Positions 1 to 45,442 of a DNA stretch of 45,442 nucleotides are shown piece after piece. Both the position numbers and the translations under genes were made by a program. Each line of letters opens with the position of its first letter. Within the stretch, counting starts at the first letter, position 1. This DNA is from Candidatus Kerfeldbacteria bacterium CG08_land_8_20_14_0_20_43_14 (GTDB taxonomy: Bacteria; Patescibacteriota; Patescibacteriia; PEXW01), in assembly GCA_002774575.1 (NCBI GenBank), contig PEXW01000013.1:1-45442 (forward strand). The letters run 5' to 3'. Below the pieces are notes generated by a model, which was not told where the DNA came from, made no database searches, and worked only from the letters and a program-made list of their open reading frames with translations.

Positions 1-55
1 ACATGTGCCATATTGGTAAGTAGGTAAGTGTTAACTTAAATAAAAATGTATAAGA

Positions 56-84
56 ATATTATGACAAAGCTCTGCTTATGTCAA
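56..84 (-). promoter_or_regulatory. sigma70-type promoter reading toward the left window edge
   Basis: The minus strand reads TTGACA (84..79), a 17-nt spacer, then TAATAT (61..56). A minus-strand ATG at 11..9 could start a gene cut off by the window edge. Confidence 0.5.
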
Positions 85-110
85 CAGCTCTACGAATTAC
101 GAATAAGTAT

Positions 111-251
111 GCCATCGCCATACGGCGGGGTCTCGCCAACTTGTAAATAGCTTTTAAAGACCTGCCCGGCATGTCGTCTCGGCAGGCGGGTGGCGGGAAA
201 TTTGCGAATGAGGCACTGGATTTACTTCTATTCATACATTCGCATTTTTTT
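111..251 (+). other. GC-rich structured non-coding element ending in a hairpin plus T-run (candidate small RNA or terminator block)
   Basis: Two mutually exclusive hairpins, cgcc-atac-ggcg and ggcg-gggtct-cgcc, lie at 116..137. A cctgcc(161..166)/ggcagg(181..186) hairpin follows. A long-range pairing gccatcgcc(111..119)/ggcgggtggc(185..194) is possible. The element ends with tgcgaatg(203..210)/cattcgca(237..244) followed by seven T (245..251). No ORF is present. Confidence 0.35.
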
Positions 252-301
252 CGCTAATAAGTTCCCACAACAATATAAAGCGCTACAACTAAAATCAATC
301 T

Positions 302-586
302 CTATTGAAATGGGTTGATTATAGTTACTTTATCTGCTAGGCCTTTTTTGTTGTCGAGCTTTAAATTTATGTCCTGCAATTCATTCAGTTTCAATTTTTC
401 CTGTTTTTGCTGGAGTTTTTCCTCTGGTACAGAATTAGAAATTAGTGGTTGGTACCAACTATTGTAGCTTGAAAGGGCTATATAGACCAGGCTAATTACA
501 CTAAAAACAATCAGACTAATGGCAATTATGTTACTTAGTTTGATTAATTGTAGGTGAAAATGGGGTATTTTTAGTTTAATTTTCAT
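302..586 (-). CDS. small membrane-anchored coiled-coil protein at the tail of the pilus operon (unknown function)
   Basis: 94-aa ORF starting 6 nt after pilO. It has one hydrophobic helix (IIAISLIVFSVISLVYIAL) followed by a K/E/Q-rich segment. I recognise no family. Confidence 0.4.
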   Translation of the reverse strand: MKIKLKIPHFHLQLIKLSNIIAISLIVFSVISLVYIALSSYNSWYQPLISNSVPEEKLQQKQEKLKLNELQDINLKLDNKKGLADKVTIINPFQ

Positions 587-592
587 AGCGTT

Positions 593-1138
593 TTAATGCC
601 AAGGCACAGTCCCAGAAAGATTCAGGCTGTAGCTATCTTGCTCGTTCTGTCTAAGTTCAATCGAAGTAATTAGCACATAGGACTCGTTCGACTCAAAAGA
701 CTTTAGAAAATTTAACAATCCTTCAATTGAGCCAGTTAAGCTTAAGGAGAATCCTTTCTCTTCTATGCCAAAGCCATTTTGGTTGCTTGGCGGGGTACGG
801 GAAGGTTCAGTCAGATTAAGATCTTGTTCAACATTGTACTGTCCAGCCAGATTTTCGATATATTCCACCAGTTTTAAGGCTTGAGTGCGGTCAAAAAAGG
901 CCTTGTTCAATTTTGCCGAACTGTCTTGTATTTGTTCCAGTTGTTTTGAAAGCGTGGAAAGGTTAAGTTTTTGCCGGTTGTTAAGTTCAATATTGACTTG
1001 CGAATCCAAAACTTTGTTCTTATCTTGAGTTAGTTTTCCAGGTAGGTACATAAAATCAAGCCAAAGCAAACCAGAAAGTAAAATAATGCTGGCGATTGAC
1101 CAAATAATTATGTTAGTTTTTTGTGAAAAGCGAATCAT
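593..1138 (-). CDS. pilO: PilO-like type IV pilus assembly protein
   Basis: N-terminal TM helix, then a coiled coil, then an alpha/beta C-terminal part. It sits directly after pilM-pilN, and its start overlaps the pilN stop by ATGA (1138..1135). Confidence 0.55.
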   Translation of the reverse strand: MIRFSQKTNIIIWSIASIILLSGLLWLDFMYLPGKLTQDKNKVLDSQVNIELNNRQKLNLSTLSKQLEQIQDSSAKLNKAFFDRTQALKLVEYIENLAGQYNVEQDLNLTEPSRTPPSNQNGFGIEEKGFSLSLTGSIEGLLNFLKSFESNESYVLITSIELRQNEQDSYSLNLSGTVPWH

Positions 1139-1680
1139 GGTTTTGGCAGATTTTTAATGTTGACTGAAATAGAAAAACTCAAGTCAGTTTTTTTTGTTTG
1201 TAAAGGGAAAATCACATTGGTAACCAAATCGCTTTGCTGCAGAATTTTTTCATAATTAATATAAGCGTCTCTAGTGGTGGCTTTGCCGGAAAAAGCTAAG
1301 GTAGCGTTTTTTTGGTCAATAGCGATCGAATTTATTTTGATATTTTTCGGGGTTAGTGCGGCAAAACCACTGATTATCGGACTCCAGGCAACAAAACGTT
1401 TTTGCAAAGCCTGCAAAGCCATGATTTGCAGGTTAACTCCTTTTATCCGGTCAGTGATCGAAGTCTGACCTTGGGATTGGGTAAGCAGCTTGGTCCGCTC
1501 CGCCTCCAGTACCAAATCATTGGCCTTTTTGTTAAGCAGTTTAGTGCCGATAAAAATGCTTAAGCCCATGATTATTAACAGGCTGATTAAAGTAATAATA
1601 AAGGCCCTGATAAGTACAAAAATCATCTTGAGTTTAAGCTCATTTTTCATGGCAGGAGAAGTAAGATTGACTAGCATCAT
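1135..1680 (-). CDS. pilN: PilN-like (fimbrial assembly) bitopic membrane protein
   Basis: Short N-terminus, one TM helix (FIITLISLLIIMGLSIFIG) and a periplasmic-type domain. I moved the start to the ATG at 1680, which forms an ATGA overlap with the pilM stop (1679..1677). The track ORF extends to 1701. Confidence 0.6.
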   Translation of the reverse strand: MMLVNLTSPAMKNELKLKMIFVLIRAFIITLISLLIIMGLSIFIGTKLLNKKANDLVLEAERTKLLTQSQGQTSITDRIKGVNLQIMALQALQKRFVAWSPIISGFAALTPKNIKINSIAIDQKNATLAFSGKATTRDAYINYEKILQQSDLVTNVIFPLQTKKTDLSFSISVNIKNLPKP

Positions 1681-2756
1681 AAATTTTTGTCGGAAAACCA
1701 AGGCAAATTTTGAGCGCCTCTTAAAGACAGGCCGATTGCGGTTGCGTAAGAAGGTGCTAAATGAAGCAGCTTTTCGCCAGGGTTTATTAAATTGCTGGGC
1801 CAGCCGCCCAATCGAACGGGCAAGGAGATCATGGAAGATATAAGTTCGTCTAAATGCGAGAGCTTTGCTCCGCCGCCGACCAAAGTTAAATCTTTAACCT
1901 TGAAGTTTTTAATTGAATGCTCTTCGTAAAAACTGATGATTTCCATGGATTTTTGCAGCAGGGGCTTTAATTCCGGTTCCAAAATTTGTTTGACAACACC
2001 CTTGCTTTTTTTGGGATCCAAGCCGCAGATTATTTTAGCCTGCTCTGCTTCGTTGGCGTTTAAACCCAATTTTATCTGTAAAACGCCAGTCAGCTGATTT
2101 CCGGAAATTGCCAGGGTTGAGGAATAAGCTACGAAATCTTCTTCTGTAATTATTATGCCTGTCCGGTTAGCACCCAGGTCGATAATCATATGGCTTCCAC
2201 TCCCGGGAATTTCTTCCAAAGCAAATCGGCTTAAAGCGGCTGATTCGGTTTCTAAAATTAAAGGAGTGAGCCTGGCTTGTTTACAGACTTCTAAATAGCT
2301 TTCAACCAAAAGTTGGGGGGCAACAGAAACCAAGGCCCTGATCTTTTTGTCTTCAGGTTTGGGCTCGCCAATAATTTGCCAGTCAATATAAGCTTCGTCC
2401 AGATTCAAAGGTATGTGTTCGGCCAGGCCTTCACGAAGGTTCGCATCAAAATTTTCGTGCATATCATTGGGCAGCTCAATAATTTTCGTAAAAGTTTTTC
2501 TTTCCGGAAGACTTAATATCGCCGCTGAAGTTGAAGGATGCTTTAGGTGAGGCTTTTTTACCAGATCTTTTAATAAACCAGAAAGGACTTTTAAATCTTT
2601 AATTTCACCGTCAGTTACAATGCCCTCGGGTATGGGCCGGGAGCTGATGGAATTAAGCTTAAATTTTTTGCCTTTGGGAATAAGCTGAACCATGCGGACC
2701 ACCTGATCGCTTATATCAATGCCCATTGCGTTTTGAAACGGCCGCAGAAGTTTCAT
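1677..2756 (-). CDS. pilM: PilM, actin-like ATPase-fold type IV pilus assembly protein
   Basis: Carries MGIDISDQVVRMVQL and IIDLGANRTGI phosphate-binding-type motifs, a typical length of 359 aa, and the expected position between pilC and pilN. Confidence 0.85.
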   Translation of the reverse strand: MKLLRPFQNAMGIDISDQVVRMVQLIPKGKKFKLNSISSRPIPEGIVTDGEIKDLKVLSGLLKDLVKKPHLKHPSTSAAILSLPERKTFTKIIELPNDMHENFDANLREGLAEHIPLNLDEAYIDWQIIGEPKPEDKKIRALVSVAPQLLVESYLEVCKQARLTPLILETESAALSRFALEEIPGSGSHMIIDLGANRTGIIITEEDFVAYSSTLAISGNQLTGVLQIKLGLNANEAEQAKIICGLDPKKSKGVVKQILEPELKPLLQKSMEIISFYEEHSIKNFKVKDLTLVGGGAKLSHLDELISSMISLPVRLGGWPSNLINPGEKLLHLAPSYATAIGLSLRGAQNLPWFSDKNL

Positions 2757-2760
2757 GTTA

Positions 2761-3978
2761 TTAATTAATCTGGTCAGTTAAGGAATAAATCGGCAGGATA
2801 ACCGCTACGACAATTCCGCCCACGCCTCCGCCTAACAAGAGAATTAAAATTGGCTCAAGAATTGAAGTTAAATTGCTCGTAACTTGATCAACTTCTTCTT
2901 CATAAAATTTTGCCACCTCTTCGCTTATTGTATCAAGAGTACCACTTTGTTCGCCAACCGAAATCATCTGCGTGACTATTGGCGGGTAAAGGTGGGGATG
3001 TAAAGCTAGAATGCTGGCAATACTTGAACCTTTTTTGAGCTCATTTGCGGTTTTTTCCAAAGATTCTCTGAAGATGACATTGCCTATTGTCCGGGAAATA
3101 ATCTGGAAGGTTTGGACTATTGGAATGTCAGTTTTCAGCAGGGAGCTTAAATTCCTGGTAAATCTTGCTAGATTAATTTTTTTGATAATCGGGCCGAAAA
3201 TAGGAGTTCTTAAAAGCAGTCCATGCCAGATGTGGCGGCCCTTTGGCGTGTGAATGACCCAGCGAAATAATATCGCCAGGCCGATAATGGCGGGTATGAG
3301 GAAAAAAATGTAATGCTGAAAAAAATTAGAAATTCCTATAAGAATTCGGGTTGGCAAAGGCAAGGTTCCGCCAGTTTGAGTAAAAACCGTCATCAACTTC
3401 GGGATAACTACTGTCATCATAACCACGCCCAAAACAATCATGGCGGAAATTACGATCACTGGATAAGTCAAAGCACCCTTAACCTTAGCGACAAGTTGAT
3501 GATCTTTTTTTATCTGAATTGTCAGCCGGTATAAAACTTCGTCCAGTTTTCCCGAAACTTCGCCTGCCGCAATCATGTTGGTAAAAAGCTCGGGGAAAAT
3601 TTTTGGATATTTTCCCATGGAGATTGAAAGGGTGGTGCCGCTTTCTACATCATGGCTGATTGATTCGATGATTTTTTTAAAGCCTTTGTGCTCTGTTTGC
3701 TTGGCCAGGGTGTCTAAAGCATGGCTAAGAGAAAAGCCGGTTTTGACCATAACCTGCAGATTCTGCAAAAAAAATATTTTTTGCACCACCGGAACTCCGC
3801 CGAAAATGAAATTGACTTTGAATTTTTTTTTGACGCCAGGAGTTATCAGCCGGGTATTTACCAGGGCCATTCCTCTGACTTTCAGTAATGAACCCAAGAA
3901 CTGTTCGTTTTTTGCTTCCAGAGTGCCGGTTGAGGTCTGGCCAGAGGCGTTTTTGGCAGTGTAAAAGAATTTTGGCAT
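2761..3978 (-). CDS. pilC: PilC / GspF-family type IV pilus platform protein
   Basis: 405 aa with a duplicated GspF-type cytoplasmic domain and three TM segments. It lies immediately downstream of the GspE-type ATPase. Confidence 0.9.
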   Translation of the reverse strand: MPKFFYTAKNASGQTSTGTLEAKNEQFLGSLLKVRGMALVNTRLITPGVKKKFKVNFIFGGVPVVQKIFFLQNLQVMVKTGFSLSHALDTLAKQTEHKGFKKIIESISHDVESGTTLSISMGKYPKIFPELFTNMIAAGEVSGKLDEVLYRLTIQIKKDHQLVAKVKGALTYPVIVISAMIVLGVVMMTVVIPKLMTVFTQTGGTLPLPTRILIGISNFFQHYIFFLIPAIIGLAILFRWVIHTPKGRHIWHGLLLRTPIFGPIIKKINLARFTRNLSSLLKTDIPIVQTFQIISRTIGNVIFRESLEKTANELKKGSSIASILALHPHLYPPIVTQMISVGEQSGTLDTISEEVAKFYEEEVDQVTSNLTSILEPILILLLGGGVGGIVVAVILPIYSLTDQIN

Positions 3979-3981
3979 AGT

Positions 3982-5712
3982 TTATTCTTTGGTAACGCGC
4001 AAAACCTCTTCTATGGTGGTTATTCCGTATTTAGCTTTAATAAAGCCGTCTTCAGCCATGGTCAGCATGTCTTGTTTTTGCGCGGCACGGCGCAAGTCTT
4101 CGGTTGTGCATTTATTTAAAATTAAGTCGGCAATTTCGTGGGTTATCTCCAAAACTTCGTAAATACCGATTCTGCCTTTGTAGCCTTCGTGATTGCATTG
4201 CTTGCAGCCTTTGCCTCGGTAAAAAAGCAAAGATTCTATTGATGTTGAGGCTGAAATTATGGCGCCTTCCCGTTCAAGCGTGTTAAGAATGAATTTAACA
4301 TTAAATTGTTTATCCAGATCCTCAACCGCGGCTTTTGAAAGTGTGTAGCTTTGGATGCAGTGCAAACAGATTTTTCTGACAAGCCTTTGGGCCATCAGTA
4401 TGTTGGTGGTTGAAGCAATCAAAAAAGAAGGTACGCCCATTTCACCAAGCCTGGGCAGGGCAGTAACCGCGTCATTGGTATGGAGGGTGGAAAGAACCAA
4501 GTGCCCGGTCATGGCAGCGTTGGCAGCAATTTCCGCAGTCTCATTATCACGGATTTCACCAACCATGATGATGTTGGGGTCTTGCCGCAGAAGCGAGCGC
4601 AGGCCGTTGGCAAAAGAAAAGCCGATTTTTGGATTGACCTGGCTTTGATTAATTTTAGGCATCCGGTACTCAATCGGGTCTTCAACCGTGGAGATATTGA
4701 CTTCGGGTTTGTTTAAGATATTCAGGACGGTATAAAGCGTGGTGGTTTTGCCAGAGCCAGTCGGACCAGTCACCAAAATAATGCCATGGGGTTTTTTAAT
4801 ATTTCTTTTCAACATTTCCAAGGGCCTTGGCTGAAGACCAAGCTGTTCCAAAGTCAAAACTTGGGCTGATTCGTTTAACAAACGTAAAACCGCTTTTTCT
4901 CCGTCATAAACCGGTAAAATAGAAACGCGGAATGCCACTTTGTAGTCCTTAGAATTAATGGTAAAGCGGCCGTCCTGGGGCAGGCGGTGTTCGTCAATTT
5001 TCAAATTTGAAAGAATTTTAATTCTGGCAATTATGCCTGACTGGATATTTTTTGGCAGGGTCATGACCTGCTTTAAACGGCCGTCAATGCGGTATCGCAC
5101 GGCCAGTTCATTTTCCTGCGGTTCAATGTGGATATCCGATGCACTTTCAAAAATCGCGTATTCCAGCATGCTGTCGACAATCCTGACAATGGGCAAGTCT
5201 TCAGCCAGTTCACTTAATTTTTTTCCGCTACCATCTTCTTCAGATTCTTCGGTCTCCTTGGTAATTTCCTTAAAAGTTGCTGATAGACCTTTATGAAATT
5301 GGCTAAGTGCGTTTTTAATGCCAGAAGGCGTGGTAATGGCGATTTCCGGATTTAAGCCGGTTTTTTTCTTAATAAACTCAAAAGTCTGAAGATCTCTGGG
5401 ATCCAGAGTCGCCAACTTAATTTTTTTTGGGTCCATGTCATAAGCCACTACCTGATGAACTTGAACTAGGGGTTCGGGTACGGTCTCAAGTACATCTTTT
5501 CGAATGGTGGCCTGCTTCAAATCAACAAAAGGCAATCGATAGTAAGTAGCGATTGCTTCATAGAGGACATTTTCCGAAAGCAGATTTTCATCAATCAAAT
5601 ATCGCTCCAGCTCAATGTTTTGTTGCTCAATGGCGGTTAAGGCGGATTTGAGTCGTTCAGCCGGCAAAAGATTCGCCTCCTGGATTATTTTGGCAAGTAA
5701 TTTAGTTTTCAC
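3982..5712 (-). CDS. pilB: PilB / GspE-family type IV pilus assembly ATPase
   Basis: Has Walker A GPTGSGKTTT, VGEIRD, a tetracysteine-type CxxC...CxxC motif (CLHC...CKQC) and a GspE N-terminal domain. The apparent start codon is GTG. Confidence 0.9.
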   Translation of the reverse strand: MKTKLLAKIIQEANLLPAERLKSALTAIEQQNIELERYLIDENLLSENVLYEAIATYYRLPFVDLKQATIRKDVLETVPEPLVQVHQVVAYDMDPKKIKLATLDPRDLQTFEFIKKKTGLNPEIAITTPSGIKNALSQFHKGLSATFKEITKETEESEEDGSGKKLSELAEDLPIVRIVDSMLEYAIFESASDIHIEPQENELAVRYRIDGRLKQVMTLPKNIQSGIIARIKILSNLKIDEHRLPQDGRFTINSKDYKVAFRVSILPVYDGEKAVLRLLNESAQVLTLEQLGLQPRPLEMLKRNIKKPHGIILVTGPTGSGKTTTLYTVLNILNKPEVNISTVEDPIEYRMPKINQSQVNPKIGFSFANGLRSLLRQDPNIIMVGEIRDNETAEIAANAAMTGHLVLSTLHTNDAVTALPRLGEMGVPSFLIASTTNILMAQRLVRKICLHCIQSYTLSKAAVEDLDKQFNVKFILNTLEREGAIISASTSIESLLFYRGKGCKQCNHEGYKGRIGIYEVLEITHEIADLILNKCTTEDLRRAAQKQDMLTMAEDGFIKAKYGITTIEEVLRVTKE

Positions 5713-5743
5713 TGAAGTTTATTTTAACAACAAGCATGACTAA

Positions 5744-5772
5744 ATTATAACAAAAAAATGTCTTTTTGTATA
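5744..5772 (-). promoter_or_regulatory. candidate promoter of the pil operon
   Basis: The minus strand reads TATACA (5772..5767), a 17-nt spacer, then TATAAT (5749..5744), about 30 nt upstream of the pilB start. Confidence 0.4.
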
Positions 5773-5813
5773 CCGTTTTCTGAGGGTATTTGTTTGAGAA
5801 AAGCGATCATGGG

Positions 5814-5852
5814 ACAAGGGTTAAGGATGAGCTATCTCATTCTACTCCTTGT
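5814..5852 (-). other. stable compound hairpin between the GT-C gene and the pil promoter
   Basis: Outer stem acaagg(5814..5819)/ccttgt(5847..5852). Inner stem aggatgag(5824..5831)/ctcattct(5836..5843) has one G-U pair and a 4-nt loop. No adjacent U-run follows, so this is not a canonical intrinsic terminator. Confidence 0.3.
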
Positions 5853-5878
5853 ACCAACTGCTATGGATTACCTTTTTG

Positions 5879-7708
5879 TTATCTTAATTTGGGCGAGCGG
5901 CCGTTCCGAAAATCGTAAACATTAATCGAGCCGCCAATGCTTTCGTCTGGCTGGTATTTTTTCAGCCACCAATAAGCGCCGTCTTCGGATAAATAGCTGG
6001 TTATACTTATTGCCACCACGCAGTTGACACTTTCAGGCTCATGAGGGTCGTCTTTGGTTGGCAAATAACGAAAATCGATTTGATAATATTCCAAACTGGC
6101 TTGGCCAAAATAACTCATGCAAACAAAAGGTATGTTGTTTTCCAGCATGAATTGTTTCAGCCTTTTGGCGTCCTGGCCCCAATCTATATTTGAATCAACT
6201 AAATACTTCGGGCCATTTTTATAACCACCGGCCATTTCTGAAAAATAGGCAGTGTAATTTGGATAGGCCATAATACTGGTCGCCAAATAAAGACCTAGAA
6301 AAACAACGGCAATTATTTTTAATATCTTGTGGCCATGCATAAAAACAGAAGCCAGGAAGATGCCGATTAAAACAAAAAGCCCCGGATAGACTGGATAAAT
6401 ATGCCGTAGGCCTAAATTGATATGACTGGTCAAGCTCCACAGAAAGTATAGGCCTGATGATGTCAATAAAATCCAAAGTCCAGGCCGGATTTTTTCACTT
6501 TTTGGATTTTTCAGCGATAAAGCCAGGGCCATTAAGGCAATCATTATCAATATCAAGCTGGCTAAAGGCGTTTTTATCAAAAAAGCTTCAGGAAAATAGT
6601 ACCACCAGCCAAAATTAGAGTATTGTCCGTTTAGATAGGCTAAATGGCCCCTGTAGTCATGATTAACAACCAAGGCCAGACCTTTGAAATATGACCAGCC
6701 AGGCACTGGCAATTCCCTGACTGCATAATTTACAACCTTGCCAATTTTACTTTTTCCATCAGAAGGGTTGGTTCCTTGGCTGACAATTTGCTCGCGCTCT
6801 TGATGCAAAGCTGTGATCCAAGGATCAGTTTTGCCCGACTTGATCTGACCGGTATAAACAATCAGGACTGATACAACCGTACCTAAAAAAGCCAATCCAA
6901 AAACCCGCAAAGTTTTTTTAACTACAAGTTTTGCCGAGTTTTGCTTTTTGGCAAACCAGACAGCTGAAATTAAAATAATCAGCAGCCACAAAATTATTGC
7001 TGAAAATTTCGTGACTTGGGTAAGGCCAAAAGCCATGGCAAAATAAACAGCATGCCGCCAGTTCCATTTCTCAAGCAATTTAAATAAAAAATACAGGCTG
7101 GCGGCAAAGCCCAGGGCCACTGGAACATCAGTAGTTATGTAACGCCCGTGCGCTAAAAAATTTGGATCAAAAACAAACCAAGCTAAAGCCAGTAGGCCGG
7201 CTAAACCGCCCGCAATTTTTTTTGCCCAGAGATAGATGAAAAGACCCAGCAATAAGCTCAAACCCACCATTGGCAAGCGGCCAAAAAATAGTAATTTATC
7301 CGCGTCATTGCCATTGTTATAAAGTAAATCCCTGGCAAATTGCCATTGGTTAGCGTGTTTCCAGGCTTGGGTATCAAAGGAAATGTGGGGTCTGGCTAAA
7401 ACTACTGGCAGGGCAGCGATCAGTTTGACCAAAGGCGGGTGCTCTTCATTCAGGCGGTAATCGTGGGTCAGCCAATAAGAAACTCCGGCGGCCAAATGCG
7501 CTCCCTCGTCAATGGTTTGGACTTCTTGGCGCATTGAGGTAATCTGAAATATAGCCATGATGACTAGTAGCCCGAAAATCAGCAGCCGCGACCAGGTTTT
7601 TGGAATATCCAAAAATAAAAGCCGATTTTTTTGCGGATGTAAAAAATGGGAAGCTGCGGCCTTTGTCGTCTGCTTAATTGGACTTGGACTTTCCTGGTTG
7701 ATTGTCAT
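5879..7708 (-). CDS. GT-C fold glycosyltransferase (PMT_2/ArnT-like, polyprenyl-phosphate-sugar dependent)
   Basis: 609 aa and polytopic. The first extracytoplasmic loop has the DEG..H motif (TIDEGAHLAAG), followed by EHPPLVKL and FGRLP, which are typical of GT39/GT83-type enzymes. Confidence 0.8.
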   Translation of the reverse strand: MTINQESPSPIKQTTKAAASHFLHPQKNRLLFLDIPKTWSRLLIFGLLVIMAIFQITSMRQEVQTIDEGAHLAAGVSYWLTHDYRLNEEHPPLVKLIAALPVVLARPHISFDTQAWKHANQWQFARDLLYNNGNDADKLLFFGRLPMVGLSLLLGLFIYLWAKKIAGGLAGLLALAWFVFDPNFLAHGRYITTDVPVALGFAASLYFLFKLLEKWNWRHAVYFAMAFGLTQVTKFSAIILWLLIILISAVWFAKKQNSAKLVVKKTLRVFGLAFLGTVVSVLIVYTGQIKSGKTDPWITALHQEREQIVSQGTNPSDGKSKIGKVVNYAVRELPVPGWSYFKGLALVVNHDYRGHLAYLNGQYSNFGWWYYFPEAFLIKTPLASLILIMIALMALALSLKNPKSEKIRPGLWILLTSSGLYFLWSLTSHINLGLRHIYPVYPGLFVLIGIFLASVFMHGHKILKIIAVVFLGLYLATSIMAYPNYTAYFSEMAGGYKNGPKYLVDSNIDWGQDAKRLKQFMLENNIPFVCMSYFGQASLEYYQIDFRYLPTKDDPHEPESVNCVVAISITSYLSEDGAYWWLKKYQPDESIGGSINVYDFRNGRSPKLR

Positions 7709-7973
7709 TTTGGATTTTCCATATGGTTCAACAAATATTGTACTTCATTATAACATCCCGTTTGGCATTGACATGATAGGCGTTTGGTGGCAAATTTGGC
7801 TTTTACCGGCTATTGGGACCTTGGCAGTTTTGATAAACTATTTTTGGCTTTTAGCTTGGCTTAAGAAATTCACGGCCAGAGCTTGGCACTTAGTACACTA
7901 TGGCAGCGTATTTTTAAGCCTCGGCTTGGTTTGGGTGATCTGGCTTTTGCAATATCAGCAAACTTTATCATGA
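7698..7973 (+). CDS. small polytopic membrane protein translationally coupled to mraY (start uncertain)
   Basis: The open frame runs 7557..7973, but its first ~150 nt overlap the divergent GT-C gene. Plausible TTG starts are at 7698 and 7710. There are two or three hydrophobic helices (VWWQIWLLPAIGTLAVLINYFWLLAWL, VFLSLGLVWVIWLL). The TGA stop overlaps the mraY ATG (ATGA at 7970..7973). Confidence 0.45.
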   Translation: MIVILDFPYGSTNIVLHYNIPFGIDMIGVWWQIWLLPAIGTLAVLINYFWLLAWLKKFTARAWHLVHYGSVFLSLGLVWVIWLLQYQQTLS

Positions 7974-9016
7974 TTGAATTACAACCGATAATCAGGATTT
8001 TTTTTCTCACTACTTTAGCTTTTATTGTGGCCATTGCCTTTACTCCGTTTTGGGCTGCGGTATTGTACAAGTATAAATTAGGTAAAAAAATTCGCTCCAT
8101 GGAAGAAGCTCCGGTTTTTGCGAAATTTCATGAAAAGAAATCCGGAACTCCGACAATGGGCGGGGTGATAATTTGGGTGAGTGTTGGCGTATTCGCGGTT
8201 TTGTTTTTTGTGATTAGACAATTGGTGCCTTCGGGTTTTTGGCATGAATTGAATTTTTTAACGCGGCAACAGACCTGGCTGCCTTTGGGCGCTTTAGTAG
8301 CCTCGGCTTTAGTCGGCTTTGTGGATGATTATTTTAATGTCAAAGGCTGGGGCCCGAAAGGCGGTGGACTGCAGGTCAGGCACAAAATTTTGATTTACAC
8401 TGCCATCGCGATTGTAGGCGCGTTTTGGTTTTATTCCAAGCTGGATTTTAGTTTAATTCATGTCCCATTTCTGGGTAATTTTGAAATTGGCTGGTGGTAT
8501 ATTCCGCTTTTCATTTTTATCATAGTCAGTACGGCTTTTTCAGTGAACGAAATTGATGGTTTGGACGGCTTATCAGGCGGAACCTTATTGGCTGCTTTTA
8601 GCGCTTTTGGAGCAATTGCTTTTCTTCAGCAAAGGTATGAGCTGGCAACTTTGTGCGGGGTAATTGTCGGCGCCTTGCTGGCCTTTTTGTGGTTTAACAT
8701 CCCGCCAGCCAGGTTTTTTATGGGCGATACCGGAGCCATGTCTTTGGGTGTGACTTTGGGTATTGTGGCCATGCTGACTAACAGCGCTTTGCTTTTGCCG
8801 ATAATTGGCCTGCTTTTTGTGATTGAGTCATTAAGCGTGATTTTGCAGGTCGCCTCGAAAAAACTCTGGAAGCGAAAATTATTTTTATCATCACCGATTC
8901 ATCACCATTTGGAAGCAAAAGGCTGGCCAGAATCGAAAATAGTCATGCGGTTTTGGGTCATTTCCGCGGTAACCGGGGTGATAGGCGTGGTGGTGTTTTT
9001 GGTTGATAAGACTTAA
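7970..9016 (+). CDS. mraY: phospho-N-acetylmuramoyl-pentapeptide transferase MraY
   Basis: Motifs NEIDGLDGLSGG, FMGDTGAMSLG and PIHHHLE. I moved the start to the internal ATG at 7970 (MIELQP...) because the 7883 extension overlaps the upstream ORF and has no MraY-like sequence. Confidence 0.92.
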   Translation: MIELQPIIRIFFLTTLAFIVAIAFTPFWAAVLYKYKLGKKIRSMEEAPVFAKFHEKKSGTPTMGGVIIWVSVGVFAVLFFVIRQLVPSGFWHELNFLTRQQTWLPLGALVASALVGFVDDYFNVKGWGPKGGGLQVRHKILIYTAIAIVGAFWFYSKLDFSLIHVPFLGNFEIGWWYIPLFIFIIVSTAFSVNEIDGLDGLSGGTLLAAFSAFGAIAFLQQRYELATLCGVIVGALLAFLWFNIPPARFFMGDTGAMSLGVTLGIVAMLTNSALLLPIIGLLFVIESLSVILQVASKKLWKRKLFLSSPIHHHLEAKGWPESKIVMRFWVISAVTGVIGVVVFLVDKT

Positions 9017-9050
9017 AAAAGCAATTTTTTCAATATAATACAAGCATGGT

Positions 9051-10472
9051 ATGCTTTTTAATATGGCTGTTTTTAATCTAAAAAAAACTAATTCAAGAAG
9101 GAATTTGACGAGTCAGAAATACGATTTGCGGGGTAAAAAAGTTGCGATTTTTGGACTTGGCATTTTAGGCGGTGGCGAAGCTTGCGTCAGATACGTGGTA
9201 AAGGCTGGGGCAAAAGTTTTTGTAATTGACGATAAGCCAAGAAAAAATTTCTATCCAATTCTAAAACGATTGGCTGGTTTGCCGGTTAAATTCGCCTTTG
9301 GGCCAAGTGGACGGAAATTACTGACAAACTGCGACATAATTATCAAAAATCCAGGGGTTGATCCAAAAGATCCGCTTTTACAAAGATTTAAAAAGCTGGG
9401 CAAATTAATAACCAGCGACATTTCTTTGTTTCGTTCAGCCAGTCAAAATCCGGTTTTGGCCGTCACTGGCACTAAAGGAAAAACAACCACTGCAAATTGG
9501 CTGGGCTATCTGTTAAAAGAAAAATTTTCACCAGTTGTTGCGGGAAATTTAAAAATTTCACCCCTATCTCAAAAAAAAGCTTTTGACAAAAAAACTCCGG
9601 TCATACTCGAATTATCGTCCTTCCAGTTGGCAGATTTAACTCTGCCTCTAGCGGCAAAGATCGTTATTGTTACCAACCTATATTCAGATCATTTGAACCG
9701 GCATGAAACCATGAAAGAGTACGCAAAAGAAAAAGTTAAGATTTTTAGCGGTCAGGGCAAAAACGACATAACCATATTGCCTTTAGACAGTGAATGGCAA
9801 AAATTTTCTAAAATCAAACCCCGAGGCAAAATTTATCGGACAAGTTTGGATTTTCACCCCCGCGCTTCTGCCTGGATTGAAAACAAGTCTGTATTTGTAA
9901 AAATGAAAGGCTCGAAAAAACCAATCGTTAATTTAAATAAATGTAAACTCCAGGATTACGCTTCTTGGCGAAACGCAGTAAATGTCGCGCTTGTTGGCCA
10001 CTTGCTCGGTTTGCCAGCTAATTTAATCAGAAGAAAAATTCTGAATTTTAAAGGAGTTGAGGAAAGGTTTGAAATAATTAGAAAATATAAAAAACGGACT
10101 TTCATTAACAATACAACCGCTACTAACCCAATTGCCGCTGAAGCGGGCTTAAAGAGTTTGTGCAAAAATAATATCTTAATTTTCGGCGGGTCTGATAAAA
10201 AATTGAAAATGGATAATTTTGCAAAATTGATAAATCTAAAATCCAAAATTGCCATAGCTTTGCCAGGCAGCGCCACTGATAGGATTTGGTCCAGAATAAA
10301 AATAAAAAAGATCAAAGCTGGATCGATGCAAAAGGCTGTTCAATTGGCCTGGCAGTTATCGCAACCAGCAGACATTATTATTTTAAACCCTGGTGCAGCC
10401 AGCTTTGGACTTTTTAAAAATGAATTTGACCGGGGCAGACAATTTACCAAAGCCGTAAAAAAAATCAGATGA
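9051..10472 (+). CDS. murD: UDP-N-acetylmuramoylalanine--D-glutamate ligase MurD
   Basis: Mur ligase P-loop GTKGKTTT, an N-terminal Rossmann segment (VAIFGLGILGGG), and the position between mraY and ftsW. Confidence 0.88.
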   Translation: MLFNMAVFNLKKTNSRRNLTSQKYDLRGKKVAIFGLGILGGGEACVRYVVKAGAKVFVIDDKPRKNFYPILKRLAGLPVKFAFGPSGRKLLTNCDIIIKNPGVDPKDPLLQRFKKLGKLITSDISLFRSASQNPVLAVTGTKGKTTTANWLGYLLKEKFSPVVAGNLKISPLSQKKAFDKKTPVILELSSFQLADLTLPLAAKIVIVTNLYSDHLNRHETMKEYAKEKVKIFSGQGKNDITILPLDSEWQKFSKIKPRGKIYRTSLDFHPRASAWIENKSVFVKMKGSKKPIVNLNKCKLQDYASWRNAVNVALVGHLLGLPANLIRRKILNFKGVEERFEIIRKYKKRTFINNTTATNPIAAEAGLKSLCKNNILIFGGSDKKLKMDNFAKLINLKSKIAIALPGSATDRIWSRIKIKKIKAGSMQKAVQLAWQLSQPADIIILNPGAASFGLFKNEFDRGRQFTKAVKKIR

Positions 10473-11566
10473 TTGCCTATCGAAGACCAGATTCAATTTT
10501 TTTAGCTTTAATTATTTCGCTTTGCACGCTTGGCGTAATTATTTTTTCGTCGGCCAGTTCGGCTGAATCATTCCAGACTCTGGGGGACCCAAATGGCTTA
10601 TTGATAAAGCAAATAATTCCGCTGCTGATGGGTTTTATTTTTTCGTATTTTTTGCAAAGTCTGGATTATCAAAAATTACTGAAATGGTCAAAAATTATTT
10701 TGATAATTTCTTTTGTTTTGCTTTTTTTACCTTTTATACCAGGAATCGGCAAAGAATTATTGGGCGCCAGCCGCTGGATTAATATCGGCGGTTTCTTTTT
10801 TCAGCCTTCAGAAGCTTTAAAAACCGCCATGATAATTTTTTTGGCTGCCTGGCTGCCTGGTATCAGAAATAATTGGCAGAACCTTTCGAAAAGTTTTTAC
10901 CCTTTTGTCGCCATTTTAGGCCTGGCATCAGTGATTTTAATGCTGCAATCAGATTTAGGCACCACTATTATTCTTTTTATTATAGCTGTGGTAATGTATT
11001 TTGCGGCTGGCGCCCCGGTAAAGCACTTATTATGGATGTTTCTAGGTATAATCATAGTGGTGTTGCTTATGGTCAAAATCGAGCCTTATCGCGCCTCCAG
11101 GTTGACCACCTTTCTTAATCCTAATCAGGATGTGCAAGGAACTGGATATCATATCAATCGATCTTTGTTGGCTATTGGCTCTGGCGGCTTGTTCGGCCGC
11201 GGTTTGGGCAAATCCGTGCAAAAATTTAATAACCTGCCAGAGGCAGCCGGGGATTCAATTTTCGCCGTCGCCGCTGAAGAACTTGGTTTTTTCGCTGTTT
11301 TGGGTATTGTTGCTTTATACGCTGCTTTGTTTATCCGCGGGCGGAGGTTAATTGCTAAATGTTCAGATGAGGGTGGCCGTTTAATTATGATCGGCACAAT
11401 TACCTGGATAACCGCCCAAGCTTTTGTTAATATCGGCGCTTTGACAGCTTTACTGCCTCTGACAGGCGTACCCTTGCCGTTTATTTCTAATGGCGGCACT
11501 GCGCTTATTTTTCTGCTGGCTTCCACTGGTATATTTTTGAATGTGACTAAACAGTTACGGTCATGA
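10469..11566 (+). CDS. ftsW: SEDS-family peptidoglycan polymerase FtsW
   Basis: Motifs RWINIGGFFFQPSE, PEAAGDSIFAVAAEELG and PLPFISNGGTA. The start forms an ATGA overlap with the murD stop. Confidence 0.85.
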   Translation: MIAYRRPDSIFLALIISLCTLGVIIFSSASSAESFQTLGDPNGLLIKQIIPLLMGFIFSYFLQSLDYQKLLKWSKIILIISFVLLFLPFIPGIGKELLGASRWINIGGFFFQPSEALKTAMIIFLAAWLPGIRNNWQNLSKSFYPFVAILGLASVILMLQSDLGTTIILFIIAVVMYFAAGAPVKHLLWMFLGIIIVVLLMVKIEPYRASRLTTFLNPNQDVQGTGYHINRSLLAIGSGGLFGRGLGKSVQKFNNLPEAAGDSIFAVAAEELGFFAVLGIVALYAALFIRGRRLIAKCSDEGGRLIMIGTITWITAQAFVNIGALTALLPLTGVPLPFISNGGTALIFLLASTGIFLNVTKQLRS

Positions 11567-12612
11567 AAATATTATTAGTCGGCGGCGGAACCCTGGGTTC
11601 GATCAATCCGCTTCTGGCCATTGCCAAAGAAGTAAAAATTCGAAAACCAGATATAGAGCTGGTGTTTTGGGGCAGTCGCAATCTTTTTGAAAGAAAATTC
11701 GTGGAAGAGGCTGGTTTTGAATTTTTCCCCATAGCTTCTGGAAAATTCCGGAGATATTTTTCTTTTTTGAATTTTACTGATGCTTTTAAAATTTTTTACG
11801 CTGGTTTTTGGACTTTGAAAAAACTTAAAGAATTAAAACCAGACCTGATTTTAACCGCCGGCAGTTTTGTCGCCGTGCCAGTGGCTTGGTCTGCTTGGAA
11901 ACTGAAACTGCCGCTTTTAATGTATCAGCAAGATGTGGAGCTTGGTCTGGCGAATAAATACATTTCCAAAAGAGCCAAATTTAAAATCGCCACTTCGGAT
12001 ATTGCTGCAAAGGTTGTGCCCGGCGGATCAAAAGTTTTAGGTTTTTCAGTAAGAAAGATTTTATTTGAAGGCAAACCCGAAAATATTTGTAAAAAATTTA
12101 ATTTTGTCCCAAGTAAACCTGTTTTGCTGGTAATTGGGGGAAGTACCGGAGCTTTAGCTTTGAATAAAAAATTTATTGCCTGCCTTCCGCGGCTCTCCCA
12201 AGACATCCAGATTTTGCATATAACCGGACCAGGCAAAGGAATTCCAAATGTTAAGCGTGAAAACTATGTACAGGTCCCATTTATCAATCAAGAACTGCCG
12301 GATTTTTACGCTGCTGCTGATTTAGTCATTAGTCGGGCTGGCAGTAATGTTTTAGCAGAGTTGGCAGCTCTGAAAAAGGCTGCCATAGTTGTGCCTTTGC
12401 CAAAAACCCACCAGGAGCAAAACGCCGACTATTTACATGATCACGGAGTATTAACCATGAGCCAGGAAAGCCTTGAACCAGAAATTTTTGCGGCGATGAT
12501 TGAAGAAAATATTTTCAATCTGGAGAAGCTGCAGAAACTCAGCCAAAACATCTCAAATATCTGGCAAACAGATGGGGCTGGGAAAATCGCCGAATTTATT
12601 CTAAAACAATGA
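11563..12612 (+). CDS. murG: undecaprenyl-PP-MurNAc-pentapeptide GlcNAc transferase MurG
   Basis: GT28 architecture with the N-terminal G-loop VGGGTLGSINPLLAIA and the C-terminal motifs GGSTGA and ISRAGSNVLAEL. The start forms an ATGA overlap with ftsW. Confidence 0.88.
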   Translation: MKILLVGGGTLGSINPLLAIAKEVKIRKPDIELVFWGSRNLFERKFVEEAGFEFFPIASGKFRRYFSFLNFTDAFKIFYAGFWTLKKLKELKPDLILTAGSFVAVPVAWSAWKLKLPLLMYQQDVELGLANKYISKRAKFKIATSDIAAKVVPGGSKVLGFSVRKILFEGKPENICKKFNFVPSKPVLLVIGGSTGALALNKKFIACLPRLSQDIQILHITGPGKGIPNVKRENYVQVPFINQELPDFYAAADLVISRAGSNVLAELAALKKAAIVVPLPKTHQEQNADYLHDHGVLTMSQESLEPEIFAAMIEENIFNLEKLQKLSQNISNIWQTDGAGKIAEFILKQ

Positions 12613-13982
12613 CTTTATTATCTGCTAAAAAAATTCATTTTATTGGCGTATCCGGCATAGGCACCTCGGCTATTGCCAAATGGGCTTTGGAAAATCATAA
12701 GCAAGTCAGCGGCAGTGATTTAACTTTGCAGCCGACTTCTAAATGGCTTATCGAAAACGGAGCAAATATATCAATCGGGGAACACAAAGAAGTTAATCTC
12801 CCTAGCGACAGTGATTTAGTAATTTACAGTAATGCTATTCCAGAAACCAATCCGGAATTACTGCAGGCAAAAAAATTGAAAATTCCTGCGGTTTCCTATC
12901 CTCAATCAATCGGTGAATTAATGGTTGGCAAAAAAGGGATTGCTATTGCCGGTACACACGGCAAGTCAACCACTACTGCTATTTTGGCTCAAATTTTGAT
13001 TGAAGCAAAAAAAGACCCGACTGTAATTGTGGGGACGCGGCTGGGAATTTTTGGCAATACCAATGAAAGGGTTGGTAAGGGTGAGGATTTGCTGGTTGAG
13101 GCAGACGAGTATAAAAGAGCCTTTTTGGATTACCGGCCGACTGTTGCGGCGATATTAAACATTGAACTTGACCACGTTGATGTTTATAAAGATGAAGCCT
13201 CGATCTTGGAAGCTTTTAAAAAATTTGCTGGAAAACTACCAATTTCTGGAAGTTTGATTCTTAACGCGCAAGATAAAAATTTTAGTGATATAAAAAAATC
13301 AACCCAAGCTGAAGTTTTAAGCTTTGGCTTTGAAAACACGGATATTATGGCCTTTGAAGTGAATACTGGAAAGGAAGGTGTTAATTTCAAAGTCAAAGGC
13401 CTTTACAACGGAACCATAGAGACAAAAATTTTTGGTCAACATAATGTTTTAAATATCTTGGCGGCTTTGGCAATTGCTTATGTGATGAAGATTGATTTCC
13501 AAATTGCCAAAGCCGCTGTTGAAAAATTCCCTGGCAGCTGGCGCAGGTTTGAAAAAAAGGGTGAGTGGCAAGACGCTACGGTAATTGATGATTATGCTCA
13601 CCATCCAACAGAGCTAAAAGCGACTTTGTTGGCTGCCAGGCAGGCTTATCCTGGGAAGAGGGTTGTTTGCGTTTTTCAGCCGCATCAAAAAATTCGAACC
13701 AAGCAATTTTTCAAAGAGTTTGTGGAAACTTTAAAGCTTGCTGACTTAAATATAATTCCGGAAATTTATCAGGTGGCTGGCAGAGAAGAAAATATCAAAA
13801 TTTCCAGCAAAGAAATAGTGGAAAAACTTGGAAATGGGGTCTATTATGCCAAAGATGTGGCTGATTCCGTTGAAATAGCAAAAAAAATAATCAAACCAGG
13901 GGATGTTATTTTAACAGTTGGCGCCGGTGATATCACGAATTTTTATCAATTGGCAAAAAAAATAAAACCCCTTGTTTTTTAG
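12609..13982 (+). CDS. murC: UDP-N-acetylmuramate--L-alanine ligase MurC
   Basis: Motifs IHFIGVSGIGTSAIA, GTHGKSTTT and DDYAHHP. The start forms an ATGA overlap with murG. Confidence 0.92.
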   Translation: MTLLSAKKIHFIGVSGIGTSAIAKWALENHKQVSGSDLTLQPTSKWLIENGANISIGEHKEVNLPSDSDLVIYSNAIPETNPELLQAKKLKIPAVSYPQSIGELMVGKKGIAIAGTHGKSTTTAILAQILIEAKKDPTVIVGTRLGIFGNTNERVGKGEDLLVEADEYKRAFLDYRPTVAAILNIELDHVDVYKDEASILEAFKKFAGKLPISGSLILNAQDKNFSDIKKSTQAEVLSFGFENTDIMAFEVNTGKEGVNFKVKGLYNGTIETKIFGQHNVLNILAALAIAYVMKIDFQIAKAAVEKFPGSWRRFEKKGEWQDATVIDDYAHHPTELKATLLAARQAYPGKRVVCVFQPHQKIRTKQFFKEFVETLKLADLNIIPEIYQVAGREENIKISSKEIVEKLGNGVYYAKDVADSVEIAKKIIKPGDVILTVGAGDITNFYQLAKKIKPLVF

Positions 13983-13993
13983 ACGAGGGGTTT
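13965..13993. terminator. hairpin spanning the overlapping convergent stop codons of murC and the antisense gene (possible bidirectional terminator)
   Basis: Stem aaacccc(13965..13971)/ggggttt(13987..13993) with a T-rich 15-nt loop. The murC TAG (13980..13982) and the minus-strand TAA (13981..13979) both sit inside the loop. Confidence 0.3.
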
Positions 13994-15016
13994 ATTAATA
14001 GCTCGATAAGAAAAAAGATCATCCGCGAATCCGACCGGAGTGCCTAGTTCGGACTGGTCAGAATAAACAAAACAGCGAAGTAAAACCAAATCGCAGGGCG
14101 CTTTAATATCATGCCGAATATTCCGCAAATGAGTTAAATAGCCAATTGTTGTTCCGGCTTTGACTATTTGTCCAAGCTGGAATAATGGTTGATTATTTTC
14201 ATGAGTAAAGAAAGTCCCAACATGTTCTGATTTTATTATCACAGAATTTACTCGAGCCAATAGCATTACGCTTGCGCCTTTTGCTATGCTAGTTTTCTCT
14301 AATGCTCCAAATTGTAGGATATACCCGCTAACTGGCGCAAAGACCGAAACTGGCTTGGATTTTTTTTCAACCGGCTGGATGTAGCCAAGCAAATCGTCTT
14401 TTTCAACATAATCCAGGATATACAAATTTCTCAATAATCTGGAATGTTTGCCTCGGTACCTTTTGTCGAGAATATCAACCGTGATATTTTGCGGTCCAAC
14501 TTTTGTTGACAGCCAGATTCCGCTGGCCGGGGCTAAAACTGGCACAACCGGCAAAATCCCGGTCAATTCTGGAATTGGCGGATTGCCATAAACCAGTCTG
14601 ACTTTAGAAGGGAAGGCGATGCCTTTTGCTCCTGGTGTGTTGGCATTTTCCGGAAGGTAGTAGATTAACTCATTAGGCTGGGTCACCAAAACTTGTTCTG
14701 GTGAAAGCAGGACGCCATTTGATCTTAAAGCTGGCGGGGGAATGTTTAGGGCGCGAGATTGTATCGCAGTATTATTCGCATAGATTTTTTTGCAAATAAT
14801 CTTTACGCCCAGCCATTTTGAACTAAGTTCCTCAACTGATGAATACTGAACTAATTTTATGTATCCCTTGATGCTATTAAACCTCGCTGCCAAAATTGAG
14901 ACTCCCAACAGGAAACCCAGTAGGCCGCAAATCAGCATTAAGACCCAGATATGGCTGGAAAACCACTCTGAAAGTATCCGTAAGTAATATTGTAAAGGCA
15001 ACTTTTTTACCTCCAA
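13979..15016 (-). CDS. membrane-anchored hypothetical protein with three barrel-sandwich-hybrid-like (lipoyl/HlyD/M23-type) motifs
   Basis: 345 aa with an N-terminal TM helix (VLMLICGLLGFLLGVSILA). The motif hydrophobic-AP-x-x-G/D occurs three times (VLAPASGIW, VFAPVSGYI, IKAPCDLVL), and there is also GQIVKAGTTIGYL. I see no catalytic motif. Confidence 0.55.
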   Translation of the reverse strand: MEVKKLPLQYYLRILSEWFSSHIWVLMLICGLLGFLLGVSILAARFNSIKGYIKLVQYSSVEELSSKWLGVKIICKKIYANNTAIQSRALNIPPPALRSNGVLLSPEQVLVTQPNELIYYLPENANTPGAKGIAFPSKVRLVYGNPPIPELTGILPVVPVLAPASGIWLSTKVGPQNITVDILDKRYRGKHSRLLRNLYILDYVEKDDLLGYIQPVEKKSKPVSVFAPVSGYILQFGALEKTSIAKGASVMLLARVNSVIIKSEHVGTFFTHENNQPLFQLGQIVKAGTTIGYLTHLRNIRHDIKAPCDLVLLRCFVYSDQSELGTPVGFADDLFSYRAINKPLV

Positions 15017-15070
15017 AAAAATTTAATGTTTATGTTAAATTGCGCTATAGTGTAGACAATTAGATAATTT

Positions 15071-15973
15071 ATGTCAACAAAAATTTTTAGCCCTGAACTG
15101 GAAGCAATCGGGATAATTAAAAAAGACGAAGTCTTGGCAAATCACACCACCTTTAAGGTGGGTGGCCCAGCCGCTTATTTTTTGGAAACCAATGATTCGG
15201 AAATCATCCAAAAAGCAATTAGAATTGCCAATAAAGCCGGGCTGAAATTCGCCGCGCTTGGTGGCGGCAGCAATGTTTTGGTTTCTGACCAGGGTTTTAA
15301 TGGTTTAATAATCAAAATATCTTCTTCGCGCTGTGATTTGATTGATACGAATAAATTGGATGCTGACGCTGGCACGAGTTTGGCAAAAATTATCAGAACG
15401 GCCTTAAGCCAAAATTTAACAGGCTTAGAATTCGCGATTGGCATTCCTGGCTCGTTCGGCGGCGCCATTGCCGGCAATGCGGGCACCAGCGGTCATGGCA
15501 TTGCTGAATATGTTGAATCGCTGAAATATGTGGACAAAACCGGTGTACTAAAAATATGCGACAAGAGTCAATTAGATGTTTCATATCGTTACACTAGATT
15601 CAAATATACCCCCGAAGATATCATCATTTCGGCAATTTTAATTTTAGCACCAGCTCAGCCAATCGAATCCCAAAAATTGGTTAAGGAAGCTATGGAAAAA
15701 AGATCTTGGCAACCTAAAGGCGTTTGGTGCGCCGGCTGTATCTTTAAAAATCCGGCAAACAAATCTGCCGGGAAGTTAATTGATGAGGCTGGACTAAAGG
15801 GAAAAACCATCGGTGGCGCGAAAATTTCTGAAGAGCATGGGAATTTCATTATCAATACTGGCAAAGCCAAGGCCGAAGACATAATCATTCTTATAAGCTT
15901 CATCAAGCAGCAAATCCGCGATCAATTTGGAGTACAATTAGAAGAAGAAGTCAGATATCTTGGTTTTAATTAA
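15071..15973 (+). CDS. murB: UDP-N-acetylenolpyruvoylglucosamine reductase MurB
   Basis: FAD-binding motifs TTFKVGGPAAYF and LGGGSNVLVSD, plus the C-terminal MurB domain (GCIFKNP). Confidence 0.9.
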   Translation: MSTKIFSPELEAIGIIKKDEVLANHTTFKVGGPAAYFLETNDSEIIQKAIRIANKAGLKFAALGGGSNVLVSDQGFNGLIIKISSSRCDLIDTNKLDADAGTSLAKIIRTALSQNLTGLEFAIGIPGSFGGAIAGNAGTSGHGIAEYVESLKYVDKTGVLKICDKSQLDVSYRYTRFKYTPEDIIISAILILAPAQPIESQKLVKEAMEKRSWQPKGVWCAGCIFKNPANKSAGKLIDEAGLKGKTIGGAKISEEHGNFIINTGKAKAEDIIILISFIKQQIRDQFGVQLEEEVRYLGFN

Positions 15974-15985
15974 TTTTTTTGAAAT

Positions 15986-16309
15986 ATGATCATTTCGACA
16001 AAAAATTTTCGCTTAACACAAAATTTAGAAACTTTTGTAGAAGAGAAATTAGAGCCGCTGAACAAATTGAGCCGCCAGCCAATCACGAAAATGAAAGTCA
16101 GATTGGATTTTGATCGCAATCAGCATACTGGAGATATTTATAGGGTAGAAGCGTCAGTGGTCTGGCTTGGTAAAATTTATAAAGCTAGGGTTAAGGCCGA
16201 TGACATGCTTGAGGCCGTGGATTTAGTTAAAGAAAAAATGGAACGGCAGCTACGGGATGCCAAAGAACTCTGGCTTTCAAAACGCGCTGGCCACCACGGC
16301 TTGAATTAG
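15986..16309 (+). CDS. hpf: ribosome hibernation promoting factor (HPF/RaiA, short form)
   Basis: 107 aa. The N-terminus MIISTKNFRLTQNLETFVEEKL is typical of the sigma54-modulation/HPF family. The hpf-secA linkage resembles that seen in Firmicutes. Confidence 0.8.
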   Translation: MIISTKNFRLTQNLETFVEEKLEPLNKLSRQPITKMKVRLDFDRNQHTGDIYRVEASVVWLGKIYKARVKADDMLEAVDLVKEKMERQLRDAKELWLSKRAGHHGLN

Positions 16310-16318
16310 GCCCAGCTC

Positions 16319-16346
16319 TTGATTTATAAGGCAGAATGAGTAAAAT
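16319..16346 (+). promoter_or_regulatory. candidate secA promoter
   Basis: TTGATT (16319..16324), a 16-nt spacer, then TAAAAT (16341..16346), 11 nt before the secA ATG. Confidence 0.4.
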
Positions 16347-16357
16347 GTAGTGGCTTT

Positions 16358-19060
16358 ATGGGAATAATTAACAAAATTTTTGGCAACCCAAATGATAAAG
16401 TCGTAAAGGACTTGGAGCCTTTGATTAGGCAGATTAATGCTCTGGAAAATGAAGTAAAGGACTATCCTGATTCAAAATTTTCAGAAAAAACCAAGGAGTT
16501 TTACGGACGCTTCCTCAAAGGCGAATCTTTGGATAAGTTATTGCCCGAAACTTTTGCTTTAGTCAGAGAAGCTGCCAAACGGACACTCGGCCAGAGGCAT
16601 TTTGATGTCCAGTTGATGGGCGGTATAGTTTTACATCAGGGCAGAATTTCAGAAATGCGGACTGGTGAAGGAAAAACTTTAGTTGCCACTTTGCCGGCTT
16701 ACCTGAACGCAATCACGGGTAAAGGCGTCCATGTGGTTACAGTCAATGACTATTTGGCCAAACGCGATACCCGTTGGATGGGGCAAATTTATCATTTCCT
16801 CGGCCTTTCTGTGGGCACAATCCAGCATGAAGCGGCATTTGTCTATGATCCGGATTTTGAAGGCGATGAATTTACCAAAAATTTGCGGCCGGTTGACCGC
16901 ACTACTGCTTATAAGGCGGACATTACTTATGGCACCAATAATGAATTCGGTTTTGATTATTTGCGCGATAATATGGTCCCAGATCCCCAATATCTGGCCC
17001 AGCGGGAATTGGTATATGCCATTGTCGATGAAGTTGATTCAATTTTGATAGATGAAGCCAGAACGCCTTTAATTATTTCTGGCCCGTCAGACACGCCCAG
17101 CGAGCAGTATTATCGTTTTGCGGATTTGGTTCAAAGATTGGAAGAAGGTCCTGATTATAATGTTGATGAAAAATTACGGGCTTCAACTTTGACCGAAGAA
17201 GGTATTTCTAAAATCGAAGGTTGGTTAGGCATCGGCAATATCTATCAGGCTGGAGGCGTGGAAACCGTCCACCATATTGAGCAGGCCTTAAAGGCTCATG
17301 CGCTTTTTAAACGGGACCGAGATTATGTTGTCAAGGATAATGAAGTAATTATCGTTGATGAATTTACTGGTAGGCTTATGCATGGCAGACGTTATTCCGA
17401 AGGCCTGCATCAGGCCATTGAAGCCAAAGAGCATGTTGAAATTAAGCAAGAGTCTCAAACTTTAGCCACTATCACCTTTCAAAATTATTTTAGAATGTAT
17501 AAAAAGCTGGCAGGCATGACTGGCACGGCCGCCACCGAAGCCGAGGAATTTTCGAAAATTTATAATTTAGAAGTCGTCAGTATCCCCACTAATAAACCCA
17601 TGGTCAGAAAAGACTCGGCTGACAGTGTCTATAAAACTGAAATGGGCAAATATGAAGCAATAGTCAGAGACATTAAAATCAGACACGACCAGGGTCAGCC
17701 GATTCTGATCGGTACAATTTCAATTGCCAAAAATGAGATGCTAAGCCAGTTATTGCAGCGGGAAGGCATACCCCATGAATTATTAAATGCCAAAAACCAT
17801 GAAAAAGAAGCTGGAGTAATTTCCCAAGCTGGCCGTTTAGGTGCGGTTACAGTGGCCACGAACATGGCCGGAAGAGGCGTAGATATTATCCTGGGAGGCA
17901 ACCCCTTAAAACCAGAAGAGGCGAAAAAGGTCAAAGAACTGGGCGGCTTACATGTGATTGGCACAGAAAGGCACGAATCCAGGCGCATTGATAATCAGTT
18001 GCGCGGTCGTTCCGGCCGGCAGGGCGACCCGGGCTCATCTCAATTTTTCCTGTCTTTGGAGGATGACCTTATGCGGATTTTTGGCGGCGACAGGGTTAAA
18101 AGCCTGATGGAAAGACTGCACGTGCCAGAAGATATGCCTATTGAAAATAAAATGATTTCCCGTTCGATTGAAGGCGCGCAGAAAAAAGTTGAAGGTCATA
18201 ACTTTGACATCCGCAAACATTTGGTGGAATACGATGATGTAATTAACAAACATCGTGAGGTTATTTATTCCCGGCGCCGCGATGTTTTGAATTGCTTGTC
18301 CGAACCAGCCGGCCGCAAAGAAACCATTTTGCAAGCTCTGAACGATGAAATAAATCAAATCGTTTCAACCCACACCTCGGGTGAAAAAGAAGATCAGTGG
18401 AATTTGGATGAAATTTACGAATCGGTTGATTCAATTTTTTCCATCCCCCTGCAAGCCAGACTGAAATTGGAATCTTTCAGGCAGGAGGCCAGCACAGTCA
18501 GCTCAACTGCTGCGACTCGAAACGCCATCACCGAGCATCTTCAAAAAATGCTACAGGAAGCTTATACCAAGCTGGAAAAGGAAGTTAATGAAACGCCGGC
18601 TGGACGGGAAGCCCAAAGTCAGAATCAAAATTTGATGCGCCTGGTTGAAAGAGCGGTGGAACTACGGGTTATTGACACCTTATGGATTGAACATCTGGAT
18701 TTGATGGATCACCTGCGGCAAGGCATTGGCTTAAGGGGCTATGGTCAAAGAGATCCTTTGGTTGAATATAAAAAAGAATCTTATCTCTTGTTTAGCCAAT
18801 TGCTTGGCACAATCCGTTCGCAATTAGTTCACACCATTTTTAAAGCCCGGGTTTCCCAGAGCATGGTTGAACAACAGCAAGCCCAGTCAAAAAATTTAAC
18901 CTTGTCCGCGCCAGCCAAAGAAGCTTCGGAAAGTAATTTCACTTCTGCACCGCAAGTTTCGCAAAGCTCAACCAATCCTTATGCCAATCAAAAAATCGGG
19001 CGCAATGATCCTTGCCCTTGTGGAAGCGGTAAGAAGTATAAAAAGTGCCATGGGGCGTAG
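16358..19060 (+). CDS. secA: preprotein translocase ATPase SecA
   Basis: Motifs [32 protein letters not shown] and [10 protein letters not shown], plus the C-terminal zinc motif [14 protein letters not shown]. Confidence 0.97.
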
Positions 19061-19063
19061 GGT

Positions 19064-19495
19064 ATGGAACATCTAGCAATAATGAGAAAATCATGGGGAT
19101 TCACTGATAAAATTCTAAATGGTCAAAAGAAAATTGAATCCCGCTGGTATTCTGTAAAGTGCAAGCCCTGGAGTGCAATTAAACAAGGAGAAACGATTTA
19201 TTTTAAAGATTCAGGTGGGCCTGTAAGAGTAAAAGCAAAAGTTAGTAAAGTAATGCAATTTTCAAATTTGACTCCGAAAATAGTAAAAGAAATCCTAAAC
19301 GGATATGGCGAGCAAGATGGGATAGAAAAAGGAAAATCCCGCCAATTTTTTGAAAGATTCAAAGACAAGAAATACTGTCTGCTCATATTCTTAAAGAACC
19401 CTATTGAAATAAGGCCATTTGAGATTGATAAAATTGGATTTGGGATGATGTCGGCTTGGATTACAACCGACAATATATCCAGGATTAAGAAATAA
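19064..19495 (+). CDS. ASCH (PUA-like) domain protein
   Basis: 143 aa. The ILNGQKKIESRW motif and overall size fit the ASCH fold. It starts 3 nt after the secA stop. Confidence 0.55.
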   Translation: MEHLAIMRKSWGFTDKILNGQKKIESRWYSVKCKPWSAIKQGETIYFKDSGGPVRVKAKVSKVMQFSNLTPKIVKEILNGYGEQDGIEKGKSRQFFERFKDKKYCLLIFLKNPIEIRPFEIDKIGFGMMSAWITTDNISRIKK

Positions 19496-19555
19496 TTTCC
19501 GCGGTTAATTATTAAAAATCGGAAATATCACGGGGAATAGGGACAAACACTATCT

Positions 19556-20077
19556 ATGAAAATTCCATTATTCAAACAGAAGAAAAATACTTGTGGACTA
19601 ACAGCCTTGAGAATGGTGTTGGCATATTTTGGTGAAAAAATTACAGAAAATGATCTTAAGAAACTTACTGGTAAGATAAGTCGATATGGTGTTAGAACGG
19701 TAAAATTGTCAGAGGCGGCGAAGAAACTTGGGTTTGAAACTGAATGTTTATCATATAACAAGTTACTCGCCGGCAGTAAGGCGAAGATCAAGAAGCCTGA
19801 TGTGAAGGTTGTATTAAAATATCTCTGGAGAAGAATACCGGTGATATTAGCCGTTCGGTCTTCGTTGCTCCACAATAAAAAACTGACTAAAATGGGACAC
19901 TTTATAGTCATTAGAGAATATAGAAATGGTTTTTTCCATTATAACGATCCTATGGATGCTAAAATTCATAAGATTAAATCAGAAGAATTTCGATTCGCTT
20001 GGTTTAATAATGTATTAGATTCGAGTGCTTATTTCCTTGCGATATGGCCGAAAAAATCTCTATGGGCTCACAAATGA
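19556..20077 (+). CDS. stand-alone peptidase C39-like cysteine protease
   Basis: Has Gln8 plus NTCGLTALRMVLAYFG (catalytic Cys), MGHFIVI (His) and YNDP (Asp). There is no fused ABC transporter and no signal peptide. Confidence 0.6.
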   Translation: MKIPLFKQKKNTCGLTALRMVLAYFGEKITENDLKKLTGKISRYGVRTVKLSEAAKKLGFETECLSYNKLLAGSKAKIKKPDVKVVLKYLWRRIPVILAVRSSLLHNKKLTKMGHFIVIREYRNGFFHYNDPMDAKIHKIKSEEFRFAWFNNVLDSSAYFLAIWPKKSLWAHK

Positions 20078-20090
20078 AATCAAAAGTGTC

Positions 20091-20588
20091 ATGGGGAATA
20101 AGCCTATGCAAATAGCTATCTTTACAGAAGGAACAGTATTGATGCACGAAAGTGCTATTGGGCACAATTGTGACGAAATTGTTAAGTAGGTTATAAATAA
20201 GAATCCATCTGTAAGGAATTATGCTAATTATGCATCCATTGCTAATGCAGTAGGCAAAATTCAGAATTGGGTCAATCAAGGTATACAAATTGTTTATATA
20301 ACCTCTCGAAAAAAACAGCAGGAGATAGATGAAATTCAAAATGTTTTTAATCAAAATAATTCCCCAAAAGGACTATTAGAATATCGAAAGGCGAATGAAA
20401 AATATAAAGATGTTGTTGAAAGAATAATGCCAGATATTTTAATTGAAAACGATTGCGAAAGCATCGGTGGACAAAAGGAAATGACAATCACCTTTGTAAA
20501 ACCAAGGGTTAAGCAGAAAATTAAGTCGATTGTCGTGAAGGAGTTTCAGGGAATTGATCATCTTCCAGATAGCATTAATTCCCTTTGA
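20091..20588 (+). pseudogene. conserved-looking ORF (possibly HAD-like fold) interrupted by one in-frame TAG
   Basis: A single frame is open from the ATG at 20091 (alternatively 20106) to the TGA at 20586..20588, apart from a TAG at 20187..20189. The 133 codons after the TAG contain no start codon until far downstream. The sequence IAIFTEGTVL...VYITSRK...DILIENDCE loosely resembles HAD motifs I, II and IV but lacks the nucleophilic Asp. Confidence 0.5.
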
Positions 20589-20650
20589 ACTAAAAACAAA
20601 GAATTACTGTAGCGGACTAGGTTTAAATCAATCAGGTAATGCCTAAAAAG

Positions 20651-20679
20651 TTGACTGAATGTCGTTTTTGTGTTAATAT
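20651..20679 (+). promoter_or_regulatory. sigma70-type promoter with extended -10
   Basis: TTGACT (20651..20656), a 17-nt spacer ending in TGt, then TAATAT (20674..20679), 31 nt upstream of the ATG at 20711. Confidence 0.55.
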
Positions 20680-20710
20680 AAAAATATAAAAGCAAAAATA
20701 AACAACAAAA

Positions 20711-22108
20711 ATGCGAAAAAATCAAGGTATTTTAAAGATTTTGACCATCTGCGCTTTAGGGCTTAATTTTTTTATATTTGCCAAAACCAGTCTGGCCGCC
20801 AGTCCCCAAGCCGGCATTTATGAGTCAAATGGCAAATTAGTCAGGAAAATTTCAAACATCCCGATTGGCGCAAATATCGCTTCAGCCGACTTAAACGATG
20901 ACGGTATTTCAGAATTAATTTACGGGACACCGGCTGGAAAAAATCCTGGCATCCGAATGTTAAACTCTGACGGGCATGTTCTTCGAAACATAAAGCTGGA
21001 AAGCGTAAAAAATAAACCGGCGGTCAGGGTGGCGGTCGGGGATATAAATGGCGATGGTAAAAAAGAGATTGTCGCTGGCTTTGGAAAGGGCACCACGCCT
21101 GAAATCTGGATTTTCGACATTGAGGGTAACCGCTTAAACACCTTTTTTGCTTTTGAAGAAGCTTTTAAAGGCGGCGTATATCTGGATGTCGGCGATGTAA
21201 ACGGCGATAAAATAGATGAAATTATTGTTGCACCTGGCCAAGGCGGCGGTCCTTTGATTAAAATTTTCAATGCCGAAGGAGAAAACATTTTTGGTTTTTG
21301 GGCTTATCCAAAAGAAATAAGGACTGGGGTGATACCTGTTGCTATTGATATTAATAATGATAACCGATTTGAAATTGTTACTACTAAGTTGGAAAAAAAT
21401 TCGCTGGTAAAGATTTTTGAGTCAAACGGAAGTCTAACCTACGCTTTTAAGACTGCCAATGTTTTCCCAAACACTTTAAAGATCAGTAGTCAATCCAGCG
21501 TTGGTTTAGAAAATGAAATCGTGCTTGCTGACGCTCCAGGTACTTCTGCGCAAGTCGTTAGCTACTTGCCTACTGGAAAACCCGGGAATATAAAATTCTA
21601 CCCTTATGGCAAGAATCACACCCAGGGACTTTCCGTGGCAACGGCCAACATTGATAATGATGACGATGCGGAAATAATTATTGTGCCAGTCGGGTCTGAA
21701 CAAATGGATGATAATCCCGGCACAGGAAAACTAATTGTCGTGGACATTTCCGAACAAAAAATGAAAATTTATGAAAACGGTAAGTTGATTAAGGTTCACC
21801 GGGTTTCAACCGGTAAATGGTCAATGCCGACCCCGCTGGGAAATTTTACAGTCAAGAACAAAATGAACACGGCCTATTCACGAAAGTACAGACTGTACAT
21901 GGACAACTGGATGGCGTTTACCGCCGATGGGGCTTATGGCATTCATTCCTTGCCATATTGGAAGCTGAAAAACGGAGGTATTTACTATGAAGGCGTTCAG
22001 CATCTTGGTATTAGAGTTTCCCATGGCTGCATCAGGCTTTCACCAGCTGAATCAAGAGAAGTCTTTAATTGGGCTAATGTTGGTACATCGGTTCGGGTGC
22101 AAAATTAA
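20711..22108 (+). CDS. secreted L,D-transpeptidase (YkuD domain) with an N-terminal FG-GAP/VCBS-type repeat domain
   Basis: Signal peptide (ILTICALGLNFFIFAKTSLAA). At least five Ca-binding-like repeats are present (DLNDDGISELIYG, GDINGDGKKEIVAG, GDVNGDKIDEIIVA, IDINNDNRFEIV, NIDNDDDAEIIIV). The C-terminal YkuD core has GIHS and SHGCIRL, with the catalytic Cys codon at 22028..22030. Confidence 0.8.
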   Translation: MRKNQGILKILTICALGLNFFIFAKTSLAASPQAGIYESNGKLVRKISNIPIGANIASADLNDDGISELIYGTPAGKNPGIRMLNSDGHVLRNIKLESVKNKPAVRVAVGDINGDGKKEIVAGFGKGTTPEIWIFDIEGNRLNTFFAFEEAFKGGVYLDVGDVNGDKIDEIIVAPGQGGGPLIKIFNAEGENIFGFWAYPKEIRTGVIPVAIDINNDNRFEIVTTKLEKNSLVKIFESNGSLTYAFKTANVFPNTLKISSQSSVGLENEIVLADAPGTSAQVVSYLPTGKPGNIKFYPYGKNHTQGLSVATANIDNDDDAEIIIVPVGSEQMDDNPGTGKLIVVDISEQKMKIYENGKLIKVHRVSTGKWSMPTPLGNFTVKNKMNTAYSRKYRLYMDNWMAFTADGAYGIHSLPYWKLKNGGIYYEGVQHLGIRVSHGCIRLSPAESREVFNWANVGTSVRVQN

Positions 22109-22139
22109 AGTCTTGCCAAATTTAATAGGGACATGTTAG

Positions 22140-22167
22140 ACTGATTTAAACTCGGTGTTTTTTATAT
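22140..22167 (+). promoter_or_regulatory. candidate secDF promoter, positioned for a leaderless or near-leaderless transcript
   Basis: CTGATT (22140..22145), a 16-nt spacer, then TATATT (22162..22167). The secD ATG lies at 22175, only 7 nt after the -10 element. Confidence 0.4.
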
Positions 22168-22174
22168 TAAAAAA

Positions 22175-23869
22175 ATGTCTTCTCGCAAACGTCTTTGGAT
22201 AAATTTTATTTTAATAGTTTTGCTTGGTATTGCCGTCAGTTATATTGCTTTACCAAAAAAACTACTGCCAAGTTTTAAAGTTTTCGGCAAACAATTTGAT
22301 TTAAGGTTAGGCCTGGATTTACAGGGCGGCTCTTCTTTGGTATATAAAGCTGATACTTCAAAAATCGCCAGTGGAGATCAGGCTGCGGCTTTAGAAAGCG
22401 CGCGGAATGTCATTGAGACCAGGGTTAACGCTTTCGGCGTTTCCGAGCCAGTGGTTCAAACCAGCCAGGTTGGTAGTAGCTGGAGAATCATTGTTGAGCT
22501 GGCCGGGATTAAAGACATCAACCAGGCTATTAAAATGATCGGCGACACGCCGATTCTGGAGTTTAAAGAAGTCGCTGACAGCCAGCCACAAACTGAAGAG
22601 CAAAAAAAAGCTCAAGCCGCGGCTGATGCAGGCGTTAAGACAGAAGCTGAAAAAGTTTTGAAAGAAGCTTTGGCAAAAAATGCGGATTTTTCGGCGTTGG
22701 CCAATCAGTATTCCCAAGACCCAAGCAACACTGGAACCGACGGCCAAAAAAAGGGCGGTGATTTGGGCTTTGCCAAAAAAGGAACTTTTGTGGCTGAATT
22801 TGAAAAAGTGCTTTTTGATGAATTAAAAGATGGCCAGGTTTACCCAAAGCTGGTTAAAACACAATTCGGCTATCATATTATCAAAAGAATTGAAACTAAA
22901 ACTGTACAGGAGGAGGGTAAGGATGTGGTGGAAGTCAGAGGCGCTCATATTTTATTTGCAGTCAGTACCGAGCAAAACCAGGTGAATTTTAAAACAACCG
23001 GTCTTTCAGGTAAGCAGTTGAAAAGGGCGGGTGTGGCCTTTAATCAGTCAACTGGCGAACCAGAAGTTACCCTAAGTTTTGACAGCGAAGGAACAAAACT
23101 GTTTGCCGAAATCACCAAAAGGAATATCGGCAAAAATGTAGCAATCTTTTTGGACGGGCAGATAATCAGCAACCCAACAGTCAATCAGGAAATAACCGGC
23201 GGCGAAGCAGTCATTACAGGCAATTTTACTTTGAAAGAGGCCAAAGACTTGGCCAAGAGGCTTAATGCCGGCGCCTTGCCTGTTCCAGTCAGTTTAATCA
23301 GCCAGCAAACTGTTGGTGCAACTTTGGGCAATGATTCTGTGGCCAGAAGCATTTTTGCCGGACTTTTAGGAGTAATTGTTGTTTCGCTCTTTATGATTAT
23401 TTTCTACCGACTGCCAGGCTTGCTGGCCACTATTGCTTTACTGCTATACACCCTGATAGTTATAGCGATCTTCAAACTTTGGCCAGTAACCTTGACCTTG
23501 GCCGGCATCGCGGGCTTCATTCTTTCCATTGGCATTGCTTTGGATGCCAACATATTAATTTTTGAAAGAACCAAAGAAGAGCTTCACAATGGCAGGCCTT
23601 TGGATGTGGCTATTGAAGAAGGCTTTAAACGGGCCTGGCTTTCAATCAGAGATTCAAATGTTTCCAGCATTATAACTTCAGTTATCTTAATTTGGTTTGG
23701 TTCCAGCATTGTTAAAGGCTTTGCCATTACCCTGCTGATTGGTATTGTGGTTAGTTTGTTTTCAGCCATAACCGTTACCCGTATGTTATTGAGGCTCGTG
23801 ACTAATTTGAACTTTGCCAGAAATCCAAAATGGTTTGGGCTTCGGGATTTGTTTAAACCTAAAGATTAA
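22175..23869 (+). CDS. secD: protein translocase subunit SecD with an inserted parvulin-type PPIase domain
   Basis: SecD N-terminal TM and P1 base (LGLDLQGGSSLVY, VNAFGVSEPVVQ). The P1 head follows (AIFLDGQIISNPTV, RLNAGALPVPV), then the six-TM C-terminal bundle. Residues ~134-266 match PpiC/parvulin (NADFSALANQYSQDP...KKGGDLGFAKKGTFVAEFEKVLF...TQFGYHIIK). Confidence 0.9.
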   Translation: MSSRKRLWINFILIVLLGIAVSYIALPKKLLPSFKVFGKQFDLRLGLDLQGGSSLVYKADTSKIASGDQAAALESARNVIETRVNAFGVSEPVVQTSQVGSSWRIIVELAGIKDINQAIKMIGDTPILEFKEVADSQPQTEEQKKAQAAADAGVKTEAEKVLKEALAKNADFSALANQYSQDPSNTGTDGQKKGGDLGFAKKGTFVAEFEKVLFDELKDGQVYPKLVKTQFGYHIIKRIETKTVQEEGKDVVEVRGAHILFAVSTEQNQVNFKTTGLSGKQLKRAGVAFNQSTGEPEVTLSFDSEGTKLFAEITKRNIGKNVAIFLDGQIISNPTVNQEITGGEAVITGNFTLKEAKDLAKRLNAGALPVPVSLISQQTVGATLGNDSVARSIFAGLLGVIVVSLFMIIFYRLPGLLATIALLLYTLIVIAIFKLWPVTLTLAGIAGFILSIGIALDANILIFERTKEELHNGRPLDVAIEEGFKRAWLSIRDSNVSSIITSVILIWFGSSIVKGFAITLLIGIVVSLFSAITVTRMLLRLVTNLNFARNPKWFGLRDLFKPKD

Positions 23870-23872
23870 AAT

Positions 23873-24775
23873 ATGTACGCTATTATTCAGAAAAGAAGAT
23901 ATTTTTACAGCCTCTCTCTGCTTTTGTTGATCCCAGGTATTTTATCAATGATCATCTGGGGATTTAAATTTGGCATAGATTTTACTGGCGGATCATTACT
24001 GCGTTTGGAATTTTCAAAAAATGTTCCTGCCACGGAAATAATCCAAAGCGCGGCCAAAGACGCTGGCATTAAAAATCTTTCTATTCAAACAACCGAGGAA
24101 AAGGGAATAAGCATGAGATTTGAACCCATTACTAATGACCAAAAGGAAACAATAATCAGCTCACTCAAAAAATACGATGAAAAAATAGTGGAAAGTAGTT
24201 TTGAGACCATAGGTCCAACAATTGGGTCGGAATTAAAAAGAAAATCAATAACCGCCATAGCTATTGTTTTAATTCTGATAGTTTTATATATCAGCTGGGC
24301 CTTCAGAAAAGTATCAGTCGGCCCGGTTCCATCCTGGATTTACGGGGTCAGTGGCATTGTCGCTTTGGTTCACGACCTGGTTATGGTGGTAGGGGCATTC
24401 TCAATTTTTGGGCATTTTTTTGGAATTGAAATAGATGCCCTTTTTGTAACTGCTTTGCTGACTATATTGGGCTTCTCAGTCCATGACACCATAGTTGTTT
24501 ATGATCGAATCCGCGAGAGATTAATTGGCTCGGCTGGCAAAACTTACGAAGAGGTCGTTAATGAAAGTATGAATCAGACTATGGTCAGATCAATCAATAC
24601 TTCCATGACAGCATTGCTAATTTTGTCCGCCTTGGTTTTGTTTGGCGGAGGCACCATAAGGAATTTTGTGCTAGCCCTTTTAATTGGAATTGCTTCAGGG
24701 ACTTATTCTTCAATTTTTGTAGCTTCGCCTATTTTAGTAACCTGGAACAATTTTAGGCAAAGAAGAAAAACTTAA
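23873..24775 (+). CDS. secF: protein translocase subunit SecF
   Basis: Has the GIDFTGG motif and a six-TM RND-like bundle. It starts 3 nt after secD. Confidence 0.9.
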   Translation: MYAIIQKRRYFYSLSLLLLIPGILSMIIWGFKFGIDFTGGSLLRLEFSKNVPATEIIQSAAKDAGIKNLSIQTTEEKGISMRFEPITNDQKETIISSLKKYDEKIVESSFETIGPTIGSELKRKSITAIAIVLILIVLYISWAFRKVSVGPVPSWIYGVSGIVALVHDLVMVVGAFSIFGHFFGIEIDALFVTALLTILGFSVHDTIVVYDRIRERLIGSAGKTYEEVVNESMNQTMVRSINTSMTALLILSALVLFGGGTIRNFVLALLIGIASGTYSSIFVASPILVTWNNFRQRRKT

Positions 24776-24826
24776 AAACAAACCGCTCGCTAATCATTGG
24801 CATGTATTTTATTTTAGACTAAAAAC

Positions 24827-24855
24827 TTGACACAATAACAATAAAGTGCTATATT
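24827..24855 (+). promoter_or_regulatory. near-consensus sigma70 promoter with extended -10
   Basis: TTGACA (24827..24832), a 17-nt spacer ending in TGc, then TATATT (24850..24855), 28 nt upstream of the ATG at 24884. Confidence 0.6.
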
Positions 24856-24883
24856 AGTAAAAGCTACTAAATACGCTTTATTT

Positions 24884-26008
24884 ATGGATAGTGATAATCA
24901 AAATACCGGTTCAATTTTAGACCGAGTATTAAGCCAAAAACAAACTGAAGAAATTGAGCATTTCAACCCGGTTGAAGTCGTTTCTAATATCTTGAAAATT
25001 TTGTCAACGAGAGAAGAAGATGTTTTGCGCAGGCGCTATGGCATAAACGGTAAAGAGGCAGAGACATTGGAACAAATTGGAGAAATTTACAAAGTCACCC
25101 GGGAACGGATCAGACAGATTGAAACCGAGGCGATAAACAAAATTAAAAAGTCTAATCAGACTGGCGGTCAAATTCATCATTTATCTGACGCAATTATTGG
25201 CATAATAAATAACCATGGGGGAATAATGAAAGAAGAGAACTTTATGAGAGAAATTTTAGATCTTCAGGATGACAGACAAACCACCAGGGCTGCGACACTT
25301 TTCATCATCCGTTTTTTGTTTTCTGACAAGCTGAAGCCCCTTTCCGTTGAAGGTGATTTTCATATGGCCTGGCAATTAAAAACCGCGCCCACGCACTTAG
25401 TTGCAGACACAATTCAACAAGCGGAAGAGATATTAAGTTCTGGAAACAAGCCGCTAAAACTCAATGAACTTTTGGAAAAAATCAGACAATCAAAATATGG
25501 TGAAGAGCACAAATTTCAATTAACTGATGAGGCTATTTCTTCGTATATAGAAATAAGTACCAAGCTTGCCAAGAATCCTTACGGCGAATATGGGTTAGCT
25601 GAATGGGGGACAATAGTTCCCAAAAGAATGAATGACAAAATTTATTTAGTTTTGAAAAAAGCCGGCAAGCCTTTGCATTTCAACGAAATAACTAAATTGA
25701 TCAACGAAACAAAGTTCGACCATCGAACTGCTTATTCGCCAACTGTGCATAATGAACTAATTTTAAATGACCAGTATGTTTTAGTCGGCCGTGGTATTTA
25801 TGCTTTAAAAGAATGGGGCTATAAGCCTGGGGTGGTAGCCGATATCCTGATTGATATATTAAAAAAGAGCAACAAGCCGATGAAAAAGGAAGAATTGGCA
25901 GATGAAGTATTAAAACAAAGATTAGTAAAAAAGAATACTATTTATCTTGTTCTAACTAACCGAAAAAAATTCAACAAGCTGCCAAGCGGCGAATATACTC
26001 TTGTTTAG
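24884..26008 (+). CDS. sigma70 region-4 HTH fused to tandem HARE-HTH-like winged helices (no sigma regions 1-3)
   Basis: Residues ~40-88, EEDVLRRRYGINGKEAETLEQIGEIYKVTRERIRQIETEAINKIKK, form a sigma region 4.2 signature. Three or four units follow that resemble the RNAP delta-subunit/HARE-HTH pattern. The clearest is KIYLVLKKAGKPLHFNEITKLI...NDQYVLVGRGIYALKEWGY; another ends ...YGEYGLAEWG. Confidence 0.7.
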   Translation: MDSDNQNTGSILDRVLSQKQTEEIEHFNPVEVVSNILKILSTREEDVLRRRYGINGKEAETLEQIGEIYKVTRERIRQIETEAINKIKKSNQTGGQIHHLSDAIIGIINNHGGIMKEENFMREILDLQDDRQTTRAATLFIIRFLFSDKLKPLSVEGDFHMAWQLKTAPTHLVADTIQQAEEILSSGNKPLKLNELLEKIRQSKYGEEHKFQLTDEAISSYIEISTKLAKNPYGEYGLAEWGTIVPKRMNDKIYLVLKKAGKPLHFNEITKLINETKFDHRTAYSPTVHNELILNDQYVLVGRGIYALKEWGYKPGVVADILIDILKKSNKPMKKEELADEVLKQRLVKKNTIYLVLTNRKKFNKLPSGEYTLV

Positions 26009-26032
26009 TCATTCAAAACAAACTAATCAAAC

Positions 26033-27574
26033 ATGGTAATTGATCTTTCGGCCATGGCTGATGCTTTCCGAGCTTCGGCTGGCAATCCAGTTTTAATGAT
26101 GTGGTTTATCTTCCAAAATGGAGGCTGGCTTGCTGTTGTTATCACTTTTGTAATCGGTTTTAAATATGTTTGGAGAGATTTTATTAACCGCCGGTACATA
26201 AACAAATACTACGCCGGCCATTATGTGCTTTTAGCCATTGATGTGCCAAAGGACAGTGAACAAACGCCAAAAGCGGCTGAACAGATGTTCGCGCATTTTA
26301 ACGGCATTTCTAAACAGCCGATTTTTCCGGAAAAATGGGGTCTGCCTTTCACGGGATTTTTTGGTTATGGTTTCATTCCGCCAAGCATGTCAGTTGAAAT
26401 AGTCAGTTTAGGTGGTTATGTGCAGTTTTTTGTCAGGTGCTTGATAGTCCATCGAGAAATTATTGAATCAGCCATTTACGCGCAATATCCCGACGCGGAA
26501 ATCACTGAAGTCGAAGATTATGTCGATTTAATGCCCAAACCAAGCGAATTGCCGCATGAGGAGTGGGATTGTTGGTCAGCGCAAATTCAGCTTTTTCAGC
26601 CGGATTGCTATCCAATCCGTACTTACCCCATGTTTGAACACAGCATGTCCCAAAAGCTGATAGACCCCATGGCATCGCTTCTGGAAATTATGAATCGCAT
26701 TAGTCCGGATGAGCAAATTTGGCTGCAATGGGTTTTACAGCAGGAGGAATTCCCGTCGATTTGGCGGGAAAAAGCCAAGCAAATTGTCAGTAAACTTATT
26801 GGCAGGAAAAGTGGGGCAAAGGCCAGTCCTTTTGAAATACCTTTGCAGGTGGTTAAAGGCGTAAGGGAATCTATCACCGCATCTTTGCTGCCTATTACTC
26901 ACGAACAGGAAAAGTTTAAAAAGGATGAACCCCCAACCCTGATGTTACATTTGTCGCCTGGAGAAAGAGACACCGTTACTCAGCTTCAGATGAAGCTGAC
27001 AAAAATTGCCTTTAAGGTAAAGGGCAGATTTATTTATTGGGGCAAAACCACGCCTGGTCCTGACGGCATTAAGCCCTACAGCAAAGCCAGGGGAGTGAAC
27101 GGCGTAAATGGAGCTTTAAGGCAATTTGCTTTGCAAGATTGTAACTTTTTTACTTTCAACGCAAAGACAAAGACCAGTGATATTGTGGTACTAAAAGAAC
27201 AACGTCTGCTTTGGCGAAGGCAAAGAAATTTAATTAATTACAGGTTCAGATCAATCTGGCGCGGCCGTAAACCCATGTATTTAAACATCGAGGAGCTGGC
27301 AACAATTTTTCATTTCCCGACCATTGATGTTAAGGCTGGGCAAGTGCAAAAAACTGAAACTAAACGATCAGGCGCGCCGTCTACTTTACCTTTTGAAAGG
27401 CCTTTGCCTATTCAAAAAGTCCATTCAGTATCTTTGCAACCAAAGGCCGGTCCGCCAATCGGTCTGCCTACTGAACCTCCAAAAACTTCGCCGGCAGTTC
27501 AACCACAGCAAAATGTTCAGCAGCCTGCCATTAAAGAACCCGAGGTGCCGGTTAATCTACCTTTTATAGAATAA
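26033..27574 (+). CDS. membrane-anchored protein of unknown family, partner of the downstream ATPase
   Basis: 513 aa with an N-terminal hydrophobic segment (VLMMWFIFQNGGWLAVVITFVIGF). A ~400-aa globular part follows with no motif I recognise, then a Pro/Gln-rich tail. The gene ends 1 nt before the ATPase start. Confidence 0.6.
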   Translation: MVIDLSAMADAFRASAGNPVLMMWFIFQNGGWLAVVITFVIGFKYVWRDFINRRYINKYYAGHYVLLAIDVPKDSEQTPKAAEQMFAHFNGISKQPIFPEKWGLPFTGFFGYGFIPPSMSVEIVSLGGYVQFFVRCLIVHREIIESAIYAQYPDAEITEVEDYVDLMPKPSELPHEEWDCWSAQIQLFQPDCYPIRTYPMFEHSMSQKLIDPMASLLEIMNRISPDEQIWLQWVLQQEEFPSIWREKAKQIVSKLIGRKSGAKASPFEIPLQVVKGVRESITASLLPITHEQEKFKKDEPPTLMLHLSPGERDTVTQLQMKLTKIAFKVKGRFIYWGKTTPGPDGIKPYSKARGVNGVNGALRQFALQDCNFFTFNAKTKTSDIVVLKEQRLLWRRQRNLINYRFRSIWRGRKPMYLNIEELATIFHFPTIDVKAGQVQKTETKRSGAPSTLPFERPLPIQKVHSVSLQPKAGPPIGLPTEPPKTSPAVQPQQNVQQPAIKEPEVPVNLPFIE

Positions 27575-27575
27575 A

Positions 27576-29216
27576 ATGCTTTTCGACCCAAAAGAAATAA
27601 ATGTTTTCGCTCAAACAAATTACCGGGGTTATTACCGGCGTTTTGGCATTAAAGTTGACGATCGCAGGAGGCACATGTACTTAATCGGAAAAACCGGCAT
27701 GGGCAAGTCCACGGTTATGGAAAGGATGATTGTCAATGATTTAAATGCGGGACATGGCTTGGCCCTGGTGGATCCGCATGGAGATTTGGTTGAGAAAATT
27801 TTGGATTACGTACCTTCGGAAAGGATTAATGATGTGGTTTATTTTAATCCGTCAGATGTCGAGTATCCCATAGGCTTTAATGTCCTGGAGGCTGTTGATG
27901 CCACCCAAAGGCATTTAGTCGCTTCGGGTTTAATGGGCGTGTTTACAAAAATTTGGGAAGGAGTTTGGAGCGCCAGAATGGAATATATTTTGAACAACAC
28001 AATTCTAGCCCTGCTGGAATATCCCGGGTCTACCATGCTTGGCATTGCCCGCATGCTGGTTGATTCCAGATTCCGAACGCGGGTTCTGACTAAAGTATCC
28101 GACCCGATTGTCAAGGGCTTTTGGGTGGATGAATTCGCCAACTACAATGACAAATTCAGGAATGAAGCGGTTGCGCCAATACAAAATAAAGTTGGTCAGT
28201 TTTTGTCTAGCGCCATCATTCGCAATATAGTCGGTCAGGCAAAAAGCACCATTGACCTGCGCCATATCATGGACAGCAAAAAAATACTGCTTTTAAATTT
28301 GGCCAAAGGCAGAATTGGCGAAGATAATTCGGCTTTGCTTGGAGCCATGATGATCACCAGGCTGCAATTAGCCGCCATGAGCCGGGTTGACATGCCTGAA
28401 ACCGAGCGGCCAGACTTTTTCTTGTATGTTGATGAGTTTCAGAATTTCGCCACGGAAAGTTTTGCCAATATCTTGTCCGAAGCCAGAAAATACCGATTGA
28501 ATTTAACCATCGCTCATCAATATATTGAACAACTAGATGAAACAGTTGCTCCGGCGGTTTTCGGCAATGTTGGAACTATTATGGCTTTCCGGGTTGGCGG
28601 GGCAGATGCGGAGTTTTTGGAAAAGGAATTTTTTCCGACCTTTACCCAGGTTGATTTAGTCAACCTGCCGAAATATGAAGTTTATTTGAAATTAATGATT
28701 GACGGCGTGGCTTCCCAGCCATTTAGCGCCGCCACCCTGCCGCCGGCAGAACTGTTACCAACTAATAATCGAGAAAAAGCCATTAAAGTTTCCAGAGAAA
28801 AATATGCTGAAAACCGTGCCGAGGTCGAAGAAAAAATTTTGCGATGGAGCGGAGTCGAAGATGTTTATCGAGCTTCGGCTGAAGAAGAAAATCAGGCAGT
28901 TGAAAAAGAGGAATCTATTTACCGGGCAGAAGGAAAAAGGAAAAGACCGCCAAAAAATATGTTCCAAAGCCCGGAAGTAACTGTGGAGCCGGTAATAAAT
29001 GTTCCGGAGGCCCCGGCTATAAGTCTGAATGAGCTAACCAAACAGACCCAGCCCCAGCCTTTTAGAGGAAACCGGCCATATCATCGCAATCAAAATTTTC
29101 GACCTAATCATCCGCCAGAACGGAGGCAAGAAAACTTCCCAGTTATCCAGCCACCGCAGCAAAAACCGCAGCCCAAAGATACTGAAATTCCTTTTGGTAA
29201 AACAGTCAGGTTTTAA
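27576..29216 (+). CDS. FtsK/HerA/VirD4 (type IV coupling protein)-class P-loop ATPase without a TM anchor
   Basis: Walker A LIGKTGMGKST, then LVDPHGDL, Walker B FFLYVDEFQNF and LTIAHQ. There is no N-terminal hydrophobic segment. The C-terminal ~80 aa are Pro/Gln/Arg/Asn-rich. Confidence 0.8.
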   Translation: MLFDPKEINVFAQTNYRGYYRRFGIKVDDRRRHMYLIGKTGMGKSTVMERMIVNDLNAGHGLALVDPHGDLVEKILDYVPSERINDVVYFNPSDVEYPIGFNVLEAVDATQRHLVASGLMGVFTKIWEGVWSARMEYILNNTILALLEYPGSTMLGIARMLVDSRFRTRVLTKVSDPIVKGFWVDEFANYNDKFRNEAVAPIQNKVGQFLSSAIIRNIVGQAKSTIDLRHIMDSKKILLLNLAKGRIGEDNSALLGAMMITRLQLAAMSRVDMPETERPDFFLYVDEFQNFATESFANILSEARKYRLNLTIAHQYIEQLDETVAPAVFGNVGTIMAFRVGGADAEFLEKEFFPTFTQVDLVNLPKYEVYLKLMIDGVASQPFSAATLPPAELLPTNNREKAIKVSREKYAENRAEVEEKILRWSGVEDVYRASAEEENQAVEKEESIYRAEGKRKRPPKNMFQSPEVTVEPVINVPEAPAISLNELTKQTQPQPFRGNRPYHRNQNFRPNHPPERRQENFPVIQPPQQKPQPKDTEIPFGKTVRF

Positions 29217-29236
29217 GGCAATTAAGGTATGGCTTG

Positions 29237-29340
29237 ACCCCGCACCACTTTTCATCAAAACACCACTCAAATGTATAGACATTTATTGCGAAAAATATCT
29301 TTAACTAATATCAAATTTTGTTTGGAAAGTGGTGCGGGGT
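29237..29340. repeat. 15-bp perfect inverted repeat, extendable to ~24 bp, enclosing an internal hairpin
   Basis: accccgcaccacttt (29237..29251) is the exact reverse complement of aaagtggtgcggggt (29326..29340). The pairing can extend inward (29252..29260 with 29316..29325, including a wobble pair and a small internal loop). An inner hairpin is aaatgt(29269..29274)/acattt(29279..29284). Confidence 0.7.
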
Positions 29341-29368
29341 TGATTTAATATTTTAAAATTGTTAAGGT
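29340..29368 (+). promoter_or_regulatory. candidate promoter of the glycosylation operon (alternative reading: AAGG as a weak RBS)
   Basis: TTGATT (29340..29345), a 17-nt spacer ending in TGt, then TAAGGT (29363..29368). The ATG lies at 29375, only 6 nt after the -10 element, implying a leaderless mRNA. The same AAGG could instead be a ribosome-binding site. Confidence 0.35.
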
Positions 29369-29374
29369 TCAGCT

Positions 29375-30325
29375 ATGAAGATAAACTCCATATCGTTTGT
29401 TGCACCTGCATTTAACGAAAGGCCAAGCTTGCTAGAATTAATCGCAGAGCTCCATCAAACCGGTGCGAAACTGGATATTCCTTATGAGATTATCATTGTT
29501 GATGATGGGTCAAACGATGGCAGTTTTGAATTTTTGAAAAACCAGGCTGGAGTAGATAAAAAATTGCACGTCATTAATCATAGAAAAAAACTGGGCAAAG
29601 CCACTGCTTTGTATTCAGCTTTTCAAAAAGCCAGGGGCGAAATAATCATAACGGTTGACGCGGATTTGCAGAATGATCCGGCGGAAATCCCCAAAATGCT
29701 GGCAAAACTAGATGAAGGCTATGATGTGGTGAGCGGCTGGAAATTTGACCGGCCAGATAACTTGGAAAAGCGGCTTCCATCCAAATTTTTCAACTTCGTA
29801 ACCAGAAAATTAAGCGGTTTGCAACTTCATGATTTTAACTCGGCAATTAAAGTTTACACTCAAGAATCCGCCCGATCGCTAAAATTGTACGGTGAACTGC
29901 ATCGCTATATCCCAGTCTTGTTAAGCAGCCAAGGATTCAAAATTACCGAAGTGCCGACTCATACCCGCCAACGAAAGTATGGCGAAACTAAATATAAGGG
30001 TAAAAGATATTTAAGGGGTCTGCTAGATTTATTAACGGTTTTATTTTTAACCAGGTATGATCGTCGGCCCTTGCACCTATTTGGCGGGCTGGGTTTATTT
30101 TTAGGCCTTGTCGGCACGATAGTTTTAATCTATCTGGCGATTTTGCATTTCGGATTTAATCAGTCAATTGGCACCAGGCCGTTATTGATGTTCGGAATTT
30201 TTGTGGCCTTGGTTGGTCTTCAGTTGACTTTTACCGGTCTATTGGCTGAACTTTTGGTCCGATCAGAAAACCATAATAATCTCCCCATACGCGCAGAATG
30301 GAATGGCGATGAACCTTTGGTTTAA
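29375..30325 (+). CDS. GT2 polyprenyl-phosphate sugar synthase (DPM1/GtrB-like) with two C-terminal TM helices
   Basis: Motifs IIVDDGSNDGS and DADLQNDP (DxD), plus C-terminal helices (LHLFGGLGLFLGLVGTIVLIYL, LLMFGIFVALVGLQLTFTGLL). Confidence 0.85.
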   Translation: MKINSISFVAPAFNERPSLLELIAELHQTGAKLDIPYEIIIVDDGSNDGSFEFLKNQAGVDKKLHVINHRKKLGKATALYSAFQKARGEIIITVDADLQNDPAEIPKMLAKLDEGYDVVSGWKFDRPDNLEKRLPSKFFNFVTRKLSGLQLHDFNSAIKVYTQESARSLKLYGELHRYIPVLLSSQGFKITEVPTHTRQRKYGETKYKGKRYLRGLLDLLTVLFLTRYDRRPLHLFGGLGLFLGLVGTIVLIYLAILHFGFNQSIGTRPLLMFGIFVALVGLQLTFTGLLAELLVRSENHNNLPIRAEWNGDEPLV

Positions 30326-32690
30326 ATATAAAAAACAAATCCGACCGATCGCAACAGCAATAATTGTAATTGTTGTTGTTCTATTTTTTGTAAAAGTCCT
30401 CAACAAAAATTGGCAGGATATTTCCGGCAAATTTACCCGCCCAAACATTCTTTGGCTGGCATTAGCGTTTTTTGGTTTTAGCTTTTATTATTTTATCAGG
30501 ATTTTTGCCTGGAAAAACTTAATGAAAGACTTTGGCCATAAACTGACTGTAAAGCAATCCGGCGAAATCATCATGCTCTCTGAATTCACCCGCTATGTGC
30601 CTGGCAATGTCTGGAGTGTCCTGGGTAGAATGGGCCAAAGCGAAAAATACGGGGTTTCCAAAGCCCAATCTTTTTACGCAACTGTCCTGGAGATCCTTTC
30701 GCTTTTATCAGCCGCAGTGGTTATGGGCGGAATTGCAAGTTTTTTCGCTCAAGGTTTGCCAGCTTGGTTTAAGTTCTTGATTTTACTGGGCGCTTTGGCC
30801 GCGGTCTTGATTTTTTGGTTTTCAAAATTATTAAAAAGGGTGGTTGACTGGCTGATCAAAAAATTCGGCTCCAATTCTGAAATTTTAACTTATTCAATAG
30901 CCCAAAATTACAAACTGTTAAGCCTGTTCATATTTGGCTGGTTTGCTTATGCTTTTGGCGGTTTATTTTTAAGTCTGGCTTTTATTAAATCAAATTTTGG
31001 GCAAATGGGGCTAGTCCTGGTGGCCATGCCAATTGGCTGGTTTTTGGGCTTTATTAGTTTTATCACGCCCAGCGGCATAGGTGTTAGAGAAGCCAGCATG
31101 GCCGCTATTTTAGAAGGTTCTTTGGGCGCAACCGGGGTTTTAATAGCTTCTTTAACTCGTCTGGGCGTTACTTTGGTAGAATTTTTTTGGGTTTTGGTCT
31201 TTGCTGGCAGGTACATTAAAAAAATTCTGACCTCCTGCTGGGATTTTATTCGCAAGCCAAAAGCCATTGTCATTATCTTTGCCATAATTTTTGCTGTTTA
31301 TTTTTCCGTCATTACTTGCTTAATGCATTACAAAGTCATTACCGGCCGCTTTGATTTGGGCAATATGGATCAGGTGGTTTGGAATACCAGCCAAGGCAGA
31401 TTTTTTGAATTTACCAATCCTTATGATAAAAATATCGCCTTAAGGTACATTCACCATGCTGATATAATTTTAGTCCTTTTTGCACCGTTGTATTGGTTAT
31501 TCTCAAGCCCTTATGTTTTGCTGGTAGCCCAGGCATGTATTGTGGCTTTTGGCGCTTGGCTGGTATATCGCCTGGCAAAAAAAGTCCTTGGTCATGAATG
31601 GTTATCCGCAATTTTGGCTTTAAGCTATTTACTTTACCCGACCCTGCAAAGAGCAGTGATGTTTGATTTTCATGCTTTAACTTTGGGTGCGACTTTTTCT
31701 GTGGGCATGGTTTTAGCCTATATTGAAAAACGCTGGAAAATTTTTGCCGTGTACGCGATTTTGCTGTACATGTGTAAAGAAGAATTGGTTTTAATGGTCG
31801 CGACTTTTGGTTTGATAATTTTATGGCAGGAACGGAAAGAGTGGCGCAAAGCAATGGTCATTATTTTACTTTCCGCAGCCTATTTTATGCTGAATTTTTT
31901 ATGGCTGATGCCCGCGGCCAGAAGTTGGCAGCCCAGTAAATATAATTATCAGTATGAAACTTTGGGCAATAAGCCAGAAGCCATTACCGCCAATTTAATT
32001 AAAAATCCAAAACTAGTTTTATCTATGGTGGCCGGGGCACAAGCCAGACACCTTTATGCTGGTTTATTAGGACCAGTGGCGTTTTTACCATTGGCAAGCC
32101 CTGCTTGGCTGGCTGTCGCCTGGCCGGATTTTGCAGTTAATTTATTTAATGATCGAATCGAACCAAGATTGCTTAATTACCACTACCAAGCGACTATTAC
32201 GGGTTTTGTTTTTATCTCAACCATATTCGGACTGGCCGCAATCCGCCGCAGGCTGGGGCCCTGGTGGCAAAGGAAAATTCAAAAGAACTCCAAATTTACT
32301 TTAGAAATGCTGCTAATTTTTATCCTCATTGCAACGGCCGCTATTGAATCATATCGTTTAAGCCCTTTGCCTTATTCACGAACCAAAGATATGCGGGTTT
32401 TTTGGCCAGCGCCAATGGCGTCGATAATCAAAGCGGCGGTAAAGCAAATTTCCCGAGACGCTAAAGTTTCAGCAACTAATACGGTCGGGGCGCAGTTGGC
32501 GCATCGCCAATATCTTTATCAATTTCCCCAAGGAGTAGGTGAATCGGATTATATTTTAATTCTAATGGCCAAAGAGGGGACATTGGAATGGCAGCGGAAC
32601 CACACCGTTGCCGCTGATGTAGCCAAAGACCCAAGATATAAGTTGATTGAACAGGTGAAAAATTTTTATTTCTACCAGAAAATTAAGTAA
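30303..32690 (+). CDS. fusion of an LPG-synthase-TM/flippase-like domain (N) and a DUF2079-type polytopic membrane domain (C)
   Basis: Residues 1-~315 are multi-TM and carry TPSGIGVREA, which is typical of the UPF0104/flippase-like family. Residues ~320-795 carry FDLGNMDQVVWNTSQGRFF, which is typical of DUF2079. The gene overlaps the GT2 gene by 23 nt; an alternative ATG is at 30309. Confidence 0.7.
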   Translation: MAMNLWFKYKKQIRPIATAIIVIVVVLFFVKVLNKNWQDISGKFTRPNILWLALAFFGFSFYYFIRIFAWKNLMKDFGHKLTVKQSGEIIMLSEFTRYVPGNVWSVLGRMGQSEKYGVSKAQSFYATVLEILSLLSAAVVMGGIASFFAQGLPAWFKFLILLGALAAVLIFWFSKLLKRVVDWLIKKFGSNSEILTYSIAQNYKLLSLFIFGWFAYAFGGLFLSLAFIKSNFGQMGLVLVAMPIGWFLGFISFITPSGIGVREASMAAILEGSLGATGVLIASLTRLGVTLVEFFWVLVFAGRYIKKILTSCWDFIRKPKAIVIIFAIIFAVYFSVITCLMHYKVITGRFDLGNMDQVVWNTSQGRFFEFTNPYDKNIALRYIHHADIILVLFAPLYWLFSSPYVLLVAQACIVAFGAWLVYRLAKKVLGHEWLSAILALSYLLYPTLQRAVMFDFHALTLGATFSVGMVLAYIEKRWKIFAVYAILLYMCKEELVLMVATFGLIILWQERKEWRKAMVIILLSAAYFMLNFLWLMPAARSWQPSKYNYQYETLGNKPEAITANLIKNPKLVLSMVAGAQARHLYAGLLGPVAFLPLASPAWLAVAWPDFAVNLFNDRIEPRLLNYHYQATITGFVFISTIFGLAAIRRRLGPWWQRKIQKNSKFTLEMLLIFILIATAAIESYRLSPLPYSRTKDMRVFWPAPMASIIKAAVKQISRDAKVSATNTVGAQLAHRQYLYQFPQGVGESDYILILMAKEGTLEWQRNHTVAADVAKDPRYKLIEQVKNFYFYQKIK

Positions 32691-32692
32691 TT

Positions 32693-33760
32693 ATGGCAAG
32701 AATAATCGTGGCTATGTCGGGTGGAGTAGACTCTTCAGTCGCGGCATTACTTTTAAAAAAAGCCGGGCATGAGCTTAAAGGAGTTTTTATGAAGAATTAT
32801 GAACTCCCGGGTGATTCCAATAAAAGCTGCCCATGGCAGGTAGATCAGACGGAAGTCAAAAAGGTTTGCGCCAGGCTTAAAATTCCTATGGAATCATGGA
32901 ATTTTGAAAAGCAGTATTCAAAAAGGGTGCTGGATTACTTTTTTTCTGAATACCAGGCTGGCCGAACTCCGAACCCTGATGTTATGTGCAACAAGGAAAT
33001 CAAATTTGGCTTGTTTTTGGAAAAGGCGGTAGCTCAAGGATATGATGTTATTGCTACCGGCCATTATGCCCGAGTAATTAAAAATAAAAATGGTTACCGT
33101 TTATTAGCCGGAAAAGACAAAAATAAGGACCAGAGTTATTTTTTGTATAACTTGAATCAATCCCAATTAGCAAAAATTTATTTTCCAATCGGAAATTTAA
33201 CTAAACCTGAAGTTAGACAAATCGCCAAAAAAGCCAGACTTCCCAATGCCCAAAAACCTGACAGCCAGGGAATTTGCTTTGTCGGCAAAGTGGACTTAAA
33301 AAGCTTTCTACAAAGCAAAATTAAATCTAAACCTGGTAAAATTGTATCTTCAGGTGGCAAAACAATCGGCCAACATAAAGGTTTGGCTTTTTATACAATT
33401 GGTCAAAGGCATGGAATCAACATCGGCGGGGGCAGGCCCTTTTATGTGTCTGCAAAGGTCAAAAGGGGAAATATTTTAATTGTCACGGATAATAAAAAAG
33501 ACCCAGCTCTTTTAAGAAGACGACTGCTTGCCCTTAAACTAAATTGGGTATCAGGCAAAGCTTTGACTAAAGCACTCGTTTGCCAGGCTAGGATTCGGTA
33601 TAGACAGTATTTAGCAGCCTGTAGGCTAAAACCCTTAAACCGCAAACGAGTTGAGGTAATTTTTAATAAGCCAGTTTGGGCGCCCGCACTTGGTCAATCA
33701 ATCGTGTTTTACCAAAAACAAGAATGTCTGGGAGGAGGCATTATTGAAAAAGTTTGGTAG
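32693..33760 (+). CDS. mnmA: tRNA 2-thiouridine(34) synthase MnmA
   Basis: PP-loop AMSGGVDSSVAA, plus NPDVMCN and GICFVG. Confidence 0.92.
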   Translation: MARIIVAMSGGVDSSVAALLLKKAGHELKGVFMKNYELPGDSNKSCPWQVDQTEVKKVCARLKIPMESWNFEKQYSKRVLDYFFSEYQAGRTPNPDVMCNKEIKFGLFLEKAVAQGYDVIATGHYARVIKNKNGYRLLAGKDKNKDQSYFLYNLNQSQLAKIYFPIGNLTKPEVRQIAKKARLPNAQKPDSQGICFVGKVDLKSFLQSKIKSKPGKIVSSGGKTIGQHKGLAFYTIGQRHGINIGGGRPFYVSAKVKRGNILIVTDNKKDPALLRRRLLALKLNWVSGKALTKALVCQARIRYRQYLAACRLKPLNRKRVEVIFNKPVWAPALGQSIVFYQKQECLGGGIIEKVW

Positions 33761-33762
33761 TT

Positions 33763-34581
33763 TTATGGCTTAAATGAAGATTGCCCCCTTAGCTTTTTCC
33801 AGGCAAAGACAATAATTACAATCAGCAGCACCACACCGCCGATTATCAGAATAAGGCCGGTTCTGCCGTCGCTTGCATTTGTTTTAGTAGATTCTGTATC
33901 AGAATTTGCATTCAGGTTTGTCAGTCCAAGATCATCAGTATTAGTTAAATCTTCATTGGTGTTAGCATTCAGGTTTGAATTAACGCTGGCAGAATCATCC
34001 AGGCTGACATTCAGGTTTTTATTAGTATTAGTGTTTGAATTTTTATTCGAATTAGCATTCTTATTGGTATTAGCGTTAGTGTTTTTATTAGCATTTAGAT
34101 TTGAATTTGCGTTTTTATTGGTATTGGTATTGATGTTGGTTTTTTTATTCGTGTTTAAATTTGTTGATGAATTGATATTTGAATTTGAAGAAGTATTGGT
34201 GTTAGTGGTAGCCGCCAAGGTAGTAAAGGTTGTATCTGTACTAACAGCCTCGTTTCCGGCCGCGTCCTTGGACCGGATTCTAAAATGATATGGAGTTTCA
34301 GCAATGAGCCCTAAAAGCGTAACTTCATGGCTTAAAGTGTATGCACCATCACCCAAGGTATTGCCGTAGACATCATTTAGGCCAAAATCAACATAACTAG
34401 TGGAAATTTCATTGGTTACCCAGGAGATTTTAGCAGTGTTTTTGGCTATTCGGCTGATAGAAACGCTGGAAATCACCGGCTTAGTCGCGTCAGCCGGGCT
34501 ATTAACCGAACCATTAACCTGTGCCTGGACTGGCAAACTTGCCAAAAACCATAAAACAATAATAATTAATAATTTTTTCAT
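33763..34581 (-). CDS. surface protein: signal peptide, FN3-like domain, Asn/Thr-rich low-complexity stalk, C-terminal TM anchor
   Basis: Signal peptide (LLIIIVLWFLASLPVQA). The FN3-like part has AKISWVTNEISTSYVDFG...YHFRIRSKDAAGNE. About 100 aa of N/T/K/S repeats follow, then the C-terminal helix LILIIGGVVLLIVIIVFAW and KKLRG. Confidence 0.65.
   Translation of the reverse strand: MKKLLIIIVLWFLASLPVQAQVNGSVNSPADATKPVISSVSISRIAKNTAKISWVTNEISTSYVDFGLNDVYGNTLGDGAYTLSHEVTLLGLIAETPYHFRIRSKDAAGNEAVSTDTTFTTLAATTNTNTSSNSNINSSTNLNTNKKTNINTNTNKNANSNLNANKNTNANTNKNANSNKNSNTNTNKNLNVSLDDSASVNSNLNANTNEDLTNTDDLGLTNLNANSDTESTKTNASDGRTGLILIIGGVVLLIVIIVFAWKKLRGQSSFKP
33898..34209 (-). repeat. degenerate short tandem repeats encoding the Asn-rich stalk
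   Basis: The plus strand is made of imperfect att/agt/gtt-rich 6-12 nt units (ttagtatt, ttggtatt, ttagcatt). These translate on the minus strand as NTNKNANSN-type repeats. Confidence 0.7.
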
Positions 34582-34727
34582 ATTTTTTACTCCTTGTGGT
34601 TTTTATTATATAGTACATAAGGATTTTGTTCAATCGAAGCCAGAGCAGGTTGGAGAGGACGAGAAAAAGGCATTGGAATGAAAACTTAATTAAAACTTTT
34701 TTACTTACTAATAAAAATTGATCGTCT

Positions 34728-35318
34728 ATGAAGCACAAAAACATAATTATTACCTTAATTGCGGCTTTGGCTATCCTGATAGCCTGCGCTGGCATAATCT
34801 GGTCTGGCACCAGAAATTCAAAAACCATTAATAACACTAATTCTATGACTTACAGATTCCCTGGCATATTAAGCAATGATAAAATTGCCGACAAAAAAGC
34901 GGTTCTTACCACAAGCAAAGGTGTAATTGAATTTTCACTGGATTATAAAAACGCGCCCAAGACTGTCAGCAATTTTGTTTATTTAAGCGAAGCAGGTTTT
35001 TACGATAATTTGACCTTTCATCGGGTTGAACCAGGCTTTGTCATCCAAGGCGGCGATCCAAAAGGCAATGGCTCTGGCGGTTCCGGTTACAGCTTTGAAG
35101 ACGAGCCAGTGGTAGGTGAATATACCGAAGGCGCTGTTGCTATGGCTAATTCCGGTCCAAACACCAATGGTTCGCAGTTTTTCATCACCTTAGCCGACCA
35201 AAGCAAAAACCTGACTAAAAGCTATAACCTGTTTGGTAAGGTAACCAAAGGCATGGATGTGGTTAAAAACATCCAGGTTGGAGATGAAATCCAGAGCATT
35301 AAAATTCAGCCTCAATAA
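34728..35318 (+). CDS. cyclophilin-type peptidyl-prolyl isomerase with an N-terminal membrane anchor or signal
   Basis: Motifs FHRVEPGFVIQGGDP and MANSGPNTNGSQFFI. The N-terminal hydrophobic segment is IIITLIAALAILIACAGII. Confidence 0.9.
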   Translation: MKHKNIIITLIAALAILIACAGIIWSGTRNSKTINNTNSMTYRFPGILSNDKIADKKAVLTTSKGVIEFSLDYKNAPKTVSNFVYLSEAGFYDNLTFHRVEPGFVIQGGDPKGNGSGGSGYSFEDEPVVGEYTEGAVAMANSGPNTNGSQFFITLADQSKNLTKSYNLFGKVTKGMDVVKNIQVGDEIQSIKIQPQ

Positions 35319-36269
35319 TTAAGTCAGGCTCGAGTTGATAAACTTCGGGTAACCTCTTAAAAATTCTTCAATTGCTAAAGGCTTTTTGCCGGGCAACTGG
35401 AGGGTTTTTGGAAAAATTGACTTTTGGGAAGTGCCAATTGCGCAACCAAGTGGAGTTTTTATAATCTTTCCTGGTTCAATGTCTTGGTCAAAAACTGCGG
35501 CTTGTTTAATAAATATCTTCTTGCTTTGCCAAGTGCTGTAAGTTCCGGGCCAGGGATTTAAAGCCCTGATTTTTCTTTCAATAACTTTTGCTGGTTCATG
35601 CCAAAATATCTGACCATCAGTTTTTTCAATTTTCGGCGCCAGCGTTATACCAATTTCCGGCTGGCTTTTTAGACTTAATTTGCCAAGTAAATAAGCAGTT
35701 AAATTTTCAGAAATTAAGTCTGCGCTTAAGCTCGATAATTTATTAGCCAAACTTTGACTAGTTTCATCTGCAGCTAATTCAATTTCCTTTGCAGTCAAAA
35801 TTCCGCCAGTGTCTAAACCGTAATCTATTTTCATTAACGTAACCCCGGATATAGCATCGCCGGACATAATCGTGTATTGAATTGGTGAAGCTCCCCGCCA
35901 GCGCGGTAATAGCGAAGCGTGCAAATTTAACCAGCCTAATGGCAGTATGTCCAGCACGGCTTTGGGAATTATTTTTCCATAGGCAATTACGAACCCGCAG
36001 TCAGCGTATAAAGAGGCAATTAATGCCTGAATATCCGGTTTTTTCAAACTATCAGGAGTTAAAACCAACAAATCTTTGTTTTGGGCGAATTCTCCAATTG
36101 CGCTGGATTTTAAAGCCTGACCTCTGCCGGCTGGCTTGGCTTTTTGCGTTAAAACCCCGACTACTTCAATATTCGACAGCTCTAAAATCGCCTCCAAGCT
36201 TGGAATGGAGTAGGCAGGGGAACCGGCAAATATGATTCGCCATTTTTTATGTGGATTTTGGAGGCTCAC
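35319..36269 (-). CDS. fmt: methionyl-tRNA formyltransferase
   Basis: Motifs HASLLPRWRGASPIQ and IIFAGSPAYS. It lies downstream of def and overlaps it. Confidence 0.9.
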   Translation of the reverse strand: MSLQNPHKKWRIIFAGSPAYSIPSLEAILELSNIEVVGVLTQKAKPAGRGQALKSSAIGEFAQNKDLLVLTPDSLKKPDIQALIASLYADCGFVIAYGKIIPKAVLDILPLGWLNLHASLLPRWRGASPIQYTIMSGDAISGVTLMKIDYGLDTGGILTAKEIELAADETSQSLANKLSSLSADLISENLTAYLLGKLSLKSQPEIGITLAPKIEKTDGQIFWHEPAKVIERKIRALNPWPGTYSTWQSKKIFIKQAAVFDQDIEPGKIIKTPLGCAIGTSQKSIFPKTLQLPGKKPLAIEEFLRGYPKFINSSLT

Positions 36270-36717
36270 CTTCGGTGTACTTAATGACTTTATCGATAAA
36301 CAAAATTCCGTCCAAATGATCTATTTCGTGCTGAATTACTCTGGCCAACATGCCTTCGGCTTTGAGTTTAAGTGTTTCGCCTCTGGAGTTTATTGCGGCA
36401 ACAGTGATTTTTTTATGTCTTTTAACCGTGCCAAAAACTCCTGGCACGGACAAACAGCCTTCTTCCATTATATTTTTTAACCAGGATTTTTCGATTATTT
36501 CGGGGTTTATCAAAATCAAAGGTCCTTCCTTGTCAGCAATCACGACGATTCTTTTTAAGATGCCTATTTGATTGGCGGCCAAACCAATGCCGTCTTTTTC
36601 AGACATGGTTTCCTGCATATCATAAATTAACTCCTGAATTTTAGGGATTTCTTCAAGTCGGAGTTCAACGGCCTTTTGCCGCAGGATCGAATTTGGGTGG
36701 GTGATTATGGTTGACAT
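36247..36717 (-). CDS. def: peptide deformylase
   Basis: All three signature motifs are present: GIGLAANQIG, EGCLSVPG and HEIDHLDG. Confidence 0.93.
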   Translation of the reverse strand: MSTIITHPNSILRQKAVELRLEEIPKIQELIYDMQETMSEKDGIGLAANQIGILKRIVVIADKEGPLILINPEIIEKSWLKNIMEEGCLSVPGVFGTVKRHKKITVAAINSRGETLKLKAEGMLARVIQHEIDHLDGILFIDKVIKYTEGEPPKST

Positions 36718-37301
36718 AATTTATAGTGGCATTTTAACTCTGTAGCGAAATCTTGCATTCCTGGCAATTTAAAATAGGATCGGATTGGGAGTCAATGCAG
36801 TATAAGTAATATTTATATTATTTTCAAGGTCATTTGAACTTAATCCTGTTTATCCAGGAAAGAACGAATTACCGGAAATGTTGCTCTTTTACAAAATGTT
36901 TTTAGAGGGTGTTCAATCAAAATCAAAAAAGGAATTTCAGCATGAAAAACTTTTTTCAGAAATTATCAAAAGTAACTTTTTCAGTCCACCACAACCCCAA
37001 TTGCGCCAAGCCCTTTCAAGTCCGGTTAGTTGGTAAATCGGCAACCCGCCTTGATAACTTGAACAGATCACCATTCAATGACATGTTGGATACGGATATT
37101 CGTTTGAAGAGGCCGCCAGGGAGGCGTGGGAAAAGAAATATGGGCCCAATTCATAAGACCTTTATCAGGGGGAAGCAAATGCTTCTCCATTCTCTAAAAA
37201 TATTTTGTGTATTTTTTAGCAAGGCATTAATTTAATTATTATAAAACTATTTTAAATAATATGAATGAAAATTCTTTTTCTCCAGTATATAAATCATACC
37301 C

Positions 37302-37556
37302 GTGGACTTAATACAATTTTTTGGATACTTAGCTGGATTCATAATTGCTATTGCCTTAACAGCCCAAGTTATTCAGGCTTGGAAAACGAAATCTACCAAG
37401 GACATATCTTTACCCTGGACTATTATATTGTTACTAGGTCTTTTGTTATATTTTATTTACGGATTTGGCATAAAGCAAATGCCGATTATCGTAATGAACA
37501 CAATAGAAGTAATTTTAGTTATTTCGCTGATTGTTGCGAAATTGATTTATAAATGA
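37302..37556 (+). CDS. SemiSWEET-like (PQ-loop/MtN3) 3-TM transporter
   Basis: 84 aa with three TM helices. The motif AQVIQAWKTKSTKDIS sits where SemiSWEETs have PQ..K.K....IS, and FIYG follows. Confidence 0.7.
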   Translation: MDLIQFFGYLAGFIIAIALTAQVIQAWKTKSTKDISLPWTIILLLGLLLYFIYGFGIKQMPIIVMNTIEVILVISLIVAKLIYK

Positions 37557-37562
37557 GGCTAA

Positions 37563-39296
37563 CTAATAAGGCGGATTAATCACTGGCAACCAGGAAGGAT
37601 CAAGGTTTTCTTGCAAAAGCTTAAGAATCCAGTTTTTATTTTCAACAGGACCTTTAATAATCCACTGGTCCGGACTTTTTATTACTTCAAATTTTGTTGC
37701 TAATTGATTTTCCACCTCAATTGGAATAGGAGGCAGACTTTTATCTTTTGAATTGCAATTTAAAACTATTAACAAGCCAAATGGTGGGTAGTTAAAAGCC
37801 TTTCTTTCTTCAAGCATTTTTTCAGAAGCATTGAGCAAGTCAGTGAATTTTTCAGCAATAGAGAGACCGGGATTGTTGGTTTGAATGAAAAATTCAGATT
37901 TGCCAGTTAGATGCTGGGCCACGCTTATAATTGAGTTTATGACCGCCTCCTCGTTTCTGTACTCACTGGAATTCAAAACAGTTTCCGGATTGATTACCAC
38001 TAAATTTTCAAACCTTAGTTCCGGATAATTGGTTATGGCAGTAGTGCCGATAAGATGCTCGGCCGTCAAAAAGTCTTTTTCAATAACGGTATTTTTATCC
38101 AGGGCGGCAATCTTTTTTTCAGGGAAAATATTTTTTAGATATTTTTGGTACTGTTTTAAGCCAAATCTTCTTAGTGAAAAATTAACGCCTTGGCAATTCG
38201 GACATTTTTCCGGAGCCAGAATTCTTAACTTATCTTTTTCGCAAAATAGCGTAATTGGCGGTCCTTGCTGAAGGACCTTTAACGGCAAGTTGCATTTTGG
38301 GCATGTAACTGGGCTTTTACAGTCATTGCATTGATAAATTCCAGCCTCATCGCGCCTAAAAACAAGCCAAAAGGTTCTGCCTGGCAATAATTGATTAAAG
38401 ATTTGTTGACTGATTAGTTCTTTTTTATCTTTAAAATCCTCCAGACTTCTGTTTATGATATTAGGTTTTTTAACTGCCTTTAAAATTGTGTAGGGCTTGC
38501 TTGGCGAAAAGCCAAGCACGGTTGGGCTTGGCCATCTAGCTAAAATAGTTAACTTTGCATTGTGCAAATAAACAGTTTCTTTGGCAACGGCTCGAATATC
38601 AATTTTCGGCGCTTGATCAAAAGCAAAAAATCCTTCATCGTCAGCCTGGTCAATTATTACCCGGCCTAATTTTGGCAGGGGATAAAGTAGTCCGCTATAA
38701 GTTGCAATAATCAGTTTTACCTGGCCAAGCTTTGAAAATGCCTCGGCCTTCTCTTTTTTGTTCAGTTTGGAATTTAAAAAAATGCTATTTCTGATTTTAT
38801 ATTTTATCCAGAAATCGGCATAAGCATAAGCTGGGACCAATACCAGGGTCGGCTTTGTTTCTTGGCTTATCATCTGAATCCATTTTTTTATCAAAGCCTC
38901 TCTGGTCTCTAAATCCGAAGCTAAAAATAAACTTGGCTTGGGTTTGACAGGGTCTAGGCGGTAATTAAAATTCTGACTCCCTATTTCCATGCCCATTAAA
39001 ACCAGGTTTAACGGGGTTAAAGTGTTAAAAGAAATCCACTCGGCCAGGACAAGCAGGTAGTTTGAAAATTTTATTGGTTGGTTGGGCGGGGTAAAAAATT
39101 TTATTTTGCCGCTTGGCAAAGCAGTGCTGGTAAGTTTTTTCCAGACAACGCCTTTAATTTTTTTACTGCCAAAAGGAATATCAACAACCTCGCCGATTTC
39201 AGGGATTCGTTGTTTTTCAGCCAAAAAATAATCGAGCCGGCTTAAAGCTGGCGGAACCCTTCTTAATGGAATAATGCTGAATATAATTCCTGACAT
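37563..39296 (-). CDS. priA: PriA-like primosomal protein N-prime with degenerate helicase motifs
   Basis: The N-terminal 3-prime-DNA-binding-type region has VDIPFGSKKIKGVVW. The Cys-rich insert reads CNDC..CPKC...C...CPNC. At the expected motor positions the sequence reads ASDLETRE instead of GxGKT, DQAD instead of DEEH, RWPSP instead of SAT, and SVAQHLTGK instead of QxxGRxGR. Confidence 0.75.
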   Translation of the reverse strand: MSGIIFSIIPLRRVPPALSRLDYFLAEKQRIPEIGEVVDIPFGSKKIKGVVWKKLTSTALPSGKIKFFTPPNQPIKFSNYLLVLAEWISFNTLTPLNLVLMGMEIGSQNFNYRLDPVKPKPSLFLASDLETREALIKKWIQMISQETKPTLVLVPAYAYADFWIKYKIRNSIFLNSKLNKKEKAEAFSKLGQVKLIIATYSGLLYPLPKLGRVIIDQADDEGFFAFDQAPKIDIRAVAKETVYLHNAKLTILARWPSPTVLGFSPSKPYTILKAVKKPNIINRSLEDFKDKKELISQQIFNQLLPGRTFWLVFRRDEAGIYQCNDCKSPVTCPKCNLPLKVLQQGPPITLFCEKDKLRILAPEKCPNCQGVNFSLRRFGLKQYQKYLKNIFPEKKIAALDKNTVIEKDFLTAEHLIGTTAITNYPELRFENLVVINPETVLNSSEYRNEEAVINSIISVAQHLTGKSEFFIQTNNPGLSIAEKFTDLLNASEKMLEERKAFNYPPFGLLIVLNCNSKDKSLPPIPIEVENQLATKFEVIKSPDQWIIKGPVENKNWILKLLQENLDPSWLPVINPPY

Positions 39297-39377
39297 AACC
39301 CAATTCTACTTTAAAAAAAGAACTTAGGCTATTTCAGCCAAGCAGGTTTATCGACCTCAAATTTTTAAATAAAAAAA

Positions 39378-40172
39378 CTACTTTGGCTGCCAAATGGAAA
39401 GCTGATAGCCGACTCCGAATAGAACTTCCTGGTAAAGTGTGGTAAATTCCGTGTTAATACTATTGATAGTGCCGAGCAACATGGATAAACTATAAGCTCC
39501 GCAGGAACAGAACTTATCTACCTGGGTTTTTTTCGCATCGTGAAGAAATTTTACAATCTCATTTTTTTTGAATGCCAAGTCCCAATCCTGATAATATTCT
39601 TCAGATCCTGGAATTTTTCCGCGAGCCGCGGCTTCACTGATTCCGCTGGCAACATCGCCAGAAGCTAAGACAACCACTCTTTTTTCAGAGTTTATTATTT
39701 CACTTTGAAGTTTAATGCCAAAATTAAAATGTTCGGCCAATTCTGCTTTTCGGCTGGAGATAATGCTGTACCTAAGTTTGTCCGGCAAACTACTAAACGT
39801 TAATATCGGAATCCCGGCCCCGTAGTTTATTTCTTCTTTGATTATCGAGGAAACCGGCCAGTTTGCCTCCAGATGTTCTTTCAGGTGATGGGTAAAAGTC
39901 GGCGAACCCAGTGCTTCTGCTATGGTTACCAAATCTCCAAATTCTGGAAAAGTCGCCTTGAATTTTTCGGCCAGGTTAAAAGTATAAACATTACTGACGC
40001 TGGTGGCGTGAGGATTAAAACACAAAATAACATCGGGTTTAACCGCGTGGATGAGCTGGCCAAGGCTTTTATAAGCCTCCAGGAGCCGGTTTAAGGCCTT
40101 TTTATGAGATTTATCAGTTGTAGGCAGCAAGAGGGGAGAATGGGGCGCTAAAGCCGCTAAAACAATACTCAT
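39378..40172 (-). CDS. class III extradiol dioxygenase (LigB) superfamily protein
   Basis: The N-terminus VLAALAPHSPLLLP and the NPHA motif are typical of the LigB/MEMO-like fold. The substrate is unknown. Confidence 0.55.
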   Translation of the reverse strand: MSIVLAALAPHSPLLLPTTDKSHKKALNRLLEAYKSLGQLIHAVKPDVILCFNPHATSVSNVYTFNLAEKFKATFPEFGDLVTIAEALGSPTFTHHLKEHLEANWPVSSIIKEEINYGAGIPILTFSSLPDKLRYSIISSRKAELAEHFNFGIKLQSEIINSEKRVVVLASGDVASGISEAAARGKIPGSEEYYQDWDLAFKKNEIVKFLHDAKKTQVDKFCSCGAYSLSMLLGTINSINTEFTTLYQEVLFGVGYQLSIWQPK

Positions 40173-40175
40173 ATT

Positions 40176-41558
40176 TTATAAATTGACATTATTCAGGTTA
40201 TCACCGCGCGGATGCAGTTCAGCCACCCTTTGATTGACCACCAAAACATTTTTCATGTTATAACCAAATTGCTTGAATAATTCTCTGGAAGGAATGCCCC
40301 GCCGCAAACCATTGGATATGACATATATGCCGGCATCTCCCTTAACCCTGACTAATTCACCATCTCGCAGCTTCAAAGCTTCGCCCTTTTCATATTGACT
40401 TAATTCTTGTTGGGTAATAGTAATGCTTGGCTTTCGATTTGGAAATCTAGATTTTAAAATGGCCTTATCCAGAATTGGATACCAAACGCCTTGTTCAATC
40501 CAAACAATTCCGCTGCCCTTAACCTGAATCAGAGCCCCGGCCGGATAAGCACTGGTGTTTGAAATTTGCACGCCATCAAGATAGGGCGCAGCATCTTCAA
40601 AAGACACATCCACCACTTCTTCAGGATTGAAACCAAGGTTCCGGAAAACATCCTGGGATTTTATTAGTCTTTTTTCATCTCCGCTTAACAGATAAATTGA
40701 CATATCCGGGGTTCTGACCAGGGAATAATTCGGAAGTTTGATGTCTGCGCCGCGCGGATAATTTTCCAAAGCTTCCTGGCTGATTGGCAAAATTTTGGAA
40801 TAATCTCCGAATCTGGTTACGAACGCTGAACGACTTTGTATCACACGCCTTTCGCCATTTTGAATAAACCAAACAGCTTGGATTTTGCCAACTCGGACCA
40901 AGGAACCATCGGGATAAATTTTGGCAAACCAGGTATTGTATAAATTGGAAAAATTAAAATTGCCGTTGTAAACATGAGGCGTGTAATTATAAAGGCCTGC
41001 CGTGGCTTGGTTTTCAATAGTTACTGTTGTTTGTTTTGAACCGTTTAAGTCAGTGAAGGTGTAGGTTGAACCAATTTTATAAGTGTACTGGCTCGGATAA
41101 TTCAGATACTGCCTGAACTGCCAGGTGGCAAAGTCCATTTGTCTGTAAAAACCTGCGGCCTTGCTGCTGCAGCCGCCGCTGTCCGGACAGCCATAGCCCA
41201 TGGCATAATCCAAAAGTTTTTGCGAGGGGGAGGGATAAGTCAGCATACTTGATTCTTTTTGCAAAGTTACCAAAATCACCTTAGGATTAATATTGTAGAG
41301 TTTGGCAATCTCTGCTATAGCCTCGCTAACCGGTTTACTAACTTTATTAAAATCTTCAATCAGCCGAGTGCCTAAAGTGCCTCCGCGCCTGACCAGGAAA
41401 TTTTGAACATCATTGACGGTCATACTGCCTGAATCGGTAAATTCTTCGTCGCTAATAAGTCTCCCGGGATTAAAAGCGGCTAGGGCAAAATTCGGCAAGA
41501 TAACTAAAATCAGGGCCAAACAAAAAGTTATAAATCCTTTTGAGCTTTTTTTCAACAT
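40176..41558 (-). CDS. secreted cell-wall-associated protein: conserved N-terminal domain plus four ~55-aa repeats
   Basis: Signal peptide present. The N-terminal domain has NPKVILVTLQKESSML...AMGYGCPD, a pattern I associate with uncharacterised wall-hydrolase-like domains. Four repeats of the type G.LVRV.G...VY.I.NG.RR.I.S...F...G follow (residues ~217-455). Confidence 0.6.
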   Translation of the reverse strand: MLKKSSKGFITFCLALILVILPNFALAAFNPGRLISDEEFTDSGSMTVNDVQNFLVRRGGTLGTRLIEDFNKVSKPVSEAIAEIAKLYNINPKVILVTLQKESSMLTYPSPSQKLLDYAMGYGCPDSGGCSSKAAGFYRQMDFATWQFRQYLNYPSQYTYKIGSTYTFTDLNGSKQTTVTIENQATAGLYNYTPHVYNGNFNFSNLYNTWFAKIYPDGSLVRVGKIQAVWFIQNGERRVIQSRSAFVTRFGDYSKILPISQEALENYPRGADIKLPNYSLVRTPDMSIYLLSGDEKRLIKSQDVFRNLGFNPEEVVDVSFEDAAPYLDGVQISNTSAYPAGALIQVKGSGIVWIEQGVWYPILDKAILKSRFPNRKPSITITQQELSQYEKGEALKLRDGELVRVKGDAGIYVISNGLRRGIPSRELFKQFGYNMKNVLVVNQRVAELHPRGDNLNNVNL

Positions 41559-41643
41559 AGTTAATAGATTTTAACAATAAATTATTAATAATGCAAGTCT
41601 TGCCAAGCTTGCTTAACAGATGGATAAAAGATAGTTTTCACTT

Positions 41644-42351
41644 ATGAAGCGCATCAATTATAAAGGTTTTAACCTGGATATTGGATCAAAAGCAGAACTT
41701 TACTCGGTTTTGTCAAAATGCCTTGATACGGCTGGCTGCAAACAGGCCATAACCATTAATCCGGAATTTATTGTCCTTGCCGGTAATAACCCGGAATTAA
41801 AAAGTATCAGCAATTCGGCTGATATTATCATGATTGATGGCTTTGGTCTGGCCTGGGCTGTAAAAAAATACGCCAAGGGCATATTGCGCTATCCAGGCGC
41901 GGACGCAGTTTCAGATTTACTGAAGTTTGCCGCGGAAAAAAACTTTACTGTAGGGATAATCGCGCGACCCAAAGGCTTATCATCACCGGAAAGGATTGAA
42001 CGGGCGATAAGAAAACTTTTTCCGGCGCTGCAAGAAAAAATTTGGAATGAAGATAATGTTGACATCGAAAAGATAAATCAAGAAAATATCCAGCTACTGA
42101 TTTTGACTTTGGGCCAGCCTAAACAGGAAATCTGGATATCCGAAAACAAGTCCAGTTTAAGAACCTGCAAATTAGCAATAGGCGCCGGCGGCGCGATTGA
42201 CTTTTTAACCGGCGCCAAAAAAAGAGCCCCTGGTTTTTTCAGGAAAATCGGTTTAGAATGGCTGTGGCGCCTGATCATCCAGCCAAGCAGAATAAAAAGA
42301 ATTTGGCGCGCCACTTTTGGTTTTTGGTATACGATTTTATTTAAACTATGA
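41644..42351 (+). CDS. WecB/TagA/CpsF-family (GT26) glycosyltransferase
   Basis: Motifs LGQPKQEIW, GAGGAIDFLTGAKKRAP and GLEWLWRL. Confidence 0.8.
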   Translation: MKRINYKGFNLDIGSKAELYSVLSKCLDTAGCKQAITINPEFIVLAGNNPELKSISNSADIIMIDGFGLAWAVKKYAKGILRYPGADAVSDLLKFAAEKNFTVGIIARPKGLSSPERIERAIRKLFPALQEKIWNEDNVDIEKINQENIQLLILTLGQPKQEIWISENKSSLRTCKLAIGAGGAIDFLTGAKKRAPGFFRKIGLEWLWRLIIQPSRIKRIWRATFGFWYTILFKL

Positions 42352-43805
42352 CAAAAAAGGTACGAGTTAGATTTGCGCCTTCACCCACAGGCAGCCTGCA
42401 CATTGGCAGCTTAAGAACCGCTCTGTATAATTATTTATTCGCCAAAAAAACCCAGGGGATTTTTATTTTGAGAATTGAAGACACTGACCAAAAAAGAACT
42501 GTGCCAGGCGCTGTGGAAGAAATTATTTCGGTCCTGCGCGATTGTGGGCTGACTTATGATGAAGGACCTGAATTAGTTAATGGCAAAATGATTGAAAAAG
42601 GGGATTATGGACCTTATATTCAGTCTGGGCGGCTGGATTTATATAAAAAATTTGGCCAACAGCTTTTGCAAATCGAAAAGGCTTACCCATGTTTTTGTTC
42701 AGCAGAAAGACTGGCTGAATTAAGAAAAAAACAAGAAGCGCAAAATTTACCCCCAGGCTATGATGGCCATTGTCGCGACATTCTGAAAACCGAAGCTCTG
42801 GAAAGAGTGAATAAGGGAGAAAAGCATGTAATCAGACTAAAGGTGCCACGCGAAGGCCAAACCCAGACTGAAGATTTAATAAGGAGTAGGGTGAGCTTCA
42901 ATAATATAATTTTGGAAGATGCTGTTCTCCAAAAATCCGATGGTTTCCCGACTTATCATTTGGCAAATGTGGTGGATGACCATTTTATGGAAATAAGTCA
43001 TGTGATTCGTGGCGAAGAATGGCTGCCGTCTTTGCCCATTCACTTATTGCTTTACCAAGCTTTGGAATGGCCTGCGCCGGAATTTGCTCACTTGCCGTTG
43101 ATGTTAAGTACGACCCGGAAAAAACTTTCAAAGCGCGATGGCGACACTGCGGCAAAGGACTATTTAAAAGAGTATCTGCCAATGGCCCTGCTTAATTTTA
43201 TTGCTTTGTTGGGCTGGAATCCAAAGACCAATCAGGAATTTTATCCGAATCTGGATGAATTGGCGAAAGATTTTGATTTGAAAAAAATAAATAAGGCAGG
43301 CGCGATTTTTGATGTGAAAAAACTCAATTACATTAACCGTGAACATTTGCGGATCAGCGACACAGAAGCTTTGTCAAAAATTGCCGGACTTAATTTGCCG
43401 GCAGAAACTGCCAAAGAATATCTGCCCATGGCTTTAGATAGGTCGGAAAAAATTTCTGACATAAAAAAGTCAATTCAATTCCTTTTGAATGATGAAATTA
43501 ATTATGACAGAAATCTGTTAATTCCAAAAAATTCCAACCAGGAAACAATAAGGCAAAACTTAACCGAAATTAAGTATTTTTTAAACAACTTAAAAGATCA
43601 AGACTGGCAGCTGGCTCAAGGGTTAAAAGAAACGACGATTCTTTGGATAAAAAACCAGGGTAAAACCAATTTGGAAATGCTTTGGCCTTTGCGCGTGGCT
43701 TTAAGCGGTTTGGAAAAAAGTCCTGATGTCTTTGATATGGCTTGCGCCTTGGGCAAAAGCCGGACCATTCAGAGGATAGAAAAGGGGATTGAACAATTGA
43801 TTTAA
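42348..43805 (+). CDS. gltX: glutamyl-tRNA synthetase
   Basis: HIGH motif (RFAPSPTGSLHIG) and KMSKS motif (KLSKR). The start forms an ATGA overlap with the upstream gene. Confidence 0.95.
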   Translation: MTKKVRVRFAPSPTGSLHIGSLRTALYNYLFAKKTQGIFILRIEDTDQKRTVPGAVEEIISVLRDCGLTYDEGPELVNGKMIEKGDYGPYIQSGRLDLYKKFGQQLLQIEKAYPCFCSAERLAELRKKQEAQNLPPGYDGHCRDILKTEALERVNKGEKHVIRLKVPREGQTQTEDLIRSRVSFNNIILEDAVLQKSDGFPTYHLANVVDDHFMEISHVIRGEEWLPSLPIHLLLYQALEWPAPEFAHLPLMLSTTRKKLSKRDGDTAAKDYLKEYLPMALLNFIALLGWNPKTNQEFYPNLDELAKDFDLKKINKAGAIFDVKKLNYINREHLRISDTEALSKIAGLNLPAETAKEYLPMALDRSEKISDIKKSIQFLLNDEINYDRNLLIPKNSNQETIRQNLTEIKYFLNNLKDQDWQLAQGLKETTILWIKNQGKTNLEMLWPLRVALSGLEKSPDVFDMACALGKSRTIQRIEKGIEQLI

Positions 43806-43806
43806 C

Positions 43807-43835
43807 TTGATTTCCTGTGGTTTTTATGCTATATT
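43807..43835 (+). promoter_or_regulatory. sigma70-type promoter with extended -10, positioned for a near-leaderless transcript
   Basis: TTGATT (43807..43812), a 17-nt spacer ending in TGc, then TATATT (43830..43835). The ATG lies at 43845. Confidence 0.55.
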
Positions 43836-43844
43836 GGCTTTGTT

Positions 43845-45170
43845 ATGGCTAAAAACAAACCGCAAAAATTATTTAAATATTGTTTATCCGTTTTAATAAG
43901 CGGTTGTTTGGGTTTTGTGCTATTTCCAGCTTTTAGTTCAGCGCAACTTGGCAGCCAAAATATAAACACCAATATTGTAAATATAAATCAGGATTCTCCC
44001 GCCACTATTGATCCAAGCAGTTTAAGCACGGAAGAGCTTAACCAAAGCATCCAGGAAAAGCAGGATCAAAAAAAGCTTATTGAAGAAAAACTAAAAAAAT
44101 ACCAGGACATAATAGCTGAAAAACAAAAAACCCAAGCCAGTTTGAAAAACGAACTGGAATTGCTTGACGCTCAAATTGAGAAAAGCCAGCTTGACGCTCA
44201 AGCTTTGAATTTTACAGTTGAAGAAAAACAGCTGCAAATAAACGCCACCCAGAAAGCGATTTCAGAGAAAGAAAAAGAAATTGATAAGCAAAGATCTTAT
44301 CTTGAAGAATTAGTCAGAACCATTAACCGCTATGATCAAAGGGACCAGCTGGAAATGCTGATTACCCGTGATTCTTTTTCAGAAATTATCAATGACATTC
44401 GATCCACTTCAAAATTAGAAAACCAAGTTTCTGATTCTTTGACTGAAATCCGCCAAATAAAAAGCAATTTAGAAAGGGAAAGGGTTGAGCGAGAAAGACA
44501 AAAATTAGAATTGCAGTCTTTGCAAAAAGAACTGGAAGGCACTGTTGCGGGTCTTGGCGACCAAAAAGACTATAAAGCCAAAATCTTAGATGAGACAAAA
44601 TCAAACGAGCAGACTTACAGTAACCTGCTTGAACAGGCAAAACAGGAACAACTTACGGCTGATTATGACATCAGAAACTTGCAGGAAAAACTGAAGACCA
44701 AGTTAGGCGGGCAAAATACTAACAACTCTGACCAAAATACAATTTTTACTGGCAACCGAGATGTACAGCTTGCCTGGCCAATATCCCCAGGCAAAGGCAT
44801 TAGTGCGTACTTTCATGACCCAACTTATCCCTATCGCAAATATTTTGAACACCCGGCCATTGATATTCCGGCCAGCCAAGGTACTTCAATCGCGGCAGCC
44901 GATGATGGCTATGTGGCCAGAACCAAGAATGGGGGATTTGGATACAGTTATATAATGCTAGTGCATTCTAACAGCGTTGCCACAGTCTATGGCCATGTCA
45001 GTCAAATTAATGTGGCTGAAGATACTTATGTTAAGAAGGGTCAAATTATTGGCTTGAGCGGGGGACTGCCAGGCACACCCGGTGCAGGCAATCTTACCAC
45101 CGGAGCGCATTTGCATTTTGAGGTCAGGTTAAATGGCATCCCAGTAAATCCTCTTGACTATCTTCCCTGA
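43845..45170 (+). CDS. M23 (LytM-type) metallopeptidase with a long N-terminal coiled coil (EnvC-like architecture)
   Basis: Signal/TM segment, ~250 aa of heptad-like K/E/Q-rich sequence, then HPAIDI, a G.G-type turn and GAHLHFEV. Confidence 0.85.
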   Translation: MAKNKPQKLFKYCLSVLISGCLGFVLFPAFSSAQLGSQNINTNIVNINQDSPATIDPSSLSTEELNQSIQEKQDQKKLIEEKLKKYQDIIAEKQKTQASLKNELELLDAQIEKSQLDAQALNFTVEEKQLQINATQKAISEKEKEIDKQRSYLEELVRTINRYDQRDQLEMLITRDSFSEIINDIRSTSKLENQVSDSLTEIRQIKSNLERERVERERQKLELQSLQKELEGTVAGLGDQKDYKAKILDETKSNEQTYSNLLEQAKQEQLTADYDIRNLQEKLKTKLGGQNTNNSDQNTIFTGNRDVQLAWPISPGKGISAYFHDPTYPYRKYFEHPAIDIPASQGTSIAAADDGYVARTKNGGFGYSYIMLVHSNSVATVYGHVSQINVAEDTYVKKGQIIGLSGGLPGTPGAGNLTTGAHLHFEVRLNGIPVNPLDYLP

Positions 45171-45231
45171 TTAATTTATTTTTTATATTGGAGCGTTTAA
45201 AACTTCAGACATACACCGTTGTTTCGAGAAT

Positions 45232-45272
45232 CCCCCCCAAGCATGAAGCAAGTGCGAAGGGGGTTAATTTTT
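45232..45272 (+). terminator. weak terminator-like hairpin after the M23 gene
   Basis: A C-run (45232..45238) can pair with ggggg (45259..45263), followed by ttaattttt. The loop is long (~20 nt), so support is weak. Confidence 0.3.
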
Positions 45273-45442
45273 AGCCGCATCACCATGCATTGCATGACTA
45301 TACCTCTTAATAAAGTATACTTTCTCTATGCAACCACGAGAGGGGGTTATTTTGTTATTAATATTACTTTGTTTTGTTGAGTCGCACAATATATCTTAGA
45401 CGACACTTAATGATTAATTACATCAGACTCAAGCCAAAAGAC

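Follow-up and report, generated by a model that had tools for sequence, protein, structure and literature searches.

To our knowledge, the folding catalysts that act at the exit of the Sec channel (PrsA, PpiD/YfgM, SurA, and Mpn444) are always separate proteins, and the evidence that they contact the channel is usually weak or indirect. PrsA, from Bacillus, Staphylococcus, and Listeria, is an extracytoplasmic parvulin-type prolyl isomerase (PPIase) of monoderms whose substrates are proteins that exit the Sec channel. It exists as a free lipoprotein, comprises an N/C chaperone domain, and has its parvulin domain in the canonical, β1-first order. PpiD (with YfgM) and SurA are parvulin chaperones located where the Sec machinery faces the periplasm: an interaction of the YfgM-PpiD complex with the SecYEG translocon (PMC9643414) and one of SurA with the Sec machinery (PMC9987972) have been reported. 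These associations are non-covalent, the proteins carry SurA_N-type chaperone domains, and the hosts are diderms. In Mycoplasma pneumoniae, the surface parvulin PPIases Mpn444 and Mpn436 have been cross-linked to SecD and modelled atop the translocon (bioRxiv 10.1101/2024.09.05.611430); they are large, trimeric lipoproteins and are separate from SecD, but SecD and a parvulin are functionally paired here too. Finally, SecDF has been solved from T. thermophilus (3AQP/5YHF) and D. radiodurans (5XAN), and its P1-head, whose cavity contacts precursor proteins, swings between forms (PMC5974789).

Here, we describe a SecD in which a parvulin-type domain is part of the same chain. The gene lies in a 45,442-nucleotide stretch of DNA, which we will term the window. 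The features that identify the gene and its neighbours are:

22175..23869, + strand: secD, an open reading frame for 564 amino acids, stop codon included in the coordinates, identified by TIGR01129
22181..22249, + strand: TM1 of SecD (residues 3-25), a helix (H3-25) in the AlphaFold2 model, hydrophobic, RLWINFILIVLLGIAVSYIA
22295..22573, + strand: the N-terminal part of P1-base (residues 41-133), whose last strand is ILEFKEV; Pfam Sec_GG at residues 43-62 and SecD_1st at residues 74-134
22988..23314, + strand: P1-head and the return to the base (residues 272-380); Pfam SecDF_P1_head at residues 267-370, E = 9.5e-35
23330..23806, + strand: the transmembrane domain of SecD, TM2-6; Pfam SecD_SecF_C at residues 373-542, AlphaFold2 helices at 386-544
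23543-23545, + strand: Asp457 of SecD, aligned with Asp340 of T. thermophilus SecDF
23873..24775, + strand: secF, the partner of SecD, 300 amino acids; Pfam SecD_SecF_C (E = 1.4e-58) and Sec_GG
16358..19060, + strand: secA (context only), 3 kb upstream of secD on the same strand; Pfam SecA_DEAD, SecA_PP_bind, SecA_SW, and SEC-C

This is a true secD, and its host is a groundwater bacterium of the Patescibacteria (CPR). The protein scores 399.4 bits against the TIGR01129 secD model of NCBIfam (cutoff 244.4; residues 45-539 on profile positions 1-397), and phmmer aligns it to T. thermophilus SecDF with E = 4.6e-82; the N-terminal part of P1-base pairs with residues 31 to ~119 of that protein and the P1-head segment with residues 160-261. 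The best Foldseek matches of the full-length AlphaFold2 model (mean pLDDT 83.8) are 5yhf, 5xan, and 3aqp (E = 1e-24 to 5e-21), and the P1 fold is still detected around the insert (3aqo, TM-score 0.70, normalised by target length). The architecture is that of the solved SecDF proteins, with TM1, a large periplasmic P1 (base and head), and five further transmembrane helices. Like them, it has the Sec_GG motif and an adjacent SecF, and it keeps the conserved aspartate of TM4: Asp457 is invariant among 90 relatives and corresponds to Asp340 of T. thermophilus SecDF, which we take to be the essential TM4 aspartate of the proton pathway. (Some gene callers place the start of secF at 23948.) The difference from canonical SecDF is in P1, where ~40 residues are replaced by ~140 that include a whole enzyme domain.

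In the SecD frame, positions 22574-22972 encode residues 134-266, ADSQPQT…VRGAHILFAVSTE. The insert is preceded by GDTPILEFKEV (residues 123-133) and followed by NFKTTGLSGKQL (residues 271-282), and P1-head opens with NFKTTGLSG…. The alignment with T. thermophilus SecDF is interrupted at exactly this point, between VLEFRIV (~residue 119) and LTGADL (residue 160). Between the two halves of P1 lie, in order:

22574..22594, + strand: the entry linker (residues 134-140, ADSQPQT), weakly conserved, pLDDT ~70
22595..22891, + strand: the parvulin core α1-α2-(α3)-β2-α4-β3-β4 (residues 141-239), lacking an N-terminal β1, from PF00639 and AlphaFold2
22961..22987, + strand: the exit linker (residues 263-271, VSTEQNQVN), the least conserved segment (mean column identity 0.33), where pLDDT dips to ~64

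In the AlphaFold2 model, the core elements are H141-165, H172-179, E196-201, H207-216, E227-229, and E232-246, with pLDDT of ~89-94. Across 90 family members, mean column identity is 0.38 for residues 134-143 versus 0.76 for P1-base.

Pfam finds SecD_1st, Rotamase, SecDF_P1_head, and SecD_SecF_C in that order along the protein, with Rotamase (PF00639) at residues 144-239 (E = 7.7e-18, 65.7 bits, cutoff 21.7). The excised insert of 133 amino acids matches both of the families that the sequence-only reading had suggested for an HMMER search, PF00639 (E = 4.6e-19, 69.6 bits, cutoff 21.7) and PF13616 (E = 2.7e-18, 67.1 bits, cutoff 22.5). Searched against the PDB, its sequence matches 28 solved parvulins at E ≤ 1e-3, including SurA and PpiC; the best match is a PrsA (6xd8, E = 2e-12). 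The nearest NCBIfam models are likewise those of PrsA, PpiC, and SurA, and all of these scores fall far under the equivalog cutoffs. Thus, by sequence comparison, the insert is confirmed as a parvulin/PpiC-type PPIase domain between P1-base and P1-head: the proposal that SecD carries such a domain within P1, made from the letters alone, holds up against the Pfam and NCBIfam profiles, the PDB sequence search, and the break in the T. thermophilus SecDF alignment, and the strings quoted with it all lie where it placed them.

PrsA is the closest solved relative of the insert by sequence and has the same Asp-for-Cys type of active site, but the best score against the PrsA equivalog models (NF002846 and relatives) is 55-56 bits versus a cutoff of 361, which places it outside PrsA. 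It also differs from PrsA in having no chaperone domain (no PrsA N-domain) and no lipobox, in its apparently permuted order, and in being a covalent part of SecD. Nor does it belong with the PpiD/SurA type, as the SurA_N families of Pfam have no match on the SecD of the window. An HMM of the insert family, run over the 45 kb in six frames, matched only SecD and so revealed no other parvulin gene in the window. The named database records that we encountered label the protein simply as 'SecD', an annotation that hides the insert.

The sequence-only reading had warned that absence of the insert from all related SecD proteins would point to misassembly. That concern can be set aside, and the insert far exceeds what chance would give: PF00639 occurs together with the SecD domains in all 120 of the closest homologues (57-84% identity, Patescibacteria), and SecD plus parvulin is found in 66 of the 150 best cluster representatives at 50% identity and, in the same arrangement, at 19 genome loci. 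The identical SecD with identical neighbours is present on at least five contigs from four samples, and both junctions of the insert are crossed, with no joints or indels, by contigs from four further groundwater runs. The recurrence in four samples and the independent junction-spanning contigs rule out a chimeric assembly. We found nothing in favour of such a chimera or of a frameshift artefact, and a single uninterrupted open reading frame whose architecture is shared by hundreds of homologues leaves this account a negligible chance. The SecD-parvulin fusion is real and conserved. As to its range, several SecD-parvulin loci are labelled as Gammaproteobacteria, Lysobacteraceae, Bathyarchaeia, or Bdellovibrionales. 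GC content is 29.8% in the 'Lysobacteraceae' contig, and the SecD encoded by the 'archaeal' contig is bacterial; we attribute such labels to errors in binning or labelling and do not read them as a sign of a wider range.

The second question is the order of the elements within the insert. Canonical parvulins run β1-α1-α2-α3-β2-α4-β3-β4. The PF00639 match on SecD begins at profile position 8 of 97 (it covers 8-96), so the insert lacks β1 on its N side. A candidate for the missing strand, VRGAHILFAV, is found 17 residues downstream of GYHIIK:

22919..22960, + strand: the relocated β1 strand (residues 249-262, KDVVEVRGAHILFA), which contains His258 and comes after β4, not before α1
22868..22960, + strand: a long β4/β1' hairpin (residues 232-262), AlphaFold2 strands E232-246 and E249-262

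If this segment is moved to the front of the insert, then the window protein scores 76.8 bits over profile positions 1-96, as compared to 69.0 in the native order and 70.5 for a control with a shuffled strand. All 90 family members gain from the move, on average 6.4 bits relative to the shuffled control, and the start of the family HMM match shifts from position 11 to position 1. The de-permuted insert aligns end to end with the parvulin domain of S. aureus PrsA (2jzv) at 37-43% identity, with the relocated strand paired with KASHILIKV. At the sequence level, then, the suggestion that the first strand is permuted is borne out, and a circular permutation of the insert parvulin, with α1 first and the His-bearing opening strand last, is supported. 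Since its order (α1…β4-β1') is the family order circularly permuted, we class the insert as a permuted variant rather than a canonical parvulin. When a duplicated S. aureus PrsA parvulin was used as a BLASTP target, the alignment crossed the junction between the copies but, because the hairpin is long, placed the strand poorly. (The loop between the strands is hypervariable among relatives: the two His are separated by anything from 15 to more than 60 residues, and long low-complexity inserts occur at times.) The natural tandem of SurA and the HMM de-permutation tests are more informative than BLASTP on a duplicated target. The α1-first, His-strand-last order, which the sequence-only reading had noted for SecD, also occurs in stand-alone SurA_N-parvulin proteins that it overlooked; L031, L041, and L066 are stand-alone Patescibacteria proteins of this kind (SurA_N_3 plus parvulin).

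Another way to read the trailing x-H-I-L strand is that there is no true permutation: the strand would be a relic of a lost second parvulin, or a piece of the linker to P1-head, and the module would either lack β1 or borrow a strand from elsewhere. The structural data bear on this in both directions. AlphaFold2 gives the order α1-α2-β2-α4-β3-β4-β1' both for the full-length protein and for the insert by itself (hairpin strands E101-115 and E118-131 in the latter), and in both runs β1' is the hairpin partner of β4 with pLDDT above 90. On the other hand, the structure search that the sequence-only reading had proposed as a check came back without a parvulin: Foldseek, queried with the insert-only model against a copy of the PDB that contained 28 sequence-detectable parvulins, returned none (best E = 0.3). 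Structure comparison therefore gives no confirmation of the three-dimensional fold or of where β1' lies, and we infer the placement of the relocated strand from AlphaFold2 secondary structure only.

Comparison with E. coli SurA also cuts both ways. SurA and the insert are collinear over the stretch from α1 of the P1 parvulin, past β4 of P1, to β1 of P2, GYHIIKRIETKTVQEEGKDVVEVRGAHILF; the relocated strand is aligned collinearly with the P1-P2 junction, where SurA has a corresponding strand that forms part of the following domain. In SurA both domains are complete and have a β1 of their own, whereas the insert consists of a single core and a single strand. Tandems of this kind can give rise to a permuted single domain. 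Sister SecD proteins, also overlooked in the sequence-only reading, carry two-module inserts that include a parvulin in canonical order. In these relatives, Pfam assigns the middle His strand to the canonical second domain, and one of the modules lacks both His and is clearly non-catalytic. The canonical parvulin appears to be nested within a degenerate permuted one, after its β4 and ahead of its closing strand. A neighbour-joining tree of the SecD backbone (midpoint rooting, with no outgroup or support values) has long inserts at the base and short ones derived in several clades. This suggests, as a lead only, that long inserts are basal and short ones derived; if a tandem did collapse in this way, then it would explain the origin of the permuted single domain and would be a living example of permutation by duplication.

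Overall, a strand that merely trails the domain seems very unlikely. The window protein has no second domain to own it, and there is no hydrophobic candidate strand on the N side of the insert, ADSQPQTEEQKK. His258 is as strictly conserved as His234, which is sensible only if the two pair. Also, if the central strand were missing, a four-stranded parvulin sheet would be expected to be unstable.

We mapped the active site through the alignment to S. aureus PrsA and the residue roles described for that protein's parvulin domain (PMC2678132):

22718..22720, + strand: Asp182, counterpart of Pin1 Cys113, B. subtilis PrsA Asp154, and S. aureus PrsA Asp194
22859..22861, + strand: Thr229, a position held by Thr in 76 of the 90 family members and by Ser in the other 14
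22874..22876, + strand: His234 (GYH, β4), the second His of the dual-His motif, invariant (90/90)
22946..22948, + strand: His258, the first His of the dual-His motif, here permuted in position and kept in 89 of the 90 family members

Thr229 is presumably the counterpart of Pin1 Thr152. Leu197 and Phe209, which from the sequence of Pin1 we take to be the hydrophobic residues of the proline pocket, are kept in 90 of 90 members, and essentially all of the 120 closest homologues have the x-H-I-L motif around the first His. Asp182, which the alignment pairs with the S. aureus PrsA Asp, is Asp in 89/90; the role of this active-site Asp has been described (PMC2678132). Hence, in the single-module insert family, the parvulin residue set (two His, Asp, Thr/Ser, and a hydrophobic pocket) is complete.

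Is the domain an active enzyme? Translocon- and chaperone-associated parvulins are often inactive, as are the parvulin domain of PpiD and the P1 domain of SurA, and this counts for a reading in which the insert is a non-catalytic module of parvulin fold, serving like those two as a substrate-binding holdase surface or as a docking site. Conservation of the His residues is no proof of catalysis, because the two parvulin histidines are also structural (PMC2678132), and the loss of both His from one module of the two-module relatives implies that the SecD family tolerates inactive parvulin modules at the insert site. We nonetheless consider a non-catalytic module unlikely, if worth serious thought: the catalytic set is kept in 89-90 of the 90 single-module members, and the closest solved relatives are PrsA parvulins, of which the S. 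aureus domain has confirmed PPIase activity (PMC2678132). We infer that the insert is probably catalytically active and would act on translocating substrates.

Our preferred explanation, to which as a whole we give a probability of about 0.68, is that the insert is a built-in, permuted parvulin, tethered to SecD, that works as a foldase or holdase at the exit of the translocon. We propose that the P1 domain of SecD acquired a complete parvulin at the junction of P1-base and P1-head, with short, weakly conserved linkers on either side. The last strand would fold back as a hairpin on β4 and so restore the central sheet and the active-site set of two His, Asp, and Thr. P1-head captures the chain that emerges from SecYEG and swings away with it, and the tethered parvulin would therefore be held at the exit of the translocon, where it would bind the unfolded secretory chain and catalyse prolyl cis/trans isomerisation as the chain is released. 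In Firmicutes, E. coli, and Mycoplasma, this work falls to the lipoprotein PrsA, to PpiD/YfgM, and to Mpn444, respectively, all acting in trans. By analogy with PrsA or PpiD, a translocon-tethered foldase or holdase is the most likely role.

A different possibility is that the chief role of the insert is to regulate or restrict the swing of P1-head, or to bind another component of the envelope, and not to act on secretory substrates. It is located exactly at the base/head junction, which must flex between the F and I forms (PMC5974789), and the hypervariable hairpin loop with its occasional long insertions would fit such a role. This idea seems improbable to us because a regulator would have no need for a full PPIase active site. 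Also, conservation within SecD is lowest in the two linkers that flank the insert, which suggests flexible tethers and not mechanical coupling.

The sequence-only reading could not place this arrangement in a described family, and we also found no description of a SecD-parvulin fusion or of a permuted parvulin in the full-text literature outside the subscription journals. The SecD-borne domain may be the first natural prolyl isomerase that is covalently part of the Sec machinery and the first natural circular permutation of a parvulin, perhaps one that has replaced a free foldase of the PrsA/PpiD type, but we hold this combined claim only tentatively.

If the tethered foldase is real, then the enzyme rides on the P1 arm of SecDF, which is driven by the proton motive force, and the capture, pulling, and isomerisation (or holding) of the chain are physically coupled. 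A conserved covalent fusion is also a 'Rosetta stone' argument that SecDF and prolyl isomerases share a substrate at the same moment, and it offers a compact, stoichiometric complex for structural or single-molecule work on the handover of the chain from translocon to foldase. The parvulin fold gains a circularly permuted member, together with plausible intermediates in tandem form. For the Patescibacteria, SecD-parvulin is a trait of the cell envelope that is common to many uncultivated members, and in these reduced genomes a parvulin carried by SecD might take the place of a free foldase of the PrsA/PpiD type.

The sequence-only reading had claimed that a parvulin domain, with its first strand apparently permuted, is inserted in the P1 domain of SecD. 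In translation, 22574-22972 corresponds to residues 134-266 of SecD (133 amino acids), and all of the strings quoted in that reading are present there. The identity of the excised segment as a parvulin is confirmed far beyond chance by profile searches (PF00639, E = 4.6e-19; PF13616, E = 2.7e-18). Among the sequences of solved structures, its best matches are the parvulin domains of PrsA (6xd8, E = 2e-12; 2jzv, 1zk6, and 4wo7), followed by SurA, PpiC/Par10, and Par14. Profile and active-site residues place the insert in the parvulin superfamily, where we file it as a putative permuted variant because it does not have the canonical order of elements. With scores far under the cutoffs for PrsA, PpiD, and SurA, and without a chaperone domain, the insert is none of these proteins. 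The host gene, its neighbor, and the Pfam domains of SecD are as follows:

22175-23869, + strand: secD, an uninterrupted ORF of 564 amino acids
23873-24775, + strand: secF (identified by Pfam), 300 amino acids, starting 3 nt past the secD stop
SecD residues 43-62: Sec_GG
SecD residues 74-134: SecD_1st (N-terminal part of the P1 domain)
SecD residues 144-239: Rotamase (PF00639; E = 7.7e-18 with the whole protein)
SecD residues 267-370: SecDF_P1_head (E = 9.5e-35)
SecD residues 373-542: SecD_SecF_C

On every feature that can be tested, the protein is a member of the SecD family, and it scores 399 bits against the NCBIfam equivalog-domain model for secD (TIGR01129, cutoff 244). The start of secF is ambiguous: the longest ORF begins at 23873 (300 amino acids), and gene callers in three other assemblies chose the equivalent of 23948 (275 amino acids). 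An antisense ORF of 118 amino acids (22391-22747, − strand) lies inside secD and overlaps the start of the insert; it is most likely spurious.

An insertion between P1-base and P1-head is borne out by the order of the Pfam domains (SecD_1st, Rotamase, SecDF_P1_head) and by a break in the alignment to Thermus thermophilus SecDF (3AQP). Residues 41-134 of SecD align to residues 31 to ~119 of this reference, with VLEFRIV/ILEFKEV as the last strand, and residues 277-554 align to 160-437. Between these blocks there are about 40 residues in T. thermophilus SecDF but about 140 in our SecD, so the insert lies at the base-to-head junction of P1. The match to the Pfam P1-head profile does not begin until profile position 10, and the P1 fold is recognized around the insert (Foldseek TM-score of 0.70 to isolated P1, 3aqo, normalized by target length). 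The connecting segments (residues 134-143 and 263-271) have mean column identities of 0.38 and 0.33, which are the lowest of SecD, whereas the base, the head, and the TM domain have 0.75-0.80. These segments also have the lowest pLDDT of the region in the AlphaFold2 model, and they look like flexible tethers.

The exact 564-residue protein, with the same neighbors, is found on at least 5 contigs from 4 samples (two assemblies in ENA, a Logan run, and a JGI metagenome), and many groundwater and aquifer metagenome runs contain the secD stretch. In four such runs, the two junctions (5', at 22574; 3', at 22972) are spanned by separate contigs, and mapping the contigs of these runs onto secD gave no joints or indels. 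A single contig (22543-23457) spans the entire insert. An assembly chimera is ruled out by the identical protein in four samples and by the contigs that cross both junctions.

The parvulin insert is a family trait. PF00639 and SecD domains occur together in all 120 of the best homologs (57-84% identity); those with names are merely "protein translocase subunit SecD," from Patescibacteria or Candidatus Kerfeldbacteria. When one genome per species was scanned, 19 loci among the best 80 had a parvulin between the P1-base and the P1-head; their informative labels are Patescibacteria or Buchananbacteria. With the junction-spanning residues 100-300 as the query, HMMER was run exhaustively against 1.84 billion cluster representatives (50% identity) and gave 16 matches at E ≤ 1e-30; 66 of the best 150 representatives combine SecD and parvulin. 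Some SecD-parvulin contigs (L011, L005, L002, L007, and L012) are labelled Lysobacteraceae, Bathyarchaeia, Gammaproteobacteria, or Bdellovibrionales, and contig composition does not fit such labels. They appear to be misbinned or mislabelled public MAGs because the "Lysobacteraceae" contig (L011) has 29.8% GC and because L005 encodes a bacterial SecD.

The PF00639 match starts at position 8 of the 97 in the profile, so the opening strand (β1), with the first catalytic histidine, is missing from the N-terminal side. This side of the insert is hydrophilic (ADSQPQTEEQKK), and VVEVRGAHILFAV is located 17 residues past GYHIIK. If residues 249-266 are placed ahead of residues 144-243 ("de-permuted"), the insert gives a full-length Pfam match (profile 1-96) with 76.8 bits, as compared to 69.0 bits in the native order and 70.5 bits for a control with the strand shuffled. 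The de-permuted sequence also aligns end-to-end with the S. aureus PrsA parvulin, with RGAHILFAV over KASHILIKV. We then scored the family (90 single-module SecD-parvulin homologs) with an HMM from 43 parvulins of canonical order. De-permuted sequences outscored the shuffled control in 90/90 cases (mean +6.4 bits) and the native order in 89/90 (+7.2 bits), which indicates consistency and not 90 independent trials, as the sequences are interrelated; the start of the alignment shifts from HMM position 11 to 1. An x-H-I-L strand follows β4 in essentially all of the 120 homologs, with a loop of variable length between the strands, and His258 (89/90) is as strictly conserved as His234 (90/90).

Two independent AlphaFold2 runs (full-length with 90 sequences and insert-only with 37 sequences) gave an identical order of elements with a core pLDDT of ~90-95; β4 (residues 232-246) and the relocated strand (β1', residues 249-262) form a long hairpin. 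Together, these lines of evidence give good support at the sequence level for a circular permutation with the order α1-α2-(α3)-β2-α4-β3-β4-β1', and the permutation is plausible in three dimensions. Foldseek with the insert-only model gave no significant match and no parvulin in the PDB (best E = 0.3) and was likewise empty against a viral library; plain sequence search readily found 28 parvulin chains in the same PDB copy, which makes the empty Foldseek result surprising. The model may be off the parvulin fold, the permutation and the protruding hairpin may upset the structural alphabet, or the cause may be technical. Three single-module SecD inserts (P0125, P0132, and P0141) have a low-complexity, Gly/Glu/Val-rich hairpin loop of 50-60 residues between GWHII and VRASHILI, so insertions seem to be tolerated in the β4/β1' loop. 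(In P0132, moreover, SecD and SecF are fused into one protein of 905 amino acids.)

The permuted module seems to exist independently of SecD, and not to be a SecD invention, because stand-alone parvulin proteins show the same order of elements. These proteins, and SecD proteins with a two-module insert, are:

L031:2083-3381, L041:2311-3426, L066:1385-2434: stand-alone parvulins of Patescibacteria, membrane-anchored, SurA_N + parvulin
L014:1990-3606, L017:2074-3591, L072:2209-3558: stand-alone parvulins of Acidobacteria, membrane-anchored
L018: parvulin protein of Acidobacteria
P0139, P0153, P0162, P0163, P0183, P0143, P0150, P0135, P0137: SecD relatives of about 550-800 amino acids, with two-module inserts at the same site

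The Rotamase match starts at profile positions 11-17 in the six proteins that were scanned (all but L018). These six lack an N-terminal His strand and have an x-H-I-L strand after GYHIIK; such a strand follows β4 in 7/7, so that α1 comes first and the His strand last, as in the SecD insert. The insert is also collinear with the tandem junction of E. coli SurA, from α1 through β4 of SurA P1 to β1 of P2; excision from a tandem of this kind could yield a permuted single domain. We read the nine two-module inserts by eye and scanned six of them with Pfam. The first module is degenerate: it has no β1, and its β4 histidine is gone (9/9). A His strand opens the second module (9/9), which keeps GYH (9/9) and matches Pfam from position 1 to 95-97, in canonical order, in the six scanned. 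The trailing β1-like strand has lost its histidine in 7/9. This pattern suggests nesting, in which a canonical module would sit inside a degenerate permuted one, between its β4 and its closing strand. The two-module insert may be the tandem from which the single permuted form arose. In a rough neighbor-joining tree of the SecD backbone, long inserts are basal and short ones fall in at least three clades, which weakly fits the origin of single inserts by collapse of a tandem.

Turning to the active site, we take Thr229 to be the counterpart of Pin1 Thr152, and Leu197, Phe205, and Phe209 presumably line the proline pocket (from the Pin1 sequence). Residues were mapped by alignment to S. aureus PrsA and from the discussion of residues in PMC2678132. 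By this mapping, the dual histidines are His258 and His234, and the counterparts of Asp182 are Pin1 Cys113, B. subtilis PrsA Asp154, and S. aureus PrsA Asp194 (PMC2678132). The mapped residues are kept in 89-90 of the 90 family members, with Thr or Ser at 229 and Phe, Met, Tyr, or Leu at 205. This set resembles the one in an active PrsA/Par10-type parvulin that is not phospho-specific. Conservation of the histidines does not prove catalysis because they also stabilize the fold.

The genes upstream of secD (16358-22108) form a cluster for export and the cell wall. The surrounding genes are:

16358-19060, + strand: secA
19556-20077, + strand: small, stand-alone C39-like peptidase
20711-22108, + strand: protein with FG-GAP repeats and a YkuD L,D-transpeptidase domain
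within 24884-29216: 374-residue protein with N-terminal Sigma70 region 4 and a HARE-HTH domain
within 24884-29216, after the 374-residue protein: 513-residue ORF with a proline-rich C terminus and no Pfam match
27576-29216, after the 513-residue ORF: TraG/VirD4/HerA-like coupling ATPase
29375-30325: family-2 glycosyltransferase, adjoining the next gene
30303-32690: LPG_synthase_TM + DUF2079 fusion, a predicted membrane protein of 795 amino acids

Asp457 of SecD is invariant in the family and aligns with T. thermophilus SecDF Asp340, which we take to be the proton-pathway aspartate in TM4. Because this aspartate is conserved, the motor part of SecD is presumably intact. In the working model for SecDF, the cavity in the P1-head contacts the precursor as it emerges from SecYEG, after which the head, powered by proton flow, swings out of its membrane-facing forms into the upright I form (PMC5974789; PMC6028853). 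Past the identity, site, and conservation of the domain, we infer each step: the parvulin would be tethered at the base/head junction by two linkers, both short and flexible, and would then be within reach of the chain captured and released by the P1-head. The best-supported reading is that the insert would act as a built-in foldase or holdase on nascent secretory chains. In monoderm Firmicutes, the lipoprotein PrsA fills this foldase role. The counterpart in E. coli is PpiD/YfgM (PMC9643414), and that in Mycoplasma pneumoniae is Mpn444, which cross-links to SecD (bioRxiv 10.1101/2024.09.05.611430). In the full-text literature outside of subscription journals, we found no description of a SecD-parvulin fusion or of a circularly permuted parvulin. 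Precomputed Pfam annotations show the architecture, and so it is known to databases and apparently absent from the literature. The observation of the sequence-only reading is confirmed and its interpretation is supported. The insert is a known enzyme fold, in putatively permuted form, placed inside a known machine.

Follow-up and report, generated by a model that had tools for sequence, protein, structure and literature searches.

A candidate split type IV coupling protein encoded beside secDF in Patescibacteria, with a sigma-region-4/HARE-HTH protein as a frequent neighbour

The window analyzed here, a stretch of 45,442 nt from Candidatus Kerfeldbacteria bacterium CG08_land_8_20_14_0_20_43_14 (contig PEXW01000013.1), contains three consecutive plus-strand genes, below called g1, g2 and g3. 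The initial annotation proposed that they form an undescribed module comprised of a DNA-binding adaptor, a novel membrane anchor and an anchor-less ATPase of the VirD4/FtsK/HerA class. The question is whether this is a new kind of machine or a variant of a known one, and what process it could serve.

Organization and conservation of the locus

The three co-directional ORFs are closely spaced, with gaps of 24 nt between g1 and g2 and of 1 nt between g2 and g3 (TAA-A-ATG). The near-consensus extended -10 promoter placed in front of them is real: the sigma-70-type site TTGACA-17 nt-TGcTATATT at 24827-24855 of the plus strand, with 11 of 12 matches plus the extended TG, is the best one in the interval 24600-29500. 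Among 46 loci from other species, most have the architecture TTGAC[A/T]-17-TGnTAnnnT in front of their g1 orthologue, and 30 reach a promoter score of at least 10/12, compared to 7 of 46 shuffled sequences.

A long hairpin, identified by sequence, folding and an arm search, follows g3 (29234-29343, plus strand) and folds well (z = -5.1). The inverted repeat reported at the end of the block is indeed present, but it is not a perfect 15-bp one, as its arms (29238-29252 and 29325-29339) form 14 perfect base pairs (29238-29251 with 29326-29339) plus one G.U pair. The arms are separated by an AT-rich spacer of 72 nt, and the hairpin is flanked by TTGA direct repeats and has a T-rich tail. It is not a canonical intrinsic terminator, not being called by a canonical terminator scan, and it is not present in the close relative L001. 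No Rfam family matched anywhere in the window.

The setting of the locus is a housekeeping one, as initially described. Directly upstream are secD and secF (22175-24775, plus strand, identified by Pfam annotation of the L001 orthologues), and when the remaining 28 large ORFs of the window were scanned against Pfam, housekeeping genes alone were retrieved. VirB4, relaxase, integrase and phage genes are absent from the 45-kb window, in agreement with the earlier claim that it holds no T4SS or mobile-element genes, and the GC content of the trio is similar to that of the rest of the window, with no compositional anomaly.

Comparison of neighbourhoods shows that the trio is a conserved chromosomal arrangement in Patescibacteria. 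In particular, of 68 species-level loci with g2, 53 have g3 as the next gene (median gap of 5 nt over 59 loci), and in 46 of 75 loci g1 is found upstream of g2. A co-directional secF lies no more than 3 kb upstream in 44 of the 58 species-level loci compared, and the location next to secDF recurs in numerous species and classes. Moreover, g3 is under very strong purifying selection and is more strongly conserved than SecD and SecF, with 62-77% identity across Patescibacteria versus about 50-60% for SecD.

Gene 2 and gene 3 as probable counterparts of one coupling protein

The product of g3 (27576-29216, plus strand; 546 aa) is an ATPase of the VirD4-type type IV coupling proteins (T4CPs) and carries a predicted all-alpha domain, and the initial assignment to anchor-less ATPases of the VirD4/HerA clade is confirmed. 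All four motifs reported initially, GKTGMGKST (residues 38-46; Walker A, nt 27687-27713), DPHGDL (66-71), FFLYVDEFQNF (281-291; Walker B, nt 28416-28448) and AHQ (313-315), were recovered and are invariant across 45 homologues. The Pfam models TrwB_AAD_bind (41 bits, cut-off 20.5), T4SS-DNA_transf (29.6 bits, cut-off 20.1), TraG-D_C (25.5 bits, cut-off 22) and DUF87 match above their cut-offs, and the NCBIfam match is to the VirD4-like CD1115 family. Among PDB sequences, the g3 family profile retrieved TrwB and DotL only (E<=0.001), and the best Foldseek matches of the AF2 model are DotL, TrwB (TM 0.53 over about 430 aligned columns) and Cag-beta. There is no VirB4 among the top 50 Foldseek matches and no preferential match to VirB4 models or structures, so that g3 groups with VirD4-type proteins, not with VirB4, by both sequence and structure. 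According to the AF2 prediction, the all-alpha domain would be the helical block between Walker A and Walker B (residues ~109-233, nt 27900-28274). The protein ends with a disordered P/E/Q-rich tail (nt 28863-29213) closed by the conserved peptide IPFGKTVRF, and no hydrophobic segment was found, consistent with the reported lack of an N-terminal transmembrane (TM) helix.

Three other identities considered for this ATPase were rejected. Pfam and NCBIfam gave no FtsK_SpoIIIE or gamma-domain match. For HerA, the DUF87 match is weak (30.6 bits), HerA structures rank under T4CPs, and there is no partner nuclease gene. As for the MADS system, g3 matches mad8 (PADLOC, E 3.2e-15), but g1 and g2 have no MADS matches, and PADLOC and Pfam scans of the window found no methyltransferase or other mad genes near the trio.

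The anchor comes from g2 (26033-27574, plus strand; 513 aa), as had been proposed. In its product, a TM helix (residues ~20-46, nt 26090-26170) is followed by an alpha/beta domain on the cytoplasmic side that probably belongs to the PF26449 family (residues ~62-440, nt 26216-27352), then by a disordered linker and, at the C-terminus, by the conserved peptide PVNLPFIE (nt 27545-27571). The N-terminal hydrophobic helix (Kyte-Doolittle 1.74; helix 19-60 in the AF2 model, pLDDT 78.8) is the sole TM segment of the trio by hydropathy, and with a cytoplasmic flank charge of +4/-1 it is predicted to be oriented N-out, C-in.

The anchor is, however, neither novel nor unassignable, since the curated Pfam family PF26449, which is found fused to T4CP ATPases, is annotated on its homologues. 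The precomputed PF26449 matches are on g2 homologues at 39-45% identity (phmmer E 3e-116 and lower), not on most of the closest homologues. The homology of g2 itself to the family is indirect, through these E-values and through the profile alignments with fused proteins given below. Direct sequence searches with g2 (Pfam, NCBIfam, PADLOC, PDB sequences, PLSDB plasmids) produced no match, and thus only structure and profile-profile comparisons are informative here; a literature search on PF26449 returned nothing relevant. The label "hypothetical" should be dropped for g2-like proteins.

PF26449 co-occurs with PF10412, PF01935 and PF12696 in some 120 T4CPs from Streptomycetaceae, each about 800 aa long. 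These proteins (Streptomyces, Embleya) and an 833-aa "DUF87" protein from the Bacillus methanolicus plasmid pBM69 have the same modules as g2 plus g3 in the same order, that is, the N-domain followed by the NBD, the all-alpha domain and TraG-D_C, and the N-domain of the actinobacterial ones contains a TM helix, as in g2. Judging by sequence, Patescibacteria themselves carry a fused paralog besides the split form: by BLASTP, the N-terminal half of such paralogs matches g2 and the C-terminal half matches g3, and the g2 profile aligns with the N-terminal half of one of them (L033:1137-3695) with an hhalign probability of 99.8% (E 1.6e-28). The alignment with the pBM69 T4CP is also strong (96%, E 1.9e-9). 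The similarity to the Streptomyces N-domain profile is weak (E 7e-4), and comparisons with a single Embleya T4CP sequence and with a Bradyrhizobium T4CP were not significant. Since the PF26449 and ATPase domains form one polypeptide in these relatives, g2 and g3 appear to be a split coupling protein, and instead of the new pairing initially suggested they correspond to halves of one known kind of protein. Three observations run counter to this reading, namely the 15 of 68 loci in which g2 has no adjacent g3, the weakness of the Streptomyces match, and the low TM-scores (~0.3) of the VirB4-like fold described below.

The initial annotation had held that its proposal would fail if these proteins turned out to be ordinary members of a characterised conjugative T4SS. 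This is true in part, as their relatives are ordinary T4CPs of conjugative plasmids. The plasmid proteins (27-32% identity between their C-terminal halves and g3, with g2 aligning to the N-terminal halves) are single polypeptides encoded beside a relaxase, VirB3/PrgI, a VirB4-like ATPase and a cell-wall hydrolase, whereas g2 and g3 are two chromosomal genes, much more conserved and without relaxase or T4SS neighbours. Similarly, a typical T4CP has its N-terminal anchor in the same protein and is encoded with VirB4 and/or a relaxase; here g2 supplies the anchor in trans, and neither gene is in the window. A Bacillus subtilis plasmid pair (272 aa plus 412 aa) closely matches the fused pBM69 protein, being nearly identical to it (781 bits), and may result from a frameshift; it is therefore not counted here as a separate case of fission.

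Structural comparison of the g2 model points to two further groups. TrwK/VirB4 accounts for the top 13 PDB matches (E 1.5e-5 to 4.5e-4), with low TM-scores of ~0.3 and no sequence similarity found to TrwK of R388. The predicted fold of the g2 N-domain is closest to VirB4 and resembles its N-terminal domain, suggesting a VirB4-like two-domain layout of the g2+g3 pair. The best structural matches are proteins of large Bacillus phages, namely phage G gp156 (E 1.6e-17, TM 0.45) and its relatives in JL, Slash, CP-51 and SPO1-like phages. As they match g2 by structure and g3 by tblastn, they are fused forms of the same family, uncharacterised and phage-encoded, unlike the split chromosomal g2 and g3.

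Two-part T4CPs have a precedent in TraI/TraJ of pIP501 (PMC12857230, PMC13037476). There TraJ, a VirD4-like ATPase with no anchor of its own, is thought to be attached to the membrane through another membrane protein, TraI, as g3 may be through g2. TraI is, however, a small two-TM protein, whereas the 513-aa g2 has a large conserved cytoplasmic domain, the T4CP's own N-domain. The g3 protein is almost certainly one of the orphan T4CP homologues of Patescibacteria (Quinonero-Coronel et al. 2025, PMC12102498), which are present in 2,918 of 3,035 genomes, about two per genome, and lie away from virB4 (only 148 of 5,713 are near it). The main text of that study mentions neither g2, nor split versus fused paralogs, nor linkage to secDF or to a sigma-4/HARE-HTH gene. 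The orphan homologues are already published, and the split architecture and the conserved partners appear undescribed.

The sigma-region-4/HARE-HTH protein

The product of g1 (24884-26008, plus strand; 374 aa) is predicted to be a cytoplasmic DNA-binding protein, with no TM segment by hydropathy. The initial domain assignment holds: Pfam and NCBIfam identify sigma-70 region 4 (Sigma70_r4, 51 bits) at residues 37-89 (nt 24992-25150) and two HARE-HTH stretches (46 bits), the best one at residues 248-311 (nt 25625-25816). The tail has a weak winged-helix match, and the C-terminal part has no relative among PDB sequences. A literature search on sigma/HARE-HTH proteins in Patescibacteria found nothing relevant.

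Transcribed from the conserved promoter, g1 could be a regulator of the operon or a nucleic-acid-binding partner of the motor. That it stands outside the machine, as an RNA-polymerase-associated or promoter-binding factor that regulates the downstream operon or just shares its promoter, is a serious candidate explanation, to which we give slightly less than even probability. It agrees with the invariance of the sigma-4.2 recognition helix TRERIRQIE (31 orthologues), with the TTGAC[A/T] -35 element of the conserved upstream promoter, and with a score of 41.9 bits against the N-terminal model of RNA polymerase delta, just short of the cut-off of 42. It is also consistent with the loose spacing of g1 and g2 (median gap of 89 nt, versus 5 nt between g2 and g3), with the absence of g1 from 29 of 75 loci (39%), and with the plasmid neighbourhoods examined, where no g1-like gene adjoins the T4CPs. 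However, even for distant g1 homologues the next gene downstream is g2 in 10 of 12 loci, and the g1-g2 pairing is kept in 8 loci where g3 is elsewhere. A chance neighbour would not be so persistent.

Possible roles of the trio

With confidence slightly better than even, we consider g2 and g3 to be one VirD4-family T4CP split by fission and most likely serving the chromosomal T4SS of the phylum. The fission would have occurred at the linker between the T4CP N-terminal domain and the ATPase. The two genes are translationally coupled, and their products would come together again on the cytoplasmic side of the membrane. The trio would most likely constitute a membrane-tethered motor, presumably hexameric, working for the chromosomal T4SS or exapted elsewhere. 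In Patescibacteria this motor appears to be vertically inherited outside mobile elements, in the housekeeping order secD-secF-[g1]-g2-g3. Its job would be to recruit and energise a macromolecular substrate for a relaxase-less T4SS encoded elsewhere, the clusters of which usually lack a T4CP gene; in S. epibionticum the T4SS cluster has no recognisable coupling protein (PMC10633639).

Several observations sit uneasily with service to a T4SS. No T4SS gene accompanies the trio in the window. A tblastn survey of 80 species loci, reaching 10 kb from g2, found no VirB4 either, but as it used just two monoderm VirB4-like queries it is a weak test. VirB4-positive genomes of Patescibacteria (2,417) are fewer than the T4CP-positive ones, and in S. 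epibionticum, the sole species tested, the chromosomal T4SS was reported to be essential and the T4CP homologue non-essential (PMC12102498). Finally, conservation exceeding that of SecD is unusual for an accessory secretion component.

Alternatively, the motor could be exapted, acting without a T4SS, either alone or with another envelope machine, and with g1 as its nucleic-acid-recognition subunit. We regard this as possible but rather doubtful, although exaptation of T4CP homologues was raised by the authors of the above survey themselves (PMC12102498). The near universality of these homologues, their excess over VirB4-positive genomes and their rarity near virB4 fit this explanation, as do the conservation of g3 above SecD and SecF, the housekeeping neighbourhood, the link to the multi-HTH protein g1, which is robust from both sides, and the fused relatives in large Bacillus phages, outside any T4SS. 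At the same time, the pair has no linked channel component, its nearest characterised relatives are conjugative T4CPs beside relaxases, and g1 is missing from upstream of g2 in a large part of the loci. Possible roles include uptake or export of DNA or RNA and, by analogy with the FtsK motor and its gamma domain, chromosome handling at division. FtsK itself is reported in at least some Patescibacteria, which counts against the proposal. As for the type IV pilus, suggested initially as a possible partner, the analysis revealed no link between its genes and the trio.

A stronger form of this proposal, in which the trio would be a Patescibacteria-specific, T4SS-independent and near-essential nucleic-acid machine, built on a motor that was taken over from an ancient monoderm conjugation system, then split and joined by a g1 that selects the DNA or RNA to be moved, seems to us improbable. 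If it is true, these ultra-small cells could use the machine to import nucleic acids from their hosts or to handle the chromosome. Patescibacteria rely on their hosts for nucleotides and other building blocks.

It is very improbable that the block is left over from an integrated conjugative or mobilisable element, or that it is a module for defence against phages, and both readings were dismissed on context and conservation: despite the mad8 and HerA matches and the g3 relatives in 583 plasmid and 34 phage records, the secDF-adjacent position is kept across classes under very strong purifying selection, g2 has no PADLOC match, and integrase, relaxase, partner defence gene and compositional anomaly are all absent.

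On the reading of g2 and g3 as a split T4CP, an orphan T4CP of Patescibacteria would be a conserved two-gene protein that also has a fused paralog, is more conserved than SecDF and is tied to a sigma-like DNA-binding protein. This makes it a concrete and genetically tractable candidate for the component that chooses and energises substrates, or else for a conjugation motor put to a new use. Moreover, the structural models suggest that one VirD4-type lineage keeps a VirB4-like N-domain, which bears on the divergence of the two T4SS ATPases.

The split coupling protein and its fused relatives

The operon in the window is a split, chromosomally fixed type IV coupling protein (T4CP) of the VirD4 type with conserved partners, and does not represent a new class of machine. 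The sequence observation behind the "novel module" of the initial annotation is confirmed; that reading itself finds partial support, in that the partners are conserved and the T4CP is of a known kind. The three forward-strand ORFs are present exactly as claimed: g1 at 24884-26008 (374 aa; sigma region 4 and HARE-HTH), g2 at 26033-27574 (513 aa) and g3 at 27576-29216 (546 aa), with gaps of 24 nt between g1 and g2 and 1 nt between g2 and g3 (TAA-A-ATG, from the g2 stop to the g3 start).

The g3 product is above the Pfam cut-offs for TrwB_AAD_bind, T4SS-DNA_transf, DUF87 and TraG-D_C, and its top NCBIfam match is the VirD4-like conjugal transfer family. Among PDB sequences, TrwB and DotL, both coupling proteins, are the sole matches of a 45-homologue g3 profile at E<=0.001. 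The AlphaFold model (pLDDT 68) shows Walker A separated from Walker B by an all-helical block (residues 109-233), and the structures closest to this model are DotL, TrwB and Cag-beta, followed by HerA, with no VirB4 among the top 50 matches. Thus, g3 encodes a coupling-protein ATPase of the VirD4 type, in which the all-alpha domain is present and the membrane anchor absent. The lack of an N-terminal TM segment in g3, noted earlier, agrees with the hydrophobic-segment check, which found no such segment in g3 or g1, and the motifs quoted for g3 are all present and invariant in the 45 homologues.

The closest relative of g3 outside Patescibacteria (395 aa, 40% identity) is encoded on the alphaproteobacterial Sulfitobacter plasmid NZ_CP081110.1:99994-101181 (locus L084), as a solitary gene between a recombinase and transposases, where a g2-like partner is absent. 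Moreover, two lineages have an extra anchor-less g3 paralog (39-42% identity) directly 3' of g2-g3, at L038:13732-15144 (470 aa) and L066:4332-5711 (459 aa).

The g2 product has the expected N-terminal TM segment, a single hydrophobic helix at residues ~20-46; since a +4/-1 charged flank follows it, the C-terminal domain is predicted to be cytoplasmic. The initial annotation regarded g2 as a novel, unassignable anchor, and this did not hold. Searches of local Pfam, NCBIfam, PADLOC, PDB sequences and plasmids gave no g2 matches. Homologues in Patescibacteria number thousands (2,210 in a database clustered at 90% identity; 3,095 clusters at 50% identity in the family profile search), and the precomputed Pfam annotation of most of those listed at 39-45% identity is PF26449, the N-terminal domain of this T4CP subtype, which is fused to T4CP ATPases elsewhere. 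In our view, g2 constitutes such a T4CP N-terminal domain and is not a new anchor. The top 13 PDB matches of its AlphaFold model (pLDDT 78.8, pTM 0.73) are TrwK/VirB4 of R388 (E 1.5e-5 to 4.5e-4, TM-scores only ~0.3), and the modelled fold possibly resembles the VirB4 N-domain; far better matches are 800-900-aa proteins of the Bacillus phages G, JL and Slash (E 1.6e-17).

For the identity of g2, the evidence that we take as decisive is domain fusion. A tblastn search of plasmids with g3 retrieved an 812-aa Embleya T4CP that matches g3 in its C-half and that, used as a query, yielded about 120 Streptomycetaceae proteins of ~800 aa annotated "type IV secretory system conjugative DNA transfer", nearly all with PF26449 and PF10412 in one chain and most also with PF01935 and/or PF12696. 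In hhalign, the g2 profile aligns with the N-terminal halves of two fused proteins: the 833-aa T4CP encoded on plasmid pBM69 of B. methanolicus (probability 96%, E 1.9e-9) and a Patescibacteria paralog, L033:1137-3695 (852 aa; probability 99.8%, E 1.6e-28). In BLASTP, this paralog and a second one, L052:532-2973 (813 aa), each align to g2 over the N-half and to g3 over the C-half, the latter at 43% identity. Both genes sit among dnaX and uppS, with the split pair ~7 kb further downstream; in conservation, the fused paralog falls far below g3. Large Bacillus phages have such fusions too: gp156 of phage G (JN638751.1:91915-93309) and proteins of JL, Slash, CP-51 and SPO1-like phages combine a g2-like N-domain with a g3-like ATPase, and the phage proteins matching the g2 model (phages G, JL and Slash) match g3 too. 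Alignments of g2 to fused proteins consistently stop at LNxEELAxLxHFP, just ahead of the ATPase. The plasmid relatives adjoin genes for a replication-relaxation relaxase, PrgI/VirB3, a VirB4-like ATPase and a cell-wall hydrolase, and are therefore ordinary conjugative coupling proteins. Some of the fused Bacillus phage proteins are misannotated, e.g. as "lipid A export protein MsbA".

The genes g2 and g3 are co-inherited, probably translationally coupled halves of one T4CP type, g2 being the module's sole supplier of a TM helix, with a predicted cytoplasmic domain. The TraI/TraJ proteins of pIP501 provide a precedent for such a two-part T4CP.

Conservation of the pair and its companion g1

A g2-profile scan that took a single genome for each species yielded more than 559 loci, of which the best 80, all from Patescibacteria by appearance, were analyzed. 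Within this set, g2 has g3 immediately 3' of it in 53/68 testable loci and g1 upstream in 46/75, and secF is found at most 3 kb upstream in 44/58. The median distance is 89 nt between g1 and g2, and 5 nt between g2 and g3 (mostly -8 to +10, n=59), the latter fitting two translationally coupled subunits. By these counts and gaps, g2-g3 is a firm unit and g1 its frequent, lineage-specific companion. Loci without g3 after g2 have glycosyltransferases or dnaG-rpoD downstream instead.

Across lineages, g3 is 62-77% identical and g2 33-45%; for SecD, comparison of the closest lineages gives ~50-60%. Behind a disordered linker, each of the two proteins terminates in a short conserved peptide, PPxNLP[FIV] for g2 and xPG[QE]hh[KR]F for g3; these are likely docking motifs. 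The g2 variants of five loci (L051, L053, L056, L061, L073), all without adjacent g3, end in KFG, not PPxNLPx; dnaG-rpoD comes after g2 in L051, and an ORF pair of similar kind is present in L073.

The near-consensus extended -10 promoter proposed at 24827-24855 (+ strand; TTGACA-17-TGcTATATT) is the top consensus match of the region (11/12 plus the extended TG). It is, by comparison across species, no chance match, since for most of the 46 other species compared the g1 orthologue is likewise preceded by TTGAC[A/T]-17 nt-TGnTAnnnT (e.g. L001:6736-6851 in a close relative of the window, L015 and L031), scores of at least 10/12 being reached in 30/46 g1-upstream regions vs 7/46 shuffled controls. 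Sigma-70 reads TTGACA with its sigma-4.2 helix, which g1 also carries; this recognition helix is invariant in g1, which together with the conserved promoter suggests autoregulation. An adaptor role of g1 is also possible, because its linkage to g2 persists: g2 is directly downstream in 10 of 12 testable loci of distant full-length g1 homologues. A second, weaker promoter-like site inside the 3' end of g1 (25971-25999, TCAACA-17-TATACT, 9/12, 33 nt before the g2 start) could give a separate g2-g3 transcript.

Role of the pair

Reassembly of g2 and g3 would produce a membrane-tethered hexameric ATPase. We lean, with modest confidence, towards a role in which it would recruit and energise substrate for a chromosomal, relaxase-less type IV secretion system (T4SS) encoded elsewhere. 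The essential T4SS cluster of S. epibionticum has been described as having no recognisable coupling protein or relaxase (Wang et al. 2023, PMC10633639).

The main rival, an exapted translocase acting independently of a T4SS, seems to us less likely. Its supporting evidence comprises the extreme conservation of g3, the housekeeping surroundings, and the survey of 3,035 Patescibacteria genomes by Quinonero-Coronel et al. 2025 (PMC12102498), where T4CP homologues are near-universal (5,713 VirD4-type homologues in 2,918 genomes) and exceed VirB4, found in 2,417 genomes. Only 148 of the 5,713 homologues are near virB4; the T4CP homologue of S. epibionticum was reported as non-essential, and exaptation was not excluded by the authors (PMC12102498). 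The approximately two T4CP copies per genome fit the split and fused paralogs, as both were found here. Context and conservation lead us to reject a mobile-element remnant and a defence module.

We found no mention in the literature of the g2 partner, the secDF linkage or a sigma-4/HARE-HTH partner of Patescibacteria T4CPs. The ATPase is near-universal in Patescibacteria, and our results make its function more testable.

The hairpin and the surroundings of the operon

The hairpin 3' of g3 (29234-29343, + strand; arms 29238-29252 and 29325-29339) had been described as a 15-bp perfect inverted repeat. The repeat exists, but only 14 bp are perfect, the 15th pair being G.U; the spacer consists of 72 AT-rich nt. 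Its folding is well above that of shuffles (z = -5.1), while it does not qualify as a canonical terminator in the terminator scan and is absent in the closest relative of the window. TTGA direct repeats border the 14-bp terminal inverted repeats, and this layout looks as much like the footprint of a miniature inverted-repeat element as like a terminator.

For the 28 remaining large ORFs in the window, Pfam scans identified housekeeping genes only, as claimed for the flanks: PilM/PilC/PilB, the mraY-murD-ftsW-murG-murC-murB cluster, secA, secD, secF, glycosyltransferases, mnmA, fmt, def, priA and gltX. The type IV pilus block (593-5712, - strand) comprises the PilB ATPase (3982-5712), PilC (2761-3978), PilM (1677-2756) and, at 593-1701 (- strand), a pair of small ORFs that match no Pfam family; no connection of this block to the T4CP module was seen. 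Among the housekeeping genes there are four sizeable ORFs without a Pfam family, 13979-15016 (-), 19064-19495 (+), 33763-34581 (-) and 40176-41558 (-), and a C39-type peptidase gene is located at 19556-20077.
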